Assembly: GCA_965217115.1 (NCBI GenBank) | Contig: OZ244239.1 | Location: 1,938,791 to 2,002,790, forward strand | Direction: 5' to 3' | Origin: Bdellovibrionales bacterium | GTDB lineage: Bacteria; Bdellovibrionota; Bdellovibrionia; Bdellovibrionales; CAYMLA01 | DNA: 64,000 bases | Shown here: in pieces, positions 1 to 64,000 of the stretch | Layout of the letters: every line of letters starts with the position of its first letter | Position numbering within the stretch: position 1 is the stretch's first letter | Program-made: the position numbers and the translations under genes | The notes under the pieces: generated by a model | Told to the model about the DNA's origin: nothing | Seen by the model: only the letters and a program-made list of their open reading frames with translations | Databases searched by the model: none

Positions 1-207
1 AATTCCACCGGTGGCATTTTTATAAACAGTCTTTACCTTTATTCCCGTAGCGCCCTTAGAAAAGTTCCTATACATCTTAAAAAGAACGTCTTTCTTGTGA
101 GAGTCCATCTTATAAATAGTTCCTATTAATTTTTCTTTAGCAGATTGACCTTCAAAAGAAAAAGAAATTAAAACAAGGAAGGCGAATGTTTTTAAATAGA
201 TTGTCAC
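1..207 (-). CDS. hypothetical secreted protein, N-terminal part only (runs off the window edge)
   Basis: Own minus-strand translation. GTG at 207 is preceded by GGAGAG. MTIYLKTFAFLVLISFSFEGQSAKEK... stays open to position 1. Hydrophobic signal-like N-terminus. Absent from the ORF track because it is truncated. Confidence 0.35.
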   Translation of the reverse strand, partial: MTIYLKTFAFLVLISFSFEGQSAKEKLIGTIYKMDSHKKDVLFKMYRNFSKGATGIKVKTVYKNATGGI

Positions 208-295
208 GTCAATACTCTCCAAAAAGTTAAAAAGGTTATTCTCTATAAAGAGTATAGCCTTGTTTTAATTAAAATCTCAAGTAATGAAGGAAAAG

Positions 296-625
296 TTAAA
301 CACTGAAAGAAATGCCGCATCCACAGGACTTAGCAGCATTTGGATTCTCAAAAGTAAACCCATTGCCGTTTAAGCCACCATCGTAATCTAAGGTCATTCC
401 TATAAGGTAAAGATAGCTCTCTTGATCGACCACGACCTTCTCACCGTCATGTTCAAACTCATGATCCTTCGAGTCTTTCTCATTTCCAAAATCCATTTTA
501 TAGGACATTCCTGAACACCCCCCTTTCTTAATCAACACTCTGATAAAAGAGTCTGGTGTTAAAGAAGAGTCTTCTTCTTTGAGATTTTTGATTTTTTTAA
601 TAGCTTTTTCAGTCAAATGAATCAT
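296..625 (-). CDS. IscA/ErpA/HesB-family iron-sulfur cluster insertion protein
   Basis: 109 aa. Internal GGCSG motif and C-terminal CGCGxSF motif typical of A-type Fe-S carriers. Directly downstream of a cysteine desulfurase. Confidence 0.85.
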   Translation of the reverse strand: MIHLTEKAIKKIKNLKEEDSSLTPDSFIRVLIKKGGCSGMSYKMDFGNEKDSKDHEFEHDGEKVVVDQESYLYLIGMTLDYDGGLNGNGFTFENPNAAKSCGCGISFSV

Positions 626-694
626 AGCTCGACTCTACCATGATTGGGAATAAAGGTAAAATATAAAAGAATAATATAAAAGAATAATAGAAAA

Positions 695-1855
695 TTAGAC
701 TGTTTTCCGGCTTTTAGTATAAGCATTAATTAAAACCTCAGCAGCTTTCTCAATGTGTGCTGCCGTTGTCCAGCGTCCCAGCCCAAGGCGATAGGTTGTT
801 CGTGTAGAATCATCGCTGAGGCCAATGGCTTTGAGGACGTAGCTTCCGGCCGTTGAGGCTGAGGAACAGGCTGAGCCAGTGCTCACAGCGATAGGACTCA
901 AGTGGAGAAGCATCTCGTCAGGGTTGACGCCAGAAAACGAGAGATTTGCGTTATGGGAGAGGCGCTTCGTAGGATGGCCATTTACTTTTATGTCAGGAAT
1001 AGAATTTCGTACTTTCTCGACAAGTAGGTTTCGAAGGCCTTCAAGTCGACTATTCTCTTCAGCCATTTTTTCTATGGCTATTTCACAGGCTTTACCAAGA
1101 CCTACAATACCGGGAACATTGACAGTCCCTGAACGTAAATCCCTCTCCTGACCACCGCCGATAATTAATGGTTCTAAAAAACATTTAGGAGATTGGCTGC
1201 GGATAAAGAGAGCGCCACTCCCTTTAGGCCCGTAGATCTTATGCGCAGAGAGAGAGAGGAAATCGATTCCTAAGTCATTTACATCTATAAATATCTTCCC
1301 AATAGCTTGGGTGGCATCTGTGTGAAAAAAAACATCATTGGCTTTTGCGACCTTACCAATCTCTTTAATGGGATTAATAGTACCAATTTCATTATTGGCA
1401 AAAATAACACTTATAAGAATAGTGTTGCTCTTTATGGCATTTTTAATTTGTTCAGCTGAGATTTGTCCATACTGATCTACAGGGAGAATGGTGAGTTCTG
1501 CACCTTGCTTATGGGCTCTAGAAAATGGTTGTAGAATCGATTTGTGCTCGGCATTGGTGGTTATGATATGAGGTTTTCCCGGTCCTGCCCATTGATTTAA
1601 AATGCCTTGTAAAACCCAATTATTAGCTTCTGTAGCTCCGCTAGTAAAAGTAATCTCTTTGGGTTTAGCTCCGAGAATATTGGAAACCTGTTTACGTGCA
1701 GTATTGATAGCTGTATTTCCATCCCAACCATAGGAGTGCATGGAGCTTGATGGGTTGCCAAAAATTTTTGTAAAAAATGGGAGCATAGTTTCAAGAACGA
1801 GAGGGTCTACGGGGGTAGTTGCGTGGTAGTCCAAGTAAATTGGCATATCAGTCAT
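695..1855 (-). CDS. cysteine desulfurase (NifS/IscS family, class V aminotransferase fold)
   Basis: 386 aa. PLP-lysine motif SLSAHKIYGPKG, active-site loop STGSACSS, and HATTPVDP near the N-terminus. Confidence 0.9.
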   Translation of the reverse strand: MTDMPIYLDYHATTPVDPLVLETMLPFFTKIFGNPSSSMHSYGWDGNTAINTARKQVSNILGAKPKEITFTSGATEANNWVLQGILNQWAGPGKPHIITTNAEHKSILQPFSRAHKQGAELTILPVDQYGQISAEQIKNAIKSNTILISVIFANNEIGTINPIKEIGKVAKANDVFFHTDATQAIGKIFIDVNDLGIDFLSLSAHKIYGPKGSGALFIRSQSPKCFLEPLIIGGGQERDLRSGTVNVPGIVGLGKACEIAIEKMAEENSRLEGLRNLLVEKVRNSIPDIKVNGHPTKRLSHNANLSFSGVNPDEMLLHLSPIAVSTGSACSSASTAGSYVLKAIGLSDDSTRTTYRLGLGRWTTAAHIEKAAEVLINAYTKSRKTV

Positions 1856-2113
1856 TCGTTTTCCCTCAGTGTGTCAATATCTAATTTGTAACCACTTCAA
1901 CGTGTTTTTAACCGAAAGACTTTAAAAACAGGCCTAAGACGTGACTCTATTCTAATATCTGGTGGAGGTTTTTTTGACAAGATAAAAGAGCTTTTTTTGC
2001 CAGAGGTTTGCAGGATAAAAGAAGGTGTGAATTGTTTAGGAATCGTTGGCAAGGACTTGTCATTTTAGATCTTTGTGTTATATCCCATGTGTCAATTCCC
2101 TATTAATTTGGAG

Positions 2114-3325
2114 ATGATTGTGAATGATTTTCGTGAATTAGACCTCTTTAATCCCACAGAAGAACACACAATGTTGCGTGAAATGGTTGCGACTTTCACC
2201 CAAACGGAAGTAGAGCCGCAGGCCGAGGAATATGATCGAGAGGAAAAATTTAATCTAAAGTTATTTAGAAAACTAGGCACACTGGGTTTATTGGGAATCA
2301 CCGTTCCTGAAGAGTTTGGTGGCTCAGGGATGGATGCAGTGGCGGCTGTTATTGCCCATGAAGAGATATCCTATTCTGATCCAGGGTTTTGCTTAGCCTA
2401 CCTGGCCCATGCGATGCTTTGTACAAATAACATAGCTGTTAACGCTAGTGATGAGCAAAAGAGAAAATACCTACCAAAGCTTTGTTCAGGGGAATTTATT
2501 GGCGCCATGGCAATATCTGAGCCCCATGTAGGTACGGATGTCTTGGGCATGAGCACGACGGCTGTTAAAAACACTGAGGGTTATCTTATAAATGGTGAAA
2601 AAATGTGGATTACTAATGGGGCTGTCGATGACCAAAAGACCCTCTGTGATTGTGTGTTAGTTTATGCCAAAACAGGTGAAAAAAATGGCAGAGCATTACT
2701 CTCAACATTCATTGTCGATAAGAGAGATTCTGGATTTTTAGTTGGACAAAAGATAAAGGGAAAACTGGGAATGCGAGGTTCCAATACGGCTGAGTTGGTT
2801 TTTCAAAACTGCAATGTTTCATCGAAGTCCATTATTGGAGAAGAAGGCGACTCTATGTTACACATGATGAAAAATCTAGAGATTGAGAGATTAACCCTGG
2901 CTGCTCAAAGTATTGGTATAGCCCGTCGTTGCATAGATGTGATGGTGAAGTACTCTAATGAGCGAATTGCTTTTGGCAAGGAGCTATCTTATTTTGGTCA
3001 GATACAAAAATATATTGGTGAGAGTTACGCTGAGTATAAGGCGGCAAAGACCTATGTGTACAATACGGCAAGGGCCTTAAGTCTTTCAAATCATGGTCAT
3101 CGTTTGGATTCGGACGGAGTAAAACTTGTTGCAACGACGATGGCTAAGAGTGTAGCTGATCGAGCGATTCAAGTTCTAGGTGGTTATGGTTACGTGTCAG
3201 AGTATGTGGTGGAAAGACTTTGGAGAGATGCTAAACTATTAGAAATCGGTGGAGGAACTTTAGAGGCTCATCAGAAAAACATCACCTATGATTTATCTAA
3301 AAGTGACTTAAAAAGTGTTCTTTGA
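2114..3325 (+). CDS. acyl-CoA dehydrogenase (isovaleryl-CoA dehydrogenase-like)
   Basis: The ORF is open from GTG 2075. ATG 2114 (MIVNDFREL...) fits family N-termini better. Motifs seen: LGLLGITVPEEFGG, AISEPHVGTD, WITNG, and C-terminal RDAKLLEIGGGT. Confidence 0.85.
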   Translation: MIVNDFRELDLFNPTEEHTMLREMVATFTQTEVEPQAEEYDREEKFNLKLFRKLGTLGLLGITVPEEFGGSGMDAVAAVIAHEEISYSDPGFCLAYLAHAMLCTNNIAVNASDEQKRKYLPKLCSGEFIGAMAISEPHVGTDVLGMSTTAVKNTEGYLINGEKMWITNGAVDDQKTLCDCVLVYAKTGEKNGRALLSTFIVDKRDSGFLVGQKIKGKLGMRGSNTAELVFQNCNVSSKSIIGEEGDSMLHMMKNLEIERLTLAAQSIGIARRCIDVMVKYSNERIAFGKELSYFGQIQKYIGESYAEYKAAKTYVYNTARALSLSNHGHRLDSDGVKLVATTMAKSVADRAIQVLGGYGYVSEYVVERLWRDAKLLEIGGGTLEAHQKNITYDLSKSDLKSVL

Positions 3326-4241
3326 GGGGCCTGAAAAGAAGGTTGAAGTTATTATTAAAAAATCGTGGGGGTCTCTACGAGAAATACCTAAGAGGACTTG
3401 GAAAGATATTGTTCACAAAGCTAAGGCTTGTATCCTATCTCAAGTGAGTAACGAACATTGTGACGCTTATCTTTTGTCAGAGTCTAGTTTGTTTGTGTAC
3501 AATGACCATTTTGTGATGATCACCTGTGGAACGACAACTCTGGTGGAAGCTGTTACGGAGTTTCTAAAAACAGTGCCAGTGGATAATATCGAGACTCTTA
3601 TCTATGAGCGTAAGAACGAGCATTTTCCCCATTACCAGAAGTCAAATTTTTTTGAAGACATATATAAATTAGAAAAAATCTTACCAGGAAAAGCATGGCA
3701 GTTTGGTGATGAAGACAACCATCACCTTCTATTATTCCAGATGGGCAGTTCGTATCAGCCTGAAGAGGATGATATGACCGTAGAGGTTTTAATGCATGGG
3801 ATTCAAGGGGAAGCTAAAACTTTTTTTAAAGATATACATCAGTCTAAAGAAAAAATAAAAAAATTAAAAATAGCGGATATTTTTTCTGGTTTCTTGGTAG
3901 ATGACCATTTGTTTGAGCCATTGGGTTATTCTTTGAATGCCATAAAAGAAAACTGGTATTACACAATTCATGTGACTCCAGAAGAACTAGGTTCCTATGT
4001 GAGCTTTGAGACTAATTATTTTTTACAAGAAAGCTTGCACGAGATTGTCGAAAAGGTTTTAGCGATATTTCAGCCAGAATCTTGTGATGTGATTGTTTTC
4101 CATAAAGAGCAGAGAGGTGTTGAGGATTTAAAAGGTTATCGTTTACGAAGTCACATCGAAGAATATTTAGGTGGATACAGTGTTTCATTTAAGCATTTTT
4201 ATCAACCACAGTTGGGGCCGAAAAGGGCATTTAGGGTTTAA
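3315..4241 (+). CDS. S-adenosylmethionine decarboxylase proenzyme, eukaryote-type (class 2)
   Basis: 308 aa. FFEGPEKKVEV at the N-terminus. DAYLLSESSLFVY...ITCGTT matches the human autoprocessing site YVLSESSMFV...KTCGTT. HVTPEELGSYVSFETN matches HITPEPEFSYVSFETN. The GTG start overlaps the stop of the upstream gene. Confidence 0.85.
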   Translation: MFFEGPEKKVEVIIKKSWGSLREIPKRTWKDIVHKAKACILSQVSNEHCDAYLLSESSLFVYNDHFVMITCGTTTLVEAVTEFLKTVPVDNIETLIYERKNEHFPHYQKSNFFEDIYKLEKILPGKAWQFGDEDNHHLLLFQMGSSYQPEEDDMTVEVLMHGIQGEAKTFFKDIHQSKEKIKKLKIADIFSGFLVDDHLFEPLGYSLNAIKENWYYTIHVTPEELGSYVSFETNYFLQESLHEIVEKVLAIFQPESCDVIVFHKEQRGVEDLKGYRLRSHIEEYLGGYSVSFKHFYQPQLGPKRAFRV

Positions 4242-4298
4242 TCTTCTATTAAAAATAAAAAAGGCCTCGATCTTAACGATCGAAGCCTAAGAAGATTA
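4235..4298. repeat. 64-bp repeat module, copy 1, containing a bidirectional terminator-like hairpin (4262-4288)
   Basis: 58/64 identical to 6957-7020 by hand alignment. Stem GGCCTCGATC / GATCGAAGCC with an A-run on one side. The single C-A mismatch becomes G-U on the minus-strand transcript. Lies between convergent genes. Confidence 0.75.
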
Positions 4299-4320
4299 TT
4301 TAAACAAGACCAATGGGAAC

Positions 4321-4692
4321 CTACCAGTCTCCAAATTTTTTATCGATGGCGTCACCAATAAGATCTCCAAGACCACTGTCGGTGCCTTCCTGCTCACAAA
4401 CCATGTAGTCTTCATTATTTTTAAGTCTACGACAGACATTAGCATCAGATTTACTCCAGAAATCCACATGACCGCTGCATGCAGACGCCGCTTTGGATCT
4501 AGCTACAGCTAAAGTTTTGCCCTTACCTTCATAGTAGGATCTTCGACCAAAAGTATTAATTGGAGGATCATAGTGGCAGACCCACTCTCCTTCATCACCA
4601 TCTATAAGTTTACCAAAAACATCTCCTAGTTTGTTAGCAAAAACGCTTCCTGATACCAAAAGAACACTTAATACGATTAATGCTTTTTTCAT
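4321..4692 (-). CDS. small secreted cysteine-containing protein, unknown function
   Basis: 123 aa. N-terminal signal peptide MKKALIVLSVLLVSGSVFA and six Cys in the mature part. No recognised family. Confidence 0.6.
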   Translation of the reverse strand: MKKALIVLSVLLVSGSVFANKLGDVFGKLIDGDEGEWVCHYDPPINTFGRRSYYEGKGKTLAVARSKAASACSGHVDFWSKSDANVCRRLKNNEDYMVCEQEGTDSGLGDLIGDAIDKKFGDW

Positions 4693-4936
4693 TTACATGC
4701 CTCCCATGTTTTTTTATAAGTTAAGCCAAGGGTTGTAGTCTAAAAAAAATTTTGAGCCAAGTTATTCTGGTTATTCTGGAGGCTTTGAATTTTTTACAAA
4801 AAACGGGGTGTACATACCTCCATGTCTTCTCTATGATGGGAAGCAAATTGAAGGGCCATTTTTTTAATGCACTTTATTAGAGAACTAACCTAAGGTAGAA
4901 CGTCAATGATTTCTTTGTTTAATAGAGGTTTGATTT

Positions 4937-5839
4937 ATGGATAATGAGAATGAAATGCTTTATCGACATGCCGATATGTGGGTGACAGAGAAGTACAAAG
5001 ATCTCTTGAGAATATCCTACCGTATTAAGAAAACTTTATATTCTGAGCGAAGTGATTTTCAACAAATAGATATGGTAGACACTTTGGGATATGGTAAAAT
5101 GTTACTCAATGATGGGCTGGTTATGGTGACAGAGCGTGATGAATTTGCCTATCACGACATGATAGCACATGTGCCTTTATTTGTGCATCCCGATCCTAAA
5201 AAGGTTCTGGTGATTGGTGGAGGTGATGGCGGAACGATTCGTGAAGTTTTGCGCCATAAGAGTGTCGAGAAAGCTTGTTTAATCGAAATAGACCCTTGCG
5301 TCTTAGAGGCCTGTGAAAAACATATACCGCAGATGGCTAGTGCCTTAAAAGATAAACGATGCGTGGTTCGAGTAGAGGATGGGGTTAAGTTTGTCTCTGA
5401 GACAAAGGATAGGTTTGATGTTATTATTATAGATTCAACCGATCCTATTGGACCAGCAACACCCTTGTTCGGCGAAGAGTTCTATAAAAACGTGAAGGGA
5501 ATTCTTAAAGATAAAAATGGCATTGTTGTCTCTCAGGGAGAATCACCTTTTTATGGTGTTGTAGAACAGAAATCCTTATTAAAGGTCTTGAAGACACAGT
5601 TTGAGAGAGTTCATATGTATAATTTTTCTAATATGACTTATCCAGGGGGGTTGTGGTCCTTTACATTTTCCTCTGATGCCATTTGTCCTATTGCTGATTT
5701 TAAGAGAGAGCGAGTGAAGTTATCTAAAATGGAGTTTCAATACTATAATGCAGATATTCACAAAGGGGCATTTTTTCTACCACAATTTCAGAGAGAAAAC
5801 TTTAAGGGTATTTTGTCAGATCTACCAGGGGAATTTTAA
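4937..5839 (+). CDS. speE: spermidine synthase
   Basis: 300 aa. VLVIGGGDGGTIREVLRH SAM-fold motif, IIIDSTDPIGPA, and QGESPF. Confidence 0.9.
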   Translation: MDNENEMLYRHADMWVTEKYKDLLRISYRIKKTLYSERSDFQQIDMVDTLGYGKMLLNDGLVMVTERDEFAYHDMIAHVPLFVHPDPKKVLVIGGGDGGTIREVLRHKSVEKACLIEIDPCVLEACEKHIPQMASALKDKRCVVRVEDGVKFVSETKDRFDVIIIDSTDPIGPATPLFGEEFYKNVKGILKDKNGIVVSQGESPFYGVVEQKSLLKVLKTQFERVHMYNFSNMTYPGGLWSFTFSSDAICPIADFKRERVKLSKMEFQYYNADIHKGAFFLPQFQRENFKGILSDLPGEF

Positions 5840-6535
5840 TTGGCGAATCTTCGTTTTCCCTATAGCGATCCTCTAAAATATCAAGGGTATAGTTTTAGTG
5901 TAGATAAGGTGTTGTCCACTGTTGGCGAGATGCTCACGCAAGAGCGTCGACAGAAAATCACCGAAATCGTAGAGGACCGTACCTACAATGTGTGCCTTGT
6001 TCTAGATCAGATTTATGACAGGGGAAATGCCAGTGCAGTTATGCGTTCGGCGGAAGCGATGGGGTATCAAACGATTCATGTGATTGAAACAGATGAAAAA
6101 TTTAAGGAAGCCAATCGCGTGACTCAAGGAGCTGATAAGTGGCTTCATATTGAAAGGTGGAAGACCCCTATGGGTTGTGTTCAGCGTTTGAAAGCAGAGG
6201 GGTATCAAATTTGCGCGACAAGCCTGGAGGCGAGTGTACCTATATCAGAGGTTGACTTCACTCAACCGACAGCGTTGGTTCTGGGTAACGAAAAAGAGGG
6301 AGTGTGTCAGGAGATATTAACTCATTCTGATGTTAATGTGATTTTGCCAATGCAAGGCTTTGTTCAGAGTTACAATATTTCGGTTGCAGGAGCTTTATGT
6401 TGTTATCATATATATCAAGATCGTGTGAGACGTCAGGGCTTCCATGGGGACTTAAGTTCTCAAGAAAAGGAAATATTAAAAGCCCATTATTTTTTACGTT
6501 CTCAACCATTAGGGGTTGATGTTTTAAATCTATAG
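5840..6535 (+). CDS. trmH: SpoU-family tRNA (guanosine-2'-O)-methyltransferase (TrmH-like)
   Basis: 231 aa. The N-terminal region resembles E. coli TrmH. SpoU motifs [10 protein letters not shown] and [20 protein letters not shown] start abuts the speE stop. Confidence 0.75.
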
Positions 6536-6543
6536 GAGTTTTT

Positions 6544-6933
6544 ATGTCTAAAGAGAGTCAAGAAGCAAATAAATATGGAACGGAAATAATTAAAAATAAT
6601 AGATTGGAGGCCTTTGAGAATAGGACCCAGGTTCGTCGGTACACGGTTGATTTTAATTGTCCTGAGTTTACGTGTCTTTGTCCAATATCAGGCTTTCCAG
6701 ATTTTGCAACAATCAATATATCTTATGTTCCTGACAAGCAATGCGTGGAGTTGAAATCGTTAAAACTTTATCTTAATAGTTTTAGAGATAAAAATATTTA
6801 CCACGAGGATGTAACAAATATTATCCTACAGGATTTAATAGATCTACTGGACCCTTGGGAGGTTAAGGTAGAGGGAGACTTTAATGTGCGTGGTAATATT
6901 AAAACTGTTGTTACGGCATCCCATGCAAAATAA
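6544..6933 (+). CDS. queF: NADPH-dependent 7-cyano-7-deazaguanine (preQ0) reductase, unimodular type
   Basis: 129 aa. [18 protein letters not shown] catalytic-Cys motif and [13 protein letters not shown]...YHE motif. Confidence 0.9.
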
Positions 6934-6956
6934 ATGCACTCACTTTAGAGGGGAGC

Positions 6957-7020
6957 GGTTTAATCTTCTATTAAAAACAAAAAAGGCCTCGATCTTAATA
7001 ATCGAAGCCTAAAGACATTA
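6957..7020. repeat. 64-bp repeat module, copy 2, with a terminator-like hairpin (about 6985-7009)
   Basis: 58/64 identical to 4235-4298. Same position relative to a convergent pair (plus-strand housekeeping gene, minus-strand small secreted-protein gene). Confidence 0.75.
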
Positions 7021-7053
7021 AATCAGTCAGTGTGACCTTGAGAAACTAAAATA

Positions 7054-7500
7054 TTAGTCGTCTTCATTTTTAAGGATGAGTTTTACATATTTAGTCGATA
7101 TTGCAACCCCCTCACTATGAAGACAGATATAGTGTTTTCCATCAGAAGGCAGTATGGTGACAGCTTTGTCTTGATCAATGATGAGATCATCGGCTTGATC
7201 TTGCTCCTCATACTGCAAAATATTAAGTTCGTTGTCGCTATCACACGGGCCTTCAATATTATTCTTCTGATTGTAAGTGCATTCGTCAACTGCAGAGTAG
7301 AGAGAATAGCCTCGTAGAAACGCAACTTTTTTATCATTCACTTTCTTTATGAGAAGAGTGCAATAATTCTTCTTATAACCCGGCGGTTCGTCTGGATTGC
7401 TTGAATCAGTCGCAGAGGAGCCTCCTCCTGAACAATGGGTAAGAAAAACTGTGAGACCTATGTATAGGATCGTTTTTGTTAAATAACTTGTCGCTTTCAC
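7054..7500 (-). CDS. small lipoprotein, unknown function
   Basis: 148 aa. Signal peptide with lipobox LTHC followed by a Gly/Ser linker. Acidic C-terminal half. Confidence 0.6.
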   Translation of the reverse strand: MKATSYLTKTILYIGLTVFLTHCSGGGSSATDSSNPDEPPGYKKNYCTLLIKKVNDKKVAFLRGYSLYSAVDECTYNQKNNIEGPCDSDNELNILQYEEQDQADDLIIDQDKAVTILPSDGKHYICLHSEGVAISTKYVKLILKNEDD

Positions 7501-7849
7501 TGTATTAAACTCCTTAGTCGAAATCCCAGTCGTTGAGACTTATAAAAGCAAAGAGTGTACCAAGTGAAAATGGACCTAAGGCTAAGAAAGTCTGGTTTTT
7601 TGTTTAAAGACTCTCAGGTGTATAAAAGATATTTGTTTTTCTTAAGATTTCAGGAGTTATTCCCGTTGTTTTTCCATATAACTGGCTTCCTTTAATGGGC
7701 AACCCTATGATTAGAGAGTGCCTGTCGTTTAGATCTGCGACGAAAGTCTCGTTAATTTTGAAAAAAACCTGGGCAAACTGTAATTTTTTGTCGATTTATT
7801 GCACTTACTTGGGTAGAGACTAAATATAATTAAAAACAAGGGAGATATC

Positions 7850-10308
<2,459 letters not shown>

Positions 10309-10340
10309 TTAGATGAATAGGCAAGATGTCGTTCGGAGAT

Positions 10341-11336
10341 TCATGCTATGTCGCAATGGGCAATTGATGATGAATGTCTTCGGTACCATTGCCTGTCAGG
10401 AGGGAGAAGATCATCTAAGGATTCGTTGTTGAAGTGGGCTTCAACTTTGTTAAGGGATTCTAAAGAAGATTTTCTGAGTGCTTCGTTCGTTGTCACTCCT
10501 AGATGGGGTGAGAGGATGACATTGTCACAATGGAGTAGGGGGTGACCGAGAGGGAGAGGTTCCTGTTCAAACACATCTAAACAAGCACCTGCTATGATTT
10601 TTTTTTGCAGAGCTTCTACGAGGTGACCTTCGTGAACGGTAGAACCACGGCAAGCATTTATGAGAAGACACCGTGGGGGCATCTTAATTAAATTATTCTT
10701 ATTTATCATGTGATGCGTTTCCTGGGTGAGGGGAACGTGAAGGGTGACGACATCAGAGTTTCTAAGCAGATCATCTAACTGTGAATAGCGCGTGTAGTTT
10801 AAGTTTTCCCCGTTCACATATGGGTCATGGTATTGAATTTGGCAGCCATAAGCTTTGAGTATACGGGCCACGTGCTGCCCGATGCGGCCCATGCCGACAA
10901 CACCTATTTTTTTTCCTTCTAATTCAGAGCCTATTAACTGTGAGCGATCCCAGTGGGCTGAGTGAATTTGTTTCGTCGCTTGGAATATTTTTTTAAAGAA
11001 ACAATGGAGTAATAACAAGGTGAGCTCTGCAGTGCTGGCAATATGAGCATTGGGCGTGTGCGCAGTGGCGATGTTAGATTTTCGTGTTGCATCTAAATCA
11101 ATGTGATCAAAACCACTAGTGGCCGTAATAATAAGTTCTAGATGGGGGCAGAGTTTTAAAAAATCGGTTGTGATTTTTGTTTGTGAACGAATGATAATGG
11201 CGTTTGCAGTTTGCAATTGCCGTTGAATTTCTTTTTCTGTTGGCCCAGCGATTTCGATATCAAAGGGCCAGGGCTTCTCTTTAAGGAGTGTTTTATCAAA
11301 GCGGCCAATAATAAGAGTTTTTGGTTGATTTTCCAT
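10341..11336 (-). CDS. D-isomer-specific 2-hydroxyacid dehydrogenase (phosphoglycerate dehydrogenase-like, no ACT domain)
   Basis: 331 aa. NAD-binding GVVGMGRIGQ, a catalytic-region RG...E...H pattern, and location downstream of a class-V aminotransferase. Confidence 0.75.
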   Translation of the reverse strand: MENQPKTLIIGRFDKTLLKEKPWPFDIEIAGPTEKEIQRQLQTANAIIIRSQTKITTDFLKLCPHLELIITATSGFDHIDLDATRKSNIATAHTPNAHIASTAELTLLLLHCFFKKIFQATKQIHSAHWDRSQLIGSELEGKKIGVVGMGRIGQHVARILKAYGCQIQYHDPYVNGENLNYTRYSQLDDLLRNSDVVTLHVPLTQETHHMINKNNLIKMPPRCLLINACRGSTVHEGHLVEALQKKIIAGACLDVFEQEPLPLGHPLLHCDNVILSPHLGVTTNEALRKSSLESLNKVEAHFNNESLDDLLPPDRQWYRRHSSSIAHCDIA

Positions 11337-11342
11337 GGGTGC

Positions 11343-12485
11343 TTATTCGTACTGGCTTAGAGGTTTAAGGGTTAAGAGCGATTTTTCTAATTGATTCTCA
11401 GTGATACTAGGGATTGTTTTTTGTAGGGCGATAAACAAGAGTTCGTAATTTTTTTTAGTAATATATCCCATGTGTCCAATACGTAGAATTTTACCCTTTA
11501 ACTGGTCTTGTCCTCCCATGGTAGTCATGTCATGAATTTGTTCTAATTGGGAACGAACAGTCTGGCTGTCTATGGAGCCTTCGGGAAGTTCAACGGCAGT
11601 TAAAGAGGGGCTTGGGTGAAGGGGGAAAATTTTAAACCCCATTTCTAAAAGTCCTTGGCGCACACACTGAGCTCTTAGGGAGACTTTATTAAGATGTTGT
11701 TTCAGAGATGGAGTTAATAGCTCCTGTAAAGCGGAATGTAGGCTTCTTATTAAAGTAACAGGAGAGCTAAAGTGAGTTTGTCTCTTCTTGTAAGATTTAA
11801 ACTCAGCTTCGAGGTCCCAATAAAATTTAGGGCAGGAGGATTTTCGTGACGCTTGCCATGCTTTTTCTGAAAGGCAGATGAAGGAAAGCCCTGTCGGAAG
11901 CATGAAAGCTTTTTGTGAACCGGCAATTAAAACATCAATACCCCATTTATCAAATGGGAGATCATAGGCGCCGACAGCTGTGATACCATCGACAATGAAG
12001 AGGGTTGATTGATATTGATGCTGTAAAATTTGACCGATGTCTTTGATTGGATGAATAGCTCCTGTGCTTGTTTCGCAAGCTTGTGTGATGACGGCACGAC
12101 ACTGAGGATTTTCCTTAAGGAGGGATTTTATTTTCTCAATCTCTGCGCTCTCTCCCCAGGAAACAGCATAGGGGATGACTTCAACTCCGTAGGCTTGACA
12201 TATCTGTGACCAGCGTTGTCCAAACTTACCTGACTCAATAACGATGACTTGTTCTTTAGGTGATAGGGTATTAACTATGGCGGCTTCCATAGCTCCACTT
12301 CCAGTTGAACATAAAGTGAGAACGGGCTGTTCGGTTTGGAAAACCTTCTTGAGATTTTGTGCAACATTTTGAAAAATCTCTTCAAACTCTGGAGTGCGAT
12401 GATGAATTATTGGCTGAGATAAGGTCTCTAGAATTTTTGGTGAACAGGGAACTGGGCCTGGTGTGAGGAGATTTTTGTGACTCAT
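11343..12485 (-). CDS. class V aminotransferase (serine-pyruvate / phosphoserine aminotransferase-like)
   Basis: The ORF is open from 12551. ATG at 12485 (MSHKNLLTPGPV) matches the family N-terminus. The SQKAFMLP PLP-lysine region is present. Confidence 0.8.
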   Translation of the reverse strand: MSHKNLLTPGPVPCSPKILETLSQPIIHHRTPEFEEIFQNVAQNLKKVFQTEQPVLTLCSTGSGAMEAAIVNTLSPKEQVIVIESGKFGQRWSQICQAYGVEVIPYAVSWGESAEIEKIKSLLKENPQCRAVITQACETSTGAIHPIKDIGQILQHQYQSTLFIVDGITAVGAYDLPFDKWGIDVLIAGSQKAFMLPTGLSFICLSEKAWQASRKSSCPKFYWDLEAEFKSYKKRQTHFSSPVTLIRSLHSALQELLTPSLKQHLNKVSLRAQCVRQGLLEMGFKIFPLHPSPSLTAVELPEGSIDSQTVRSQLEQIHDMTTMGGQDQLKGKILRIGHMGYITKKNYELLFIALQKTIPSITENQLEKSLLTLKPLSQYE

Positions 12486-12781
12486 TATCCCATTCTCATT
12501 GTTAGAGGAAAAGACGTCAAGTAGAGATGGTCCCATTTCCACGTCCAACACGCTCTATAGAGTTCTTTTATGGGGTCTTCCATCTTTAGTTCATATCAGA
12601 CAATGACTGGACTAATGTCGATAGCCAAGTCTAAAAATAGGCCCCATGTTCTCTATAGAGCAAGGGGTGTGCTCGACTCTTCTGAAACATACTGCGATGG
12701 GCATAGGCAAAATATTTTTCTTTAAAACACTCTGTCAGTTAGAGTAGTATATTGCATGTTTTGTGAAAAAAGGAGTTTTTA

Positions 12782-15448
12782 GTGCAACCGCAGAAAATAT
12801 ATTTAAAAGATTATCAGAGATCAGATTTTCTTATTGAAACCGTGACGATTCAATTTGATCTTTACGAAAGTCATACGCGAGTTACGAATGAGATGGTTTT
12901 TTATCAAAATAAAGAGATAGAGAGAATATCTAATGATCTCTCTCTGGATGGAGATGGTTTAGAAATTTTGAGTCTAAAAATAATGTCAATAGAGGATTCA
13001 GATGCGTCTAATGGTGAATGGAATGTGTTAAAGGAAACAGAGTACAGCAAGTCTAAGAATGGGTTAAAGATATGTCATGTTCCAGAGAAATTTAAGTTGC
13101 AAGTGGTAACAAAGATTTTTCCGGAGAAGAACACTTCCTGTGAGGGTCTTTATAAATCTGATGGATTTTATGTGACTCAAAATGAAGCTCAGGGTTTTCG
13201 TAAAATAACTTACTTCCTCGATCGTCCAGATGTGATGTCATTGTATAAAACGGTAATAACTGCGGATAAAGAAAAGTACCCTGTCTTGTTATCCAATGGG
13301 AATTTGCTAGAAGAAAAAACTTTGCAGGGAGGTCGCCATCAAGTTGTGTGGGAAGACCCTTTTAAGAAGCCTTGCTATCTTTATGCACTTGTGGCTGGGG
13401 ACATGGGCATGATTAGAGGTGCGTTTGTAACAAAGAGTGGGCGCCATGTAGATTTACGTATTTATAGCAATAGAGGAAACGAAGATCGTTGTTCTTATGC
13501 GATGGAGTCTTTGCAGCGTTCAATGAAGTGGGATGAAGAGCGCTTTGGCTTAGAGTATGATTTGGATATTTATATGATTGTGGCAGTGAATAGTTTTAAT
13601 GCAGGAGCGATGGAGAACAAAGGGTTGAATATTTTCAATGCGAGCTATGTTTTGGTAGATTCGCAGACAGCGACAGATAGTGATTTTCGCAATGTAGAAG
13701 CTGTGGTAGGCCATGAGTATTTTCATAATTGGACTGGAAATCGTATTACGTTGAGAGATTGGTTTCAGTTAAGCTTAAAAGAAGGACTAACGGTGTTTAG
13801 AGATCAGGAGTTTGTCTCTGACCTCCACTCTCGAAGTGTAAAAAGAATTGATGATGCGAAGCACCTGCGGAATAGCCAATTTGCTGAGGACGCTGGTCCG
13901 ATGGCCCATCCTGTGAGACCAGAGTCGGTGTTTTCTGTGGATAATCTTTTTTCATTAACGATTTATGAGAAAGGAGCTGAGCTTATTCGCATGCTTTATA
14001 CTTTCTTGGGGAGAGAGGGGTTTTGCCAAGGGATAGGTAAGTATGTGGAGCTTTACGATGGGCAGGCGGTGACGACAGATAATTTCATACATGCTATGGA
14101 GTTGTCTAGTGGTCGTGAGTTTTCTCAATTTTGTCGTTGGTACAGTCAAGCAGGGACTCCAAAATTATCTGTTCAAGGTGATTATAATGAAAAGGATCAA
14201 GTCTATACACTAGAGATGGAGCAGTCTTGTGAGTCCACTCCAGATCAACCGGGGGACTTAAAAGAACCTTTTTATTTTCCTTTATCAATGGGTCTTTTAG
14301 GGGAGGATGGCGAAGAGCTAAATTTAGTTATTAATGGTAAAAATTTAGGAAAAGAGGCAACGTTGACAGTTTCAGAGAGAAGGCATCTTTTTAAGTTTGA
14401 GGGTGTAAAGAGAAAACCTATCCCGTCTTTCTTAAGAGAATTCTCCAGTCCGATTCATTTAGAGTTTAATTATAGCGATGATGAGTTGAGTTTTTTAATG
14501 GTTCATGAAAAAGACTCTTTTGTTCAATGGGAGGCGATGCAAGAGTTGACCTTGCGTGTGCTTAGAGAAAAAGTCGATCCTCTCAGAGATGGAAGCGGGG
14601 AAACTGAGGCTTTGGCTAGTTATTTACAGGCTTATGGGGCCTTGTTAAAGAGAGAAGATTTAGATTTAGCTTATAAAGCACAGCTCATAGAGCTTCCGAA
14701 TTTGAGTTATTTAGCAGAGACAATTGGGTGGCATCATTTGGAGAGGGTCTGCGAAGCCAGAGTTTTCTTATCGAGGGCTTTATTTGAGATCTATGAAAGG
14801 TCCTTTTTGGATATTTATAGCCGTTTAAATATTGTGAATGACTATGATTTATCTCACGCAGAGATAGGGCGTAGAAGCTTAAAAAAATGTTGTCTGCAGT
14901 TTTTATTAGAGGGATCGGAGAGTTACAATGCTCTTGGTGTAGAGCAATTTAAGAAAGCTAATAATATGACAGACAAATTAAGTGCTTTATCAGCGCTATC
15001 TCGTAGAGAGAGTTCTGAGGCTTCAAAACTGCGGGAAGAATTTTATAATGAGTACAAAGGTAAGCCGTTGGTTTTTAATAAATTTTTAAAAGTAGTGGCT
15101 CACGCTGAATCTACGGGTTTAGATGAGTTAAGGGAAGTGGCAGAGCTTCCTGAATTTGACATGAATAATCCTAATTGTGTTCACAGTCTTTTCCATGGGT
15201 TTGCCTCTCAAAATATAAAGTCATTCCATAATGGGGATAATGACTGTTATGGTTTTTTTGTGAACTTAATCTCAGACAGAGATAGGGAAAATGCCCATGT
15301 CGGGTCTCGTTTGGCTTCGGTGTTTAATATATGGAAAAAATTGAGTATTGAACGCCAGGAAAGAATAGAGCCGCTGCTTAAAGGCCTTATTGATGGTGGC
15401 AAATTGTCAAGTAATAGCTACGAAATAATTTCTAAAAGTTTTCCGTGA
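12782..15448 (+). CDS. pepN: aminopeptidase N (M1 family)
   Basis: 888 aa. GAMENKG exopeptidase motif and HEYFHNWTGNR...E zinc motif. Confidence 0.95.
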   Translation: MQPQKIYLKDYQRSDFLIETVTIQFDLYESHTRVTNEMVFYQNKEIERISNDLSLDGDGLEILSLKIMSIEDSDASNGEWNVLKETEYSKSKNGLKICHVPEKFKLQVVTKIFPEKNTSCEGLYKSDGFYVTQNEAQGFRKITYFLDRPDVMSLYKTVITADKEKYPVLLSNGNLLEEKTLQGGRHQVVWEDPFKKPCYLYALVAGDMGMIRGAFVTKSGRHVDLRIYSNRGNEDRCSYAMESLQRSMKWDEERFGLEYDLDIYMIVAVNSFNAGAMENKGLNIFNASYVLVDSQTATDSDFRNVEAVVGHEYFHNWTGNRITLRDWFQLSLKEGLTVFRDQEFVSDLHSRSVKRIDDAKHLRNSQFAEDAGPMAHPVRPESVFSVDNLFSLTIYEKGAELIRMLYTFLGREGFCQGIGKYVELYDGQAVTTDNFIHAMELSSGREFSQFCRWYSQAGTPKLSVQGDYNEKDQVYTLEMEQSCESTPDQPGDLKEPFYFPLSMGLLGEDGEELNLVINGKNLGKEATLTVSERRHLFKFEGVKRKPIPSFLREFSSPIHLEFNYSDDELSFLMVHEKDSFVQWEAMQELTLRVLREKVDPLRDGSGETEALASYLQAYGALLKREDLDLAYKAQLIELPNLSYLAETIGWHHLERVCEARVFLSRALFEIYERSFLDIYSRLNIVNDYDLSHAEIGRRSLKKCCLQFLLEGSESYNALGVEQFKKANNMTDKLSALSALSRRESSEASKLREEFYNEYKGKPLVFNKFLKVVAHAESTGLDELREVAELPEFDMNNPNCVHSLFHGFASQNIKSFHNGDNDCYGFFVNLISDRDRENAHVGSRLASVFNIWKKLSIERQERIEPLLKGLIDGGKLSSNSYEIISKSFP

Positions 15449-15599
15449 TTTTTTGAATATAATTATGGGCTTTTTATGGGGGTGGGTGGGAATTCTCTTC
15501 TGGAGCTATTCCCTAATCCCATTGTTTTTATTGATAAAAGGGAGTTTGAAGGGGGAGGGGCTAAAAAATAACGCGTAGAGTCACAGGATTGAGCTATAG

Positions 15600-16406
15600 T
15601 TGGAGTTTTCACAAAAAAAAATGTACTCTTTATACCTACTTTGCGAACCTTTTCTGGGGGAGCTAAGGGGGGTCATGCTTAGATTTAGAAAATTGGAAAC
15701 AGAGGCAGATCTACAGGAATTCTGTGATAGTTACGGTCGTTCTGTTAGCAAGAGAATCGGCGAAAATTATCGCACCACCCTAGCTGGAGCGATGAAAAAG
15801 ACGAAGGTCGTTGGGGTTTACCAGAACGGAGAGATGATTGGTGGTTATGCTCTGAGTAAAGTGCCCCACACAGCACTGGGCCTTCTCACTGAAGAGAATA
15901 AAAATAAAATGAGAGAGATGGCACCTCTTGAGTCGTTCTGCGATTTAGGGAGTATTTGGAAAAAAAAGGGATTCTCAAAGTTTCTTTTTAAGAATATTGT
16001 CTGGCCTAGAATTATGTTGGAGACTCTTTTCTTTTATCCTAGCAAGAAAAACATCATCGGTTATGTGGCGACAGGACATGGTCGAGCAGATGCCTACTTT
16101 CTTGCGAAGCCAGTCTATCTACAAAACTCAACTGTTACGGGTGAGGTGAATGTTTTTGTTTTAGATAGAAAAACTTTATTACTTGCTTTTTTGGCGGCCT
16201 TCCTCGTTGAGTCGTTTGTAAAACCTTTTAAGCGTTTAATAAAAAAAACCCACACTCCCCCAGAGAGCAAACAAGTTTTTAAACAGAATTTAGATTTCGA
16301 CTTTAAGGAAGATAGCCAAAGAGATAAAGGTCGAGATAGAGATAGAGATAGAGATGTCCTTCCTCAAGAGGAAGGGTTTAAAGAAGATTTTAGTGATCTC
16401 ACTTAA
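15600..16406 (+). CDS. hypothetical protein, possible GNAT-fold acyltransferase with a charged RD-repeat tail
   Basis: 268 aa. VVGVYQNGEMIGGYAL and GSIWKKKGFSKFLF resemble the GNAT beta4/alpha3 region. The assignment is weak. C-terminal RDRDRDRD is encoded by a GAGATA repeat. Confidence 0.45.
   Translation: MEFSQKKMYSLYLLCEPFLGELRGVMLRFRKLETEADLQEFCDSYGRSVSKRIGENYRTTLAGAMKKTKVVGVYQNGEMIGGYALSKVPHTALGLLTEENKNKMREMAPLESFCDLGSIWKKKGFSKFLFKNIVWPRIMLETLFFYPSKKNIIGYVATGHGRADAYFLAKPVYLQNSTVTGEVNVFVLDRKTLLLAFLAAFLVESFVKPFKRLIKKTHTPPESKQVFKQNLDFDFKEDSQRDKGRDRDRDRDVLPQEEGFKEDFSDLT
16333..16355. repeat. hexanucleotide tandem repeat (GAGATA) x about 3.8
   Basis: Read directly. It encodes RDRDRDRD in ORF 15600..16406 and ends in the ATG (16354) of the next ORF. 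Confidence 0.9.
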
Positions 16407-17094
16407 AAGGGAGTTTCTTCTCGAAATTTTCTCGGTTTTCTTTATTCTCTTTATTCCTGGTATTGTTTGGGGCATCACATTTTTATTTGCAATTCAGTCT
16501 TTCCAAGAAGCGCGATACGAGGCCCTTCTTCTTTTACCTTTTGTGGCCTCTTTAACCTGTATATTAGTGGTCTTTCTTTTTAGGCTTCTATTGCCTAAAT
16601 TAAAGCCAGGAATTTATGACACCAAGACAGATTTAATGCCTGTTTTTTGGTATCTCCATATGTGTCTCAACAGAGGTGCTATATCAACAGGGCTTTTGTT
16701 TATTATCAGAAGTTCCAATATTTTAAAATATCTCCATTTAAAAGCTCTTGGTGCTAAAGTGGCTTATACTGCCAAGTACTCAATGGATTTGGTGATTTCA
16801 GACCCCTCCTTAGTTACTATAGAAAGTGATGTTGCTATAGGAGGGCAGTGTTTCATAGCTTCTCACCTTGTCATTGGTAGAAGACTTGTCTTAGGAAAGG
16901 TTCATTTAAAAAGAGGGGCCTTTATTGCTTATGGGAATGTGATCGCTCAAGGAACTGTTGTTGGAGAAAAAGCTGTCATTGGTATTGGGAATTATCTTTA
17001 TCGAGATAAAATTCCAGACAACGAGAAGCTTGGTCGTTTCGCTTGGTCAAAAGGGTCTCCTAAAGCTCGAGAAGCTACTGGACAAAAACCATAG
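16354..17094 (+). CDS. membrane protein with a C-terminal left-handed beta-helix (hexapeptide-repeat) domain, resembling the terminal domain of Pls/PosA-type NRPS
   Basis: 246 aa. Two or three N-terminal TM helices. Then LKALGAKVAYTAKYSMDLVISDPSLVTIESDVAIGGQCFI...VHLKRGAFIAYGNVIAQGTVVGEKAVIGIGN...WSKGSP. From memory this follows the TIGR02353 pattern (RxLGAxIG ... DLxxIG ... WxGSPA). Confidence 0.55.
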   Translation: MSFLKRKGLKKILVISLKREFLLEIFSVFFILFIPGIVWGITFLFAIQSFQEARYEALLLLPFVASLTCILVVFLFRLLLPKLKPGIYDTKTDLMPVFWYLHMCLNRGAISTGLLFIIRSSNILKYLHLKALGAKVAYTAKYSMDLVISDPSLVTIESDVAIGGQCFIASHLVIGRRLVLGKVHLKRGAFIAYGNVIAQGTVVGEKAVIGIGNYLYRDKIPDNEKLGRFAWSKGSPKAREATGQKP

Positions 17095-17340
17095 AAAATC
17101 TTATCAGCCCAGGCTTTATGGAATTCAATCAGCACGACAGATGAGTTGTTCACAATAAGTGCAGTCATTCAAAATAGCCTGACAGACTCCTATGAACCCC
17201 CTTGGGCTTTAGGAAAAGAACCTGACTCCGCCTTTGTTAACTATGGGTTTGGCCTATGATAATAAATGAAGTGACCTCTTTTAAGGGATGTTCTAGAATA
17301 TAGCAGATTTAAACCTTTCTTTGCTGGAGTTGGAGGAATA

Positions 17341-18876
17341 GTGATCAAACTCTCTCAGATATTTATTCTTAGTTTCAGTGTATTTTTTCTTCAAACCTCT
17401 GTTGTTTCGGCTAATCTTTCTGGAGATGCTAAGGGGATTTTGAAGGTTTTGCCACAGAAAAAACTTACTTTAGACATGGTTCTTCAGCAGGGTCTGAACT
17501 CAGACAGTTTTGAAATCATTGGAGTTCAAGGATTGCAAAAGGAATTATTGAATTTTTCAAGAAGAGCCCCCCTGGCCGTGGGGTTTTCAGGCCGTATCGT
17601 CGAGGGGAGTGATAAATCGTCGCCCCATCGCCCTGGCTCATCTTACAACGCCCAGTCTCTAATAGGTGCTCTAAGTGTGAGTAAGGCTTTTTTATCAGGA
17701 ACATCTCTCTCGTTGCAGTCTAATTATCAGAACATAGATTCTCGTTCCACATCCTTTCTAGGGCAAGGTGACGGAATCCACTCTCAGTATCATGAGAATA
17801 AAATTGTATTCAATCTAAGACAGGATTTGTGGAAAAATTCTTTTGGTTATGCCACGAGAAAATCTTTGGAATCCTTAGAGGTCCAAGAGAGAAATGTGAC
17901 TAACGAAGTTTCTGTGAATATCGAGAATTGGGCCTATGAGCTCTTGCATAACTACTACAACACCTGGTTGTTTCAATCTAGAGTTAAGGTTGAGGAAGAA
18001 AATGATCAACGGCAGAGGCGGTTGCGTAAAGTCACGAAGTTGAAACTTCAGAGGGGGACAGCCGAGAGACCAGATTTTTTACAGGCTAAGAGCGCTGAGA
18101 AAAACACTTACCAAAATTTAAAGAGGGCAGAGCAGGATTTGGGCAATATGTGGCGTCATCTCGTTGTGACATTAAAATTCCCTGAAAAGTGGTTGGATAT
18201 AGATCCGCTTTTAGTTTCCATAGAATTGGATGAACCTATTCCTCAAGCTGAGAGTTTTTGTCGACAACCACTTGATTTAGGTTCTAATTTAAAAATAATT
18301 TCTTTGAGGGAAAAATCTAAGGCGGCTCGGTTGAATCTAGCTGCGGCCAAAAACAAGCTATTGCCTGATGTTTATTTTGGACTAAAGCTGACATCTAATG
18401 GAGTTAAATCTGCAGATGGGGGTTATCCTCTTAAAGACTCGTTGGAGAATAAAAACAGGGGAGTGTTTGTAGAACTAGGTGTTTCTATTCCTATGGGCAA
18501 TTATGAGAATAAAGCAAACCTTGTTAGAGCGACGATGAGTGAAAGATCCACAAGATATAGTTTATCAAATATAGAGGGAGATTTGAAAATCAATTGGAAG
18601 GGTCAGTGTTTGAATTTAAAACGCTTGATAGAGAAGAGAGAAAAATTAAAATCAATCCGTATGATGCAAAAACAGAGGGTTGAATTAGAAGAAAAACGTT
18701 TTCGTGTGGGACAGGTCGCTATATTTAATGTAATTCAGGCGGGCAATGACGCTGCCTTGGCAGATTTTTCGTTGAAACGATCAGAAGTAGAGGTGCGTTT
18801 ATCTGCTTGGGAAATATTAAAAATGGGTGGAGAGTTGACGGCCCATCTTAAAAAATTGATGGGTAATAGAAAATGA
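17341..18876 (+). CDS. TolC-family outer membrane efflux protein
   Basis: 511 aa. Signal peptide, two coiled-coil/beta repeats with typical LxxAxxxLxxA segments, and an ATGA overlap with the RND gene. Confidence 0.75.
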   Translation: MIKLSQIFILSFSVFFLQTSVVSANLSGDAKGILKVLPQKKLTLDMVLQQGLNSDSFEIIGVQGLQKELLNFSRRAPLAVGFSGRIVEGSDKSSPHRPGSSYNAQSLIGALSVSKAFLSGTSLSLQSNYQNIDSRSTSFLGQGDGIHSQYHENKIVFNLRQDLWKNSFGYATRKSLESLEVQERNVTNEVSVNIENWAYELLHNYYNTWLFQSRVKVEEENDQRQRRLRKVTKLKLQRGTAERPDFLQAKSAEKNTYQNLKRAEQDLGNMWRHLVVTLKFPEKWLDIDPLLVSIELDEPIPQAESFCRQPLDLGSNLKIISLREKSKAARLNLAAAKNKLLPDVYFGLKLTSNGVKSADGGYPLKDSLENKNRGVFVELGVSIPMGNYENKANLVRATMSERSTRYSLSNIEGDLKINWKGQCLNLKRLIEKREKLKSIRMMQKQRVELEEKRFRVGQVAIFNVIQAGNDAALADFSLKRSEVEVRLSAWEILKMGGELTAHLKKLMGNRK

Positions 18877-21800
18877 AATGGCTAATTGATTACTTTGCAC
18901 GGCAGGGGATTTTTTCCAATGTAATTACTTTTTTGGTATTTATTCTTGGAATTCTGTCATTAATAACAATCAATCGAGAGGCTTTTCCCAATATCAAATT
19001 TGATATGATTGTCGTGAACACGATCTATCCTGGAGCCTCCTCTGAAGAGGTGGAGAAATTGGTGACAAACCCCTTGGAGCAAGAATTTAAGAGTATTGAC
19101 GGTGTAAAGAAGATAACTTCTGTTTCTATTGAGAGTCGCAGTTCTATTATATTGCAATTAGATCCGGATCAAACGACAGAGGAAGACGCGAGGCGTGACG
19201 TTCGAGAGGCACTGGACCGTGTAACAGATTTACCGGCTGGAGCTGAGAATCCGTTGATTGTAGTTATAAATAGCAAGGTAACACCAACCATAGAAGTGAC
19301 ATTGAGTAGTAAGCCCAACAATCGATTGAGTGAAGATCAAATGAGAGAGCAGGTAAAACTTGTAGAGGAAAAGCTACATGAATTATCTGGTGTGAGTCGT
19401 ATTAGCAGAAATGGCTATAGAAAAAGAGAGATTAAAGTAAAAGCGAATCTTTTAAAGTTGCAAAGTTATCATATCTCTTTACAGGATTTAATAAGGGTAC
19501 TGGGGGCGGAGAACTCTTCTATTCCAGGGGGTGTTTTTCAATCTAAGGTGACTGGTAAAAATATACTGATTCGAACAGTGGGTGATTTTTTAAATACGGA
19601 TGATGTGGGCGACACAATTATTCGATCAAATGCTTTGGGACAGGTTGTTCGTGTAAGAGATGTTGCTAAGGTGAGCATGGGGTTTGAGGAAGCCAAGGTG
19701 ATCTATCATTCTGGTGGCAAAAAAGCTATTAATTTAGTGATTTTTAAAAAAGATGGAGCCGATGCGATCGATCTAGTGAATCTTATAAAGCAAGAGCTTG
19801 ATCAAGATAAAGCGAGTTTTCATAAGGGGCTAGAAGTTAATTATGTAAATGATCTATCCTATTACATTCGTCGTCGCTTGTCTGTTCTATCGAGCAATAT
19901 GCTCATTGGTTTAGTGTTAGTATTGACTATTTTATCTTTTATTTTACCAGGGAGAGTGGCTTTAATCACTTCGTTGGGAATTCCATTTTCATTTTTTGCC
20001 ACATTTCTTTATTTTGGGAATATGGGGATATCATTAAACCTTTTGACCATGATTGGTTTAATTATTGTGGTTGGAATGTTAGTGGATGATGCCGTAGTTG
20101 TTACAGAGAATGTGCAAAGATACGCAGAAAAAGGTTTGTCTCCTATGGATGCGGCGATTAAGGGCACTCAGCAAATATGGGCGCCAGTGACGGCCTCAGT
20201 GATGACAACAGTTGTGGCTTTCACGCCTATGCTGTTTATGTCTGGAATTACAGGGAAGTTCATGAAATTTATTCCCCTTGGAGTGATCTTAGCATTGCTT
20301 TTTAGTTTGTATGAATGTTTTTTTATTTTGCCCCATCATCTGGCGAATTGGATAAAAAAGGGAGATTCTGAAAAAGCTCAACAGAGAAAACTGGTCAAGT
20401 GGTGGAATCAAAGAGCCATTCCTAGTTATGGGCATTTTATGAAAAAGGTGCTGGAGCGTCGCTATCTGGTGGTGTCGATTTCATTTGCATTGTTCTTGGC
20501 AACGATTTTTTTGGCGACAAGGATGACATTTATTTTATTTCCGGCAAGTGGGGTAGAGGTTTTCCAAATTCGCTTTGATGCTCCCCTTGGGACTTCGATG
20601 GATAAAACATTGGAGATAATAAAGCCTATAGAAGCTATTGTGGCAAAATTAAGAAAAGATGAAGTAAAGAATTTTACAACTCAAGTAGGGCTTCAACAGG
20701 AGAATCCGACTGATCCGAGTACAAAGCGTGGAGATGAGTACGGACAGATTAATGTTTATCTGACTCCAGCAACAAGTAGAGAGCGTCGAGCCGATGAGAT
20801 TATTGATGATCTAAGAAAGAGGGTAGGGAAAATACCTGGATTGGAGAAGTTGACGTATTCACAGAAACAGGGGGGGCCTCCTGTTGGGAAAGCTGTGAGT
20901 TTAGGTGTTCGGGGGAAGTCCTACCAAGATATTTTACCAGCGGTGGAATCGGTGAAGGCTTTTTTAAAGACAATTAAGGGGACTTTTGATGTTGATGACT
21001 CTTATTTGGTGGGTAAGTCAGAGTTACAGATAAAAGTGGATTCAGTGGAGGCGGCGGCGGCATCATTGTCTCTGGCCAGTATTGGTAACTCTGTTCGTGC
21101 GGCCTATGAAGGTGTGGTGGCAACGAGTATCCGTGAATTGGATGAAAAGATTGATGTTCGAGTCTCTCTGGAAAACCAAGAAAAAGACTCTAAATCATCT
21201 TTGATGTCCATGCTCATTCCTAATCAAAGAGGAAACTTAGTCGCTTTAAATCGTGTGGCGCGTTTGGAGCACTCTGAAGGGGTAGCGCTCTATGAGCACG
21301 AAAACAATCAACGTCAAGTGAAGGTGACGGCAGGAGTAAATGAGAAGGTAACAAGCTCTGGAGAGGTCAATAGTTTACTACGTTCTGAGTTGAATAATTT
21401 CCGTCAAAAGCACTCGAATGTTGATTATTTCTTTGGTGGAGAGGACCAAGATAGCAGAGATAGCATAGCTTCTTTGACGAAAGCATTTGTCATCGCTGCC
21501 ATGGGTATTTTTATGATTCTAATATTAACTTTTAGAAATATTTTTCAACCTTTTTTAGTTCTTTTTGTGACAATTCCCTTGGGGATCATGACTGTGGTTT
21601 GGACATTTTATCTCCATGGTCGTCCATTGACATTTTTAGGAATGTTGGGAGTTGTAGCGCTAGCGGGGGTGATTGTGAACAATGCCATTGTTCTGGTGTC
21701 GTTTATTAATGAAGAGCGGAAAAATGGTGTAGACCGCTTTACGAGTATTGTTAACGGGGCTAAGATGCGTTTACGTCCGATATTTTTGACAACTTTGACG

Positions 21801-21998
21801 ACTGTGGCGGGGATTTTGCCGACGGCCTACGGTTGGGGAGGGCTTGACCCTTTTGTGGTGCCGATAGCTCTTGGTTTGGGATGGGGTATTTTCTTTGGAG
21901 CATTTCTAACAACGATTGTATTTCCAGCGAGTTTAGCGGTATTAGATGATATTCATATTCTTATAAATAAAAAACTCTCCCATATCTTTGGAATATAG
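18873..21998 (+). CDS. RND efflux transporter permease (AcrB/CzcA superfamily)
   Basis: 1041 aa with 12-TM architecture. Typical N-terminus FxxRxxxxxVxxxLxxxxGxxS, and GLIIVVGMLVDDAVVVTEN. Confidence 0.9.
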   Translation: MKWLIDYFARQGIFSNVITFLVFILGILSLITINREAFPNIKFDMIVVNTIYPGASSEEVEKLVTNPLEQEFKSIDGVKKITSVSIESRSSIILQLDPDQTTEEDARRDVREALDRVTDLPAGAENPLIVVINSKVTPTIEVTLSSKPNNRLSEDQMREQVKLVEEKLHELSGVSRISRNGYRKREIKVKANLLKLQSYHISLQDLIRVLGAENSSIPGGVFQSKVTGKNILIRTVGDFLNTDDVGDTIIRSNALGQVVRVRDVAKVSMGFEEAKVIYHSGGKKAINLVIFKKDGADAIDLVNLIKQELDQDKASFHKGLEVNYVNDLSYYIRRRLSVLSSNMLIGLVLVLTILSFILPGRVALITSLGIPFSFFATFLYFGNMGISLNLLTMIGLIIVVGMLVDDAVVVTENVQRYAEKGLSPMDAAIKGTQQIWAPVTASVMTTVVAFTPMLFMSGITGKFMKFIPLGVILALLFSLYECFFILPHHLANWIKKGDSEKAQQRKLVKWWNQRAIPSYGHFMKKVLERRYLVVSISFALFLATIFLATRMTFILFPASGVEVFQIRFDAPLGTSMDKTLEIIKPIEAIVAKLRKDEVKNFTTQVGLQQENPTDPSTKRGDEYGQINVYLTPATSRERRADEIIDDLRKRVGKIPGLEKLTYSQKQGGPPVGKAVSLGVRGKSYQDILPAVESVKAFLKTIKGTFDVDDSYLVGKSELQIKVDSVEAAAASLSLASIGNSVRAAYEGVVATSIRELDEKIDVRVSLENQEKDSKSSLMSMLIPNQRGNLVALNRVARLEHSEGVALYEHENNQRQVKVTAGVNEKVTSSGEVNSLLRSELNNFRQKHSNVDYFFGGEDQDSRDSIASLTKAFVIAAMGIFMILILTFRNIFQPFLVLFVTIPLGIMTVVWTFYLHGRPLTFLGMLGVVALAGVIVNNAIVLVSFINEERKNGVDRFTSIVNGAKMRLRPIFLTTLTTVAGILPTAYGWGGLDPFVVPIALGLGWGIFFGAFLTTIVFPASLAVLDDIHILINKKLSHIFGI

Positions 21999-22092
21999 CC
22001 ATGGCAGTTGTACTGATCAGATAGAGAGATATTAAGAGCACTCTTCTCCTGAAAGACTTGCATCCTTTTGGAGTGCCTGGCAATCTATTGTT

Positions 22093-24111
22093 ATGAGACT
22101 CCGTTTTTGTTTAATTACCGTGTTAGTCCTATTTTTAACGTCCTGCTTTTCAACTCTAAGTAAGAAGAAGGGCGATTCTGTCACTTCTCAAAAATTAGTT
22201 TCTAGTGAAGAACTAAAATATGAGAGTGTGACTTCTTTGAAAAAAAAATGTCATAGCCTTATTCCTGGAGCTTGTCTGCTTTATGGGAAAAAGCTCTTAA
22301 AGAGAGGGAAATGGAGACAGGCCAAGAGTGCCTTTTTTAAAATGTGCCGACGGGAAGATTCTGAGGGTTGTGCTCAGTATGTGTTACTTGTTTTACTGGA
22401 GAAGCAAACGAAAAGCTTAGATCGTTTGCACAAAATTATAGACAGTCATTGCGTGGGGGGAGCCAAAGAGTCTTGCTATGCCCAGGGAAAAATTTTCCTC
22501 TTACAAGAGAAGAAAGAAGAGGCAATGAGACTTTTTAAGGGAGCTTGTGAAGATGAATTGGCGGTGGCTTGTTTGGAATTGGGTAGAGGCTACAGGGAAC
22601 AGAAAGAATTTAGTGATGCTCAGATTTGGTTAAATCGAGGCTGTGACTACGAAGAGCCGTTGGCTTGTTTAGAGCTTGCCGAAATTTATGAGAAAGAGAA
22701 TAAAAAGAAGAGTGCCATTGATTTTTATGAAAAGGCTTGTGAGCAGGGGGGAGATGAAAACTGTTTGCAAATGAGCCTTTTTCATATTCGCATGGGTGAG
22801 AGAAAACTAGCTCAAAAGGAACTAACTATTTCATGCAGTGCGGGCTTTGTGAGAGCTTGTGCCTATTTAGGAAAGAGCCTTTTGGCGGACAATCAGCAAT
22901 CAAGAGGTGAGAAAATATTAAATGAAGTCTGTGGGGAAAAAGAGGTTCTAGGGTGTTTATTCCGTGGAATCTCCTTGGAGAGCCAGGGCCTTGGACAGAG
23001 ATCAATGGAGTTTTATGAGAAATCTTGTAAATTGAACAGTGATGAAGGCTGTCAGCTCTTTGCACGGGCCTTGTCGTTGAGTCGTGATAAGAAGATGGTG
23101 ACGAAGCTAGAAGAGTTCTGTCAGCAGGGAAGAGAGAGCTTTTGTTTAGGTTTGGGAAAGTTCTTTGAGAATTTAGGGCAAAATGAAAGTGCTGTTCTTG
23201 AGTATGATAAAATTTGTCAGAGGGGTGTTTTTAAGGGATGTTTGCGAAAAGCTGTTGTTTTAGAGAGTCAGGGTAAGGACGATGGGGTTGAAAAGGTTTA
23301 CCAGAGGGGTTGTCAAAACGGGGACCTTGAGGCTTGTTCTTATTTGGGGAATAGGTATGAGAAGTCTAAAGATGTGGGAATTGCTGAATCGTTTTATAGA
23401 AAGGCTTGTAATAAAAAAATAGCGATTGGTTGTGCTTACTTGGCTCGTTTTTATGAGCGTAGGGGCAATAATGAAGAGACGCAGAAGTATTACTTATTGG
23501 GATGCAAAGAGGGGTATGGAGTTGGGTGTTACCACTTGAGTTTAATTTATGGGAAAAAGAAGAAAAAGAGAGAGTCTTTGTCCTATGCTAAGAAAGGTTG
23601 TTATTATGGTGACAGTCTTAGTTGTAACTTAGTTGCGTTGAATTTACAGAGCAAGGGGGAGCATCAGGAATCTTTAGAACTATTTGAGAGAAGTTGTGCT
23701 AAAAACAATCTGGAAGCTTGCCGAGAGTTGGGTAAAATATATGGTTTTTTAGGTGAAGTGAGTAAGGCGAAGGAAGTTCTGGAGAAATCTTGTTTGCAAG
23801 AAGACACCATGGCATGTCAGTTTTTGGGTGAACTTTATTGGAAGAACAAGAAATTAGATCAAGCGGGAAAGTATTACAAGAAGGGTTGTGATAAGAAAGG
23901 AGCTGTAAGCTGTACGAAATTAGGAGATTACTATGAAAAGATTGATAAGTGGAAGAAGTCCCATAAACATTACCATGAGGGCTGTCAGTTAGGAGATGCC
24001 ATTGGTTGTGTGAATTATGCAATTAACCTGCGTAGTGAAGGGAATAATAAGAAGGCCAAGAAGTATTTCAAAAAAGCTTGTGATTTGGGTGAGACAACTT
24101 ACTGCCAATAG
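22093..24111 (+). CDS. Cys-rich Sel1-like repeat lipoprotein (Helicobacter Hcp-like architecture)
   Basis: 672 aa with lipobox LTSC. More than 15 units of about 36 aa, each with a Cys pair (for example ACLELGRGY...WLNRGC, ACLELAEIY...YEKAC). Confidence 0.8.
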   Translation: MRLRFCLITVLVLFLTSCFSTLSKKKGDSVTSQKLVSSEELKYESVTSLKKKCHSLIPGACLLYGKKLLKRGKWRQAKSAFFKMCRREDSEGCAQYVLLVLLEKQTKSLDRLHKIIDSHCVGGAKESCYAQGKIFLLQEKKEEAMRLFKGACEDELAVACLELGRGYREQKEFSDAQIWLNRGCDYEEPLACLELAEIYEKENKKKSAIDFYEKACEQGGDENCLQMSLFHIRMGERKLAQKELTISCSAGFVRACAYLGKSLLADNQQSRGEKILNEVCGEKEVLGCLFRGISLESQGLGQRSMEFYEKSCKLNSDEGCQLFARALSLSRDKKMVTKLEEFCQQGRESFCLGLGKFFENLGQNESAVLEYDKICQRGVFKGCLRKAVVLESQGKDDGVEKVYQRGCQNGDLEACSYLGNRYEKSKDVGIAESFYRKACNKKIAIGCAYLARFYERRGNNEETQKYYLLGCKEGYGVGCYHLSLIYGKKKKKRESLSYAKKGCYYGDSLSCNLVALNLQSKGEHQESLELFERSCAKNNLEACRELGKIYGFLGEVSKAKEVLEKSCLQEDTMACQFLGELYWKNKKLDQAGKYYKKGCDKKGAVSCTKLGDYYEKIDKWKKSHKHYHEGCQLGDAIGCVNYAINLRSEGNNKKAKKYFKKACDLGETTYCQ

Positions 24112-24129
24112 AGAAAGTTTAAGAGAGGG

Positions 24130-24402
24130 TTAGCCTGTTTTTTCTGTTTTCTTGTAGGTTCCACGGCGATATTGCTGGAGATTGGGATAATCGCAGATTT
24201 TCTTAGAGATCATTTCAATGACCTCTTCTCTAAGGTCTTGCTCGATTTCGTTTAATGCAGATTCAACGATACCTCCTTGCTGCATAAGAAGATATATGTA
24301 TTCAGTCACGACGTGATGGATGAGTTCCTGTTCATGGTCAAATTTTATTTGAGAAGAATGGATGTGTTTGTCAAAAATTTGATAAAGAGGATCGTCGTTC
24401 AT
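24130..24402 (-). CDS. hypothetical small acidic protein
   Basis: 90-aa ORF with an ATG start. No recognised motif. Confidence 0.4.
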   Translation of the reverse strand: MNDDPLYQIFDKHIHSSQIKFDHEQELIHHVVTEYIYLLMQQGGIVESALNEIEQDLREEVIEMISKKICDYPNLQQYRRGTYKKTEKTG

Positions 24403-24537
24403 TTGTCTATTCTAACAAATATTTCCATTAAATGAAGGGCCAGGTAGGTTTTTATCTAAAAGCTGGCCTATGGTTTTTATTTTAATTTTTATTTGGTTTT
24501 GTGGCACTTTGAGGAGAAGTCCTTTATAATTAGTAAC

Positions 24538-25803
24538 ATGAAGCTATCATCACTTAATTTTTTAGAGTTAGAGCACTTTTGCTCACTAGCTCAATGTCTA
24601 GTAGACGGACGTGTTCAAGAGGTGTGGACCAACCAAAGAGGAGTGGGGTTCTTTGTTTGGAAAACTCAAAAGAGCGCTTGGTTGTGGTTTGATTTAACCC
24701 CAAAAACTCCTTTTCCTGCCTTAATAGAATGCAAGAGACTTCCCTTTGTGAAGAAGATAAAGCCTTTGGGATTGTTTGTGAAATCTCATGTTGTGGGTAA
24801 TAGTATTAAGCGTATTTATTGTAAAGAGAAAATGGGAAGAGTCATTTTTATAGAAGGAGATACTTTTTCCTTAGAAATCCGTTTATTCCCCCATGGGCAA
24901 AATTTAATTGTAAAAACAGCTGAAAAATCTATTAGTTGGCTTCGAGTTAAGGCTCTTAAAGGTGGCAGTTCTAAAGAGTTACAGATGGAAACCAGAGATC
25001 TACAAGAGCTTCAGGAAGTTTGGCTTAAATCTTTACGGGAAGAGAGAGGGGCAGGACAAGGTGTTGCTGGTAAAGACAAGAGCTTGTTATCGATTCTGAA
25101 GAGAGATCTCTTAAAAAAAGAAAAAGCTTTAGTGAAAATAAAAGAGAGCTTAGAAGAAAGATTGAGCAATGACTGGCTAATTTTGGGTAAGTTATTACAG
25201 GAAAAGCAGAGTTTGAACATTTCAGAAAAATGGAAGACATGGATTAATGAACAGGAGTCATTGTCGTTTAATATTCAAATGTGCTTTGAGAAGCATAAGA
25301 GTCAAAAGAAAAAAATCGTAGGAACTCGTGAGAGAATAGGGATGTTAAAAGATGAAATAAATCTGATAAAAAATAAAATAGAAAACTTTGATCTGAAGGG
25401 TAGTGAGAATAACATTCAAATCGTTAAGAGCGAGAAAAGTTTCTTGCGTCAGGCCGAAGCTAAGGGGAAAAAGCTAGTTTTATCTCAAGGCAAAGAGGCT
25501 GTTATCGGAAAATCGGCTAGGGATAATTTGGCGATTTTGCGCAGAGCCAAGCCTTGGTTTCTTTGGGTGCATATTAAGGATAGTCCAGGGGCCTATGGAG
25601 TTGTACTTTGTCAGCGTAAGCAGGTGGTGACGGATGAGGAATTGCGGCAAGTTTGCCGTTGGTTGCTAAAAGAATCTAAGGAGAAGGGAGAGGGGAGCTT
25701 TGATTTCCTTATAGCTGAATGTCGATACATCACTCCTATCAAGGGTGATCGAATTGGGCGTGTGACATATAAAAATGAGCGAGTAATTACGGTTGGTATT
25801 TAA
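24538..25803 (+). CDS. NFACT-family protein (RqcH/FbpA-like, short form) with a DUF814/NFACT-R domain
   Basis: The ORF is open from TTG 24493; ATG 24538 is preferred. The C-terminal GKSARDNLAILRRAKPWFLWVHIKDSPGAYGVVL matches the NFACT-R motif. Central coiled coil. Confidence 0.65.
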   Translation: MKLSSLNFLELEHFCSLAQCLVDGRVQEVWTNQRGVGFFVWKTQKSAWLWFDLTPKTPFPALIECKRLPFVKKIKPLGLFVKSHVVGNSIKRIYCKEKMGRVIFIEGDTFSLEIRLFPHGQNLIVKTAEKSISWLRVKALKGGSSKELQMETRDLQELQEVWLKSLREERGAGQGVAGKDKSLLSILKRDLLKKEKALVKIKESLEERLSNDWLILGKLLQEKQSLNISEKWKTWINEQESLSFNIQMCFEKHKSQKKKIVGTRERIGMLKDEINLIKNKIENFDLKGSENNIQIVKSEKSFLRQAEAKGKKLVLSQGKEAVIGKSARDNLAILRRAKPWFLWVHIKDSPGAYGVVLCQRKQVVTDEELRQVCRWLLKESKEKGEGSFDFLIAECRYITPIKGDRIGRVTYKNERVITVGI

Positions 25804-25882
25804 AAATACGGGGCATTTTTTCTTCAGTTGAGAAAGGCAAGAAAAGATAGACTTATACACAGTCGCTTAGTAGCATTTATGT

Positions 25883-26809
25883 ATGATCTGCGTGGAGAGG
25901 CTGAGTAAATTTTACGGCAATTATAAGGCCTTGGACAGAGTGTCCTTTACGATCAAAGAAGGTTCTTTAGTGGGACTTCTTGGAGCTAACGGGGCTGGTA
26001 AAACGACATTAATGGATGTTCTTGCTGGAGTCACTCACTATCAAGAGGGGGCAGTGTCTATTGATGGAGAGATGGTTGGAGATAGCCTTTCGGTGAAAGA
26101 AAAACTAGGTTATCTTCCTGATCAACCGCCGCTGTATTTAGATATGACTGTTAGTAATTACTTGCGGTATGTTGGGATTTTAAAAAGAGTTACACCGGAA
26201 AGAATCAATCAGAGAGTTGAAGATGTTTTAGGAAAACTAGAACTAGAGGATTACGCTCAATGTATTATTGAAAAATTGTCAAAAGGGTATCGTCAACGGG
26301 TGGGAATTGCACAAGCTCTGATAAATAATCCTAAGATTCTTATTCTGGATGAGCCGACGGTGGCCCTTGACCCTCGGCAAAGAGCGCAGGTGAAGGATCT
26401 AGTTAAATCTCTAAAGAGAGATCATACGATTTTGCTTTCTACGCATATTTTATCTGACGTAGAGGATATCTGTGATGAGGTGGTTTTAATTTCAGAGGGT
26501 AAATTAAAAACAAGGGGTTCTCTGGAGTCGTTATCAAAGATTGATGATGGTGGAGAAACCATCTTCCATTTAAGTCTAAGCAGTGATGTAAAAGTTAAAG
26601 AGCTTTTTTTGATCGATGAAGTAAAAGATGTAAAGAAAATTTCTCAGAAAAAATGGCAAATTTCTTTTATGAAAAATGAAAACGAGAGATCGAGTGCTTC
26701 GGATCGCTATTTAGAAATTTTAGCTCGTCATAGTTGGGGGATTCGTGAGTATGTTTGTGCATCTAAAAACCTAGAGAACCTTTTTTTTACAGATGAGAAT
26801 GTAAAATGA
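25883..26809 (+). CDS. ABC transporter ATP-binding protein (GldA-like)
   Basis: Walker A GANGAGKTT, signature LSKGYRQR, and Walker B ILILDEP. Confidence 0.9.
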   Translation: MICVERLSKFYGNYKALDRVSFTIKEGSLVGLLGANGAGKTTLMDVLAGVTHYQEGAVSIDGEMVGDSLSVKEKLGYLPDQPPLYLDMTVSNYLRYVGILKRVTPERINQRVEDVLGKLELEDYAQCIIEKLSKGYRQRVGIAQALINNPKILILDEPTVALDPRQRAQVKDLVKSLKRDHTILLSTHILSDVEDICDEVVLISEGKLKTRGSLESLSKIDDGGETIFHLSLSSDVKVKELFLIDEVKDVKKISQKKWQISFMKNENERSSASDRYLEILARHSWGIREYVCASKNLENLFFTDENVK

Positions 26810-27573
26810 TCTTTGAAATATGGAAAAAAGAGATAAAATCGTTGTTTTTATCACCAGGGTTGTATGTTGTGTTTTCTCTTTGCGCATCATTGTTTAGTTG
26901 GAGATTCTTGATTAACTTGCAATATTTTGCACAGAACTATCAGAATCAGGTTTTTCAACTAGGTCAGGCAAATTACTCTATGCATATTCATTTTGGATTG
27001 TTTGCAGGGCATTTATCATACCTGAATTTGGTGTTTATTCTCTTTACCCCCGTTTTGACCATGAAATTATTGGCAGAAGAGAAAAGATCGGGAAGTTTAA
27101 AGTTGTTATTCTCCAGCCCAATTTCTTCGTGGCAAATTATTGGAGGTAAGTACTTGGCAGCAGTGACATTGATGTTCTGTGTGCTTCTTTTGTCTTTTTT
27201 ATTTCCCCTTATTTGCGTATTTTTTGCGGAAGTGGATTGGATTTTATTATTGGGATCTTATTTCGGTATGTTTCTTCTAGGGTGTTTGTATGTGGGTATA
27301 GGAATATTTAGTTCATCGTTAGGGTCATCGGTGATGGTGTCGTTAATTTTGGGAATTTTTCTCAATGTAATGGTTTGGTTTTTGGGTGTTAATGCAGAGA
27401 TGGCTGACAGTCAATGGATACGGGAAGCTTTGCAACATTTATCTTTGAATTATCACATCTCGGGTATGATTCAGGGTGTGTTTCATCTAAGTGCTGTGGT
27501 CTTTTTTGCAAGTCTGACGGGGCTATTTTTACTATTGTCTGAGACATTTTTGCAATTTTTGAAGTGGAAGTAA
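26806..27573 (+). CDS. ABC-2 type permease (GldF-like)
   Basis: 255 aa with about 6 TM. EEKRSGSLKLLFSSPIS motif typical of ABC-2/GldF permeases. Overlaps the ATPase gene. Confidence 0.75.
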   Translation: MIFEIWKKEIKSLFLSPGLYVVFSLCASLFSWRFLINLQYFAQNYQNQVFQLGQANYSMHIHFGLFAGHLSYLNLVFILFTPVLTMKLLAEEKRSGSLKLLFSSPISSWQIIGGKYLAAVTLMFCVLLLSFLFPLICVFFAEVDWILLLGSYFGMFLLGCLYVGIGIFSSSLGSSVMVSLILGIFLNVMVWFLGVNAEMADSQWIREALQHLSLNYHISGMIQGVFHLSAVVFFASLTGLFLLLSETFLQFLKWK

Positions 27574-27574
27574 A

Positions 27575-29113
27575 ATGGGCGGGTTATTAAAGGTTTATTC
27601 TATATTATTACTCCTAAGTCTTTTGTCTTATGTTATGGGTCGGTACACTTTAGGCTATTTCATTCCTTTTTTCTGGTTGCCCATTGGCTTAAGTGCACTC
27701 CTCTTTGTTTTAATATTATTTCATCTGCGAGAGAAAATCGTATTGTTCTTTAGAATGAAATCAACTCACCATAGAGTAAGCGCAGGTAGTAAGCTGTTTT
27801 TGATTATGTGCTTTGTGGCTTTTTTGAATTTTTTATCGGTTCGCTACAATGTAAGTTATGATTTTTCGCCAGAACAGATGAATTCTTTGAGTGTGTCTTC
27901 TTTTGGAGTTTTGCAGAAATTAGAGGAACAGGCAAAAATCGTGTTCTTTTATCGTCAAGGTGAGCAGAAGAGCCAGGCTGAAAAGCACAAGTTTGTGAAT
28001 TTAATGCGTAAATATCAGGATGTAACATCAAAATTAGAGGTCAATTTTGTTGAGGTGACAGAAAACCCAGATATAGCTAAACGTTTTGGAGTGGATAAGG
28101 GAGCAGGTGTTGTTTTTGTAGAATACAAAGGTCATCGGAGCCGTGTTGATCGAGTAGCAGAGGCTGATGTGACAAGTGCGTTGAACATTGTGACGGAGAG
28201 GGGGCCAAAGGAGAAGGTTTATTTTTTAACAGGCCATGGGGAAAAAGAAGATCAAGACCCTTCATCGTTAGATGGAATTAAATCATCTGTATACTTATTA
28301 GAGGGCAATGGCTATCTTCTTAAAAAACTGAGTTTAATCACAAAAACTCGTGTCCCAGAGGAGGTCAAGACGCTTTTTATTATTGGCCCTCAGGAAAGTT
28401 TTCTAGAGCATGAGGTGGAGGCATTGATCAAATATGTGCAAAGGGGGGGGAGTCTGTTTTTAGCTTTGGATCATACTGTTGCCAGAGGTGTATCATCTTT
28501 AAAGCCATTGTTAAATTTTTTGGGTATCGAATATAAAAATCATTATGTTATTGGAATGACTCAAACATCTAATGGGTGGGCTTTGACACCGAAGCTGACG
28601 TTGGCGACAGCGTTTAATTCTCAGAACCCTTTAACCAGTGAATTTAAAGAGGGAGAGTATGCCGTTTTTCGCACTCCAGGGTCTTTAGTTATAAAAAAAG
28701 CTAAAACGAACAAAGTAAAAAAGAGAGTCAGTACTTTATTGAGTACAGGGGTGGATGTTCGTGCTTTGGGCTCTTTGGATTTGAAGGGAATCCAGAAAAA
28801 AGGACCATTTTCTTTAGCTATGTTGATGAAATTAGGAAAAAGGGCATCTAAGGTTGTGGTGGTGGCTTCGAGTAGTTTTATGACCAATCAACTGTGGAGT
28901 CATGGCGTAAACAGAGATTTTTTTCTTAAAGTAACTTCTTTTTTAACGGGCAGTAAGAATCAGGTGAAGGTAGAGCCTCCCCATTGGCGTTTGGGCAGAT
29001 TTTCACTAACTCCTGACGGGTTTAATCTTTATGCGTTGCTTTTTGCTGTGCCCTTACCTATTGTTTTATTAGGAATGGCTATTTTTCGTTACATACGTAG
29101 AAAAGGTATTTAG
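27575..29113 (+). CDS. GldG-like ABC-system auxiliary protein
   Basis: 512 aa. N- and C-terminal TM anchors flank a large soluble domain. It is the third gene of the ABC-2 operon, as in gldAFG. Confidence 0.6.
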   Translation: MGGLLKVYSILLLLSLLSYVMGRYTLGYFIPFFWLPIGLSALLFVLILFHLREKIVLFFRMKSTHHRVSAGSKLFLIMCFVAFLNFLSVRYNVSYDFSPEQMNSLSVSSFGVLQKLEEQAKIVFFYRQGEQKSQAEKHKFVNLMRKYQDVTSKLEVNFVEVTENPDIAKRFGVDKGAGVVFVEYKGHRSRVDRVAEADVTSALNIVTERGPKEKVYFLTGHGEKEDQDPSSLDGIKSSVYLLEGNGYLLKKLSLITKTRVPEEVKTLFIIGPQESFLEHEVEALIKYVQRGGSLFLALDHTVARGVSSLKPLLNFLGIEYKNHYVIGMTQTSNGWALTPKLTLATAFNSQNPLTSEFKEGEYAVFRTPGSLVIKKAKTNKVKKRVSTLLSTGVDVRALGSLDLKGIQKKGPFSLAMLMKLGKRASKVVVVASSSFMTNQLWSHGVNRDFFLKVTSFLTGSKNQVKVEPPHWRLGRFSLTPDGFNLYALLFAVPLPIVLLGMAIFRYIRRKGI

Positions 29114-29121
29114 GGGAAAAA

Positions 29122-30144
29122 ATGGAAACATTGATTTCAAGATCACCGACACGAGTGGATTTATCGGGTGGGACGTTGGATATGTGGCCTATTTATACCT
29201 TTCTAGGAATGGCTTGTACGGTGAATTTGGCCATTGATATTTGGACCGAAGCGCGATTAACTCCACAATTAGACTCACAGTCACGGTCTAAAAAAAACAT
29301 TCGTATTATCTCCAATGATTTAAATTTAGATATGGCGTTCGCTTCTTTAGAGGATTTTTTTAAGAATGTTGACCCTCGTTTGTCTCTGTATCGACCTGTA
29401 TTGGAGTATTGGAGGCCTGAATATGGGTTTACCTTGGAGACGAGTTCGCAAAGCCCCGTGGGGGGTGGGTTGGGTGGCAGCTCTTCTTTGATAATCAGTT
29501 TGTTGAAAGTTTTTAGTAAATGGTTGGGCAAAGAGAAGGGGATAAATTCTGATGTGGATTTTCTGGTGAGATTGGCTGCAAATATGGAAGCTCACTTGTT
29601 GGGAACACCGACGGGGACGCAGGATTATTACCCTGCAATATCGGGTGGAATGAGTATTATACATTATGGAGTGGATGGTGTTGAGCAGAAGATATTGAAA
29701 AATGATTTATCAGAGCTTCAGCAACATCTTGTTTTGGTTTATACTGGAAAGCCCCACCATTCAGGTTTAAATAACTGGGATGTATTGAAGAGGTTTGTTG
29801 AGAAAGAAAGTAAAACGATGATTGCTCTTGAAAAATTAAAAAATGTGTCTCAGCGTATGGCGGAGGCTTGTCAGTCTTCTAGTTGGGATAAACTACCTGG
29901 GCTTTTTAATGAAGAGTATGAATGGCGTTTACAACTTTCTCCTGAGTTTGCGAGCGATGAAATTGAAAAATTAGGTCATTTGGTAAAAGATTTAGGAGTT
30001 AAAGGAATAAAGATTTGTGGAGCAGGGGGTGGTGGATGTGTTTTGCTTTATGTTCCTCTTGAAAAAAGAGAGACGGTTGTGGAAAATTGTGAAACTCATG
30101 GCTTTACTGTTTTACGAATGAATCCTGTGGGGGAGTTGAGTTAG
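29122..30144 (+). CDS. GHMP-family sugar/small-molecule kinase
   Basis: 340 aa. N-terminal SPTRVDLSGGTLDMWP, GHMP motif II SPVGGGLGGSSSL, and C-terminal GAGGGG. Confidence 0.8.
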   Translation: METLISRSPTRVDLSGGTLDMWPIYTFLGMACTVNLAIDIWTEARLTPQLDSQSRSKKNIRIISNDLNLDMAFASLEDFFKNVDPRLSLYRPVLEYWRPEYGFTLETSSQSPVGGGLGGSSSLIISLLKVFSKWLGKEKGINSDVDFLVRLAANMEAHLLGTPTGTQDYYPAISGGMSIIHYGVDGVEQKILKNDLSELQQHLVLVYTGKPHHSGLNNWDVLKRFVEKESKTMIALEKLKNVSQRMAEACQSSSWDKLPGLFNEEYEWRLQLSPEFASDEIEKLGHLVKDLGVKGIKICGAGGGGCVLLYVPLEKRETVVENCETHGFTVLRMNPVGELS

Positions 30145-30146
30145 AC

Positions 30147-30980
30147 ATGTCAAAAAAGAAAAGCTCCCCACAGGTTGTGCGGTCCATTGGAATTTCGTTA
30201 GGAGGTGCTAAGAGCTTTCGAACCAATGTTGTTATTTTTGAGTTTTATCCTAGCCAAGATCAGGTTTTTCTTAAACAACTTTATTGTAACATCCGTGATG
30301 AGAAAGAGATATCTTCGGACAACCAGGTGCTAGAGATCATTAATAACGAGAAGAAAGTTGAGGCGGTGGTTTTTGATGTGCCTTTGAGTTTGCCTAAGGC
30401 TTTGCGTTGTGGGGTGAATTGTCCAGGGTATGATGTGTGCGACTGCACAGAGGTGGCTTGGATTCGTAGTTACTATGAAGAGAGAAATAAGAAAATGAGG
30501 CCTAAGAAGAATTTTACACCCTATACTCAGAGAAGCTGTGATATTTACCTATCAACAGAGTTAGGGGAGAAGTTTAATATTCCAGATGCTTTGGGATCAA
30601 ATTTAGCTCCTCTTACAGCAAGAGCGATGTATCTAAAAAACATGACATCATTGCCGTGTGAAGAGACATTTGCACGTGCTTCTTTGTGGCGATTGGGTAG
30701 AAATTTGAAAATAAATAAATCCCATTTGAGATTTTATAAGCACGCTGTGATGGGCGATGAGAGCAGAGGTGCTATCCTCAAGAGCATAGAAAATAGCAAG
30801 ATGGTTTTTATCTACGAGCAAGACCGTAAAATGTTGATTGATAACCCCGGGTGTTTTGAAGCTTTTATCTGTGGCCTAGTGGGATATTTAAAATATCAAA
30901 GGCAATTACAGAAACGCCCTAAAGGCTTTCCTGGAAGGTCAGTTTGGCCTCTATTGCCTTCTGAGGTACTACCTTTGTAG
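30147..30980 (+). CDS. hypothetical protein with a Cys cluster (CGVNCPGYDVCDC)
   Basis: 277 aa. The N-terminal IGISLGG resembles an RNase-H/ASKHA-fold first strand. This is not assigned with confidence. Confidence 0.4.
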   Translation: MSKKKSSPQVVRSIGISLGGAKSFRTNVVIFEFYPSQDQVFLKQLYCNIRDEKEISSDNQVLEIINNEKKVEAVVFDVPLSLPKALRCGVNCPGYDVCDCTEVAWIRSYYEERNKKMRPKKNFTPYTQRSCDIYLSTELGEKFNIPDALGSNLAPLTARAMYLKNMTSLPCEETFARASLWRLGRNLKINKSHLRFYKHAVMGDESRGAILKSIENSKMVFIYEQDRKMLIDNPGCFEAFICGLVGYLKYQRQLQKRPKGFPGRSVWPLLPSEVLPL

Positions 30981-31061
30981 AGAATTTGAAGTATTTTTTT
31001 TGCATATTTCTTGGGCGTGAAGGTACTATATTATTTCGTTTAGAGTTGAGGGGAAATATTT

Positions 31062-32138
31062 ATGGCAAAATGGAGAGAGGTGGCAAATATTTCAGGAGAT
31101 GTTGTGTTTTTTGATTATGTTACTAGTGGCAAGGGAAGAGGTGCAGAAGAGGTTTTTGTTTGGGATTTGGATAAAACATATTTAGACACTCGTTGGGGCT
31201 CATTAAAAGAGTTGTTAAGAACAGCGATGGAGCGAGCTTTTCAGAAGAAAAATATTCCAGGGACGAGTTCTCTCTTAAAAGCCTTAAGTCTAAGCTGGAT
31301 TGAAGCACGAGGAGTGGATTATTTCCCTATTTATTTTATTACAGCCTCTCCTCCTCAAATAGAAAAGAAAATTAATCAAAAATTAATTTTAGATGGCATA
31401 CAGCCTTTTGGATGTTTTTTTAAAGATAACCTACAGAATCTTCACCCGAAACGTATGTGGCGTTTAACGAATCAAGTTGGATATAAATTGCAAGCTCTAC
31501 TGCAATTACGCTGTGAATTGCGTGAGGACGTGAGACAGATATTTTGGGGAGATGACAGTGAATCGGATGCGATTATTTATAATCTGTATTCAGATATTTG
31601 TTCCAGACGACTCGATGACAAGGAGTTACGTTATATTTTAAAATCTTTACATGTGGTTGGTGAGCAGACGGAAAGTATTTTAAGATTACGTGAAAAAATC
31701 CCTAAACAGGACCCCGTGGACAAGATATATATTAATTTGGCGACAGATACGGACCCTGATTATTATTTAAAGTTTGGTCGCCGTACGCTTCCGACGACAA
31801 ACACTTTTCAAGCGGCGGTGGATTTATTTCAAGATGGTCGCTTAGGGGCTGAACAGGTTTTACATGTGGCTCAAGATATGAAGATGAATTATGGTTTTAC
31901 AAATGAGGAGATAGAGAGAAGCTTTGACGAGTTGGTACGTCGTCAGGTTTTGAGTCGTCCCAGTGCTGAGGGGTTGTTGCCTTATCTTCAGAAAGAAGGC
32001 TTTGTGCCTTTGGAGTATGAACACTCAGTTCAGCCTTTAGAAGTGCTGAAACAGGAAGGTGAAATGATCGTGGAGCTTGAAGGTGTTTTTGAACCGTGGG
32101 TTCCAGAGAGAATTGATTATTTGCATGATTATCGCTAA
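31062..32138 (+). CDS. HAD-superfamily phosphatase, App1/DUF2183-like
   Basis: 358 aa. Motif I VWDLDKTYLDT, motif II FITASP, and motif IV WGDDSESDAIIY. Confidence 0.6.
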   Translation: MAKWREVANISGDVVFFDYVTSGKGRGAEEVFVWDLDKTYLDTRWGSLKELLRTAMERAFQKKNIPGTSSLLKALSLSWIEARGVDYFPIYFITASPPQIEKKINQKLILDGIQPFGCFFKDNLQNLHPKRMWRLTNQVGYKLQALLQLRCELREDVRQIFWGDDSESDAIIYNLYSDICSRRLDDKELRYILKSLHVVGEQTESILRLREKIPKQDPVDKIYINLATDTDPDYYLKFGRRTLPTTNTFQAAVDLFQDGRLGAEQVLHVAQDMKMNYGFTNEEIERSFDELVRRQVLSRPSAEGLLPYLQKEGFVPLEYEHSVQPLEVLKQEGEMIVELEGVFEPWVPERIDYLHDYR

Positions 32139-32146
32139 GGAAGTGT

Positions 32147-32488
32147 TTGATGTGGTTATTTATTGGTAAGATATTGGTAGCAGCTATTTTAATCAGTACT
32201 GTGTCTTGGCTATCAGGGAAAAAGACAGCGTTAGCAGGTTTTTTGGCGGCACTGCCTTTAACGACTCTGATTGCTTTGGCTTTTTCTCACATTGAGTGGG
32301 GGAATCAGAGACAATCGGTGGAATTTGCTAAGAATATTTTTTTAGCAGTGCCTTTGTCACTGTTGTTTTTCCTTCCCTTTCTATTGGCTCAAAGATGGAA
32401 CCTTAGTTTCTGGACTTGTTATGGGAGTGGAGTTTTTCTATTGGGAATAGGGTACTGTGTCCACTCCCACTTAGCACGGTCACTGTAA
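32147..32488 (+). CDS. small integral membrane protein
   Basis: 113 aa with four predicted TM segments. Last gene of the plus-strand cluster. Confidence 0.5.
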   Translation: MMWLFIGKILVAAILISTVSWLSGKKTALAGFLAALPLTTLIALAFSHIEWGNQRQSVEFAKNIFLAVPLSLLFFLPFLLAQRWNLSFWTCYGSGVFLLGIGYCVHSHLARSL

Positions 32489-32530
32489 TTCCGTAGTCAG
32501 GGCATAGAATTTATAAGGTTTCCATATTGT

Positions 32531-32554
32531 GGTTCTTTGTGATAAATAGTGGAA
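32531..32554. repeat. 24-nt perfect direct repeat, copy 1 (GGTTCTTTGTGATAAATAGTGGAA)
   Basis: Identical to 33248-33271. Read directly. Confidence 0.9.
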
Positions 32555-32611
32555 TATAGTAATTCTAGCTACTTACCCTAAAGGTCGTTTTAAATAGCAA
32601 GCTCCTGAAAA

Positions 32612-32645
32612 CACAAAAATGGCCTCCAAGGTAGGAAGCCATTTT
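32612..32645 (-). terminator. rho-independent terminator of the 32685..33095 gene
   Basis: Stem AATGGCCTCC / GGAAGCCATT. It pairs fully with one G-U on the minus-strand transcript and is followed there by a T-run. Confidence 0.7.
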
Positions 32646-32684
32646 AAAACTCTGAGTTTTGTGATTTTTAATTCGTCTCAGAAA

Positions 32685-33095
32685 CTAGTGAAGAATGAAC
32701 CCGTTTTTATCGTAAACTTGGTTTCCATCTTGAAAGCCATCTATATTTTTATTTGTTAATAAATTAACTTTTCCAGAAATAGGCCACTCAAAATCATAAA
32801 ACGACCCATATTGCCAAGCCACAAAGAAATATTCTATCACAGTAAAGATTCCATCTGGACCACATGTGTCCATTTGTGCTATTCTTGATTTTTGTGCAAT
32901 TGGCTGAACTTTAGACATTCTTATCGCTTCGTTATAGCATTCTTCAACTGTATTAAGCTCTTTGACTAAAGTTCTCGCGGATGTCTTTTCGATACAGCCG
33001 TATTCAACACTAATTTTCTTGAATTCGAGAAAACACCGTGAAGCAAAAGATGAAGTCGATACTAACAACAATAAACTTAATAAAATAATTTTCAT
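32685..33095 (-). CDS. small secreted protein, unknown function
   Basis: 136 aa. Signal peptide MKIILLSLLLLVSTSSFA and four Cys. Has its own terminator. Confidence 0.6.
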   Translation of the reverse strand: MKIILLSLLLLVSTSSFASRCFLEFKKISVEYGCIEKTSARTLVKELNTVEECYNEAIRMSKVQPIAQKSRIAQMDTCGPDGIFTVIEYFFVAWQYGSFYDFEWPISGKVNLLTNKNIDGFQDGNQVYDKNGFILH

Positions 33096-33247
33096 TTCAA
33101 TCTCCCTGTAGTTTAGATACTATTGCTATTGCCATTACTATTCCAAGATCAGGTCGAAATTAACAAAGGTTGAGTGTTTTTCTCTGCTCAGAAAATAGAC
33201 AGGCCTTATAAGAGAGACAAAAATTGTCATAATTTTGTTTTTCTGAG

Positions 33248-33271
33248 GGTTCTTTGTGATAAATAGTGGAA
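33248..33271. repeat. 24-nt perfect direct repeat, copy 2
   Basis: Identical to 32531-32554. It lies about 40 nt upstream of structured element A. Confidence 0.9.
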
Positions 33272-33311
33272 CTGTTCCCAAGAGATCCATTGACCCATTG
33301 ATTGAATACGG

Positions 33312-33531
33312 CCTTTTTTTCTAGAGTCTCTCCCAAAAGAATCCAGTTCTTTTCGGCGAGTTTGGCTTGGCGACTTCCATTGCATTTCCCTGCAATGGAA
33401 GGTGACAAACGGATGTTTGAGCAAGAAAAGGGCTGGATTCTTTTGGGAGAGACTCTAGAAAAAAAACGACTCATTAGAAAAAAACTGCCTCCACCATTGT
33501 TTGTCATATGTTTGTCATAAAGAATCCAGAT
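33312..33531. repeat. structured palindromic element, copy A (candidate ncRNA or MITE-like element)
   Basis: Perfect 26-bp inverted arms at 33321-33346 / 33433-33458, extended by T7/A8. Internal hairpins at 33374-33401 and 33406-33419. Confidence 0.8.
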
Positions 33532-33551
33532 AGTTCAAGAAAACTATAAGA

Positions 33552-33766
33552 GCCTTCTCCCTAGAATATCTCCCAAAAGAATCCAGTTCTTTTCGGCGAG
33601 TTTGGCTTGGCGACTTCCATTGCATTTCTTTGCAATGGGAGGTGACAAACGAATGTTTGAGCAAGAAAAGGGCTGGATTCTTTTGGGAGAGACTCTAGAA
33701 AAAAAACAGCTCATCAGAAAAAAACTGCCTCCACTATTGTTTGCCTGTTTGCCATAAAGAATTTCC
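33552..33766. repeat. structured palindromic element, copy B
   Basis: Same element, offset by exactly 240 bp through the core. A few substitutions, mostly in loops or giving G-U. The outer left arm is slightly degenerate. Confidence 0.8.
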
Positions 33767-33956
33767 ATTATTCCTTGTAGATGCCTAATAATGGCAATCT
33801 GTGCAGAAGCTAGACAGGTCGAAACCCCTCAAATGCCGATAAATTGATATCTGAGCTATTTTCCTAGGGGCATAAAATGTGTATTTTATACCTCTTGAAC
33901 CCCTTGAAGTTAACGATATCAACCAAATTTAAGGGAAGATAGAGGCTATAGATACA

Positions 33957-34742
33957 ATGAAAACACTATTTTCTCAGTACATTCAAAAAGAGTTACTTGA
34001 ACGTTGTCAGAGAAACCCTGCCTATTCTCTGCGTTCGTTAGGTAAGAGTTTGAGTGTGCCTCCTTCTAGCCTTTCTGAGTGGATGAGTGGCAAGAGAGCA
34101 CCTAAGATGGAACATGCAGAGAGCATCCTAAAACTATTAGAGTGTCCCCAAGAAAAAGTAAAAGAAATTCTTTGGGAAATTAAAATTTCAGATATTTCCA
34201 AAGAGTTGATGATCAAGGAGAATATAGAAAAAATTGAAGCAGAATTTGATTCTTCTAGACTAGAGAAAGATATTTTTAAAATGATTTCTAACTGGTATTG
34301 CTATGCCATTGTGAACCTTGTTGAGTTAGAAAATTTTGAATATAGCGTTAAATTTATAGTAAAAACTTTAGGTATTACTGAAGAAGAAGCTCAAGATGCT
34401 TTGAAGGTATTGCTTAATACTGGAATATTGGTAGAGGAGTCAGGAACCCTAAAGGCTAGCGGAAATAATTTATCTACACAAACAGGTGTTCCCGATCAAT
34501 CAATTAGAGATTTTCACAGACAGATATTATCTCTGGCTCAGGGAGCGTTAGGTCATGTGCCAGTTCAAGATAGAGATTTTACCAATATAATGATGCCCAT
34601 TAATGTTAAAAGTATTAATCAAGTAAAAAAAGAAATTACGACCTTTCGGCGTAAAATTTGTAAATTACTTGAGAACGGAGAGAAGACAGAGGTTTATAAT
34701 CTGTCAATACAGTTATTTCCTGTGACGGGGAGGAGTTCATGA
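33957..34742 (+). CDS. TIGR02147-like protein (N-terminal HTH, Fibrobacter/Bdellovibrio paralogous family)
   Basis: 261 aa. N-terminal YSLRSLGKSLSVPPSSLSEWMSGKRAP HTH-like segment. Overall layout is similar to 62589..63389. Confidence 0.6.
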   Translation: MKTLFSQYIQKELLERCQRNPAYSLRSLGKSLSVPPSSLSEWMSGKRAPKMEHAESILKLLECPQEKVKEILWEIKISDISKELMIKENIEKIEAEFDSSRLEKDIFKMISNWYCYAIVNLVELENFEYSVKFIVKTLGITEEEAQDALKVLLNTGILVEESGTLKASGNNLSTQTGVPDQSIRDFHRQILSLAQGALGHVPVQDRDFTNIMMPINVKSINQVKKEITTFRRKICKLLENGEKTEVYNLSIQLFPVTGRSS

Positions 34743-36301
34743 AGAGTGTATTTGTCTCTATTATTGTGATGGTTTTTGTTAACAGTGGATCATTGGCTAC
34801 GGAATATGTGGGTTTTCCAGATAGCGTCAATCTTTTGAACGGGTTTTATTTTTTAGATACTTTTGATGAAAGCTCAGAAGTTGAAAGAAAATGGAGGTCG
34901 AGATTATTGGGTGAAGATATTGATGATTATAAAAAAATTATTGATGCAATTGGGGTAGAGCAAATGTTGGGTACAGAGACGGGTAATGGCGGAGATGAAA
35001 TACGTGATTTCTTTATTCATGAAGCCATTAAATTAATGGCAGTTTTGGAGAAGCGGCTTGTTTTTCGTTTGTACTATGGCCAATTTATTTGGCCTATGGA
35101 TTTTTCTAAGAAAATTAATATTAAAAATATAAAACTGGCCAGTGAGTCTCCTCTTATTGATAATGGTGGTTCTGTTGTGAGTGCACTTGTACTTGATACT
35201 AAAAAGCAAGAAGATTTACGGTCATTGAAAAAATACACTGATGTCTCAAGCCCTTATCTAGATAGATATCTTATCTTAGATTCAAATATTTGGCGGGGGA
35301 AAATTAAAACTTATGGTAAAAGTCCTTTTCCAACACAGAGGCTCATCATCCATGAAATTTTACGTCTCAATAATGTCAAAGATGATAATTACATTGTGAC
35401 TGAACAGATAATCAAGCAAATGAGAACAAATGTGTCAAAGTTGCCAAATCCCTCTTATAAGATGCACATCGATAATTGGTTAAATCATCCAGATTTTAAA
35501 ATGAGTAAGTTGTCTAAAGTTAACCCTCATTTAGCAAAAGAAGTTTCTGACGATTTAATTCAATTGGATTTGGCAAGCCGTTTCAAAGAGTTAGTTTTTT
35601 TCCACATTGATGAAGGAAAATTGCGGGAGTATCATTTTCAAGGGAAAGGTGATTTATTAGAGAGTTTCTCCCATTTAATTAGACGGGCACAGAATTCCAT
35701 AGATTCTATTGAAATCGTGGAAAATAATATCGATAGGTATCAATATTCTATTGAACAAAGACTTTATTCAGCGCATCTTTTCTCAGATAGGCTAAGAAAT
35801 AATAAAATAAAGTTATTGAAAACTGTTTCGTTCTTATTTGATCAGTATTGGGGGACATTTTTAAAAATTTTCGAAACGATGAATAGAGATTCTCTTTTGA
35901 CAAGAAAAGGTGTTTTGTTTTGTGAGAATCAATTCTCTGCAGGAGACACTCAAAGGGTTCGTGTTCAATCTACTGGAGTAGGAAGTGATATTTTGAGGGT
36001 GATACTTACTCAGAAAACACGAGATCCTGTTGCACAAGTGATTGGGGGCAATTTTAGATTTGATAGATCTAATGCTAAGAATAATATCTATGGGCTAGTG
36101 AATTTAACGGGAGAGAGTCAAAAATCTAGAAATGGGGTAGATATGATCCTTCGTCTTAATCAGGAACTTCTTAAGGAAAAAGACAAGGTTCCTGCTCACT
36201 TGGTTATTTATAATTTTTTAAACTATAAAGACAGCACTATTCCCTTATTTTGCACTAATAAATCAGAGGGAGTCGATGTGACTCGTTTTCATACAAAATA
36301 A
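34739..36301 (+). CDS. large secreted protein, unknown function
   Basis: 520 aa with a signal peptide. ATGA overlap with the upstream HTH gene. No recognised catalytic motif. Two IHE(A/I) segments are present but there is no HExxH. Confidence 0.55.
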   Translation: MKSVFVSIIVMVFVNSGSLATEYVGFPDSVNLLNGFYFLDTFDESSEVERKWRSRLLGEDIDDYKKIIDAIGVEQMLGTETGNGGDEIRDFFIHEAIKLMAVLEKRLVFRLYYGQFIWPMDFSKKINIKNIKLASESPLIDNGGSVVSALVLDTKKQEDLRSLKKYTDVSSPYLDRYLILDSNIWRGKIKTYGKSPFPTQRLIIHEILRLNNVKDDNYIVTEQIIKQMRTNVSKLPNPSYKMHIDNWLNHPDFKMSKLSKVNPHLAKEVSDDLIQLDLASRFKELVFFHIDEGKLREYHFQGKGDLLESFSHLIRRAQNSIDSIEIVENNIDRYQYSIEQRLYSAHLFSDRLRNNKIKLLKTVSFLFDQYWGTFLKIFETMNRDSLLTRKGVLFCENQFSAGDTQRVRVQSTGVGSDILRVILTQKTRDPVAQVIGGNFRFDRSNAKNNIYGLVNLTGESQKSRNGVDMILRLNQELLKEKDKVPAHLVIYNFLNYKDSTIPLFCTNKSEGVDVTRFHTK

Positions 36302-36303
36302 TG

Positions 36304-37110
36304 TTAAAACAAATTCAGAGGGTAGCTCACGTCAATAGCTTCTCCTGGAAAAGGTTTAATGCGGATGCGATTAAAAATAGTTTGTACGCATCTATGAAAG
36401 TCTTTTGCATTAATAAAACTACTATTGAGAATTTTAGTATTAGCTAAAACCCCTTTAGGCAGAGCGATGAAGTGAACTGTGATTTTTCCGCCATTTTTGA
36501 GGTTGGGGTATCTGCGTAGATAAGAGGCGTAACATCTCTGTATGTAGAGATATCCTTTTTGGTCCTTAATGGCTTGTTTTAGAGAATCATTGGTCAAAGG
36601 GGCTAAAAGGTTTGTGGGTTTTTTCTTGCGAGTCGAAATTATTTTTAGTTTAGAGATAGGAGTTGTCGAGAAATTTTCAGGGCTGTAGAGTTCTCCTTGA
36701 TACTCAATTTTAATAAATTTTGTACGCCCTTTTCTTAGAACTGTGAAATTTCCTGAAAATAATCGAATGAGAGTCACTTGTGATAGTGACGGATGACTTG
36801 GTAGTAATTGCAAGGCGCTGTTCTCTAAAAATTTTATTCTATAGCCGCTGGGAAAGCCAATAGTGATTGAACTCTTATTGGGAACGGTGATTTGATTCAT
36901 GGGAAATAAAGATCGCCTTGGGGAGGCTTCAAGAAATTTACCGTCTGCCCATATTTTCACTGGCCCTTGCACAGATTGAATTTGTCCAAGGGGAGAGATT
37001 GATTGGTTGGGTGGTGTATCTCTGCTGATAAATGATGTGAGTTGTCCTGAGAATAAGATCAGAGAAATACCGAGAATAAGCATGGCGGATAGCAAGATGA
37101 CTCGTGACAT
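36304..37110 (-). CDS. membrane-anchored protein, FecR-like middle region and TonB-C-like C-terminus (tentative)
   Basis: 268 aa with an N-terminal TM anchor. The domain assignment is weak. Confidence 0.4.
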   Translation of the reverse strand: MSRVILLSAMLILGISLILFSGQLTSFISRDTPPNQSISPLGQIQSVQGPVKIWADGKFLEASPRRSLFPMNQITVPNKSSITIGFPSGYRIKFLENSALQLLPSHPSLSQVTLIRLFSGNFTVLRKGRTKFIKIEYQGELYSPENFSTTPISKLKIISTRKKKPTNLLAPLTNDSLKQAIKDQKGYLYIQRCYASYLRRYPNLKNGGKITVHFIALPKGVLANTKILNSSFINAKDFHRCVQTIFNRIRIKPFPGEAIDVSYPLNLF

Positions 37111-37121
37111 TCTATTTGCTT

Positions 37122-37451
37122 TTATTTTGTGGTCTTTTCTTCAGGAAGATTTTTAGAAGTGTCTTTTGTTACGGGCGATTGAACTTTTACTGGGTTATAA
37201 CTATCCAAGACACTGGAGTTTTGTTTTGAGCTGTAATAGGCAAGGAAAATACTCGTTCCAGCAAAAATGATTGCAATGATACGAGTTGCTTTAACGAGTA
37301 TGCCGCTAGCTCCAGAGGCTCCGAGTAGGCTGCTAGAGCTGCCACCACCTGTGAGTCCACCCATACCGTCATTTTTAGGGTCTTGAATAAGAACGAGAAG
37401 AATTAAAAGAACGGCGATAACAATATGAATGGTTGTAAAAAGTGTTAGCAT
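37122..37451 (-). CDS. secG: preprotein translocase subunit SecG
   Basis: MLTLFTTIHIVIAVLLILLVLIQ...GGLTGGGSSS... is typical of SecG. ATG at 37451 lies 8 nt after GGAGG. The longer TTG start at 37466 would include the RBS. Confidence 0.85.
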   Translation of the reverse strand: MLTLFTTIHIVIAVLLILLVLIQDPKNDGMGGLTGGGSSSSLLGASGASGILVKATRIIAIIFAGTSIFLAYYSSKQNSSVLDSYNPVKVQSPVTKDTSKNLPEEKTTK

Positions 37452-37680
37452 TTGTGTTTCCTCCAAAACGGGGAGTATAGGGGGTTAGCTACTGAGTTGT
37501 CCACAAGAATTTAGGAAATTCTACTAAATATGTTTATAATCCTCTCTGGTGAATTACATTGAAAACCCAGTATGGCGAGGCGTGTCTAAGTTCTTTGCTC
37601 TCTTCTGGTTTGATGTGTGGTGGCTATATATGCTAATTGTTTGTAAAAAATAAACGTCTGTTTTTGGAGTTACAGTAGAG

Positions 37681-38304
37681 ATGCCTTTTGTTGTGTTTGA
37701 AGGATTAGATGGTTGTGGTAAATCGACTTTGCTAAAGAAGTTGCAGGTTTTTTTAGAGAGTAATTCACAGAAAGTCACTGTTAGTCGTGAGCCTGGGGGG
37801 ACAGAGTTAGGTCGTACGATTCGTCAGCTTTTATTAAGCCATTCTCTTGATCCACCTGTGGCCAAGGCAGAGGTGTTGCTCTATCTTGCCGACCGCGCTC
37901 AACATGTAGAGACGTTGATTCGTCCTTCTTTGACTCAAGGACATTGGGTTTTGTCTGATCGTTTTAAAGGGAGCACCGTTGCTTTCCAGGAAGGGGGGCG
38001 GAGTTTGCAGTCAGAGCAGATTCGTCAACTTAATGATTTTGCTGTTTCTGGGTGCGATGCTGATTTGACTGTGTTGTTGGATTTATCTGTTGAGGAGAGT
38101 CAATCGAGAATTAATCAAAGGGGTGGGGAGCAGGATCGTTTGGAATCAGAAAGCCTAGAGTTTCACCAGAGGGTTCGTCAGAGCTTTCTGCGTCAAGCCA
38201 AGGAAGAGAAAAACTGGTTAGTACTCGATGCTGTGTGCACGCCAGATGAATTATTTACGAATTTAAAAAGTGAGTTTAAGAGGAGAGGATGGGACGAATT
38301 TTAG
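37681..38304 (+). CDS. tmk: thymidylate kinase
   Basis: FVVFEGLDGCGKST P-loop and DRF...S motif. Confidence 0.9.
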   Translation: MPFVVFEGLDGCGKSTLLKKLQVFLESNSQKVTVSREPGGTELGRTIRQLLLSHSLDPPVAKAEVLLYLADRAQHVETLIRPSLTQGHWVLSDRFKGSTVAFQEGGRSLQSEQIRQLNDFAVSGCDADLTVLLDLSVEESQSRINQRGGEQDRLESESLEFHQRVRQSFLRQAKEEKNWLVLDAVCTPDELFTNLKSEFKRRGWDEF

Positions 38305-39278
38305 ACAGTGTTTTAGGACACGAAGGTCAAATCAGCTCTCTTTTGCAAGTGATTGAGGCGGGGCGATTGCCTTCGACATTGCTTTTTTGTGGGTTAGAGG
38401 GAGTTGGCAAGAAAAAGGTGGCCTTGGCAATGGCGCAGATCCTGGTTTGCGAAAAGAGAGAGGGCTGTGGAGAGTGTCCTCCCTGTGTGCGTCTTGATAA
38501 TGGTCAGAGCGAATCGTTGCTGCTGATCTCTCAGGAGAAGAGAGGTTCTTTGATTAAGGCGGAGGAAAGCCGTCAGGTTTTGAAGTTTCTTCGCTTAAAA
38601 ATGGATGGGGGCTGTTCTCGGGTGATTGTCATTGATGGTGCAGATCGATTGAACCCCCATGCAGCCAATATTTTGCTTAAGACTTTGGAGGAGCCTCCTG
38701 AGAGGACCTACTTTATATTGATTGCCAGTGGCTTGGGAGCTGTCTTGCCGACGATCCGTTCCCGTTCACAGGTGATCCGTTTCTCTCCTTTATCTAATGG
38801 GATATTAAAAAAATACGTTCATTCAAAAGGGGGGGGGCCAGAAGACGGAGTTATTGCAGACTGGATTATTGATGCCAGTGGTGGCTCTCTGGGAAAATTA
38901 GAGAGAATGGGGGATGGTTCATGGGGAGAGGTAAGACAAGCGGCCATGAATTTTATGAGTGGGGCTTTGAATGGGAATATGGATTATTTTCACTCTCTGA
39001 AGGGTCTAGTTAGAGATAGGGAAGAGGCACTTTTTATGAGTCGCTGGTTACAGACTGTCTTGCGTGATGGACTTTGGGCAAAGACCCATAGTGAGGGCTG
39101 GCTAAATGGTGATTGTCAGGGTATGGTGGATTATCTTGCACAAATGAGGGCGAGGAGTTTACTTGAGATGGCTGATGGGGCCAAGGGTGTGGAGATTGGG
39201 ATCCAAGCAAATTTTGATAGAACTCTTTTGTTTGAAGATCTTTGGTATAAGTATCGTGATGTTATGAATTTGTCGTGA
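38289..39278 (+). CDS. holB: DNA polymerase III delta-prime subunit
   Basis: 329 aa. LLFCGLEGVGKKK, zinc module CGECPPC, and SRSQ sensor motif. Canonical tmk-holB order. Confidence 0.8.
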   Translation: MGRILDSVLGHEGQISSLLQVIEAGRLPSTLLFCGLEGVGKKKVALAMAQILVCEKREGCGECPPCVRLDNGQSESLLLISQEKRGSLIKAEESRQVLKFLRLKMDGGCSRVIVIDGADRLNPHAANILLKTLEEPPERTYFILIASGLGAVLPTIRSRSQVIRFSPLSNGILKKYVHSKGGGPEDGVIADWIIDASGGSLGKLERMGDGSWGEVRQAAMNFMSGALNGNMDYFHSLKGLVRDREEALFMSRWLQTVLRDGLWAKTHSEGWLNGDCQGMVDYLAQMRARSLLEMADGAKGVEIGIQANFDRTLLFEDLWYKYRDVMNLS

Positions 39279-39324
39279 CTTAGATTTTATTAATGAATAG
39301 CTACGTTGGTTAAAGGAAGTAATT

Positions 39325-40386
39325 TTGGAAAAAGAAGAGACACAAGAAATTGAAGATATAGCTAAGAACACTATTAAGAGCGTACCCCGTTTAAAAGGTA
39401 AAGTTCTGGATACCGAGGGTATTCCCAGTTGGATTTATGAATTGGAGGAAGAGGAGAGAGAGTTTATCCGTATTGCGGGAATCGCTTTTAATGAAACAGG
39501 ACGAGTGTTTGATTACAATGCTGGTGAGCTAGATTTACAAATAGGTACATTGGTCGTGGCAGAGGTTCCAGAAAAGGGTTTGATGATAGGGAGAATTGCC
39601 AAGCCTCCTTTGAAAATCGATAACACTGAGTTGAAATTAAAACTCCGTCATATCTCGCGTATAGCAACGGAGAAGGACGAAGAGGATTATGAGAGGCAAA
39701 AAAACAAAGAGGAGTTGGCTTACGATTATGCCACGTCTTATATTTCTCAATTAAAGTTGGATATGCAATTATTGAGAGTGGATTTTACTTTGGACAGTCG
39801 CAAGGCTTTGGTTTACTTCAGTGCTGAAAACCGTGTGGATTTCCGTGAGTTGTTAAAAATGTTAGTTAGAGATTTAAAATCCCGAGTGGAGTTACGCCAA
39901 GTCGGAGTGAGAGATCAGACAAAAATGGAAGGGGCCTTAGGGGCCTGCGGAGTGGAGGCATGCTGCAGTCGCTTTATTGGTAAGTTTCATGGTGTGAGCA
40001 TAAAAATGGCTAAGGTTCAAAATCTATCGTTGAAACCGACGAAGGTCAGTGGAGTTTGTGGCCGTTTGAAGTGTTGTTTGGCCTATGAATATAAGGTTTA
40101 TCAGGAGGGAATTAAGAAAGTTCCCAAAAAAGGTAAATGTGTTTCTTGCGGTAGTAAGTGTGGAGTGGTGCAGGATGTGGATGTTTTGCGTGAATTGGTG
40201 ACGATTTTATCAAATGACGGAACGGTTCACGTGGTGAAGGCCAAGGATGTGGTAGAAGTGGGACGAGATGGCAAGCCGTTTCCTAAGGAAAAAATGGTGG
40301 CGACAACTGACGAAGATGTTTTGCGTGACCAAATTCTTTCACAAACAGAGCAGGTGGAAGAAAACAATAGCGATGAAGCGAATTAG
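39325..40386 (+). CDS. PSP1-domain protein (RicT/YaaT-like)
   Basis: 353 aa. PSP1 C-terminal domain with a Cys-rich GACGVEACCSRF...CGRLKCCL segment. Conserved position after holB. TTG start after AAAGGAAG. Confidence 0.75.
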   Translation: MEKEETQEIEDIAKNTIKSVPRLKGKVLDTEGIPSWIYELEEEEREFIRIAGIAFNETGRVFDYNAGELDLQIGTLVVAEVPEKGLMIGRIAKPPLKIDNTELKLKLRHISRIATEKDEEDYERQKNKEELAYDYATSYISQLKLDMQLLRVDFTLDSRKALVYFSAENRVDFRELLKMLVRDLKSRVELRQVGVRDQTKMEGALGACGVEACCSRFIGKFHGVSIKMAKVQNLSLKPTKVSGVCGRLKCCLAYEYKVYQEGIKKVPKKGKCVSCGSKCGVVQDVDVLRELVTILSNDGTVHVVKAKDVVEVGRDGKPFPKEKMVATTDEDVLRDQILSQTEQVEENNSDEAN

Positions 40387-40388
40387 AA

Positions 40389-41204
40389 ATGGAGTGGATT
40401 GATATTCACACCCATTTGAATTTTCTTGAAGGAACACCTGAGGAGGCTATCCAGAGAGCCAGGCAGGTGGGGGTTGAGAGGATGATCACTATTGGCACAG
40501 AGCCAGAGGATCACTCGATTGTTCTGGATTTAGCGCGAAAATTTTCTCCCCATGTGTTTTGTACTTTAGGGGTTCATCCCCATGAGGCGAAGAAATACGA
40601 TGATTTGGTCGAGACATTCTTGCGCAAGAATCTTCCCGATAGAAGAGTTGTTGCTGTGGCTGAAATTGGTTTGGATTATTACTATGACAGCAGTCCTCGG
40701 GATGTACAGAGGGATGTTTTTCGTCGTCAGTTAGAGTTGGCTTGTGAGTTTGATTTGCCGATTGAGATTCATACCCGTGATGCGGAAGAGGACACGGTGA
40801 AAATTTTAAAAGAATTTTCAGGGAGAGTTCGCGGAGTGATTCATTGTTTTACGGGGACTCAATACTTAGCTGATGAAGCTTTGGCCTTGGGTTATAATAT
40901 TTCGTTCAGTGGTATTGTGACCTTTCGAAGTGCAGAGTCTTTGCGAGAAGTGTTAAAGACGGTGCCCTTAGATCGTCTTCATGTGGAGACGGACGCTCCT
41001 TATCTAGCTCCAGTTCCCCATCGCGGTAAGAAGAATGAACCTGCTTTTGTGGTAGACACGGCGAAATTGGTGGCAGAGATCAAGGGTGTCTCTTTGCAGG
41101 AGCTTTGTGATCAGACCAGAGCCAATGCTCTGGCGATGTTTCCAAAATTAGTTTGGATTCGTTCACCACAAGAAGTCCAAGAGAATCCAGAAGAGTCTCT
41201 TTAA
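40389..41204 (+). CDS. tatD: TatD-family metal-dependent hydrolase/DNase
   Basis: IDIHTHL, EIGLDYYY, and IHCFTG motifs. Confidence 0.85.
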   Translation: MEWIDIHTHLNFLEGTPEEAIQRARQVGVERMITIGTEPEDHSIVLDLARKFSPHVFCTLGVHPHEAKKYDDLVETFLRKNLPDRRVVAVAEIGLDYYYDSSPRDVQRDVFRRQLELACEFDLPIEIHTRDAEEDTVKILKEFSGRVRGVIHCFTGTQYLADEALALGYNISFSGIVTFRSAESLREVLKTVPLDRLHVETDAPYLAPVPHRGKKNEPAFVVDTAKLVAEIKGVSLQELCDQTRANALAMFPKLVWIRSPQEVQENPEESL

Positions 41205-41281
41205 AAGCACGTCTCTCTTTGCCCAAATCAAATATTTGTGGTACACCCCTGAAGTGAATTCTAGTTATTTGGAGGCTGATT

Positions 41282-42286
41282 TTGTCTAAATTAAAAGTGG
41301 GTATTAATGGTTTTGGTCGTATTGGTCGTGTTCTGCTTCGTGCGGGATTTGATCAGATAGATATCGCTGGAATTAACTGCGTAGGTGATCCAAAAACCTA
41401 TGCACATTTGTTAAAATATGATTCTAGCCATGGAGCCTTTAATAAAGATGTGTCTGTCGGAGAAGGGTGTTTAATTATTGATGGAAAAAGAATCCCTGTG
41501 AGTTCAACTTATAAGCCAGAGGAGATTCCTTGGTCTGATTGGGGAGTGGATGTTGTCTTGGAGTGTACAGGTGCTTTTAATAAGAGAGAGCAGGTGTTAA
41601 AGCACATTGAGGTGGGAGCGAAAAAAGTGATTGTTTCAGCTCCCTTCTCAGAGGCTGACTTAACCCTTGTCTATGGAGTGAACCACACTCAGTACAATCA
41701 TGGGAAGCATCATGTGATTAGTAATGCTTCTTGCACGACAAATTGCCTGGCTCCTTTGGCCAAGGTCCTACAGGAAGAATTTGGTATTCATTATGGAATG
41801 ATGACCACGATTCACTCCTACACCAATGATCAGAAAGTTTTGGACACTCCCCATAAGGATTTGCGTCGAGCCAGAACGGCGGCAGTGAATATGATTCCGA
41901 CGACAACGGGTGCGGCGAAGGCTGTGGGTTTAGTTCTGCCTGAATTAGCAGGTAAAGTCGATGGGTTTGCTATTCGTGTACCGACGCCTAATGTGAGTTT
42001 AGTGGACTTTACTTTTGAATCAGTGAAGGCGATTTCAAAAGAGAGTATAAATGCGGCGATTAAGAAATCAGCCGATAGTTCTTTGAAGGGAGTTCTGTCC
42101 TATACGAATGAGCCATTGGTGAGTTCTGATTTTATGAGTGATGTCCATAGCTCTGTTGTCGATTTGGATTTGACGATGGCGGTGTCGGATAAAATGGGAA
42201 AGGTGATTTCTTGGTATGACAATGAAATGGGTTTTTCTAGGCGTATGATAGATATTGTTAAATATATGCAATCTCAAGGTCTATAG
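41282..42286 (+). CDS. gap: glyceraldehyde-3-phosphate dehydrogenase
   Basis: INGFGRIGR and the SNASCTTNCLAP active site. Confidence 0.95.
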   Translation: MSKLKVGINGFGRIGRVLLRAGFDQIDIAGINCVGDPKTYAHLLKYDSSHGAFNKDVSVGEGCLIIDGKRIPVSSTYKPEEIPWSDWGVDVVLECTGAFNKREQVLKHIEVGAKKVIVSAPFSEADLTLVYGVNHTQYNHGKHHVISNASCTTNCLAPLAKVLQEEFGIHYGMMTTIHSYTNDQKVLDTPHKDLRRARTAAVNMIPTTTGAAKAVGLVLPELAGKVDGFAIRVPTPNVSLVDFTFESVKAISKESINAAIKKSADSSLKGVLSYTNEPLVSSDFMSDVHSSVVDLDLTMAVSDKMGKVISWYDNEMGFSRRMIDIVKYMQSQGL

Positions 42287-42287
42287 A

Positions 42288-43535
42288 ATGCAATCTGTAG
42301 GGATGGCGACAGGCTTGGATAAAATTACTTGCATGGATGAGCTGTCTTTAGATGGGAAGAGAGTTTTTCTACGTTTAGACTTAAATGTTCCTTTGCGTGA
42401 TGGAGAGATTAAAGACGAGACTCGTATTCGTGCGTGTTTACCGACGATTCGCTATATTCTTGATCATGGCGGAAAATTAGTCGTAGGATCTCATTTAGGC
42501 CGACCTAAAGGAGAAGAAGATCGTCAAAAATTATCTTTAGAACCCGTGGCAAAGCGTCTAGGTGAACTCTTAGAGATAGAAGTTTTTCTGATGGAAGATA
42601 TTTTAGGTCAAGCTCCACAGCAATTACTCAATGGTTTAAGATCAAGCCAAATAATTATGTTAGAGAATCTACGTTTTGTGGATGAGGAGATTAAAAATTC
42701 CCAAGAGATGGCTGTGATAATTGCGAGCTACATTGATATCTATATCAATGACGCCTTTGGAGCTTGTCACCGCGCCCATGGGAGTATTTCGGCCTTGGCC
42801 AAAGAGGTTGAACAAAGAGTGGTGGGATTTTTAATTCGCAAAGAAGTGGAGATGTTAGATCAGGTCATTTATCAATCGACGAATCCTTTTGTTGTTATCT
42901 TGGGTGGTTCTAAGGTGAGTGACAAAATTGGTGTATTTGAAAATCTTATGGAGAAGGTGGATACTTTTATTGTTGGAGGCGCGATGGCCTACACTTTTTT
43001 AAAAGCCAAGGGCGTGAGCGTGGGAGATTCTTTAGTGGAGCGAGATTATCTGACTTTCGCCAAAGAAATAATTCGTTCTCTGGAGACACGAGGAAAAAAG
43101 CTTTTATTGCCTGTGGATCATATAGTGGCGGAAAACCTTAATGCCGAAGAGACAGCTCGGATAAATGAATCTGAAAATATAGAGAGAGGATGGATGGGTT
43201 TAGACATCGGCCCTCGATCTACTGAACTTTTTATTGAAGAGATAAGCAAGGCTAAAACGATTTTCTGGAATGGTCCGATGGGAGTGTTTGAAAAAGAAGT
43301 TTATAGTAAAGGAACTTTTTCTGTGGCTCAGGCTGTGGCCGATAATGGTGGGTTAACTGTTGTTGGTGGAGGAGATTCGGTAGCGGCGACAAATGCTGCG
43401 GGTGTTGCCGATAAGATGACTCATATTTCTACGGGTGGTGGCGCGAGCTTGGAATACTTACAAGGTGATAAGTTACCGGGGCTTGAAGCTTTGCGCAAGA
43501 CGGGTCGTGAGGGTGTGACGCCAACCCTGAGCTAG
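42288..43535 (+). CDS. pgk: phosphoglycerate kinase
   Basis: The ORF is open from 42255, inside gap. ATG 42288 or 42303 is the likely start. LDGKRVFLRLDLNVPL, GSHLGRPKG, and GGGDS motifs. Confidence 0.9.
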   Translation: MQSVGMATGLDKITCMDELSLDGKRVFLRLDLNVPLRDGEIKDETRIRACLPTIRYILDHGGKLVVGSHLGRPKGEEDRQKLSLEPVAKRLGELLEIEVFLMEDILGQAPQQLLNGLRSSQIIMLENLRFVDEEIKNSQEMAVIIASYIDIYINDAFGACHRAHGSISALAKEVEQRVVGFLIRKEVEMLDQVIYQSTNPFVVILGGSKVSDKIGVFENLMEKVDTFIVGGAMAYTFLKAKGVSVGDSLVERDYLTFAKEIIRSLETRGKKLLLPVDHIVAENLNAEETARINESENIERGWMGLDIGPRSTELFIEEISKAKTIFWNGPMGVFEKEVYSKGTFSVAQAVADNGGLTVVGGGDSVAATNAAGVADKMTHISTGGGASLEYLQGDKLPGLEALRKTGREGVTPTLS

Positions 43536-43572
43536 TGAAGTTTTCTTTACAAACCGTTGGAGAAGGTGGAAT

Positions 43573-44385
43573 TTGATGAGAGATTTTATTTGCGCTGCAA
43601 ACTGGAAATTAAATAAAACACCTAGAGAGGCTCAAAGATATTGCGAGACTCTTCTCAAGGATGACTTCGTAAAAGATCATTTGATACAAGGCAATCAGAG
43701 GGATATTGCCAATGGATTGAAATGTGCGATTTTCCCACCTGCCTACAACTGGAATGTTGTTTCGAGTACTTTGGATAAAACTCAAATTCATTGGGGCCCG
43801 CAGAATTGCTATGCAGAGAAATCGGGAGCCTTTACAGGAGAAAATTCTGCCCATGTCGCAAAAGAGATGGGGGCTAGTTATGTGCTTGTGGGGCATAGTG
43901 AAAGGCGTCAGTTGTTTTTAGAGAATAATGATTCTATATCGGATAAGATAGAGGCATTTCAAGGAGTGAATCTTATTCCTATCTTGTGTGTTGGAGAAAC
44001 TTTGCAGCAACGACAAAGCGGACAAGCTAATCATGTTGTCGGTGAGCAGTTAAGGTGTGGTTTAGCAAAGGTGGATTTTTCTAAGAAGTTTGTCGTGGCC
44101 TATGAACCAGTGTGGGCGATTGGCACAGGAGAAGTGGCTTCTTTGGAGCAGGTGGAAGAAGCCCATAAAGGTATTGGTCAGATATTGTTAGAAATAGCTA
44201 GTGATAGGGGGGGCAATGGGGCTCCCGAGAACTTCCGTGGGACAGTGTCGATTCTTTACGGTGGAAGCGTAAAACCAGATAATGCCAAGGCATTGGGTGA
44301 GTTGATAAATGTGGATGGATTTCTTGTCGGTGGAGCCTCTTTAGAGCCAGAGAGCTTTTTATCAATACTTAAATCATCTAAATAG
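43573..44385 (+). CDS. tpiA: triosephosphate isomerase
   Basis: AANWKLN, VGHSERR, and AYEPVWAIGTG. Confidence 0.95.
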   Translation: MMRDFICAANWKLNKTPREAQRYCETLLKDDFVKDHLIQGNQRDIANGLKCAIFPPAYNWNVVSSTLDKTQIHWGPQNCYAEKSGAFTGENSAHVAKEMGASYVLVGHSERRQLFLENNDSISDKIEAFQGVNLIPILCVGETLQQRQSGQANHVVGEQLRCGLAKVDFSKKFVVAYEPVWAIGTGEVASLEQVEEAHKGIGQILLEIASDRGGNGAPENFRGTVSILYGGSVKPDNAKALGELINVDGFLVGGASLEPESFLSILKSSK

Positions 44386-44468
44386 ATTTATTCGCTTAAA
44401 TGTTTCATAATGAGGCATTAGTGCAGGTTGAATTGTGTTGTTTCTGATTAAGGCTCTAGAATATAGAG

Positions 44469-44696
44469 ATGAATAATTTAACCCATGTTCGGCGTTGCCA
44501 TGTTTGTGGAGAGGTTTCTGAAAATAAGGAACAAGATGTTGAGCGCTGTAACCACTGTAAAAAACCTCTGGCCCAGTTCTGTTTTTTTGACGATCGCCGT
44601 GTCCTGCCTCTTTCGGATGATAGAAAGGCAGGAGATATTTTAGATGCTTATCAACCCATCCGTGGTTTAACTGCCTATTGGGATCATGCAGCTTAG
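44469..44696 (+). CDS. small zinc-ribbon protein, unknown function
   Basis: 75 aa with CxxC...CxxC (CHVCGE...CNHCKK). Confidence 0.45.
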   Translation: MNNLTHVRRCHVCGEVSENKEQDVERCNHCKKPLAQFCFFDDRRVLPLSDDRKAGDILDAYQPIRGLTAYWDHAA

Positions 44697-44705
44697 TAGG
44701 CTTTT

Positions 44706-45587
44706 CTAAATTTCACTAAAACTCACCTGAATCCATCCATCATTTTCGTTGTGGAAAAAGACATTTTCACCGAGGCGGGTTTTTTCGATTTCTTTCAGAG
44801 ATAGAATGTTCTTTAATTGCCCGCTGATTTGGGACAATTGATCAACAATGCTCTCCTGTGTATAATGAGTGATCTGATTTAAATGAAAATCGGTACTTAA
44901 GCTCTCAAAAATTTTTTTTGGAATATATCGAAACCTATCGTTAACTAATTCAAAGGGGATAAGAGACTCTAGAATTAAGGCATTTCTGTGGTTATGGGAT
45001 TTAAACGAATCAATAATCTTCCAGAGGTCATCTGATTTGATATAGTAAGAAATTCCTTCGGCAATAAGGAGAGTGGGAAGATTTGAGTTCCATCCAGCAT
45101 GGCATAATTTTTCTCGGAGTATTTCCGTATCAGTTATATCTGCGGTGAGGCACTGAATATTATTGATTTGATTAAGAAGGTTTTTCTTAGTGTCCATATT
45201 ATCAAGGTCGACATCGAAGACAGATGTTTTTGGAAACATCGAAGCGATCTCAATGGACAGAGGATCAAGGCCCGCCGCCAGAATAATCACCTGGCTGTTT
45301 TTACTGGAGTCGTCGATCCCACTATTAGTAGATGAATTGTTAGATAAACAGCTGAATAAGAAATCAAAGGCGAGTTTTTTTATAGCATATTTTCTATTTG
45401 TTATAACTTGACTGTAAGAGGGCCATATTTTTTCATAATCTCGCACTAAGGCTTGTCCTTCAGTGAGATCAATGGATTCTAAGTACTGTGAAGTGTTGGG
45501 ATGGGCAGAGGAGTCTTTGTCAGTCCAGAGAAGGACAAGAGCTGATGTGGGGGAGAGTTTACACTTAGAGTGTTTTGGCTTTTTCAA
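44706..45587 (-). CDS. class I SAM-dependent methyltransferase (leucine carboxyl methyltransferase-like family)
   Basis: 293 aa. VIILAAGLDPLS motif typical of the LCMT/TIGR00027-like family, followed by a DVDL acidic loop. Confidence 0.6.
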   Translation of the reverse strand: MKKPKHSKCKLSPTSALVLLWTDKDSSAHPNTSQYLESIDLTEGQALVRDYEKIWPSYSQVITNRKYAIKKLAFDFLFSCLSNNSSTNSGIDDSSKNSQVIILAAGLDPLSIEIASMFPKTSVFDVDLDNMDTKKNLLNQINNIQCLTADITDTEILREKLCHAGWNSNLPTLLIAEGISYYIKSDDLWKIIDSFKSHNHRNALILESLIPFELVNDRFRYIPKKIFESLSTDFHLNQITHYTQESIVDQLSQISGQLKNILSLKEIEKTRLGENVFFHNENDGWIQVSFSEI

Positions 45588-45593
45588 TATGAA

Positions 45594-46622
45594 TTACTCC
45601 CAGTTAAGAATGACTTTACCCGATTTTCCGCTAAGCATCGTTTCAAACCCTTGTTGGTAGTCATCAATTGAAAAATGATGGGTAATAACAGGCGATATGT
45701 TCAAACCACTTTGAAGCATTGTCTTCATCTTATACCAAGTTTCAAACATTTCACGGCCGTAAATACCTTTCAATGTTAAACCCTTAAAAACAATTTGATT
45801 CCAATCAATAACCATGTTTTCAGGAAATATTCCAAGGCTGGCAATACGTCCTCCATTATTCATAGTATCCAACATATCTTGAAGAGCCTGGGCATTACCT
45901 GACATTTCAAGACCGACATCAAACCCCTCAGTCATATTGAGTTCATTAAGGATGTCTTTTAAGTTCTCATTGTTTGTATTCACTGTGCGAACTTTAGGAT
46001 CTATCTTACGTGCAAGCTCTAAGCGGTGTTCATTGATATCAGTGATGACGATATGTCTTGCGCCGATATGACGACAAATAGCCACGGCCATAATACCGAT
46101 GGGGCCAGCTCCAGTGATAAGGGTGTCCTCTCCTATGGAGTCAAAAGTAAGGGCGGTGTGGACAGAATTACCAAGAGGGTCAAGGATAGAGGCCGTGTCA
46201 TCAGAGATATCGTCAGGAATAGGAAAAGCATTTGTTGCAGGAATAGACAAGAATTCTGCAAAGGCTCCTTGACGATTAACCCCAATACTAACAGTGTTGC
46301 GACAGAGGTGACGACGACCTGCTCGACAGTTGCGGCAATAAGCACAGGTGAGATGACCTTCCCCTGAAACACGATCACCAACTTGATAGCCACTGACGTG
46401 AGAGCCAACTTCATGGATGATGCCAACAAACTCATGCCCTGTTATCATAGGAACAGGGATATTCTTCTGTGACCACTCATCCCATTTATAGATATGAATA
46501 TCCGTTCCGCAAATAGCTGTTTTTTTAATCTTGATAAGAAGATCATTAGCTCCACACTCTGGCTTAGGAGCATCAATCATCCAGAGACCCACTTCTTTCT
46601 TTGTTTTAGCCAATGCCTTCAT
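45594..46622 (-). CDS. tdh: L-threonine 3-dehydrogenase
   Basis: 342 aa. The N-terminus is almost collinear with E. coli Tdh ([26 protein letters not shown]). Zinc ligands and GAGPIG are present. Confidence 0.95.
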
Positions 46623-47806
46623 TTGATGACCCCTAGTTGTTGACCGATTTTCTTAAAGCCAAGAACAGCTTTTTTAATATCTTCTTCGCTGTGAGCTGCG
46701 GACATTTGCGCACGGATACGGGCTTTTTCTTTAGGAACAACAGGATAGGAGAAGCCAACTACATAAATACCTTCCTTGAGAAGCTCGTCAGACATCTTAT
46801 TTGCAAGAGAGGCATCACCTAACATAACTGGTATTATGGGATGTTCTCCTGGGAGAAGTTCAAAACCAGAAGAGATCATCTCTTGGCGAAAAAGTTTTGA
46901 ATTACTTTTAAGTTTTTTTCTAAGGACAACGGAGGATTGTAAGATATCCAGAACTTTCAAGGATGTTTTTACAATGACAGGAGCAAGGGAGTTAGAGAAT
47001 AAGTAGGGTCGAGAACGTTGGCGCAGCCACTCAATGACTTCCTTCCGTCCTGAGGTGTATCCACCAGAGGCTCCTCCGAGGGCCTTTCCCAAAGTTCCTG
47101 TGATAATGTCTATGCGTTTTAAAACATGACAGTGTTCATGTGTTCCTCGACCATTATCTCCCATAAATCCTACTCCATGGGAATCGTCAACCATAACCAT
47201 GGCATTGTATTTATCAGCTAAATCACAGATAGCTTCAAGATTGGCGATAAAACCATCCATAGAGAAAACACCATCTGTGGCAATGAGTTTATAACGACAG
47301 TTTTTTGTATTCGCTTCTTTGAGTTGAGTTTCTAGGTCGGTCATATCATTGTTTTTATAACGATAGCGCCGGGCTTTGCATAGACGAATGCCATCAATAA
47401 TGGAGGCATGGTTAAGGGAGTCACTGATAACGGCATCCTCAGGGCCAAGAATAGTTTCAAAGAGGCCTCCATTGGCATCAAAGCAGGAGGTGTAGAGGAT
47501 CGTGTCTTCAGTGCCAAGAAACCCACTGAGTCTTTCTTCGAGTTCTTTGTGAATATCTTGTGTTCCACAGATAAAACGCACACTGGATAAGCCAAAACCA
47601 TACCGTTCAATAGCTCCCTGGGCAGTTTTAATAAGTTCTGGGTGATTGGAGAGACCTAGATAATTGTTGGCGCAAAAATTAATGACATCCTCTCCGTCGG
47701 CAATGATAGATGACTGCTGTGGGGATGTGATGACTCGCTCATTCTTATAAAGTCCAGCGTCTTTAATATTTTCGAGTTCACTATTTAGATGTTGGGTAAA
47801 GTTCAT
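46619..47806 (-). CDS. kbl: 2-amino-3-ketobutyrate CoA ligase (glycine C-acetyltransferase)
   Basis: 395 aa. PLP lysine in GTLGKALGG. Canonical kbl-tdh operon with a 4-nt overlap. Confidence 0.9.
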
Positions 47807-47848
47807 TTTCCATATCCTCTTAGGGAAGTTATCTTAACAATGCTTGCA

Positions 47849-48295
47849 TTAGTGAATACCAAATGTCTGCCCGTATTCCCAGATTTTGTTGTTATTAGAG
47901 CTGTTGTTAAGATGATATTCTATGATAACGCCATGTTTTTTTTTATGTTCCCAATTAATAATGTTAATGTCTAAATCATACTGACCATTTTTCTGAGTAT
48001 TATTTAAGAAAAAAGGAATCGCCGTAATAAACTGTTCTTTGCTATCACCTAAATACGAGAGAGAGGTTTTTTTTATTTTATTAAGAGCCTTGGGATTACG
48101 ATTTAAGAGATTGTCAGAGTAGTGGGAGACAAACCATTGCAAATAGATCTGCTGCTTAGGGGGTAACATAGATAGAGCCATAGGACTCTTGCAAATAAGC
48201 AAGAGCAACCCAATGCTGGTAAGGGACAGCGCTATAAAATAGGAAAAAGCCCGAATCATAGGGGGTATTATCAGGTTTATTTTAAAAAGAGACAA
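47849..48295 (-). CDS. hypothetical membrane-anchored protein
   Basis: 148-aa ORF with an N-terminal TM helix. The start is uncertain; M13 at about 48259 is possible. Confidence 0.4.
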   Translation of the reverse strand: MSLFKINLIIPPMIRAFSYFIALSLTSIGLLLLICKSPMALSMLPPKQQIYLQWFVSHYSDNLLNRNPKALNKIKKTSLSYLGDSKEQFITAIPFFLNNTQKNGQYDLDINIINWEHKKKHGVIIEYHLNNSSNNNKIWEYGQTFGIH

Positions 48296-48563
48296 GGTGT
48301 TAGAGTGGCTCAGAAGCCATCAGTCATGACAAAAAAGGGGGGAGTCCTGTGGTCATCTCTAGGTCACTCTAAGTAGCTAGAATTAAAGGTTAAACATACA
48401 TTTTGCGGAGAGCTGTACAGAAAATCGTCATGTTTGCAATTCTGCCTAATAAGTAGATTCCACAGAAAAACCTTGTATTTACAGTAACTTATGGATATCA
48501 AGAAAAACTGGCATGGCCTTTGGACTTAGAAAGGGTGTGAAACTCTGTTTAAAGGCGGGATGT

Positions 48564-49754
48564 ATGAAACTTTATTGTCGATCTATTATAATTTCTGCGG
48601 TTGTGGGTGCCTATGTTGCCTGTGCCCCAGTAGAGTTTGTAGAGAATGAATCATTTGTCTGTAATGACTTATTGGATGAATGCACGCGAGTGACTCCCAC
48701 AGGAATAGATTATGAGCATAGGGTTTCTGCTCCTGGTAAGAATGTGGACATCCTCTTTGTTGTCGATAACTCAGGGTCTATGTCATTTGAACAGAATGAA
48801 ATAGCCAATCGTTTTAATGGTTTCTTAGCGCAGTTAGACGGTAAAGAGATGAATTATCACATTGCAATGACAACGACGGATATATCATCTTCTAGTAATC
48901 CATCCCGTTCTATTAATAAGAATGGTGTTTTGCAGGATGGGAAGTTGCTTCAATTAGTAGATAGCAATGGCAATGGCACGGGCCAATACATAATTAAGAG
49001 AGACCAGTCTAATCGTGAGGAACTTTTTGAAAAAACGATTATGCGTCCAGAGACACTGGCCTGTGAAAACTGGTTGAATAGCTTCAATTCAGGAAGCGAT
49101 CCTTTAACAAGAGTTAATGAGAGAGAAGCTGCTATAGCTAATTGTCCTTCATTTGATGAGAGAGGGATTGTGGCGGCAGGTAAAGCTGTAGAACGTAACG
49201 AGCATGGATTTTTACGGAGAAATGCCCATACAGCAATTGTTATTATTTCCGATGAAGATGAAAGAAGTGTTGGTGCTGACGGAGTTGCAGACAGTAGATA
49301 CGCAAATGCTAAATATGGAATCGAAACCGAGGATCGACCTGAGGTTTTCATTGAAGATTTTAAATATAAATTTGGCGTGAATAAAACATTGACGGTTCAC
49401 TCGATTATCGTCAAACCAGGGGATGTATCTTGCTTAAACATTCAGAATGCTCAAACTAATGGTGTGAAAGGTTTTGAAGGTGATTTTTATGAAAAACTCT
49501 CAAACCTAACTAGTGGAGTTGTAGGGGATGTGTGTGCCAGTAACTACACAAGTCAGTTAGAAGCCATCGGTTCAACCATCGCTCAACAGACGGTATCCAT
49601 TGCAATTCACTGTTCTAGTCCTGAGAGTCTGAAAGTGGCCTTTTCTCCAGTAGAGAACGCTGTTCCCTATGAAGTTATGGATAGTAAAATAGTTTTTGAT
49701 GACGCCTTGGATGCCAATACTTCAGTGACGGTTTCATACAGTTGTAAGAATTAA
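48564..49754 (+). CDS. von Willebrand factor A domain lipoprotein
   Basis: The ORF is open from 48513. ATG 48564 gives signal MKLYCRSIIISAVVGAYVAC. MIDAS motif DILFVVDNSGSMS. Confidence 0.7.
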   Translation: MKLYCRSIIISAVVGAYVACAPVEFVENESFVCNDLLDECTRVTPTGIDYEHRVSAPGKNVDILFVVDNSGSMSFEQNEIANRFNGFLAQLDGKEMNYHIAMTTTDISSSSNPSRSINKNGVLQDGKLLQLVDSNGNGTGQYIIKRDQSNREELFEKTIMRPETLACENWLNSFNSGSDPLTRVNEREAAIANCPSFDERGIVAAGKAVERNEHGFLRRNAHTAIVIISDEDERSVGADGVADSRYANAKYGIETEDRPEVFIEDFKYKFGVNKTLTVHSIIVKPGDVSCLNIQNAQTNGVKGFEGDFYEKLSNLTSGVVGDVCASNYTSQLEAIGSTIAQQTVSIAIHCSSPESLKVAFSPVENAVPYEVMDSKIVFDDALDANTSVTVSYSCKN

Positions 49755-49788
49755 AAAAAAAGCCGTTTTAATTCAAGATTAGAACGGC
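49753..49788 (-). terminator. rho-independent terminator (minus-strand sense, also a hairpin after the plus-strand vWA gene)
   Basis: Stem GCCGTTTTAAT / ATTAGAACGGC, flanked by A9 on the plus strand, which is T9 after the stem on the minus strand. Confidence 0.7.
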
Positions 49789-49865
49789 GAAGTTGATTTT
49801 CTATTTAAAAATAAGACCTATAGTCATTCAAGCATGTTTTAAAGCAGATTTACAATGGCTGCCAA

Positions 49866-50585
49866 TTACTTTCCTTTCTTTCGAAGTTTCTTTGATGTCT
49901 TCTTTGTCTTATTCTTTAGGATATCGAGCAATTCAACTTCAAACACCAAAACAGAGTTGGCTGGAATACTAGGTCGTCCTCTCTCACCGTAGGCCAAGTT
50001 GCTAGGGATATAGAGCATCCACTTGGACCCTTTTGACATTAACTGTAAAGCCTCAGTCCAACCAGGAATAACTCCTTTTACAGGAAACTCAGCAGGAGTG
50101 CCACGTTTGCGAGAGCTATCAAATTCAGTGTCATCGAGAAGTTTTCCTACATAGTGGACTCTAACTTTAGAGTTAGCAGAAGGTTTTGGGCCTTTACCAT
50201 TGGTTAAAACCTTGTACTGTAGGCCTGATTTTGTGGTTTTAACACCAGATTTCTTTTTATTCTCTTCAAGAAATTTGAGACCTTCGGCCTTACTTTTCTC
50301 AGCTTTTTGCTTTTTCTCAGCCATGAGTTTTTCTCTCATTTTTTGAATAGCCTCTGTTTTTTCTTTGTCAGTTAAGCGACTTTTCCGGCCTTTTAAAACG
50401 TCGTCTATCGCAGCAGCGACAAGGTCAACATTGGCATCAACACCTTGAGCCTTCATTCCCTGACCGATTTGCCAACCAATGGTATAACTGGCTTTTTGTT
50501 CGTCAGTTTTGAGGGGGGGATTTTTCTTATCATTACACCCTGTGAAAGTAATGAAGGCTGTTAAAGTTATAATTAATCGAAACAT
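49866..50585 (-). CDS. FKBP-type peptidyl-prolyl isomerase (FkpA/Mip-like), lipoprotein
   Basis: 239 aa with lipobox FTGC and an N-terminal dimerisation helix. The FKBP domain shows VHYVGKLLDDTEFDSS and VIPGWTEAL. Confidence 0.85.
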   Translation of the reverse strand: MFRLIITLTAFITFTGCNDKKNPPLKTDEQKASYTIGWQIGQGMKAQGVDANVDLVAAAIDDVLKGRKSRLTDKEKTEAIQKMREKLMAEKKQKAEKSKAEGLKFLEENKKKSGVKTTKSGLQYKVLTNGKGPKPSANSKVRVHYVGKLLDDTEFDSSRKRGTPAEFPVKGVIPGWTEALQLMSKGSKWMLYIPSNLAYGERGRPSIPANSVLVFEVELLDILKNKTKKTSKKLRKKGK

Positions 50586-50651
50586 GATATCCTCTCTTTT
50601 TTTAAGTGAATAGATTCACGAGAGATTACGACAAAATGCTCAAGGTAGAAA

Positions 50652-52166
50652 CTATTTATTACGGGAACTGGGGCGCTGTGTCGTAACCTGTTCTTGTTCG
50701 AGAAAGTTCTGGATATTTTGGTGATAGGAGGAGTTCTTTGCTCTTCCCATGGGAGAGGCCCTTTGCTCGCAGTTGCTTATAGAGCACCTTTCACAGGTTT
50801 GCCCAACCTCTTTTCTGGTGATGACCGAGTCTTCAGAGAAGGAGATAAGTCTCTTGGCATTCTCATCCATGGAAATACCTAATGTGAAGCCCACTTTTAT
50901 ATCCGAGTTGAGTTCCTGGTCTTCGGCAACTGAGAGACAGAGGTAATCTGTTTTTTCGTCGATAAAGAAGGAACGTTGAATGCCAGCAGTAAGACTCCTC
51001 GGGTTGTCTTTGCAAAGATTTTGTAAGAGAGAGGTGGTGATCCAACGTCGACAGTACTGTTCATCATTTTTAATTTCATGGGGGGAATGGAGCTGGGATA
51101 AATGAAGTTCTTGTGACAGATAAAAGTGCTCCTGTTTGGTGTCGTAGTAGAATTTTAAATAGAAGATATCTTTTAAATTAAAAAATGTGGGCAAAACCTG
51201 AGTGAGACGTTGAAAGAAGGTCTCTGTTGTTCCAGAGTAGGTCTGAATCCATTGGGAAAACCCTTGCCCATCCCATTTATCTTCAAGGAAGAGGTTTTTT
51301 ATTTGACCGATAAATGTTTGTTGCGGGATTAAAAAAGCGTTGGAGAAGTAAGTAGCTTGAAAATCATTATAAAGTTGAGAGAGTGACTCTAGTTCAAAGT
51401 TTGAAGTCAAGGGTCGCTCTTTAAGCTTCATATAGGAAAAGGCAATTTCCTTTAAAAGAATTGAGTAAAGAGATTTAGGAGAGATGTTCCCGTTGATGAA
51501 AGTAGTTATAGCACTTCCTTTTTTTTTGCAAAAGAAAGTTAATGATTGAATTTCTAAGGGGTAATCGTCGAAAGATTCAATGATGACGTCTTTTCCAAAA
51601 ACTGAGTTGAGAGTTTCAACAAGAAAACCTACAGGGGGAAGTTGGGAAAAATCTGAGAGATTAAGCTCAGTTTTGAATGCCTTTACTTTTTCTTCTATCT
51701 GGGGGAAAAAATTATCATGACTGTTAAGATGGCCCCTTAAAATAGCAATAAAAAAATCTTCCACTTGAATACTGTGTATGCGCATTATTTCTAAAAATGT
51801 AGCTAAGAGTTGTTTCATTTGTTTTGGGTTTTTTGTTAATGACTGGAAAATGGTCCGGTTGGAGAATCCTAATAATTCAAGGGGGAGTTCAGTGACAAAT
51901 TGAGATTTTAAAGTCTGTGAAAGATTTAAGAACTCCTTATTGAGTTCAAAGGAAGAGAGCTGCTGCTCTGGGACTGAGAGTGCCTGAGAGAGCAGGGTGA
52001 TTTTATCAGAGCGAGGGTATTTTTTTCCCTGTTCAATCTCGTTGAGATAAGATGGAGAAAGCCCTGATTTGAGTGAGAGTTCTTTTAAGGAAAGATTCTG
52101 ATTTTTCCTCAACCCCCTTAATTTAAACCCTAGAATAAGGCGCAACATTTCTTTATTAAGAATCAT
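50652..52166 (-). CDS. XRE-family regulator with a large C-terminal domain (ScfR/PrpR/RamB-like, DUF2083-type)
   Basis: 504 aa. N-terminal HTH LSLKELSLKSGLSPSYLNEIEQGKKYP. C-terminal Cys motif CERCSISNCEQR. Confidence 0.55.
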   Translation of the reverse strand: MILNKEMLRLILGFKLRGLRKNQNLSLKELSLKSGLSPSYLNEIEQGKKYPRSDKITLLSQALSVPEQQLSSFELNKEFLNLSQTLKSQFVTELPLELLGFSNRTIFQSLTKNPKQMKQLLATFLEIMRIHSIQVEDFFIAILRGHLNSHDNFFPQIEEKVKAFKTELNLSDFSQLPPVGFLVETLNSVFGKDVIIESFDDYPLEIQSLTFFCKKKGSAITTFINGNISPKSLYSILLKEIAFSYMKLKERPLTSNFELESLSQLYNDFQATYFSNAFLIPQQTFIGQIKNLFLEDKWDGQGFSQWIQTYSGTTETFFQRLTQVLPTFFNLKDIFYLKFYYDTKQEHFYLSQELHLSQLHSPHEIKNDEQYCRRWITTSLLQNLCKDNPRSLTAGIQRSFFIDEKTDYLCLSVAEDQELNSDIKVGFTLGISMDENAKRLISFSEDSVITRKEVGQTCERCSISNCEQRASPMGRAKNSSYHQNIQNFLEQEQVTTQRPSSRNK

Positions 52167-52328
52167 GGATGAGTTCCTGTCTGGTTATTCTTCATAAGTA
52201 TAGCACTGACCATTATAGGATCTAGTTTTTTTTAGAACACGCCTAAATGTACGCCTCTGATATAACTTGATGCGTTGGGGGCGAGGTTTTTCATTGAGGT
52301 TTTTTATGTGAATCTGTTGAAATAGGTA

Positions 52329-53585
52329 ATGCCAAAAGTGAGGTTATGCTTATTATTATTTCCTATTTTAACTGGTTGTTCTTTTATAAATGACAGTGAA
52401 AGTTTAAAACAGGAACCAGTTTTAAATAAGACCTCCTATCGTGTAAGTTCTGTGAGGGTAAAAAAGAATTCTAATATTTCTGAGACATTAAAAAACCTAG
52501 GTATGAACTCGCAAGAGGTTTATGATGTCACAGAATCAGCGAGATCCCTTCTTGATTTTTCTAAGGTACTGGTCGGAACTGAACTTATTATCTTTAGAGA
52601 TTTACCGCCATTAAAAAAAATCATGAAACTGCAGTTAAAAATATCTGATGTTCGTGATCTTATTTGGAATTATCAGGATGGAAATTGGAAGGCCTTATTT
52701 AAAGATAAAGATGTGCAGTTTAGAGCGTTGGGTTTTTCTGGCGAGGTGAGTCAGTCTTTGTGGGATTCAGCTTTGGAGTCTGGCTTGAGCCCCCAAATTA
52801 TTATTGATTTGGCTGATATTTTGGCATGGCAAGTGGATTTTGCTAGAGAAGTTCGTAAGGGCGATTATTGGAGAATTCTTGTTAATCAGCGTCTGGTTGA
52901 TGGAAAGCCACTAGGGTGGGGGAAAATTTTAGCAGCCGAGTATAAAGGTTATAAAAGCTCTTATATAGCTGTCTTGTACCCAGAAAAAGGAAGGAATCGC
53001 CAAGGGTACTTTAACCTGCTCGGACAGAGTATGAGAGGTCAATTTCTAAAAAGCCCTATTAAATTTGGTAGAATTAGTTCCCGATTCCAGAAAAATCGGT
53101 TTCACCCTATTTTGAAAGTGAGGAGACCCCATTTAGGGGTGGATTATGCGGCGCCGAGGGGAACTCCAGTCAGAGCGGTGGGGGATGGTGTGGTTTTTAG
53201 GAAAGGGTACACACGTGGATCGGGAAAATTCCTAAAAATCCGTCATAATTCTATTTATAAAACGGCCTACAGGCACTTGAGCCGTTTTGCGAGGGGAATT
53301 AAGAGGAGATCCCATGTTCGTCAGGGGCAAATCATAGGTTATGTGGGGTCGACAGGTTTAGCCACAGGGCCACATTTGCATTTTGAATTTTATCAGAATG
53401 ACCGTTTTATAGATCCTTTGGGGCAGAAGTTTCCCCGTGTGAATTCATTGCCCGATGGAGAGAAGGATGCGTATAAGAAATACGCTGAAAAAATCATCAG
53501 CTACTTTCCTCTTAAGCGCTACGAAGAAAAAAGTGAAGCTTCTAAATTTAGAGACTCCTATTTTAAGGAATACAAAAGTAAATGA
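52329..53585 (+). CDS. M23-family metallopeptidase
   Basis: 418 aa. HLGVDYAAPRGTPVRAVGDG and GSTGLATGPHLHFE zinc motifs. Lipobox LTGC. Confidence 0.85.
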   Translation: MPKVRLCLLLFPILTGCSFINDSESLKQEPVLNKTSYRVSSVRVKKNSNISETLKNLGMNSQEVYDVTESARSLLDFSKVLVGTELIIFRDLPPLKKIMKLQLKISDVRDLIWNYQDGNWKALFKDKDVQFRALGFSGEVSQSLWDSALESGLSPQIIIDLADILAWQVDFAREVRKGDYWRILVNQRLVDGKPLGWGKILAAEYKGYKSSYIAVLYPEKGRNRQGYFNLLGQSMRGQFLKSPIKFGRISSRFQKNRFHPILKVRRPHLGVDYAAPRGTPVRAVGDGVVFRKGYTRGSGKFLKIRHNSIYKTAYRHLSRFARGIKRRSHVRQGQIIGYVGSTGLATGPHLHFEFYQNDRFIDPLGQKFPRVNSLPDGEKDAYKKYAEKIISYFPLKRYEEKSEASKFRDSYFKEYKSK

Positions 53586-53623
53586 GCAGGCCGTCTCATA
53601 AATAATCACAGCCTTTGTTATTT

Positions 53624-54202
53624 TTATGAAAATTCTTGGTTACAGAAATCCCAGTTTACAAGATTCCAAAAGCTCTCGACGTATTTGGGACGTGCATTGC
53701 GATAATCCACATAATAGGCATGCTCCCAAACATCACAAGTTAAAATAGGTATGACTCCGTCAGTGAGAGGGCAGCCAGCATTTTGAGTTTGAATGATTGA
53801 GAGTTTCCCAGAACTGTCTTTTACGAGCCATGCCCACCCAGAGCCGAATAAAGTAACTGCAGCTTTAGAGAACTGTTCTTTGAAATCAACAAAGGAGCCA
53901 AAATCTTTACTGATGGCATCAGCCAGAGCGCCGCTAGGTTCTCCGCCCCCTTTGGGTGAAAGACAATTCCAGTAGAAAGAGTGGTTAAAAACCTGTGCGG
54001 CATTGTTGAACATTCCGCCGTTGGATTTTGTAATAATATCCTCAAGGCTGGCATCAGAAAACTCGGTGCCTTCAATAAGGCCATTGAGTTTATCGACATA
54101 AGATTGATGATGTTTTCCATAATGAAATTCTAGAGTTTCTTTTGAAATATGAGGCTGAAGAGCATCCATTGAATAGGGAAGCACTGGTAATTTTATAGAC
54201 AT
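53624..54202 (-). CDS. sodB: iron superoxide dismutase
   Basis: 192 aa. LPYSMDALQPHISKETLEFHYGKHHQ, AAQVFNHSFYW, and DVWEHAYY. Confidence 0.9.
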   Translation of the reverse strand: MSIKLPVLPYSMDALQPHISKETLEFHYGKHHQSYVDKLNGLIEGTEFSDASLEDIITKSNGGMFNNAAQVFNHSFYWNCLSPKGGGEPSGALADAISKDFGSFVDFKEQFSKAAVTLFGSGWAWLVKDSSGKLSIIQTQNAGCPLTDGVIPILTCDVWEHAYYVDYRNARPKYVESFWNLVNWDFCNQEFS

Positions 54203-54269
54203 ATTAACTCCTAGATGAAATTTTAAATATACAGTAGAGATATAGCAGAGACTTCTTCTCTCTTCAAGT

Positions 54270-55220
54270 CTATTTTGTAACGGTGATCCCTAGCTGTTCC
54301 TCAATGTCCTTCTTCAGTTTTTCGTCAGGGCTGAGAGTTTTAGCTCTTGAGACACCTTGGCTAAGATCGAAGGCTTGGTAGAGTGTTTCGAGATATTCAT
54401 CATTGGTTAGAGACAGAAAGAAGGAGGTGCTTCTGCAATTGGCTTTGAATTTAGCTATCTTAGAACTGGGTTTATTAGAGTGGAACTTTATCCCTTGGGA
54501 GTTGGAGCTGAGTTTCATCTCAATATTGTTATCATTCACTATTGTGGCTAGAGAGGTTATTTTGCAGGGGATAGAGATATGAGTTGTGACTTCTCTATCT
54601 GTGTAAATGCCCTTGTTATTAAGCGCAGAGGGTTTGAGTTTTAATATTTTCTCATCCCAGGCTGATATTTTGAAAGCGACTTTTTGAATAGAGAGGCGGA
54701 TTTTGAGTTTAATAAGATAGCTGGTCGTGGGCTTGGCGATGTTTTGAGCATTGAGCTTTTGTGTTATGTAAAAAAAAGCAATATAGGTGTTTGTCTTTTT
54801 ATTCCTTAATATTTTTTTTATAGAAACCTTCTGCCAGCCCATATTGTCCGAAAAATAGTCAAGGGTGTGTCTGTATTCACTTAAGACTTTCTTTTCCAAG
54901 TGAGGGCTGAAGTGTGAGCTTATGAATGTAAGTTTCTTCTCAATACCAGGTGCGTCACTAAGACGACCAGTCGCTGTTAGATCAGTCTCCCTTAAATCAG
55001 TCTCAGTTAAACCAGTCTTAGTTAAACCAATAGTGTAGTAATGTCTCAAAAAACCCCTCAAAAACACCCCCCCTCTCTCCGTGTGAGTTTTTTTTACCTC
55101 TTGGGTTTTATTAGAATCCGGAAAGGGAAAAAAAGAGAAATAGGTCGCGATGACTGCCCACGTAAATAAGAAGAGGGAAAGTCCCCTGTAGCTATTGATC
55201 TTAATCTTATCTGTCGTCAT
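54270..55220 (-). CDS. hypothetical membrane-anchored protein with a pentapeptide tandem repeat
   Basis: 316 aa with an N-terminal TM helix. GLTKTGLTETDLRETDLTATG is encoded by a 15-bp repeat. Confidence 0.5.
   Translation of the reverse strand: MTTDKIKINSYRGLSLFLFTWAVIATYFSFFPFPDSNKTQEVKKTHTERGGVFLRGFLRHYYTIGLTKTGLTETDLRETDLTATGRLSDAPGIEKKLTFISSHFSPHLEKKVLSEYRHTLDYFSDNMGWQKVSIKKILRNKKTNTYIAFFYITQKLNAQNIAKPTTSYLIKLKIRLSIQKVAFKISAWDEKILKLKPSALNNKGIYTDREVTTHISIPCKITSLATIVNDNNIEMKLSSNSQGIKFHSNKPSSKIAKFKANCRSTSFFLSLTNDEYLETLYQAFDLSQGVSRAKTLSPDEKLKKDIEEQLGITVTK
54976..55035. repeat. 15-bp tandem repeat x4 inside a CDS
   Basis: GTTAGATCAGTCTCC / CTTAAATCAGTCTCA / GTTAAACCAGTCTTA / GTTAAACCAATAGTG, read directly. 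Confidence 0.85.
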
Positions 55221-55222
55221 AA

Positions 55223-55693
55223 TCAGTTCTTAGTGTTTATTTTTTCTATCATCATATCTTGATGAAATTTTCTATTTTCGCCATCGGAGATCCATTTGTC
55301 CATTTTATAAACCTTCCATTTAACTTTTTTCGTTCGTTTTTTCTCAAAGGGAGTTTTGAAGAATCCCTTGCCTTCAGTGATGAGTTGAAATTCAGATTTA
55401 CTTTTAAGCGTGGTATTCTCTAGTCTCAGCTTCTTAAGTTCCTCGTCATCATTGAAATAATAATTACCGAAGAGGGCCGTTGCGGCGATAAAAGCAGATC
55501 CCCAGGTCAGAGCATGGAATTCAGGTTTTTCGTTTACGGGGGTTGTAGCAAGACCAACACCAGCTCCGATGGGCATGGCTAGCCCCATGGCTGCCCATCT
55601 AGATTTAGAGTTAGTTGCACAGCCAAAAACAAAAAAAACGAGTAGGAAAACGCGCACAAGTTCAAGTTTTAGGGCTTTTGAGATGAATTTCAA
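55223..55693 (-). CDS. small lipoprotein, unknown function
   Basis: 156 aa with lipobox VFGC. Overlaps the upstream kinase gene. Confidence 0.5.
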   Translation of the reverse strand: MKFISKALKLELVRVFLLVFFVFGCATNSKSRWAAMGLAMPIGAGVGLATTPVNEKPEFHALTWGSAFIAATALFGNYYFNDDEELKKLRLENTTLKSKSEFQLITEGKGFFKTPFEKKRTKKVKWKVYKMDKWISDGENRKFHQDMMIEKINTKN

Positions 55694-56930
55694 AACAAGT
55701 TCCTTTGTTGAGAGTGGATTGGGCGTTTATAGTGCCACCCCATTCTTTAATTTTACGATGAGCGTAATAAAGTCCTAACCCATTTCCTGATTCTTTACCA
55801 GAAGTAAAATCCTCATCAAAAATATGGGGAAGATCCTGTTCAGAAATGCCACACCCGTTATCTGTGATAGAGAGTGTGAGAGCGTCTTCTTTTTCCTGAA
55901 CCTTGCAGTCGATGGTTCCCGATGAGGGGATGATGGCTTCAATGCTGTTATTGAGCAAATTAGAGAGGACTCGCTTGAGTTCAGTGGGGGAGCAAATTGC
56001 TTCTAAATCGTTGGCAACATCCATATTGAAATTAATATTTTTATATAGAACGATCTTGTCATTGATAACGTCGAGAATGAGAGGTCTAACTAAAAGAGGT
56101 TGAATTTTATTTAGACGATAGCGGTTTTTCCGATTATTTTTTAAGAGATCATCGCTTGTTTCAAGAATTCTGTTAATGGATGATTTAATGATAGACGAGG
56201 CTGGCTCAGAAATATCCGAGTTGGACTCGTGTAGGGCTATATTGAGGGACATCACAGGGGAGCGAATATCGTGGGCGACTTGTTTTGTGATTTTTGAGAG
56301 TTCTTTCTCGGCATTTAAGGCTGTATGAATTTCTTTGAGTTCTATTCTTGAATAAATACCCTGTCTAACAAGACTGATAAGCTTGTTGGTGATGTTATCC
56401 TGATAACTAATGTTTAGTGTCATTTTTGGATCTTTGTTCCATTTTTTTAAGACATCGAGTGTCGAGATGAGTGATTTTTTGTAACCCAATAGTGGAAAAA
56501 AGGCGGCAATAATAATTAATACTGAGGCTAAAGTTGTTATAAAGATAAATAAAGAGGAGGTCAGGGTGGATTTAATAATCTTAGCTTTTGAAATACAGGT
56601 GTTGATTTTTCCGAGGTGCAGTCCTCTGAGAGTGAGATTGTTAGATGTGGGGTAGAGACAATGGGGAGGGTTTTTCCCTTGTGACCAGGAGTATGCTGTG
56701 TAATTGTTCTGCAAAACTTTATATTGGGAGATAGGAAAATTCTGCAAGCCTGTGATAAGTTTAGCCACAAGTTCATGGTTTTTGTTCTGAAAGAGATTGT
56801 CGGCAATTTCATATTTCCATTGAGAGATGTACTGAGAAATATCAAATTTGGCTTGCTTGTGATTAGACTCAAGCAAGGTTTGATAGAAGAGGAAAATAAA
56901 GGCCCCTGTAGCACAGAAAATTGAAAACAA
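55662..56930 (-). CDS. sensor histidine kinase (no adjacent response regulator)
   Basis: 422 aa. Two TM segments flank a periplasmic region. H-box VAHDIRSP, N-box LSNLLNNSIEA, and G-box GNGLGLY. TTG start. Confidence 0.85.
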   Translation of the reverse strand: MFSIFCATGAFIFLFYQTLLESNHKQAKFDISQYISQWKYEIADNLFQNKNHELVAKLITGLQNFPISQYKVLQNNYTAYSWSQGKNPPHCLYPTSNNLTLRGLHLGKINTCISKAKIIKSTLTSSLFIFITTLASVLIIIAAFFPLLGYKKSLISTLDVLKKWNKDPKMTLNISYQDNITNKLISLVRQGIYSRIELKEIHTALNAEKELSKITKQVAHDIRSPVMSLNIALHESNSDISEPASSIIKSSINRILETSDDLLKNNRKNRYRLNKIQPLLVRPLILDVINDKIVLYKNINFNMDVANDLEAICSPTELKRVLSNLLNNSIEAIIPSSGTIDCKVQEKEDALTLSITDNGCGISEQDLPHIFDEDFTSGKESGNGLGLYYAHRKIKEWGGTINAQSTLNKGTCFEIHLKSPKT

Positions 56931-57046
56931 GGGTTTTTTTATGAGTTGGCTTATATGACCTCCACGGGGCGCCAGTATAACTGTTTTTTGGTGAAATAAG
57001 GGAAAAAGAAGTTGTTTTGAAAGGTTTTCACTGAAGTCGCTCTCTT

Positions 57047-58405
57047 TTAAGGTGAGAAAGAGACAGCTTGCCCTTTTGGCTGACCAATAACTTCATCGTC
57101 TCTCATTGCGATGTCACCAGACAGGATGGTTGCAACGGGCCAACCTTGACATTGAAAACCGTCAAATGGGGTCCAACCGGAGAGACATTCAATCCAATTG
57201 TCAGTGATAGTTTTTTTGATTTTGAGGTCTATTAATGTGAAGTCGGCATCAAAACCTTCTGCTATTTGTCCTTTATTTTGAACTCCGTAAATGCGCGATG
57301 GGTTGTAGCTTGTAAGTTGAGTGAGGCGCTCTAAGTTGAGGCGCTGGTTGTTGACGTGGGTGAGCATAACAGGAAGAAGGGTTTGCACTCCAGGCATACC
57401 TGAGGGAGATCGAGGGTAGGGGAGTGACTTTTCTGTGAGCGTGTGGGGAGCGTGATCGGAGCCAATAACGTCGACGGTGCCATTGGTGATTCCGCGCCAA
57501 AGGGCCTCGTGGTGATGTCGTGAGCGTATGGGAGGGTTCATTTGCACTTTAGTTCCTAATTGCGTGTAACATTCGGGAGCATAAAAAGAGAGATGCTGGG
57601 GAAGACACTCGACAGTGACAAGATCTTTAGCAGTAGAGTTTTTGAGCTCTCTTAGAAACTCGATTTCCTTTTGACTTGTTATGTGAAGAACATGCACGGG
57701 GCGATTTGTTTTCTGTGCGAGTTGGGTGATTTCTTGGGTGGCAAGAAAGGCCGTGTCTTCATCTCTCCACTGGGGGTGATCGTGGACATTTTTTGATTGC
57801 ATGGCGATGTTTTTTCTTTCATTGAGCCTTTTTTCATCTTCACAGTGAATAGCGATCCGTCTTCCTCCATTACTGAGGATGTCCTCCAAATCTTGGGAGT
57901 CATCAACTAAAAGAGAGCCAGTGGAACTGCCCATAAATATCTTAACTCCAACGCAGCCAGGTAATTTTTCAAGCTCATGTAACTGGTGGATGTTTTCTTT
58001 GCAGGCCCCTATGAAAAAAGCGTAATTAACCCAACATCGATCTTTGGCTAGAGACATTTTCTGTTCAAAGGCTTTTTTGTTTGTTGTATTAGGAGATGTG
58101 TTGGGCATTTCAAAAACAGCAGTGACGCCTCCCTTTAGGGCGCCAAGTGTTCCTGCGGCGAGGTCTTCTTTGTGGGTGAGGCCTGGTTCTCGAAAATGAA
58201 CTTGGCTGTCGATGCACCCCGGTAAGAGATGTAAGTGAGTTGCATCAATGGTCTCTGTGGAATCACTCAGCGCAGAGGTGGAGATGCATGTGATTTTCCC
58301 GTTTTGACAGCCAATGGATAGAGGTTCAATGGTGTGTTGCCACCTTTGGCCAGGTTTATAGACAATGGTCTGAGCGTTATTAATAACAAGATCGAATTTA
58401 TGCAT
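57047..58405 (-). CDS. pyrC: dihydroorotase (cyclic amidohydrolase family)
   Basis: 452 aa. DSQVHFREPG and GGVTAVFEMPNT, with a GSDHAPH motif. Confidence 0.8.
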   Translation of the reverse strand: MHKFDLVINNAQTIVYKPGQRWQHTIEPLSIGCQNGKITCISTSALSDSTETIDATHLHLLPGCIDSQVHFREPGLTHKEDLAAGTLGALKGGVTAVFEMPNTSPNTTNKKAFEQKMSLAKDRCWVNYAFFIGACKENIHQLHELEKLPGCVGVKIFMGSSTGSLLVDDSQDLEDILSNGGRRIAIHCEDEKRLNERKNIAMQSKNVHDHPQWRDEDTAFLATQEITQLAQKTNRPVHVLHITSQKEIEFLRELKNSTAKDLVTVECLPQHLSFYAPECYTQLGTKVQMNPPIRSRHHHEALWRGITNGTVDVIGSDHAPHTLTEKSLPYPRSPSGMPGVQTLLPVMLTHVNNQRLNLERLTQLTSYNPSRIYGVQNKGQIAEGFDADFTLIDLKIKKTITDNWIECLSGWTPFDGFQCQGWPVATILSGDIAMRDDEVIGQPKGQAVSFSP

Positions 58406-58485
58406 AGATCAAACTCCCTAGTCTCGTTATTTTAACTTGGTTTTAAGAGAAGGTCTAGTCATAGTCGTGACTTACTTAAGTTTCT

Positions 58486-58516
58486 TTGACGAGTTGCTCT
58501 TGAAACAGGGTATAAT
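58486..58516 (+). promoter_or_regulatory. possible sigma70-type promoter for 58592..59323
   Basis: TTGACG (58486-58491) and a perfect TATAAT (58511-58516). The spacer is 19 nt, which is suboptimal. Confidence 0.3.
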
Positions 58517-58591
58517 ATAGGAGTTGAAGTCTCATCATTTTTTAGAGGCTTTTTTAGACACGAATGCAGAGTTAATAGATGAGGGTGTGTC

Positions 58592-59323
58592 ATGTTTTTT
58601 ATGAGCCGTATTATCGTGTTAGGAATGTTGTTGTTTTCAGTGAGTATCTATGGAGCTAAGAGTCCCCGTGTTAATGAACGGCTAATGATTGAAACTCTAA
58701 AGTTACCTGTAAAACATCGTTATTTGGCACTAAGAAAAATGGAAAATCATTCGCTGCCTTATTTGCGTAGGATTGTGAATAATAAAAAAGAGAATATGTC
58801 GTTGCGTTGGAGAGCACTCTCTTCTTTAGCAAAAATCTATGGTAGGAAAAGTTTACCAGATTTGTTGAAAGCATCTAGGGATTCACAGTGGTATATGCGC
58901 AATGGAGCTCTAGTTGGTTTGGCCCACGTTGATAAAGATCAGGCGTTGAAACTGTCTAAAAGATTATTGCAAGATGATGCTATGGTCGTAAGGGCAGCAG
59001 CGGTGAATGTTTTGGCAGAACACGGCGACAATCGTCACAAGGAATTGATTTGGAAGTCATTGAATAATCCAAAAAACTTCCATAGAGGCCGAAGCTTATG
59101 GATAAGGAAGAACACTGCTCGGGCTTTCTTAAGCATGGCAGCATATGGTGATGAGAGTAAAATGGTTAAATTATTAGGCGATAAGGACAAAGCTCTTCAC
59201 GCTGTTGGTGTATTGGGTCTAGAGAGGTTAGCGGGGAAAAAATTAGAAGATCCCTATGAGTTTGTGATGAATAAAAAAAAGTATTGGACAAAATGGTGGC
59301 AGGATCGATCTCTTGTTCGCTAG
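58592..59323 (+). CDS. secreted HEAT/PBS-lyase-like repeat protein
   Basis: 243 aa with a signal peptide. Repeated RWRALSSL / MRNGALVGL / VRAAAVNVL helices. Confidence 0.55.
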   Translation: MFFMSRIIVLGMLLFSVSIYGAKSPRVNERLMIETLKLPVKHRYLALRKMENHSLPYLRRIVNNKKENMSLRWRALSSLAKIYGRKSLPDLLKASRDSQWYMRNGALVGLAHVDKDQALKLSKRLLQDDAMVVRAAAVNVLAEHGDNRHKELIWKSLNNPKNFHRGRSLWIRKNTARAFLSMAAYGDESKMVKLLGDKDKALHAVGVLGLERLAGKKLEDPYEFVMNKKKYWTKWWQDRSLVR

Positions 59324-59342
59324 GTTTTCGGGGGAGGAAAGT

Positions 59343-61001
59343 GTGATTAGAAAAATTTGGATTCCATGTGTTTTAGTAATGGTTTTTTCAGGCTGTAATA
59401 CTTTAGATATTGAAAGACAAACTATGAACAGCCAGATAACACGCTCGATTGCAAGCCATGATCTTAATGAAGTAGAATTTTTTAGAGACATTAAAGAATT
59501 AGAAGAGAGAGCGAAACTTGGAAAAGTTTCTGCGATTTATCTATTAGCCGAAGTGTATAGGAAAAACCACGATGATGATTCTTATAAAGAAATGGCCTCT
59601 TGGTATGAACAGGCGACAAAAGAGAATAATGTTAAAGCCCAGTTTCAGTTAGCAAAGGCTTATAAATACGGCAAGGGCGTGAGTGTTGATGATCGTAGAG
59701 CTTTTAAGTGGTTTGAAGCCGCTGGAAAAAGAAATCATTGGCAGTCACAGTTTGAACTGGGAGAGATGTACGCTCAGGGGAGAGGAGTCTCCATGAATGT
59801 TAAAAAAGCAAAAGATTGGTATGGGCGATCAGTAAAAAATCGTAAGAAATGGGAAAAGGCATTAGAGAAAAAAACAGCTTCAGAGACAGAGGCCATGGCG
59901 TTGAAAAAATTGAGAGAGATAAAGGTAAAAGTCAAAAAACATCTATTGCCAGGCGGGATTGATTTTAGAGAAGAATTAACATCTAGAGAAGACTCAATAT
60001 CTAGAGAAGACTTAGTATCTAGAGCTAACCAAAAGGCTTTCTATTGGTATGAAAAAGCGGCAGAGCTAGGGCATGCTTTGTCTCAGTATCAACTGGCAGA
60101 GATGTATCGCCTAGGCTTGGGGACGGAGAGAGATTTGAAGAAGGCTTTTAAGTGGTATGAATCGTCGGCATCGGATCGCCAGCACCCACGGGCGACATTT
60201 CGCTTAGCCGAGGCCTATTTCTTTGGCTACGGTGTCACGAGAGACCTTGAGAATGGAATTATTTATTATAAGGAATTAACAGAATCCAAGAATAGAACCC
60301 ATTCTTTAGAGATTGAAGAGAAAAAAATGGAGGCTCAGTATAGATTAGGTCATATATATTACAATGATGATAAGAAGGAAGCTTTGAAGTGGTACTCTGG
60401 GATCGCGAAGAAGGGCCATTTAAAAGCTATGGAAATGATTCTGAATTTGTATGTAGAGGGGGATGTGAATAAGAAAACACTCTCTTCTATAAATCGGCTT
60501 TATGATAAGAATAGGTTGAGTGGCCCCAGTGTCGCTGAGTTGAACTTGTTTAGAGATTATGGTTCTGATGGGCTCTCAAGAAAAGAAATTAATTTAGCAC
60601 ATTCTGCTGAGTTCTTATCTAAATATGAAAGTATTGCCGAAAAGGGAGACAAAATGGTTAAGAACTCCTTAGCTCAGATGCTGGAGAAAGGGACGAATGT
60701 TTTTGGGGATACTTATGTGGATGTAAATTTAAAGCAGGCATTAGTTTGGTATAAGAGAGCGGCGAAGGCTGGCCATAAGCCAGCTTTTCATAAAGTGGCA
60801 TCCATATATCTTGATGGGGCGAAAAATGTAGACATGAATATTCCCGAGGCGATTCGTTGGTATAAATTAGCTGTGAACCACCTTGATTTCCGTGCAACGG
60901 AAAAGTTGGGAGATATTTACAGTGAGTCCCCCTTTTTAGAGAAGAACATGGTGAGAGCTAATAAGTGGTATGCAGTGTACAGTGCCTATGTCTCTGAGTA
61001 A
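59343..61001 (+). CDS. Sel1-repeat lipoprotein
   Basis: The ORF is open from TTG 59313. GTG 59343, 5 nt after GGAGG, gives signal (M)IRKIWIPCVLVMVFSGC. Multiple AxxWYxxAAxxGHxxAQxxLGxMY units. Confidence 0.8.
   Translation: MIRKIWIPCVLVMVFSGCNTLDIERQTMNSQITRSIASHDLNEVEFFRDIKELEERAKLGKVSAIYLLAEVYRKNHDDDSYKEMASWYEQATKENNVKAQFQLAKAYKYGKGVSVDDRRAFKWFEAAGKRNHWQSQFELGEMYAQGRGVSMNVKKAKDWYGRSVKNRKKWEKALEKKTASETEAMALKKLREIKVKVKKHLLPGGIDFREELTSREDSISREDLVSRANQKAFYWYEKAAELGHALSQYQLAEMYRLGLGTERDLKKAFKWYESSASDRQHPRATFRLAEAYFFGYGVTRDLENGIIYYKELTESKNRTHSLEIEEKKMEAQYRLGHIYYNDDKKEALKWYSGIAKKGHLKAMEMILNLYVEGDVNKKTLSSINRLYDKNRLSGPSVAELNLFRDYGSDGLSRKEINLAHSAEFLSKYESIAEKGDKMVKNSLAQMLEKGTNVFGDTYVDVNLKQALVWYKRAAKAGHKPAFHKVASIYLDGAKNVDMNIPEAIRWYKLAVNHLDFRATEKLGDIYSESPFLEKNMVRANKWYAVYSAYVSE
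59965..60027. repeat. 18-bp tandem repeat x about 3.5 inside the Sel1 CDS
   Basis: TCTAGAGAAGA-containing units encode FREELT/SREDSI/SREDLV/SRA. Read directly. Confidence 0.8.
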
Positions 61002-61078
61002 AATTGAACAGTACGATGAACAAGTATTTTGAATGGATAAACATTTTCTAAATCCTTCTAAGTTATTGTAATTATTGA

Positions 61079-61108
61079 TTGACACCTTTCAATCGGGTTA
61101 GGTAAAAC
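61079..61108 (+). promoter_or_regulatory. possible promoter of the tRNA gene
   Basis: Perfect TTGACA at 61079-61084, 18-nt spacer, and TAAAAC at 61103-61108. The tRNA starts at 61122. Confidence 0.3.
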
Positions 61109-61121
61109 GGTTTTTCGTTGT

Positions 61122-61198
61122 GGCGGGGTAGCTCAGCTGGTTAGAGCACTGGAATCATAATCCAGGTGTCGGGAGTTCGAATCTCCCCCTCGCTACCA
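61122..61198 (+). tRNA. tRNA with anticodon CAT (elongator Met type, or Ile2 if lysidine-modified), CCA encoded
   Basis: Hand-folded cloverleaf. Acceptor GGCGGGG / CCTCGCT with two G-U pairs. D arm GCTC-AGCTGGTTA-GAGC. Anticodon arm CTGGA-ATCATAA-TCCAG. T arm GGGAG-TTCGAAT-CTCCC. Discriminator A plus CCA. It lacks the initiator features (C1xA72, GGG/CCC anticodon stem). Confidence 0.9.
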
Positions 61199-61286
61199 TT
61201 TTCCTTGCATTTTCCCTAGTTACTCATTGCTAGGAGGAACGACGGCAGATAAAATTTGTCAAACACTGGGTGAAGGTTAAATAATA

Positions 61287-62426
61287 ATGTTATCAGAGAT
61301 AAAGAAAAATCCGTTTAGACTTTTTTTTCCAGTGGGTTGGCTGTTGGGGTTGTCGGGGGCTCTGCTGTGGATCCTCTTTCACCAGGGGATTATTGATGGA
61401 AATCCAAAGGAGCATCACGGTCATTTAATGATCGGTGGGTTTCTCCTGTCCTTTGTAATGGGTTTCTTGATGACAGCTATTCCAAGGTTTACTAAGACGG
61501 AATATGCAAACTCACTAGAGATAATAATATCCGTGGTGTTGGTCTTTCTCATGTCTTGGAGTGGGCTTTTTTATGTGAGTGGCCTTTTTAATATCACGAG
61601 CTTACTGGGACTCCTGTTTATCATCGCCTATTCGGTAAGGCGGTTCATAAAGAGGGAGAGCAATCCACCGGATACATTTATATTTGTTGGAGTTGCCCTC
61701 TTAATGGGGCTGTTGGGAATATCCTTAGTTCTTAGTCACGAGTATTACCATTTGGGAGAGTTACTCTTTTTCCAAGGAATGCCCTTTTCTCTAGTTTTAG
61801 GAGTTGGTGGACGGTTGGTTCCAGGAATTTTAGGCCATGGGGAAGTCGTCAAAGCGCAGAGAGATCGCTATGAAAACCTGGAATCCTTCTTCAAGATAGT
61901 GCCTGCTATGAATTACCTACTGGCAATGGTTTTTGTGGCGTCGTTTTTTACTGAGCACTACCTGAGTCAAGTGGTTGGCCATGCTTTAAGAGCAGTGGTG
62001 ATTTCCTATATTGCCACGGTCTATTGGAGGATTTTTAAATTTCCTGTGAAGAGAACAGTCCACACTTTTTCAATTTGGTTGGCCTGTTTGTTTATTTTTT
62101 CTGGGTCGTGGCTCTATAGCTTTTTACCCTCGATACACGTTCTCCACTTGATTTATATTGGAGGGTTTGGGTTTATAACCTTACTGGTAGCATCTCGGGT
62201 GACCCTTGCCCATGGTGATGGAGGTATGGAAATCGAGGGAGAGAAGTTTCCGTTTCTATGGATTTGTATTCTCCTGTCTCTATCAGCGGTGACCAGAGCC
62301 AGCGCCTACCTATTTCCTGCCCAGTATCAATCACATATAAGCTATTCGGCGGGTCTCTGGATTGTCGGTTTTATTATTTGGGGAATCGTCTTCATCCCCA
62401 GAATTTGCACCCGCCAGCGGCAGTGA
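61287..62426 (+). CDS. nnrS: NnrS-family membrane protein
   Basis: 379 aa with about 12 TM. N-terminal PFRLFFPVGWLLG is typical of NnrS, and conserved His residues lie in TM segments. Confidence 0.7.
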   Translation: MLSEIKKNPFRLFFPVGWLLGLSGALLWILFHQGIIDGNPKEHHGHLMIGGFLLSFVMGFLMTAIPRFTKTEYANSLEIIISVVLVFLMSWSGLFYVSGLFNITSLLGLLFIIAYSVRRFIKRESNPPDTFIFVGVALLMGLLGISLVLSHEYYHLGELLFFQGMPFSLVLGVGGRLVPGILGHGEVVKAQRDRYENLESFFKIVPAMNYLLAMVFVASFFTEHYLSQVVGHALRAVVISYIATVYWRIFKFPVKRTVHTFSIWLACLFIFSGSWLYSFLPSIHVLHLIYIGGFGFITLLVASRVTLAHGDGGMEIEGEKFPFLWICILLSLSAVTRASAYLFPAQYQSHISYSAGLWIVGFIIWGIVFIPRICTRQRQ

Positions 62427-62588
62427 AACACAATTAATGGTGGTGCCCCCTCGCCCAAAGTACACGAACACCCTTTGGTAGTAAAAGGGGTTAAAAAGAT
62501 CCAATGGGTAGAGAGTCTAGAACGACTCAAGTGAGCTAGAGGTTTTTATTTAACTAGTGTCATACGATCAATTTCAGTAATATTGTTG

Positions 62589-63389
62589 CTATTTCGAAAT
62601 AGGAAAGAAATTAATATTTAAGAAAGAAGCCTTATCTTTTTTAACTGAGTTTTTTGAAATCGAAATTACCTTTTGCTTAGCATCTTCAAGAATTTTCTCA
62701 ATCTCGGTCTGAGATTCCTTGTCATGGATAAGACAAAATGAATCGAATTTCCCACACTTTAATCCATTATCCATTTCGAGGTGCTTAGTAGCTCGCTCTA
62801 AAGCTGTTATGTATAGGCCTTCTGTATTTACCCCTGTTTTTAAAAAAACATCATTAAGAGATTTTTTAAAAATATTTAGCTCTCTAAGCTTTTTGATTGC
62901 ACCCTTTACTTCTTCTTCCGAATAGTCATCTCTTAGACGTGCAAAAATCCAATCAAACTTAAGCTTCGAGTCTTTTAACCCTAAAAGAGTATAGATTTCC
63001 CAAGTCAAAATACTCTTGAAGATTGATTCATCTCCATCTTTATATTCATTGGGAACTAGAAGTTTAATGTCTTTTCTAAATCTCTCAAAGTTAAGCTTTA
63101 CATCTTTATCTTCGGAGTTATCTTTGAGAACCATCATAAAGAAGTAGGAACTTTCTATTTCATTGAGCTTTATCTTCTCAGCTAGCTTGGCAGCCTTTTC
63201 TATACTGATTTTTCGACGTCCAGAAACGACTTGCTTTAAATAAGTCTCTGAGCCGTTAATTAAACCAGAGAAATAGCTATAAGAGTACTTGGTGTCTTTA
63301 TTTTTTAAAGCACCAATATACTCTTTTATAAAGCCTCTGTAATCACTGTAATTAAAAATTGGTACTCTAGTGTCCAACACTTCCAACAT
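62589..63389 (-). CDS. TIGR02147-like protein (N-terminal HTH), second paralog
   Basis: 266 aa. YSDYRGFIKEY...YSYFSGLINGSETYLKQVVSGRRKISIEKAAKLAEKIKLNEIESSYFFMMV fits the family pattern as I recall it. Confidence 0.65.
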   Translation of the reverse strand: MLEVLDTRVPIFNYSDYRGFIKEYIGALKNKDTKYSYSYFSGLINGSETYLKQVVSGRRKISIEKAAKLAEKIKLNEIESSYFFMMVLKDNSEDKDVKLNFERFRKDIKLLVPNEYKDGDESIFKSILTWEIYTLLGLKDSKLKFDWIFARLRDDYSEEEVKGAIKKLRELNIFKKSLNDVFLKTGVNTEGLYITALERATKHLEMDNGLKCGKFDSFCLIHDKESQTEIEKILEDAKQKVISISKNSVKKDKASFLNINFFPISK

Positions 63390-63774
63390 TAAAACCTTCT
63401 GTTTTGATTAATTTCATCATAGGGCATGTTTTCACAACACCACTATAGTAGATTTCAAGATAGGGTAAATCAGCTCCTCCAGAGTCATAAGGAATTAATA
63501 CCTCAAAAGTAGGGATTGTTGAAGAAATTCCGACTTGGGTAAATCTCATGAAATGTGAACTGCTAATACTGCTTGCTCTATTGATTAGTGATTTAAAGCT
63601 GTCTGAGGAAGAGTTAACAAACTTTAGTAGACCAAAGGGCGTTTCTTCTGTGATATAAAATTGAGCCTGTACGTCACATGTTGAGTCTGTCTTGGCAATC
63701 ATTTCCCACGAGATTGAGAATGCTGGCAATGTCCAAAGAGTAAGTAAAAGTGGTATTGTAATTAACTTTTTCAT
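63367..63774 (-). CDS. small secreted protein, unknown function
   Basis: 135 aa. Signal peptide MKKLITIPLLLTLWTLPAFS and AGGAGG RBS. The 3' end overlaps the TIGR02147-like gene by 23 nt. Confidence 0.6.
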   Translation of the reverse strand: MKKLITIPLLLTLWTLPAFSISWEMIAKTDSTCDVQAQFYITEETPFGLLKFVNSSSDSFKSLINRASSISSSHFMRFTQVGISSTIPTFEVLIPYDSGGADLPYLEIYYSGVVKTCPMMKLIKTEGFNVGSVGH

Positions 63775-63783
63775 AAAACCTCC

Positions 63784-63865
63784 TAAAGTTCTTATATTTT
63801 AAGCATCTTAGAAATTCAACTTCTTAAAGTTCTTATATTTTAAGCATCTTAGAAGTTCAACTTCT
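63784..63865 (-). promoter_or_regulatory. 41-bp tandem duplication carrying two sigma70-like promoter modules
   Basis: Units at 63784-63824 and 63825-63865 differ at one base. On the minus strand each reads TTGAA(T/C)-17 nt-TATAAG. Proximal -35 is 63814-63819 and -10 is 63791-63796. Distal -35 is 63855-63860 and -10 is 63832-63837. Confidence 0.55.
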
Positions 63866-64000
63866 CAAAATATTTAACGGGCTCAAAATGAACCCTTAGG
63901 CTTTATGATCTGTGAACGTAAGTTTTATTTATTATATTGAGATCGCTTAGATAAAAAGAAATCTAATGAAAAATGGTTTCTCACCAACCACTGTTCATTA

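What the first reader, a model, noticed from the sequence alone, without database searches (positions are those of the whole stretch)
3315..4241. Eukaryote-type (class 2) S-adenosylmethionine decarboxylase in a bacterium, linked to speE
The 308-aa ORF carries the hallmark motifs of the eukaryotic AdoMetDC proenzyme. These are FFEGPEKKVEV at the N-terminus, the Glu-Ser autoprocessing site in LLSESSLFV followed by TCGTT, and HVTPE...SYVSFETN. Typical bacterial AdoMetDC enzymes (SpeD/SpeH, class 1) are shorter and lack these motifs. The gene sits one gene away from spermidine synthase (4937..5839). This fits a functional polyamine module, possibly acquired by inter-domain transfer or representing a rare bacterial class 2 lineage.
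Basis: partly seen in the sequence, partly recalled or inferred. Interest (0 to 1): 0.6.

Follow-up and report, generated by a model that had tools for sequence, protein, structure and literature searches.

The report
Bacterial class 2 AdoMet decarboxylase gene
This bacterial gene does encode the "eukaryote-type" form of S-adenosylmethionine decarboxylase, next to its partner spermidine synthase, but such bacterial versions were reported in 2019 and belong to a large, diverse bacterial family, so this is a correct but fairly ordinary find.

Summary
ORF 3315..4241 (+) encodes a 308-aa protein that matches Pfam PF01536 (class 2 AdoMetDC) end to end at 241 bits, with no class 1 hit. All quoted motifs are present. 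Every catalytic, self-processing and AdoMet-binding residue of the human enzyme is conserved. A confident AlphaFold model (pLDDT 92) superposes on the human proenzyme at TM 0.89.

The host is an uncultured Bdellovibrionota bacterium. The gene has native codon usage and overlaps the upstream gene by 11 nt. In the closest relative it sits directly against speE. In the window a small reverse-strand gene has been inserted between the two.

The gene is not rare. About 2,500 clusters at 90% identity and more than 150 at 50% identity form a short, roughly 310-aa family, whose identifiable members are bacterial: Elusimicrobiota, Bdellovibrionota and Myxococcota. 35 of 37 genome loci carry speE immediately downstream.

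Bacterial class 2 AdoMetDCs were already described by Li et al. 2019 (cited in PMC10407285), who attributed them to transfer from eukaryotes.

Verdict: a real, probably functional spermidine module and a new member of a known kind. Interest is low to moderate. Which domain the class 2 enzyme arose in remains open.

The parts
3315..4241 (+). Class 2 S-adenosylmethionine decarboxylase proenzyme gene (308 aa, GTG start)
   Evidence: ORF. PF01536 at 241 bits, full length. Human proenzyme 1msv/1jl0 at E 1.5e-37. AF2 model with pLDDT 92, TM 0.89 to 1jl0.
3315..3482 (+). Predicted beta chain (residues 1-56), ending at Glu56. Carries F3, E4, E7 and E11 (human F7, E8, E11 and E15).
   Evidence: Residue map to human AdoMetDC. 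These columns are invariant in 45 bacterial homologs.
3483..3485 (+). Ser57 codon, the predicted pyruvoyl precursor (human Ser68). Cleavage is predicted between E56 and S57.
   Evidence: Invariant in 45/45 bacterial homologs and in 12/12 eukaryotic sequences.
3483..4238 (+). Predicted alpha chain (residues 57-308), with C71, F200, S206, H219 and E223 (human C82, F223, S229, H243 and E247) and the acidic pocket D153/T155/E157/E232
2075..3325 (+). Upstream acyl-CoA dehydrogenase gene. Its stop overlaps the AdoMetDC start by 11 nt, so the two are probably co-transcribed and translationally coupled.
   Evidence: The same 11-nt overlap occurs in syntenic L038.
4262..4288 (-). Intrinsic-terminator-like hairpin (11-bp stem) with its T-run on the minus strand. 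It lies between the convergent ends of the AdoMetDC gene and the 123-aa ORF.
   Evidence: A near-identical copy lies at 6984..7010.
4321..4692 (-). Inserted 123-aa ORF with a signal-peptide-like N-terminus, a GGGAGG Shine-Dalgarno sequence and no family hit. It separates the AdoMetDC gene from speE.
   Evidence: Absent from syntenic L038, where speE follows the AdoMetDC gene after 12 nt.
4937..5839 (+). speE, a spermidine synthase / polyamine aminopropyltransferase (300 aa) of bacterial type
   Evidence: NF002010 at 338.6 and TIGR00417 at 311.8, both above cutoff. Best PDB matches are B. subtilis 1iy9 and T. maritima 1inl.
5840..6933 (+). Downstream genes probably co-transcribed with speE: a TrmH-like SpoU methyltransferase (5840..6535) and preQ1 synthase QueF (6544..6933). 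These are context only, not part of the polyamine module.

Best explanation
The ORF encodes a genuine class 2 AdoMetDC proenzyme in an uncultured Bdellovibrionota bacterium.

Inferred mechanism, by homology with the human enzyme:
1. The single chain folds into the two-lobe four-layer sandwich.
2. It cleaves itself between Glu56 and Ser57 by serinolysis, assisted by His219 and Ser206.
3. This yields a 56-residue beta chain and a 252-residue alpha chain whose N-terminal Ser57 becomes the pyruvoyl cofactor.
4. AdoMet binds with its adenine stacked between Phe3 and Phe200 and its ribose on Glu223. It forms a Schiff base with the pyruvoyl group and is decarboxylated, with Cys71 as proton donor.
5. 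The product, dcAdoMet, is used by the bacterial-type SpeE encoded 0.7 kb downstream to aminopropylate putrescine, giving spermidine.

The ancestral arrangement was an abutting speD-speE pair. In this genome a small secreted-protein gene with its own terminator was inserted between them, so the decarboxylase is now expressed with the upstream acyl-CoA dehydrogenase and speE with trmH-queF.

Shown here: family, fold, residue conservation, synteny, distribution. Inferred: self-cleavage, activity, spermidine as end product.
For: PF01536 at 241 bits, full length, with no class 1 hit. Human proenzyme at E 1.5e-37, with the ES site aligned. All ten human catalytic, processing and AdoMet-binding residues are identical in the window protein. 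Nine are invariant in 45 bacterial homologs, and the tenth is E or Q. The AF2 model has pLDDT 92 and pTM 0.91. It has TM 0.89 and 2.5 A rmsd to 1jl0/1msv, whereas class 1b T. maritima covers only a third (TMq 0.28). speE passes two equivalog cutoffs. speE lies immediately downstream in 35 of 37 genome loci, in L038 (72% identical speE, 12-nt gap) and in L039 (4-nt overlap). Class 2 AdoMetDC-SpdSyn fusion proteins exist. Codon usage is native. The literature states that some bacteria encode class 2 AdoMetDC (PMC10407285).
Against: There is no biochemical test. TIGR00535, NCBI's equivalog model for AdoMetDC, scores 175.5, below its 233.15 cutoff. The eukaryote-invariant Lys80 is replaced by Ile69, so regulation or proton relay may differ. 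No putrescine-forming enzyme was seen among the ORFs of at least 150 aa scanned in the 64-kb window. Here speD and speE are no longer in one transcription unit. In other subclades the gene is not next to speE, and Li et al. 2019 (title cited) argue for a polyamine-independent role in some bacteria.
Confidence: 0.85

Rival explanations
1. The enzyme is an active AdoMetDC, but its dcAdoMet serves a polyamine-independent purpose, as proposed for some bacteria whose AdoMetDC co-occurs with an MFS-SpdSyn-like fusion and which lack spermidine.
For: The title and citation of Li et al. 2019. Several subclades have the class 2 gene next to non-speE partners: Methyltransf_30, or a NadB-like flavoprotein with or without metK. 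In the window speD and speE are now separate transcription units.
Against: The window's speE is a canonical stand-alone enzyme that passes the NF002010 and TIGR00417 equivalog cutoffs. It scores only 35.9 against the MFS_SpdSyn model, below that model's cutoff of 40, so it is not an MFS fusion. speE directly abuts speD in the closest relative and in 35 of 37 loci. Natural fusions exist.
Confidence: 0.07
2. The protein is a neofunctionalised pyruvoyl decarboxylase acting on L-ornithine or L-arginine. This has happened repeatedly in class 1b SpeD homologs.
For: There is a class 1b precedent (PMC10407285). No putrescine-forming enzyme was seen in the window.
Against: The adenine-stacking Phe pair (F3, F200) and the ribose-binding Glu223 are conserved. 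The gene is tightly linked to speE, whereas the published criterion for neofunctionalised homologs was absence of speE or presence of a second speD. No such case is reported for class 2.
Confidence: 0.03
3. The protein is a catalytically dead, non-processing regulatory paralog, like the trypanosomatid prozyme.
For: Prozyme chains are among the structural matches (5tvm_E and others).
Against: Identity to prozyme is only 16-17%, against 28-31% for active enzymes. The ES site and all catalytic residues are intact and invariant. No second class 2 or class 1 copy was seen in the window.
Confidence: 0.02
4. The gene is a eukaryotic contaminant or an assembly chimera, not a bacterial gene.
For: The protein's only solved structural relatives spanning its full length are eukaryotic.
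Against: The gene overlaps the upstream bacterial gene by 11 nt. It has no introns, and its GC, GC3 and codon usage are native. The same synteny is seen in an independent assembly, L038. There are 37 further bacterial genome loci. An identical protein lies on a 2.17-Mb contig.
Confidence: 0.01

Closest known systems
Bacterial class 2 AdoMetDCs described by Li, Kurihara, Kim, Liang & Michael 2019 (Biochem J 476:2579), as cited in PMC10407285
   Same: A eukaryote-type single-chain AdoMetDC encoded in a bacterial genome. As I recall the abstract, these were shown to be enzymatically active and judged phylogenetically limited and acquired from eukaryotes. That paper is not held in the library, so only the citing sentence was verified.
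   Different: This copy comes from an uncultured, divergent Bdellovibrionota lineage: 68% identity to its nearest relative and about 50% to the rest. The present census suggests the bacterial family is much larger and more diverse than 'some bacteria' implies.
Human AdoMetDC (AMD1; PDB 1jl0, 1msv, 1i7b)
   Same: The fold (TM 0.89) and about 31-34% identity. Also shared are the Glu-Ser processing site, the residues F7, E8, E11, C82, F223, S229, H243 and E247, and the acidic putrescine pocket D174/T176/E178/E256/E15.
   Different: The window protein is 26 residues shorter, because surface loops are trimmed. Lys80 is Ile69, and Leu13 is Lys9. There is no uORF-type regulation. It sits in an operon-like bacterial context.
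Plant AdoMetDC (potato, PDB 1mhm; Arabidopsis SAMDC1)
   Same: Class 2 fold (TMt 0.83). A basic residue at the human-L13 position: plants have Arg, bacteria have Lys.
   Different: Plants also carry F111R, D174V, F285H and Y318R, which fill the putrescine pocket. The bacterial clade keeps the human and yeast residues at those four positions. The role of the plant substitutions is from my memory of Bennett et al. 2002.
Prokaryotic class 1b and 1a AdoMetDC (SpeD/SpeH, PF02675; T. maritima 1tlu/1vr7)
   Same: The same reaction and the same pyruvoyl chemistry. A class 1b protomer superposes on part of the model (117-122 columns, TMt 0.65-0.69).
   Different: There is no detectable sequence match (no PF02675 hit). 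Class 1 enzymes are homodimers of one-lobe protomers, whereas this is a single two-lobe chain with one processing site.
SpeD-SpeDC two-domain fusion proteins of Lentisphaerota, Omnitrophota and Desulfobacterales (PMC10407285)
   Same: Bacterial two-lobe AdoMetDC-type proteins, proposed as models for the origin of class 2.
   Different: Those are recognisable fusions of class 1b-type sequences, of 271-318 aa. The window protein is a full PF01536 class 2 sequence with no class 1 sequence signal.

Membership tests
Class 2 AdoMetDC (Pfam PF01536 SAM_decarbox) | Full-length match to the family profile above the gathering threshold | tested here: met
   241.2 bits against a cutoff of 22.2, covering profile positions 3-342 of 343
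Class 2 AdoMetDC | Single polypeptide forming the two-lobe four-layer alpha/beta sandwich (a pseudo-dimer of class 1b-like halves) | tested here: met
   AF2 model with pLDDT 92 and pTM 0.91. TM 0.89 and 2.5 A rmsd over about 313 columns to the human proenzyme. Class 1b covers only 117-122 columns, TMq 0.28. This is a prediction, not an experimental structure.
Class 2 AdoMetDC | Internal Glu-Ser autoprocessing site in the LSESS context, followed by TCGTT | tested here: met
   E56-S57 aligns with human E67-S68. Invariant in 45/45 bacterial and 12/12 eukaryotic sequences.
Class 2 AdoMetDC | Catalytic and processing residues (human E8, E11, C82, S229, H243) | tested here: met
   E4, E7, C71, S206 and H219 are all identical to human and invariant in 45 homologs
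Class 2 AdoMetDC | AdoMet-binding residues (human F7, F223, E247) | tested here: met
   F3, F200 and E223 are present. F3 and F200 are invariant. The E223 column is E in 24 and Q in 21 of the homologs.
Class 2 AdoMetDC | Actual self-cleavage to alpha and beta chains with a pyruvoyl group, and AdoMet decarboxylase activity | not testable with these tools
   Needs expression, mass spectrometry and an enzyme assay or speD complementation
NCBIfam TIGR00535 SAM_DCase (equivalog model) | Score at or above the curated trusted cutoff | tested here: not met
   175.5 bits against a cutoff of 233.15, covering model positions 1-295 of 334. The protein should therefore not be filed as a member of this narrowly defined equivalog, which I presume was trained on eukaryotic sequences. 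This does not bear on class 2 membership.
Putrescine-activated subgroup of class 2 (human/yeast type) | Acidic putrescine pocket (D174, E178, E256) plus the relay residue K80 | tested here: inconclusive
   D153, E157 and E232 are conserved, but K80 is Ile69, and a clade-specific Lys9 appears at the human-L13 / plant-Arg position.
Class 1 AdoMetDC (SpeD/SpeH, PF02675) | Match to the prokaryotic AdoMetDC profile; protomer of about 120-265 aa | tested here: not met
   No PF02675 hit at E <= 0.01 and no class 1 NCBIfam hit
Spermidine synthase SpeE (partner gene 4937..5839) | Scores above the equivalog cutoffs; N-terminal tetramerisation domain plus aminopropyltransferase domain | tested here: met
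   NF002010 at 338.6 against 260, and TIGR00417 at 311.8 against 249.55. PF17284 plus PF01564. Substrate specificity (putrescine or another amine) was not tested.

The most novel reading that the evidence does not exclude
The short (about 310-aa) bacterial class 2 family may not be a minor offshoot of a 'eukaryotic invention'. It may instead be an old, diverse bacterial lineage (Elusimicrobiota, Bdellovibrionota, Myxococcota) with its own active-site-adjacent signature: Lys at human L13, a hydrophobic residue at human K80, and Glu or Gln at human E247. If so, class 2 AdoMetDC could have arisen in bacteria and passed to the eukaryotic stem.

What the evidence shows: the split between bacteria and eukaryotes is clean (199/200 bootstraps). 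The bacterial sequences are not nested in animals, fungi or plants. Their internal divergence (maximum Kimura distance 1.88) exceeds the distance between animals, fungi and plants (1.28-1.38).

What it cannot exclude: no protists were sampled, the tree is unrooted neighbour-joining, and faster bacterial evolutionary rates could explain the divergence.
Probability: 0.15. Interest if true: 0.65.

Novelty: new member of a known kind. Interest (0 to 1): 0.25.

Why it matters
For this locus, it matters little. It annotates a probable spermidine biosynthesis module (class 2 AdoMetDC plus SpeE) in an uncultured Bdellovibrionota genome and shows how an ancestral speD-speE pair was split by a gene insertion.

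More broadly, the census made here suggests that the bacterial class 2 family is far larger and more divergent than 'some bacteria'. It has a conserved operon with a bacterial-type speE, natural fusions to SpdSyn, and a clade-specific swap of the buried lysine. That makes the direction of the inter-domain transfer, and so the origin of a core eukaryotic polyamine enzyme, worth re-testing with modern sampling. The Lys9/Ile69 swap also gives a simple testable handle on how putrescine activation evolved.

Tried and rejected
1. Exact look-ups of the window's own proteins (AdoMetDC, PurA, SpeE) found no contig on record. The source genome could not be named directly, so taxonomy was inferred from PGK relatives.
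2. The listing of cluster members gave no accessions or names.
3. The key paper, Li et al. 2019, is not held. Only the citing sentence could be verified. Two further literature searches found nothing specific on Bdellovibrionota or Elusimicrobiota class 2 enzymes.
5. The first tree attempt timed out. It was replaced by vectorised Kimura-distance neighbour-joining with 200 bootstraps. No maximum-likelihood software was available.
6. The eukaryote-bait search returned only vertebrates, Saccharomycetes and Brassicaceae. Whether bacteria nest among protists could not be tested.
It is not a fair taxonomic census.
8. Model coordinates were not exposed to scripts, so Lys9-to-pocket distances could not be measured.
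9. Recent horizontal acquisition was considered and rejected on the evidence of native codon usage and GC and parallel identity ladders.
10. Co-import of speE from a eukaryote was considered and rejected, because speE's best solved relatives are bacterial.
11. A viral vector was considered. No full-length class 2 match exists in BFVD.
12. The PHROGs, Pfam and NCBIfam scans of the inserted 123-aa ORF found nothing.
Full report
**Observation.** It contains every quoted motif. These are FFEGPEKKVEV at residues 2-12, LLSESSLFV at 53-61, TCGTT at 70-74, HVTPE at 219-223 and SYVSFETN at 227-234. Glu56 is at 3480-3482 and Ser57 at 3483-3485. The match is far beyond chance: Pfam PF01536 (SAM_decarbox) scores 241.2 bits (E 2.2e-71) over profile positions 3-342 of 343, and no class 1 family (PF02675) appears at E <= 0.01. 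The spermidine synthase at 4937..5839 is real and passes two NCBIfam equivalog cutoffs (NF002010 338.6/260, TIGR00417 311.8/249.55). One ORF, of 123 aa on the minus strand (4321..4692), lies between the two genes.

**What the protein is.** The best solved relatives are the human AdoMetDC proenzyme entries 1msv and 1jl0 (E 1.5e-37 and 2.4e-36), with the Glu-Ser site aligned to human E67-S68. I aligned the window protein to the human sequence. The only two differences were the engineered H243A of 1jl0 and one insert-state residue. Every residue known to matter in the human enzyme maps to an identical residue:
- F7, E8 and E11 map to F3, E4 and E7.
- E67 and S68 map to E56 and S57.
- C82 maps to C71, and F223 to F200.
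- S229, H243 and E247 map to S206, H219 and E223.

The roles of these residues come from my knowledge of the human structural literature. They are partly echoed in the PDB entry titles: the S68A processing mutant, the H243A ester intermediate, the F223A mutant, and the D174N, E178Q and E256Q putrescine mutants. In an alignment of 45 bacterial homologs, nine of these ten positions are invariant, and the tenth (E223) is Glu in 24 and Gln in 21.

An AlphaFold2 model built on that alignment is confident (mean pLDDT 92.0, pTM 0.91). It superposes on the full-length human proenzyme with TM 0.89 and rmsd 2.5 A over about 313 columns. The class 1b Thermotoga enzyme covers only 117-122 columns (TMq 0.28). 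So the class 2 assignment holds by sequence, by key residues and by predicted architecture.

One caveat applies. NCBI's equivalog model TIGR00535 scores 175.5, below its trusted cutoff of 233.15. The protein therefore lies outside that narrowly defined group, consistent with its being a separate clade.

**Host and local organisation.** The window is ordinary Gram-negative chromosome. It carries an Fe-S assembly gene and a cysteine desulfurase, purA, msrAB, pepN, an RND efflux pump with an outer-membrane factor, tmk-holB, gap-pgk-tpi, sodB and a tRNA. All named relatives of its PGK are Bdellovibrionota (Bdellovibrionales, Pseudobdellovibrionaceae, Bdellovibrio sp.). An identical protein lies on a 2.17-Mb contig.

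The AdoMetDC start overlaps the stop of the upstream acyl-CoA dehydrogenase by 11 nt. The gene's GC (0.367), GC3 (0.347) and synonymous codon usage are typical of the window (z = +1.35 among 28 genes). The identity ladder of AdoMetDC homologs (100, 68, 68, 61, about 52%) matches that of PGK (100, 66, 65, about 60%). The gene is therefore a long-term resident, not a recent import.

The contig of the closest relative (L038, 68% identical) is syntenic with the window: Fe-S assembly, cysteine desulfurase, acyl-CoA dehydrogenase, AdoMetDC, speE, QueF, MsrAB and PurA in the same order. It has the same 11-nt overlap, but there speE follows the decarboxylase after only 12 nt, and the 123-aa ORF is absent. 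The small ORF in the window has a GGGAGG ribosome-binding site, a signal-peptide-like N-terminus and its own hairpin terminator at 4288..4262. It therefore looks like an insertion that split an ancestral speD-speE pair.

**Distribution.** The word-indexed search of 5.8 billion proteins found 2,523 homologs at E <= 1e-5. The best 120 all carry PF01536, almost all are about 305-345 aa, and they are 44-68% identical to the window protein. Those with names come from MAGs of Bdellovibrionota, Myxococcales, 'Deltaproteobacteria', Elusimicrobia and Pseudomonadota.

The exhaustive phmmer search of 1.84 billion 50%-identity representatives found 1,930 at E <= 1e-3, 1,209 at E <= 1e-10 and 366 at E <= 1e-30. 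The best 150 score 178-315 bits, above the 132.6 bits of the human enzyme, and are nearly all 300-340 aa.

A scan of species-representative genomes returned 37 loci: 30 titled Elusimicrobia or Elusimicrobiota, one Candidatus Endomicrobium, four titled only 'bacterium', one Bdellovibrionota and one Myxococcales. That scan was biased by the query's own peptide words. In 35 of those 37 loci a speE homolog (48-58% identical to the window's) begins at or within about 100 nt of the end of the class 2 gene, on the same strand. One of the two exceptions is truncated at the gene's end.

Two database proteins, P0274 and P0296 (633 and 620 aa), are natural class 2 AdoMetDC-SpdSyn fusions. The linkage is not universal, however. 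In other subclades the class 2 gene is followed by a Methyltransf_30 gene or by a NadB-like flavoprotein with or without metK, or it stands alone (and L036).

**Relationship to eukaryotic enzymes.** I used human, yeast and Arabidopsis sequences as bait. This gave vertebrate, Saccharomycete and Brassicaceae sequences.

I built a Kimura-distance neighbour-joining tree of 33 short-type and 12 eukaryotic sequences (309 columns, 200 bootstraps). It separates the two groups in 199 of 200 replicates. The bacterial group is not nested in animals, fungi or plants. Its internal divergence (maximum 1.88) exceeds the distances among the three eukaryotic lineages (1.28-1.38). This is a rough, unrooted analysis without protists. 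It cannot decide the direction of transfer.

The partner speE is bacterial in type, with best solved relatives B. subtilis 1iy9 and T. maritima 1inl ahead of all eukaryotic ones. The pair was therefore not imported together from a eukaryote. No full-length class 2 fold was found in the BFVD viral library, in line with PMC9992855.

**A clade-specific detail.** The alignment reproduces the plant-specific substitutions I recall from the plant enzyme literature: L13R, F111R, D174V, F285H and Y318R. It also shows a third configuration in the bacterial family. The acidic triad D174/E178/E256 is kept, as in human and yeast. The Lys80 that is invariant in the 12 sampled eukaryotes (vertebrates, yeasts, Brassicaceae) is Ile, Leu or Met in 33 of 33 sequences. 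A Lys occupies the human-L13 (plant-Arg) position in 31 of 33.

**Mechanism.** By homology, the proenzyme should cleave itself between Glu56 and Ser57. This gives a 56-residue beta chain and a 252-residue alpha chain that carries the pyruvoyl cofactor. The enzyme should decarboxylate AdoMet, with the adenine stacked between F3 and F200, the ribose on E223 and C71 as proton donor. The resulting dcAdoMet is handed to SpeE, which aminopropylates putrescine to spermidine. The fold, the residues and the genetic linkage are shown here. Cleavage, activity and the final product are inferred.

The rival explanations are each much less likely, for the reasons listed against them:
- a polyamine-independent use of dcAdoMet
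- neofunctionalisation to an ornithine or arginine decarboxylase
- a prozyme-like dead paralog
- eukaryotic contamination

**Comparison with what is known, and verdict.** Bacterial class 2 AdoMetDCs are already in the literature. [quoted passage not shown] 2019, Biochem J 476:2579. As I recall it, that paper also showed enzymatic activity, but it is not held in the library.

This is a new member of a known kind, and interest is low to moderate (0.25).

Some value remains in three points. The bacterial family is large and deeply divergent. It has a conserved operon with a bacterial-type speE. And it carries its own lysine-swap signature. Together these keep open, at perhaps 15% probability, the more novel reading that class 2 AdoMetDC is of bacterial rather than eukaryotic origin.

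Noticed in passing
window 4262..4288 and 6984..7010 (minus strand): Two nearly identical 27-nt hairpins, each followed by a T-run. They differ by 2 mismatches, both in the loop, and 0 matches are expected by chance. Each lies just downstream of a small minus-strand ORF with a signal-peptide or lipoprotein-like N-terminus and no family hit (4321..4692, 123 aa; 7054..7500, 148 aa). This may be a shared terminator module of small inserted secreted-protein genes. No copy was found in any related locus.
   Followed up: partly
window 4321..4692 (-): A 123-aa orphan ORF with a strong GGGAGG ribosome-binding site and a signal-peptide-like start. It is inserted between the AdoMetDC gene and speE, and is absent from the syntenic relative L038, where the two genes are 12 nt apart. 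No Pfam, NCBIfam or PHROGs hit.
   Followed up: partly
P0274 (633 aa) and P0296 (620 aa): Natural single-chain fusions of a class 2 AdoMetDC (PF01536) with a spermidine synthase (PF17284 + PF01564). The published AdoMetDC-aminopropyltransferase fusions that I am aware of involve class 1b domains. Their taxonomic source is unknown.
   Followed up: partly
L044 3501..5179 (contig of P0023): In this subclade the class 2 AdoMetDC gene overlaps by 1 nt a downstream PF05430 Methyltransf_30 gene (241 aa) instead of speE. This could be a different dcAdoMet- or AdoMet-using partner.
   Followed up: no
L041 5001..8951 and L045 3501..6085 (contigs of P0074 and P0067): Here the class 2 AdoMetDC gene is followed by a NadB-like flavoprotein (FAD_binding_2 / Succ_DH_flav_C, about 537 aa) and, in L041, by metK (AdoMet synthetase). 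There is no adjacent speE.
   Followed up: no
Alignment A3, columns for window residues 9, 69 and 223: A signature specific to the bacterial clade. Lys occupies the human-L13 position (31/33; plants have Arg). Ile, Leu or Met occupies the eukaryote-invariant K80 position (33/33). The ribose-binding E247 position is split between Glu (14) and Gln (19).
   Followed up: partly
L038 4792..6011 and 7854..8045: In the closest relative's contig the acyl-CoA dehydrogenase is called as three consecutive ORFs (159, 119 and 153 aa), and trmH is reduced to a 63-aa remnant matching only the first 50 residues of the window's TrmH. This reflects either gene decay or frameshift errors in that assembly.
   Followed up: no
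window 1..64000: GC skew is positive in 31 of 32 2-kb bins, and cumulative skew rises steadily to about 6. Most long genes are on the + strand, so the window probably lies on one replichore, well away from the origin and the terminus.
   Followed up: no
window 33957..34742 (+) and 62589..63389 (-): Two DUF4423 proteins, one also carrying an HTH_3 domain, lie about 28 kb apart. This is a paralogous family of unknown function, and I did not examine it further.
   Followed up: no

Follow-up and report, generated by a model that had tools for sequence, protein, structure and literature searches.

What does a free-standing membrane protein that resembles one unit of the Pls/PosA terminal domain do when its gene overlaps that of a GNAT-like protein? 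The question is raised by two ORFs on the forward strand of a 64,000-nucleotide stretch of Bdellovibrionales DNA, the whole of which we call the window. The C-terminal domain of Pls/PosA, which are poly-lysine/poly-ornithine synthetases, forms amide bonds without a condensation domain, and a preliminary description of the locus had proposed that the two ORFs and the efflux genes beyond them make up an amide-forming and export module, the product of which might be an N-acyl amine or an oligo-amino-acid. Our analysis suggests that ORF1 and ORF2 probably constitute a conserved module of two translationally coupled acyl-transfer enzymes that acts on the cytoplasmic side of the inner membrane and yields an amphiphilic product. 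The module had been taken to be undescribed, and we found no description of the single-unit form in the open literature searched, where we likewise found nothing on a Pls cryo-EM structure, TIGR02353 or stand-alone forms; no solved structure of a Pls/PosA C-terminal domain was found in the PDB.

The ORF1-ORF2 gene pair and its neighbors

ORF1, a putative GNAT-fold acyltransferase of 243 aa, occupies positions 15675–16406 (+ strand). Its true start is almost certainly the ATG at 15675, since the Shine-Dalgarno-like site that precedes it (AAGGGGGG), the public annotation (P0017, identical to ORF1) and all homologues agree on this position, and the TTG at 15600, which would extend the protein to 268 aa, was rejected. 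ORF2 (16354–17094, + strand, 246 aa) is identical to the annotated P0001; an exact look-up of the window ORF2 returned no record, and cluster look-ups yielded neither names nor accessions for the window proteins. The overlap of the two genes noted previously is thus real, but involves an ORF1 shorter than the 268 aa then assumed; it spans 53 nt in the window versus 4–8 nt in homologues and results from a low-complexity C-terminal extension of ORF1 that is specific to the window, being missing in 11 of the 12 other family members, while P0028 carries an extension unrelated to it. Within this tail, an (AGAGAT)6 hexanucleotide repeat (16320–16355, + strand; TRF period 6, 6 copies, score 51) encodes RDRDRDRD and reaches into the ORF2 start codon. 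An alternative ORF2 start, the GTG at 16393, would agree with the N-terminus of the homologue P0003.

ORF1 and ORF2 are adjacent in 10/10 readable contexts, all from relatives of Bdellovibrionales. The conserved linkage that had been envisaged for four genes therefore applies to the pair but not to the efflux genes, because among the contexts compared the latter lie downstream of ORF2 in the window only. They encode an outer-membrane factor of the TolC family (OMF; 17341–18876, + strand, 511 aa; Pfam OEP E 1e-15, TIGR01844 E 3e-10) and an AcrB-type RND permease (18873–21998, + strand, 1041 aa; Pfam ACR_tran E 1.6e-185), and overlap each other by 4 nt. Both are on the strand of ORF2, as described before, but they do not follow it directly: a 246-nt spacer intervenes (17095–17340, + strand), in which no terminator was detected and where weak promoter-like sites are found, the six in this region versus 3.7 ± 1.9 expected not being significant. 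No periplasmic adaptor (MFP) gene adjoins the OMF and RND genes, which lie between ORF2 and a downstream gene for a TPR/Sel1 protein. Also absent are glycosyltransferase or polysaccharide genes beside ORF1-ORF2 and any carrier protein or adenylating enzyme within about 10 kb of the pair in the window, the flanks being composed of housekeeping genes.

Transporter linkage is inconsistent. In three relatives an MMPL gene, of the RND superfamily, lies 3' of ORF2 and overlaps it; four relatives' contexts have no transporter downstream of ORF2, and in the window the 246-nt gap separates the two. The window RND permease was rejected as an orthologue of the relatives' MMPL, as the similarity is of the remote superfamily kind (E 0.005 or worse). 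In the three contexts of sub-clade B the pair is followed by a secreted 261-aa protein of unassigned family, which one of them encodes as two ORFs of 128 and 130 aa and of which no homologue was found in the window; in L011 a 408-aa ORF with no Pfam match lies downstream. The OMF and AcrB-type permease are possible export partners of ORF1-ORF2. Were the pair instead independent of them, modifying in situ an endogenous component of the membrane or envelope, such as a lipoprotein or the head group of a lipid, without an export step of its own, then the gap with its promoter-like sites, the occurrence of the OMF-RND genes in the window alone among the contexts, and the secreted protein that sub-clade B has in place of a transporter would all be readily explained; we nevertheless consider such independence unlikely, since it leaves the MMPL gene that overlaps ORF2 in three relatives unaccounted for, makes a second, separate RND-superfamily neighbor in the window an odd coincidence, and sits poorly with the undetected terminator after ORF2. 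A defense role for ORF1-ORF2 was dropped, as neither protein matched the PADLOC defense models.

ORF1 is predicted to adopt the GNAT fold

The ORF1 family comprises 13 members with 40–53% identity, and the homologues were found only after seeding with the neighbors of ORF2 homologues. A single-sequence word-index search with ORF1 returned ORF1 itself and nothing else, and a metagenome scan with the family gave one locus, already in the set. The GNAT-like character proposed for ORF1 is borne out by its predicted fold but not by sequence models: the window protein had no match in Pfam, NCBIfam or the PDB sequences, GNAT models included, and Acetyltransf_9 was weakly matched by 3 of the 13 family members (best E 6e-4). 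The AF2 model (pLDDT 80) displays GNAT topology (β1-α1-α2-β2-4-α3-β5-α4-β6), and Foldseek retrieved 387 PDB matches at E ≤ 1e-3, all of the 50 listed being GNAT-fold acyltransferases, with the best TMq (0.50, TMt 0.64) for FeeM (2g0b) and the best E (8e-7) for PaiA. On this model, ORF1 is a GNAT-fold protein.

The polar residues D90, Y130, H135, R137 and Y141 are invariant in the family. The site after β4 that corresponds to the Q/R-x-x-G-x-G/A motif is non-canonical, reading K96-K-K-G-F-S101 in ORF1 and K-KGIS, K-GNVS or R-TDIS in homologues; acyl-ACP-using GNATs are likewise not known to carry the Q/RxxGxG motif. A C-terminal helix (aa ~165–192) is hydrophobic/amphipathic by hydrophobicity and moment. 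ORF1 therefore shares its predicted fold with the FeeM/OlsB-type N-acyltransferases and with small GNAT acetyltransferases such as PaiA and PA3270, but differs from them in lacking significant sequence similarity, in its non-canonical motif and in the extra C-terminal hydrophobic helix.

Predicted architecture of ORF2

The coordinates, strand, length and N-terminal TM helices previously assigned to ORF2 were all found to be correct, and the peptides quoted from it are present. The protein is composed of a Lys/Arg-rich N-terminal tail, two hydrophobic helices (aa 22–46 and 57–79), a basic linker and a stretch with six-residue periodicity. The helices and the short loop between them form a membrane hairpin (aa 22–79; 16417–16590, + strand) in Kyte-Doolittle windows and in the AF2 model, where helices 17–51 and 61–79 have a pLDDT of 90–96. 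Lys and Arg residues number 7 in the tail, 1 in the loop and 8 in the linker, and the hairpin is predicted to be N-in/C-in. The linker (aa 80–135; 16591–16758, + strand) begins with LPKLKPGxY and continues through a β-strand and helices bearing W99, H102 and R107 to the RALGAK motif; AF2 places the strand at 86–89 and the helices at 95–131 (pLDDT 80–89), and the invariant columns of the family alignment fall in this region.

A left-handed β-helix (LbH) of about 5 coils is predicted for aa 136–225 (16759–17028, + strand) from Hexapep, the family profiles and hexad periodicity, in which hexad positions 0 and 1 are aliphatic in 11/16 and 10/16 of cases, compared with 2/15 at positions 3 and 4. 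Although the Pfam Hexapep match (E 7.6e-4) is below threshold, the imperfect repeats together with the family profiles assign ORF2 to the hexapeptide-repeat (LbH) acyltransferase superfamily at the sequence level. The β-helix has low confidence in the AF2 model (pLDDT about 50), and the Foldseek comparison of this poorly modeled region with the PDB, which gave nothing better than E 2.4 and no membrane LbH structure among the matches, is uninformative rather than counter-evidence.

ORF2 resembles a single Pls unit along its length

The resemblance to the TIGR02353 terminal domain that had been proposed was confirmed by the HMM search, in which this Pls/PosA model was the top NCBIfam match of ORF2 (E 3.2e-11, 42.3 bits, aa 124–225), though at a score far below the curated cut-off of 423.1 bits. 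TIGR02353 is also the sole NCBIfam model matched by 60/60 sampled single-unit relatives. The likeness extends beyond the segment aligned to the model: positions ~13–215 of the ORF2 family profile, membrane hairpin included, align with each of the three units of P0158 and P0178, which are genuine A-PCP-3x(TM-LbH) synthetases carrying both AMP-binding and PP-binding domains, and when the profile was searched exhaustively, the proteins that it matched in three places, A-PCP synthetases among them, covered almost all of its length. The KPGxY, W..R and RxLGAK motifs are common to ORF2 and the Pls units, and G86, W99, R130 and G133 are kept in most or all units compared. A profile of the N-terminal module without the LbH finds family members and Pls-type units only, with no false positives among ~3,100 background ORFs; toward the Pls-type units it is specific but weak (E 1.7e-5 to above 1, Z=1e6). 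These comparisons indicate that ORF2 is homologous, as a single unit, to the Pls repeat, hairpin and linker included, and is not just a protein with hexapeptide repeats.

In the AlphaFold model of PosA, the order of elements is the same as in the AF2 model of ORF2, and the three Pls-type units pack as a pseudo-trimer (PMC10522769). Each unit of Pls/PosA, like ORF2, consists of a TM hairpin, a β-strand with two or three helices, and a roughly 5-turn LbH. Pls-type proteins, however, contain three such units in tandem (six TM helices, C1–C3) fused to A-PCP and have an NRPS loading module as partner, whereas ORF2 is one unfused unit, with one hairpin and one LbH, and its partner is a GNAT. As previously stated, ORF2 is free-standing, with no AMP-binding or PP-binding match in Pfam over its 246 aa. 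It was accordingly rejected as a Pls-type NRPS, having no A-PCP, one unit rather than three, and a score far below the cut-off.

The closest multi-domain relatives of ORF2 are not synthetases but fusions of FAAL, ACP and one unit (P0135, 943 aa; P0138, 1017 aa), which match the ORF2 family profile over its full length at 115–118 bits, compared with 35–62 bits per Pls unit, and the N-terminal-only profile at E~1e-18. These fusions resemble ORF2 in their full-length single unit with a conserved His171, but have FAAL and carrier protein in cis, neither of which the window has in cis or nearby. Related single-unit genes also lie in FabH/FAAL/ACP/KR clusters of 18 Legionella-type genomes, where L. 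pneumophila and L. longbeachae are among the Legionella carriers of this conserved fatty-acyl cluster, and of one Pseudobdellovibrionaceae MAG. Their products belong to the ORF2 family, sharing its motifs and a full-length identity of 29–36%; they differ in the lack of an ORF1-type GNAT partner and in their position inside a fatty-acid/polyketide-like FabH-FAAL-ACP-KR-carboxyltransferase cluster with its own ACP.

The Pls likeness could in principle reflect shared LbH repeats, with ORF2 being a generic O/N-acetyltransferase of the WcaF/NeuD/LacA type that acts with acetyl-CoA on a sugar, polysaccharide or LPS precursor. ORF2 has similarly weak matches to NeuD, LpxD, WcaF and GlmU models in Pfam and NCBIfam, JGI names one homologue a 'carbonic anhydrase/acetyltransferase-like isoleucine patch' protein, and the PDB matches of the family profiles are all classical soluble LbH enzymes (LacA at E 1e-7; QdtC, GlmU and others at E 1e-10 to 1e-14). 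Such enzymes (LacA/Maa, GlmU, LpxA/LpxD, PglD/NeuD, QdtC) share the hexapeptide-repeat β-helix with ORF2 but have neither the membrane hairpin nor the KPGxY/RxLGAK linker; their alignment with ORF2 is confined to ~90 aa of its C-terminal part. With TIGR02353 as the best match and the sole model common to all members sampled, Pls units that align from the hairpin onward with their three motifs, an N-terminal-only profile specific for the family, and no adjoining glycosyltransferase or polysaccharide genes, we regard a generic acetyltransferase as quite improbable.

A near-invariant histidine in the β-helix

His171 (codon 16864–16866), within the ORF2 β-helix, is near-invariant and is kept in 148/150 single-unit proteins. 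In eight three-unit synthetase-type proteins its equivalent is present in 1/8 of first repeats, 0/8 of second repeats and 7/8 of third repeats, so Pls/PosA differ from the single-unit proteins in having it only in unit 3. This distribution is consistent with a homotrimer having three equivalent sites and the fused pseudo-trimer having one. Profile-PDB alignments place His171 beside the loop that holds LacA His115 and over a His of 7s43, in an ambiguous register that gave no clear-cut equivalence to a known catalytic His.

Proposed mechanism of the two-enzyme module

LbH acyltransferases use an acyl-CoA or acyl-ACP thioester as donor and have their active sites at trimer interfaces; to our knowledge, all those characterized are trimers. 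From this, and from the three Pls units forming a pseudo-trimer, we infer that ORF2 would assemble as a homotrimer in which six helices bundle in the membrane and the three active sites are equivalent. His171 may assist the attack of an amine or hydroxyl acceptor on the phosphopantetheine thioester of an acyl-ACP or acyl-CoA. Thioester-bound acyl donors are indicated by the FabH/FAAL/ACP/KR clusters and the FAAL-ACP fusions, though with no carrier protein or adenylating enzyme within about 10 kb the acyl donor of ORF2 itself is a guess. ORF1 would perform a second acyl transfer in the same pathway, its C-terminal helix docking on the membrane or on the partner, and might, for instance, form an N-acyl intermediate as FeeM/OlsB do. 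The product would probably be an amphiphilic acylated amine or lipid, to be cleared from the inner membrane by an RND-superfamily pump, MMPL in the closest relatives and perhaps the OMF-AcrB pair in the window.

Since the nearest relatives of ORF2 occur fused to ACPs and enzymes that activate fatty acyl groups, or in gene clusters with them, a lipid-like acyl donor is favored over amino-acid polymerization. A carrier-protein-independent poly- or oligo-(amino acid) synthase, in which ORF1 supplies aminoacyl groups (e.g., from aminoacyl-tRNA), the ORF2 trimer polymerizes them through the membrane and RND pumps export the cationic product, is therefore very unlikely, even though ORF2 is homologous to the polymerizing unit of Pls/PosA, the GNAT fold of ORF1 would suit a transferase that depends on aminoacyl-tRNA (as in Fem/L-F transferases), and an exporter adjoins the pair in 4 contexts, because A and PCP domains are absent, the closest multi-domain relatives of ORF2 are FAAL-ACP proteins (118 bits) rather than A-PCP Pls units (35–62 bits), paralogous clades sit in fatty-acid-type clusters, the best-TM fold matches of ORF1 are FeeM and small acetyltransferases and not Fem proteins, and MMPL pumps typically move lipids.

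Beyond the acyl-transfer module that we favor, a bolder and more tentative proposal is that single-unit TM-LbH proteins could be the ancestral homotrimeric form of the Pls/PosA polymerization domain and, in addition, that ORF1-ORF2(-MMPL) could define a new carrier-protein-independent pathway in predatory Bdellovibrio-like bacteria, in which a GNAT and a membrane trimer build an envelope lipid or short isopeptide for an RND-superfamily pump; we see this combined proposal as possible but doubtful. At 246 aa, ORF2 should rebuild the Pls/PosA architecture as a symmetric homotrimer and would thus be more tractable for structure determination and enzymology, while His171, surviving in the synthetases only in repeat 3, gives mutagenesis of Pls/PosA a concrete target. 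The rare GNAT-paired version, sometimes coupled to MMPL, suggests that Bdellovibrio-like bacteria have an uncharacterized lipid or amide in their envelope. It belongs to a sizeable family, brought to light here, for which neither Pfam nor NCBIfam has a dedicated curated model and to which 797 cluster representatives belong at E ≤ 1e-10; among the 150 matches listed, about 135 are 130–310 aa in length.

Relation of ORF2 to the Pls/PosA repeat unit

ORF2 (16354–17094, plus strand) encodes a 246-residue protein, the same as the public annotation P0001 on a 2.17-Mb contig. The protein is composed of a basic N-tail (7 K+R), two strongly hydrophobic helices (residues 22–46 and 57–79) with a loop of 10 residues between them, a basic linker beginning LPKLKPGIY, and a stretch of ~90 residues with clear six-residue periodicity. 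The positive-inside rule places the hairpin N-in/C-in, and the catalytic part is therefore predicted to face the cytoplasm. The AF2 model is confident (pLDDT 80–96) for the hairpin, β-strand 86–89 and helices 95–131, and its elements follow the order given for each unit of PosA, whose AlphaFold model has three 5-turn left-handed β-helices (LbHs) as a pseudo-trimer atop a six-helix bundle (PMC10522769). The β-helix portion of the ORF2 model is poor, and a Foldseek search with it was uninformative.

The single Pfam match of ORF2 is a sub-threshold Hexapep. The top NCBIfam match is TIGR02353, the Pls/PosA family NRPS model (E 3.2e-11; 42 bits, where the cut-off is 423), ranked above NeuD, LpxD, LpxA, GlmU and WcaF. 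A less probable rival reading takes ORF2 as a generic anchored acetyltransferase. Family profile positions ~13–215 align with each of the three Pls units through the hairpin, KPGxY, the W..R helix, RxLGAK and the β-helix. A control profile of the family hairpin and linker only was tried on the long proteins together with ~3,100 ORFs from six-frame translation of all loci. It matched family members and Pls-type units alone, at the correct position (E ~1e-18 for FAAL-ACP fusions; 1.7e-5 to >1 for Pls units, Z=1e6), and no unrelated ORF. The resemblance to a Pls-type terminal domain proposed in the preliminary description is thus borne out by the best NCBIfam match and by a unit alignment that includes the membrane hairpin, as is the free-standing form of the protein.

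A word-index search found 16 relatives. When the family profile was run exhaustively with HMMER on 1.84 billion cluster representatives, 3518 proteins matched at E≤1e-3, of which 797 passed E≤1e-10 and 106 passed E≤1e-30. Among the 150 listed, ~135 are free-standing proteins of 130–310 aa, and the remainder are long and carry two or three matched stretches. By Pfam, P0158 and P0178 are A-PCP-3-unit synthetases of Pls/PosA architecture, P0142 is an NRPS of several modules with 3 units at its end, P0146 has 3 units without A-PCP, and P0135 is a FAAL-ACP-1-unit fusion of 943 aa; on length and matched units, P0152, P0166 and P0171 (three units) resemble P0146, and P0138 (1017 aa, single C-terminal unit) is a second FAAL-ACP-1-unit fusion. 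The FAAL-ACP-1-unit architecture and the 3-unit architecture without A or PCP domains are unreported for Pls-type units; proteins of the latter kind (P0146, P0152, P0166 and P0171) are ~680–690 aa long.

Each of the 60 single-unit proteins sampled has a sub-threshold match to TIGR02353, and there is no curated model dedicated to them. ORF2 is a relative of one Pls/PosA repeat, is predicted to work like one, and is not a member of the family: it shares one of four defining features, the unit-level homology, but has no A-PCP, has one unit where the family has three, and scores under the TIGR02353 cut-off.

A conserved histidine

G86, W99 and H171 are invariant columns in a 60-sequence alignment of the ORF2 family. 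Among the matches listed, position 171 is His in 148 of 150 single-unit proteins and in both FAAL-ACP fusions. Of the eight synthetase-type proteins with three units, one has the His in unit 1, none in unit 2 and seven in unit 3. The simplest reading is that single-unit proteins would be homotrimers with three equivalent sites, and that after triplication and fusion only the site in which unit 3 takes part would have stayed catalytic. Alignments place His171 ambiguously relative to the general-base His of LacA-/PglD-type enzymes.

The GNAT-fold partner

ORF1 (15675–16406, plus strand; 243 aa) almost certainly starts at an ATG behind a AAGGGGGG site; this start is the annotated one (P0017) and matches that of every homologue. 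The start listed at first is a TTG at 15600 (268 aa). The GNAT features and the overlap with ORF2 described previously stand, but the 268-residue length does not. The overlap is 53 nt, against only 4–8 nt in homologous gene pairs, and arises from a window-specific, low-complexity tail of ~40 residues. Part of this extension, RDRDRDRD, is encoded by an (AGAGAT)6 repeat (16320–16355) that reaches the ORF2 start, possibly a slippage-prone tract joining the two frames.

ORF1 has no sequence match in Pfam, NCBIfam or the PDB. Proteins encoded upstream of ORF2 homologues are 41–45% identical to it, and a profile search of 5.8 billion proteins yields a family of 13 members, three of which weakly match Acetyltransf_9. 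The AF2 model (pLDDT 80) has GNAT topology followed by a long, hydrophobic to amphipathic C-terminal helix, through which ORF1 may attach to the membrane or to ORF2. Foldseek returned 387 PDB matches at E≤1e-3, all GNAT-fold acyltransferases among those listed. PaiA has the best E-value, and FeeM, an N-acyl amino acid synthase, has the highest TM-score when normalised to the query (0.50; 0.64 when normalised to the target). The invariant polar residues D90, Y130, H135-G-R137 and Y141 occupy GNAT active-site positions. ORF1 is a GNAT of divergent sequence, with ORF2 as its obligate neighbor.

A distant single-unit clade

Single-unit TM-LbH genes also form a more distant clade, represented in 18 genomes of Legionella or Legionellaceae-like bacteria, with L. 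pneumophila subsp. fraseri and L. longbeachae among these (loci L012–L029, L001 and L007; match at ~10001–10700 in each). In the annotated loci L001 and L007 the gene lies within a FabH, two FAAL-like AMP-binding, ACP, KR and FabH cluster that also holds a carboxyltransferase, an acyl-CoA dehydrogenase and a GH3 gene, and on which no literature was found. A similar cluster in a Pseudobdellovibrionaceae MAG contains two paralogous TM-LbH genes (L017:7680–8387 and 9995–10684) with a carboxyltransferase between them and FabH, AMP-binding, KR, NAD_binding_4 reductase, ABC-2 exporter and RsgA genes as neighbors. ORF1 is absent beside the Legionella-type genes and from L017.

Gene linkage and a proposed mechanism

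ORF2 is directly downstream of ORF1 in all ten contexts with a readable ORF1 locus (the window, the P0002 contig, L033, L034, L037, L003/L010, L005/L006, L035, L011 and L038), so the pairing is conserved; the proposed four-gene amide-forming and export module with OMF and RND genes is not, because the downstream genes differ among contexts. An RND-superfamily pump, from two different families, follows the pair in four of the eight contexts with a readable downstream gene. In three of these contexts, the sub-clade nearest to the window, an MMPL gene (757–759 aa; the two available copies 77% identical) overlaps ORF2; it was considered as an orthologue of the AcrB-type permease of the window and rejected. 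In sub-clade B ORF2 is followed by a secreted protein of 261 aa, conserved and without a Pfam match, whose N-terminus resembles a signal peptide (L005:5574–6359, L035:4092–4877, L003:10946–11727; present as two ORFs of 128 and 130 aa in one MAG), and then by RsgA; in L011 a 408-aa unannotatable ORF follows the pair. The RsgA-adjacent position is common to this sub-clade and the L017 TM-LbH genes.

In the window, TolC-family OMF (17341–18876, 511 aa) and AcrB-type RND (18873–21998, 1041 aa) genes, overlapping by 4 nt, do lie downstream of ORF2 as first described, but across a 246-nt gap, in which no terminator was detected and promoter-like matches are weak, and a gene for a periplasmic adaptor (MFP) is found neither within this stretch (17341–21998) nor next to it. 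ORF1 and ORF2 may alternatively act independently of these efflux genes.

The data show the homology of ORF2 to the Pls unit, its LbH fold and the GNAT fold of ORF1, the constant pairing of the two genes, the conserved His and an association of relatives with FAAL/ACP. In the mechanism proposed, ORF2 would form a homotrimer and use a thioester donor, acyl-ACP or acyl-CoA, at the cytoplasmic membrane face; together with ORF1 it would carry out two sequential acyl transfers, giving an amphiphilic product that the MMPL or RND pumps would remove. A carrier-independent poly(amino acid) synthase is a less probable rival. Near the pair, the window encodes neither a carrier protein nor an adenylating enzyme. 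The open literature searched yielded no papers on free-standing single-unit forms, the GNAT partner or the His pattern. The putative system holds real interest for enzymologists who study NRPSs and LbH proteins, and perhaps for work on the Legionella and Bdellovibrio envelope.

Housekeeping genes make up the wider surroundings of the pair (spermidine synthase, SpoU methylase, MsrAB, PurA, 2-hydroxyacid dehydrogenase, class-V aminotransferase and PepN), and the downstream side holds genes for a TPR/Sel1 protein and for an ABC-2 transporter. The Cys-rich TPR/Sel1 repeat protein (22093–24111, 672 aa) is next after the RND gene, and an unannotatable ORF (24493–25803, 436 aa) precedes a three-gene set (25883–29113) of ABC ATPase, ABC-2 permease and ABC_transp_aux protein, a gliding-motility-type auxiliary component.

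Follow-up and report, generated by a model that had tools for sequence, protein, structure and literature searches.

Type I toxin–antitoxin loci classically look like dispersed and tandem intergenic repeats of 150–500 bp without a transposase; the repeats of the Sib/Ibs ('QUAD') and Ldr/Rdl ('LDR') kinds, both tandem and dispersed, encode a strongly structured RNA that carries a short ORF behind a sequestered SD. Bacterial MITEs are defined by terminal inverted repeats (TIRs), a core, the absence of a transposase and a long RNA hairpin (PMC3184786). IS630/Tc1/mariner elements duplicate TA (PMC2170065), and IS630 prefers a TA within CTAG, going by the title of Tenzen & Ohtsubo (1991) as cited in PMC2170065, while the Stowaway end is printed as TACTCCCTCCGTCCCAGAAAGAAG in PMC3660474. 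Correia elements give rise to a transcript that forms a long hairpin bound or cleaved by RNase III, and can supply promoters (PMC2649163); BOX elements have an asymmetric, modular build and are sometimes arrayed in tandem (PMC3184786; PMC3049150).

In the window, by which is meant the whole 64-kb stretch of DNA that was analysed, two units of a repeat of ~210–225 nt lie head to tail between divergent genes (Table 1). The unit is smaller than the ~400 bp limit for MITEs (PMC3184786), has no transposase gene and contains ORFs that are unconserved read-throughs only. Both belong to a small, near-identical and genome-specific family of interspersed repeats; the likeliest reading of this family, at about even odds in our judgement, is a lineage-restricted, MITE-like non-autonomous mobile element. 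The first-pass annotation had offered either a novel noncoding RNA or a MITE-like element: the dispersed copies found here favour the latter and weaken the former, which nevertheless is still a rival.

Table 1. Coordinates of the repeat units, their parts and the adjacent genes, numbered from the first letter of the window.
Feature	Position	Strand	Description
Copy A of the repeat unit	33306..33529	+	Left T-run, palindromic module, tail; direct repeat D1, alignment A1, CM match
Copy B of the repeat unit	33546..33766	+	Head-to-tail with copy A; left T-run and outer arm decayed
Copy A left arm	33314..33354	none	T7, CTAG, 22-nt perfect arm, inner 8 nt; inverted repeat I1
Copy A right arm	33425..33466	none	Inner 8 nt, 22-nt perfect arm, CTAG, A8; 100% identical in B
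Copy B left arm	33554..33594	none	Outer 15 nt degenerate (CTTCTCC CTAGAATA)
Copy B right arm	33665..33706	none	
Core of copy A	33355..33424	+	Three plus-strand hairpins; MFE and centroid folds
CTAG at the left end of copy A's perfect palindrome	33321..33324	none	Further CTAG at 33455-33458, 33561-33564, 33695-33698
Tail of copy A	33467..33529	+	Second arm-end copy GACTCATTAGAAAAAAAC (33468-85), GCCTCC (33487-92), TGTTTGTCATA x2 (33498-33519), end ...CATAAAGAAT(CCAG)
Tail of copy B	33707..33766	+	Shortened repeats (TGTTTGCC x2)
35-codon ORF of copy A	33413..33520	+	Copy B counterpart 33653-33757, 34 codons
P0001, 104-aa ORF of the public annotation	33160..33474	-	Spans copy A, probably spurious; relatives are translations of other copies only
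Left neighbour, 136-aa protein	32685..33095	-	Signal-peptide-like N-terminus; no Pfam family; terminator 32616-32645
Right neighbours	33957..36301	+	HTH plus DUF4423 protein (33957-34742); overlapping 520-aa protein without family (34739-36301)

The two copies form a direct repeat (33306-33503 and 33546-33743) with 91% identity and a spacing of 240 bp, which is the offset first reported. Similarity drops sharply at the right boundary of the unit, and the left-side flanks of A and B diverge. Conservation is uneven within the repeat: over 33330-33466 only four of the 137 positions differ (33389, 33390, 33399 and 33412, exactly those listed beforehand), against 14 of the 62 outside this core (Fisher p = 2.7e-5); the core is 5–10 times more conserved than the tail and flank. 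Three of the four core differences are confined to the ten nucleotides in hairpin loops (hypergeometric p = 0.0011), while the fourth converts an A-U pair into G-U. Quasi-palindrome template-switch repair can likewise confine differences to loops.

The arms of copy A (33314-33354 and 33425-33465) are 41 nt long and 95% complementary, and contain each of the components originally described, namely a perfect 26-bp inverted repeat (33321-33346/33433-33458), its outward extension by T7/A8 and, on the inner side, eight more base pairs, two of them U-G. The left outer arm and T-run of copy B carry six uncompensated mismatches. Folding of the core of copy A yields hairpins at 33357-33369 (weak, 5 bp), 33374-33401 (11 bp) and 33402-33422 (5+2 bp, of which 33406-33419 is the 5-bp hairpin); the 11-bp and 5-bp hairpins of the first-pass annotation are thereby reproduced, whereas the stretch GGCGAGTTTGGCTTGGCGA, which it had called fully conserved and unpaired, keeps its sequence but is capable of forming the weak 5-bp hairpin and is thus not strictly unpaired.

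The complete units fold far beyond chance, copy A at -98.1 kcal/mol (z = -10.0) and copy B at -80.6 kcal/mol (z = -5.7), and the minus strand folds nearly as well (z = -9.2). For the 86-nt stretch 33347-33432, comprising the core and the inner 8 nt of each arm, folding in isolation gives z = -3.9 (plus strand) and z = -3.2 (minus strand). In both copies the plus strand has an advantage of 10–12 kcal/mol (-93.7 versus -81.7 and -76.3 versus -66.7 kcal/mol), which stems from five or six G-U pairs, because the U-G and G-U pairs become A-C mismatches on the minus strand. The CM scores differ in the same direction, with 178 and 164 bits on the plus strand versus 91 and 74 on the minus strand for copies A and B, respectively. 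The pattern had been taken as that of a conserved RNA fold, and in respect of the conserved core and the plus-strand G-U pairs this holds; yet among the 65 pairs compared between A and B, a comparison of two DNA sequences only and of very low power, none is changed on both sides, one passes from A-U to G-U and six, all in the outer stem, are broken in B.

A simple consensus scan gave no convincing sigma-70-like promoter at the units, and a terminator scan gave no intrinsic terminator on either strand of 33000-34050. An intrinsic or bidirectional terminator was rejected on the latter result and on the arrangement of the runs, since on both strands the stem comes after the T-run and before the A-run, which is the opposite of the layout of such terminators. 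A sigma-54 promoter in TGGCGACTTCCATTGCA (33368-84) was rejected as well, its GG-GC spacing being 1 nt too long and the consensus not being enriched in the window.

Outside the right inverted repeat, all four known copies possess an asymmetric tail of 60–70 nt, in which the number of TGTTTGTCATA repeats varies from one to three. The GCCTCC reported for each tail is indeed present in copies A and B (33487-92 and 33727-32), but its interpretation as a conserved 'anti-SD' does not hold, GGCTCC taking its place in the two further copies. Similarly, a third AAAGAATCCAG does occur in copy A (33519-29), whereas the switch-like pairing proposed for it was rejected: the sequence has degenerated in B, only its AAAGAAT part persists in the other copies, and a pairing of 11 bp is no match for one of 41 bp. 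A Pho-box-like TTGTCAT-N4-TTGTCAT in tail A was discarded as a conserved site, the period being 8 in B and the repeat number one to three, and an inverted tail copy to the left of copy A (33162-85 and 33247-75) was unconvincing (alignment p ~0.03–0.06 before multiple testing).

An exhaustive HMMER search revealed two called ORFs, P0027 and P0029, that translate further copies on the same 2,170,531-bp contig, outside the window. Both match the core, right arm and tail at 91–100% and then run into unrelated flank. At the amino-acid level, copy A differs from copy C at one of 40 codons and copy B from copy D at none of 24; since 79% of substitutions are visible at this level, the cores are therefore ~99% identical. 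The copy count is a lower bound, with at least four copies at no fewer than three loci on the one 2.17-Mb contig. Within the window, a CM search found only A and B, and no other arm-like sequence is present; word-indexed protein searches with translated frames returned P0001 only, or nothing. The near-identity of dispersed copies with abruptly diverging flanks looks like the outcome of recent spread, as opposed to old paralogs. Many dispersed copies with target-site duplications and no transcript had been named in the first-pass annotation as the mark of a plain MITE or REP element: at least two further near-identical copies were found, while the evidence on target-site duplication is only consistent with it.

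The perfect palindromes of copies A and B both have the borders C-TA...TA-G, and CTAG is under-represented in the window (135 found versus 188 expected). The central TA of CTAG is consistent with a target-site duplication, for which it is a candidate; it is, however, inseparable from the palindromic CTAG, which continues into T7/A8, and this leaves the duplication ambiguous. A TA after the end of the tail is missing in three of the four copies. The best Rfam similarity in the region is MIR1862, which matches both arms below threshold (43 bits, E = 4.5e-7, gathering score 84) and whose consensus begins UA-CUCCCUCCGUCCCAAAAUAAA, equal to the Stowaway end. The unit is short and free of a transposase gene, has inverted repeats with a long hairpin and exists in multiple dispersed copies, in agreement with what defines a MITE (PMC3184786). 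The flanking TA within CTAG, as preferred by IS630, the resemblance of the arms to Stowaway ends, the decay of the left arm of copy B, and the insertion-like distribution of the copies all argue for the MITE-like reading, as do the absence of a convincing promoter, a terminator and compensatory changes in the analyses above. A strong SD and an ATG, located ~60 nt inward of the left arm, are followed by no conserved peptide, and may possibly be a relic of the transposase start of a parent IS. On the other hand, the tail in all four copies means that the unit is not simply bounded by TIRs, no transposase was seen in the 64-kb window and no matching autonomous element is known, the lower bound of four copies is a low number, and the loop-clustered differences, conserved core and plus-favouring G-U pairs would equally suit a constrained RNA.

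The mobility, transposase family and effect on neighbours that we infer for a MITE-like element would be as follows. A palindromic module of ~130 nt (GAGTCTCTCCCAAAAGAATCCAG ... CTGGATTCTTTTGGGAGAGACTC) would lie between two TA dinucleotides inside CTAG, in a T-run/A-run context, and be followed by the 60–70-nt tail with the second arm-end copy, the slippage-prone TGTTTGTCATA repeat and an end at CATAAAGAAT. The arms would be recognized, and the unit spread, by a transposase, perhaps an IS630/Tc1-mariner one, whose gene lies in another part of the genome, and the head-to-tail pair may have arisen from a second insertion beside the first or from local duplication. The predicted empty site at this locus is GGCCTTTTTTTC-TA-GAAAAAAAACGACTC. 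Read-through from either flanking gene would produce an RNA folding into a perfect duplex of 20–41 bp, the kind of substrate by which Correia elements affect neighbouring mRNAs through RNase III.

The distribution outside the genome bears on the same question. As the first-pass annotation had presumed, the element corresponds to no known RNA family, none of the 4227 Rfam models (including MIR1862, Yfr17, Y RNA, retrons and riboswitches) reaching its gathering threshold within it; a Y RNA identity was rejected, the Rfam scan remaining below threshold, and a permissive scan yielded no genuine match either. The only gathering-level match in the window is a tRNA at 61122-61195. Exact searches with a 19-mer of the core in 596 Gb of genomes, a set that evidently excludes the source genome, found no related match: the 18 genome matches all encode the motif GEFGLA, for example in a Clp-like gene in Chloroflexota, and have no arms. 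In the JGI metagenomes the translated-seed scan was empty and the two-arm pattern retrieved one unrelated terminator-like hairpin (L023), and in IMG/VR, plasmids and phages only chance single-arm or core 17–19-mers were found. In the three nearest relatives (44–45% identity), the region upstream of the gene pair with DUF4423 is without the element.

Among the ORFs scanned up to ~15 kb to the left and right of the repeat, none has a transposase, integrase, reverse transcriptase or cas domain, in line with what had been noted for the immediate surroundings. The pair formed by the DUF4423 gene and a ~500-aa gene is kept in synteny in distant relatives without the element, which is also missing from a second DUF4423 paralog (62589-63389). 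A retron msr-msd was rejected, given that the downstream genes encode the HTH-DUF4423 and 520-aa proteins and that the scanned ORFs include no reverse transcriptase. The window also encodes SecG and Tpi proteins. Cumulative GC skew runs monotonically from one end of the window to the other. Identification as oriC or dif was likewise rejected.

The principal competitor of the MITE-like reading is a multi-copy, lineage-specific family of structured sRNAs expressed from the plus strand, each unit being a gene, which we consider unlikely. The long stem would close a three-hairpin head acting on targets via the conserved single-stranded stretch or the loops, the tail would be the 3' region and the tandem pair would be sibling sRNA genes. 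The better plus-strand fold of both copies through G-U pairs and the far higher plus-strand CM scores agree with this idea, as do the conserved core and the placement of its four differences, three in loops and one turning A-U to G-U, although loop-only differences could also be produced by quasi-palindrome template-switch repair. An oriented, asymmetric unit with its tail kept in four of four copies is more readily understood as a gene than as a transposon bounded by TIRs, and by inspection TAGAGT/TAGAAT (33322/33562) could be a -10 box with a start near 33334, the onset of the invariant block. However, no promoter at the units passes the scan and no intrinsic terminator is present, whereas the neighbouring genes have canonical ones and the genome uses such terminators (e.g. 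32616-32645). Moreover, a perfect duplex of 26–41 bp is atypical for bacterial sRNAs and typical of TIRs, covariation is zero with six stem pairs broken in copy B, the dispersed ~99% identical copies with abrupt flank divergence appear recently spread, and the searches of other genomes returned no homolog, so that cross-species conservation is nil.

Alternatively, the unit could be a structured mRNA for a micro-ORF, in the manner of a type I toxin–antitoxin or leader-peptide system, that was duplicated and dispersed as were the Sib/Ibs (QUAD) and Ldr (LDR) repeats in Escherichia coli; this appears very improbable. The candidate SD (GGAAGGTGA at 33397-33405, GGGAGGTGA in B) would be sequestered in the 3' arm of the 11-bp hairpin with the ATG in the next hairpin, and the arms would provide a 5'–3' fold-back. 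Indeed, both copies have a strong SD 7–10 nt ahead of the ATG (33413/33653), P0029 begins exactly at this ATG, codons 1 to 24 show little or no variation across the four copies, the tails of A and B differ by an indel of 3 nt with the stop preserved, and tandem plus dispersed intergenic repeats without a transposase resemble type I loci. The N-terminal conservation is nevertheless explained by the conserved arm DNA, and the four copies do not agree in the sequence, frame or length (34, 35, ~55 and 70 aa) of their C-terminal halves. The peptide is charged and lacks a transmembrane segment, the tail substitutions between A and B within the ORF are by inspection ~1 synonymous to 4–5 non-synonymous, the supposed anti-SD reads GGCTCC in two copies and protein searches gave no homolog; judging from these comparisons, the 35-codon ORF is probably not a conserved gene. 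Taken more broadly, the proposition that the repeat is a lineage-specific, multi-copy plus-strand RNA, either an sRNA family or a self-sequestering micro-ORF mRNA, with a three-hairpin head under selection and possibly domesticated from a mobile element, seems doubtful.

A site acting at the DNA level, be it an inverton bounded by the 26-bp inverted repeats, an attC-like site or a binding platform for the HTH-DUF4423 protein, has in its favour the perfect inverted repeats around a short core between divergent genes and the XRE-type HTH protein encoded next door, but is scarcely credible given that no recombinase is found in the ORFs scanned within ~15 kb, that the DUF4423 paralog and the DUF4423 loci of relatives are without the element, that copies occur at other loci, that arms 70–86 bp apart are not operator-like, and that an integron attC site was rejected, neither RYYYAAC (R'') nor GTTRRRY (R') being present anywhere in 33300-33800.

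If the repeat is MITE-like, it explains at least three spurious 'hypothetical proteins' (P0001, P0027 and P0029), its practical value being in annotation, and marks a recently active or homogenized repeat in an otherwise poorly sampled lineage, the neighbouring protein being only ~45% identical to that of the nearest relatives; strains could be told apart by its variable-repeat tail. Transcription, if it occurs, would yield a 41-bp duplex that could modulate the divergent neighbours in the manner of Correia elements. Were the units an RNA gene family instead, they would represent a new structured RNA class that Rfam lacks, present several times per genome in a DUF4423-rich, deeply branching (Bdellovibrio-like) lineage, and one hard to study without homologs.

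Among the described systems, type I toxin–antitoxin loci and sibling sRNA arrays are similar in being tandem and dispersed intergenic repeats without a transposase, but differ in that the present unit has no conserved hydrophobic peptide, a varying ORF end and neither promoter nor terminator. ERIC, RUP, BOX and bcr1-type repeats are likewise small (100–200 bp), intergenic and noncoding with stable RNA folds, although they have no sequence relation to the unit, whose copy number is low and whose modules, a palindrome and a VNTR tail, are different. Stowaway and IS630-Tc1-mariner MITEs, including plant MIR1862 (RF04136), share a TA-flanked palindrome and C/T-rich arms with TCCCAAAA-GAA, and MIR1862 matches both arms at a sub-threshold 43 bits versus a gathering score of 84; here, however, the arm has 2 nt fewer from TA to CCCAAAA, the TA is inseparable from the palindrome, and the genome is bacterial with no cognate transposase seen. 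Correia elements (CREE/NEMIS) of Neisseria have no sequence similarity to the unit, number hundreds of copies as opposed to at least four and do not share its asymmetric 60–70-nt tail; the likeness consists in multi-copy intergenic elements of ~100–155 bp that end in TA and whose conserved core is enclosed by 26-bp terminal inverted repeats.

The region 33306-33766 contains two head-to-tail units, copies A and B, whose perfect palindromes are both edged by C-TA...TA-G. All positions listed for this tandem pair in the first-pass annotation proved correct upon re-checking, and the observation stands. The differences between the copies are unevenly distributed (Fisher p = 2.7e-5 for the conserved block versus the remaining segments), and the two sides are not equally conserved: A and B have identical right outer arms and A8 runs, and the left outer arm and T-run of copy B carry six changes, each of which merely breaks pairs.

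Features of the repeat units and of their surroundings
Feature	Position	Remarks
Unit, copy A	33306-33503	direct repeat, head-to-tail with B, offset exactly 240 bp
Unit, copy B	33546-33743	direct repeat, 91% identical to copy A
Arms, copy A	33314-33354 and 33425-33465	41 nt, 95% complementary
Arm parts, copy A		T7/A8 runs; perfect 26-mer CTAGAGTCTCTCCCAAAAGAATCCAG and complement; inner 8-bp stretch (two pairs U-G)
Core hairpins, copy A, plus strand (folding)	33357-69; 33374-33401; 33402-22	weak; 11 bp; 
Second arm-end copy GACTCATTAGAAAAAAAC	33468-85	start of tail outside right repeat
Left flank and T-run	33306-33320	7/15 differ, A versus B
Left outer arm	33321-33329	2/9 differ
Conserved block	33330-33466	4/137 differ
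Tail	33467-33504	5/38 differ, then 3-nt indel
Left neighbour	32685-33095	minus strand; 136-aa secreted-looking protein
Terminator of left neighbour	32616-45	canonical
Right neighbour, HTH-DUF4423 gene	33957-34742	overlaps 520-aa gene without family
DUF4423 two-gene module, window	33957-36301	
DUF4423 two-gene module, L020	10001-12219	distant relative
DUF4423 two-gene module, L021	1425-3730	distant relative
DUF4423 two-gene module, L022	223-2141	distant relative

A word-indexed protein search with translated frames returned only P0001, an ORF annotated on the minus strand across copy A. When the plus-strand read-through ORF served as query, exhaustive HMMER searching added P0027 (72 aa) and P0029 (70 aa). 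Although they have exact runs of 40 residues in common with the query, the word-indexed search had missed these two proteins, and its negatives do not equate to absence. Both are encoded on the same 2,170,531-bp NCBI/ENA contig as P0001 and P0002, neither of them in the window, and in tblastn against the window their element-derived parts align at 91-100% while their C-terminal flanks match nothing there. Since these proteins align to the element but are encoded outside the window, their sequences place at least two further copies, C and D, elsewhere in the genome. The search for dispersed copies proposed in the first-pass annotation is partly answered by these protein matches on one contig, with a total of at least four copies at at least three loci. 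Over 40 codons, C and A are separated by a single residue, and over 24 codons D and B are the same at the protein level; because 79% of substitutions in that frame would show, the cores are estimated to be ~99% identical. The tail is present in all four copies, similarity ending straight after CATAAAGAAT; the number of TGTTTGTCATA repeats is one in D, two in each of A and B, and three in C. GCCTCC reads GGCTCC in C and D, and the short ORF from ATG 33413 ends differently in each copy. As a result of this four-copy comparison, neither the anti-SD role suggested earlier for GCCTCC, nor the switch built on a third AAAGAATCCAG, nor a conserved peptide from ATG 33413 is supported.

An Rfam scan of the whole window brought only a tRNA to threshold, which agrees with the first-pass annotation, where the element was not recognised as any known RNA family. 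MIR1862 is a family of plant miRNA precursors. It was the best match in a permissive scan (43 bits versus a gathering score of 84, on both strands), covering the arms of the element. Its consensus UA-CUCCCUCCGUCCCAAAAUAAA is the end of Stowaway MITEs, given in PMC3660474 as TACTCCCTCCGTCCCAGAAAGAAG; the similarity is a lead on the type of arm rather than family membership. The core 19-mer has 18 genome matches, all through the unrelated coding motif GEFGLA; most are explained by a conserved Clp-ATPase-like gene, encoding ...IQNEIEDRLSDGILTGEFGLASIVRIEVDEDGG, that carries the exact 19-mer GGCGAGTTTGGCTTGGCGA (L001, L002, L008 and L015-L017, Chloroflexota/Phototrophicaceae MAGs). Metagenome, viral, plasmid and phage searches returned nothing related to the element. 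P0028, a 'low quality' Vespula maculifrons protein (KAL2726356.1, 1866 aa) built of ~54-aa repeats (...GPVFLGATLSEKKIVKEKFFFPLFPL...), aligns in nine weak stretches (34% identity, summed E = 2e-15) with the translation of the right arm, A-run and tail; this match is probably compositional, from poly-A/poly-T translation, but could alternatively reflect a Tc1/mariner-type repeat with similar ends.

Divergent genes leave a gap of 860 bp, in which the element lies. The HTH-DUF4423 gene of the window, like that of each of three distant relatives, has behind it an overlapping gene of ~480-520 aa without a Pfam family, and the pair is a conserved two-gene module. Identity to the DUF4423 neighbour is just 44-45% in its nearest relatives, which retain the pair; the element is absent from the short regions upstream of their pairs, and a covariance model of the palindrome found only the two window copies and none in the relatives' loci. 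Upstream of the DUF4423 gene, L021 carries an A/T hairpin (1303-1331, CTCTAAAAAAAA-TGTCCAC-TTTTTTTAGAG), with ends like the CTCTAG-A8 of the element, and a well-spaced sigma-54-like TGGCATATTAATTGCA (1398-1413) ~20 nt ahead of the ATG; neither feature occurs in L020 or L022. A further DUF4423 paralog, a weak one (E = 6e-6, under the Pfam cut-off), lies at 62589-63389 on the minus strand, with a 41-nt tandem repeat (63777-63869, 2.3 copies, 92% matches), dissimilar to the element, ~400 bp upstream.

Ordinary chromosomal genes fill the surrounding 35 kb (AcrB-type efflux, ABC transporter, GHMP kinase, SecG, Tmk, HolB, TatD and Gap-Pgk-Tpi), and among the ORFs scanned there for domains were no transposase, integrase, RT or cas domains, in agreement with the first reading. 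Across the 64 kb the GC skew is positive, its cumulative curve climbing near-monotonically with a dip only in the last 2 kb, and the plus strand carries most of the genes; the window is therefore probably the leading strand of one replichore. CTAG is under-represented (135 observed versus 188 +/- 13 expected). A 64-nt direct repeat (4235-4298 and 6957-7020, 91% identical, 2.7 kb apart) forms a G+C-rich hairpin adjoining an A-run (AAAAAAGGCCTCGATC...GATCGAAGCCT), like a minus-strand terminator, and may represent either another family of small repeats or the duplicated end of a gene.

The near-identical dispersed copies with sharp boundaries, the long near-perfect inverted repeats, the lack of conserved coding capacity and gene-like signals and the absence from all other sequence collections searched indicate a small interspersed repeat that is probably mobile. 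For the fuller description, a genome-specific, MITE-like repeat (as defined in PMC3184786) found here as a tandem pair, the chances are even.

A multi-copy family of plus-strand sRNAs is an unlikely alternative. Copy A (225 nt) folds at -98.1 kcal/mol (z = -10.0) on the plus and -90.1 kcal/mol (z = -9.2) on the minus strand, and copy B (225 nt) at -80.6 (z = -5.7) and -76.7 kcal/mol (z = -5.0); the corresponding values for the 153-nt palindromes are -93.7 and -81.7 kcal/mol in A and -76.3 and -66.7 kcal/mol in B. This consistent G-U bias toward the plus strand, the well conserved three-hairpin head and the bias of A/B differences to loops keep this reading alive, three of the four block differences lying within ten hairpin-loop nucleotides (p = 0.0011) and the fourth turning A-U into G-U; however, quasi-palindrome template-switch repair or gene conversion could yield the same pattern. 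Double-sided pair changes between A and B number zero, a comparison to which two sequences lend nearly no power, so that covariation is not refuted by it. The promoter scan gave no site at either unit; its one plus-strand match of 9 of 12 (TAGACA-17-AAAAAT, 33196-33224), ahead of copy A, does not exceed what shuffled sequence yields. No terminator was found in 33000-34050; the element hairpin was rejected as one because on either strand the stem has the T-run ahead of it and the A-run behind it. A strong SD and ATG lie ~60 nt inside the left arm without a conserved protein behind them, and a structured micro-ORF mRNA, type I TA-like, appears improbable. A DNA-level site is the least credible proposal. 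A share of the probability close to that of the sRNA family is assigned to none of these four readings.

If the element is a MITE-like repeat, the SD and ATG could be a relic of a parent transposase start. TA is duplicated by IS630/Tc1/mariner elements (PMC2170065), and IS630 prefers TA within CTAG according to the title of Tenzen & Ohtsubo (1991) in the reference list of that paper. The asymmetry of the unit, in which every copy is accompanied by 60-70 nt of tail beyond the right repeat, the inseparability of TA from the palindrome, the lack of a visible transposase and the mere four copies known fit this reading poorly. Were the element co-transcribed with a neighbour, its RNA would hold a 20-41-bp perfect duplex; the Correia elements of Neisseria, according to PMC2649163, affect adjacent genes via such duplexes through RNase III, and through outward promoters.
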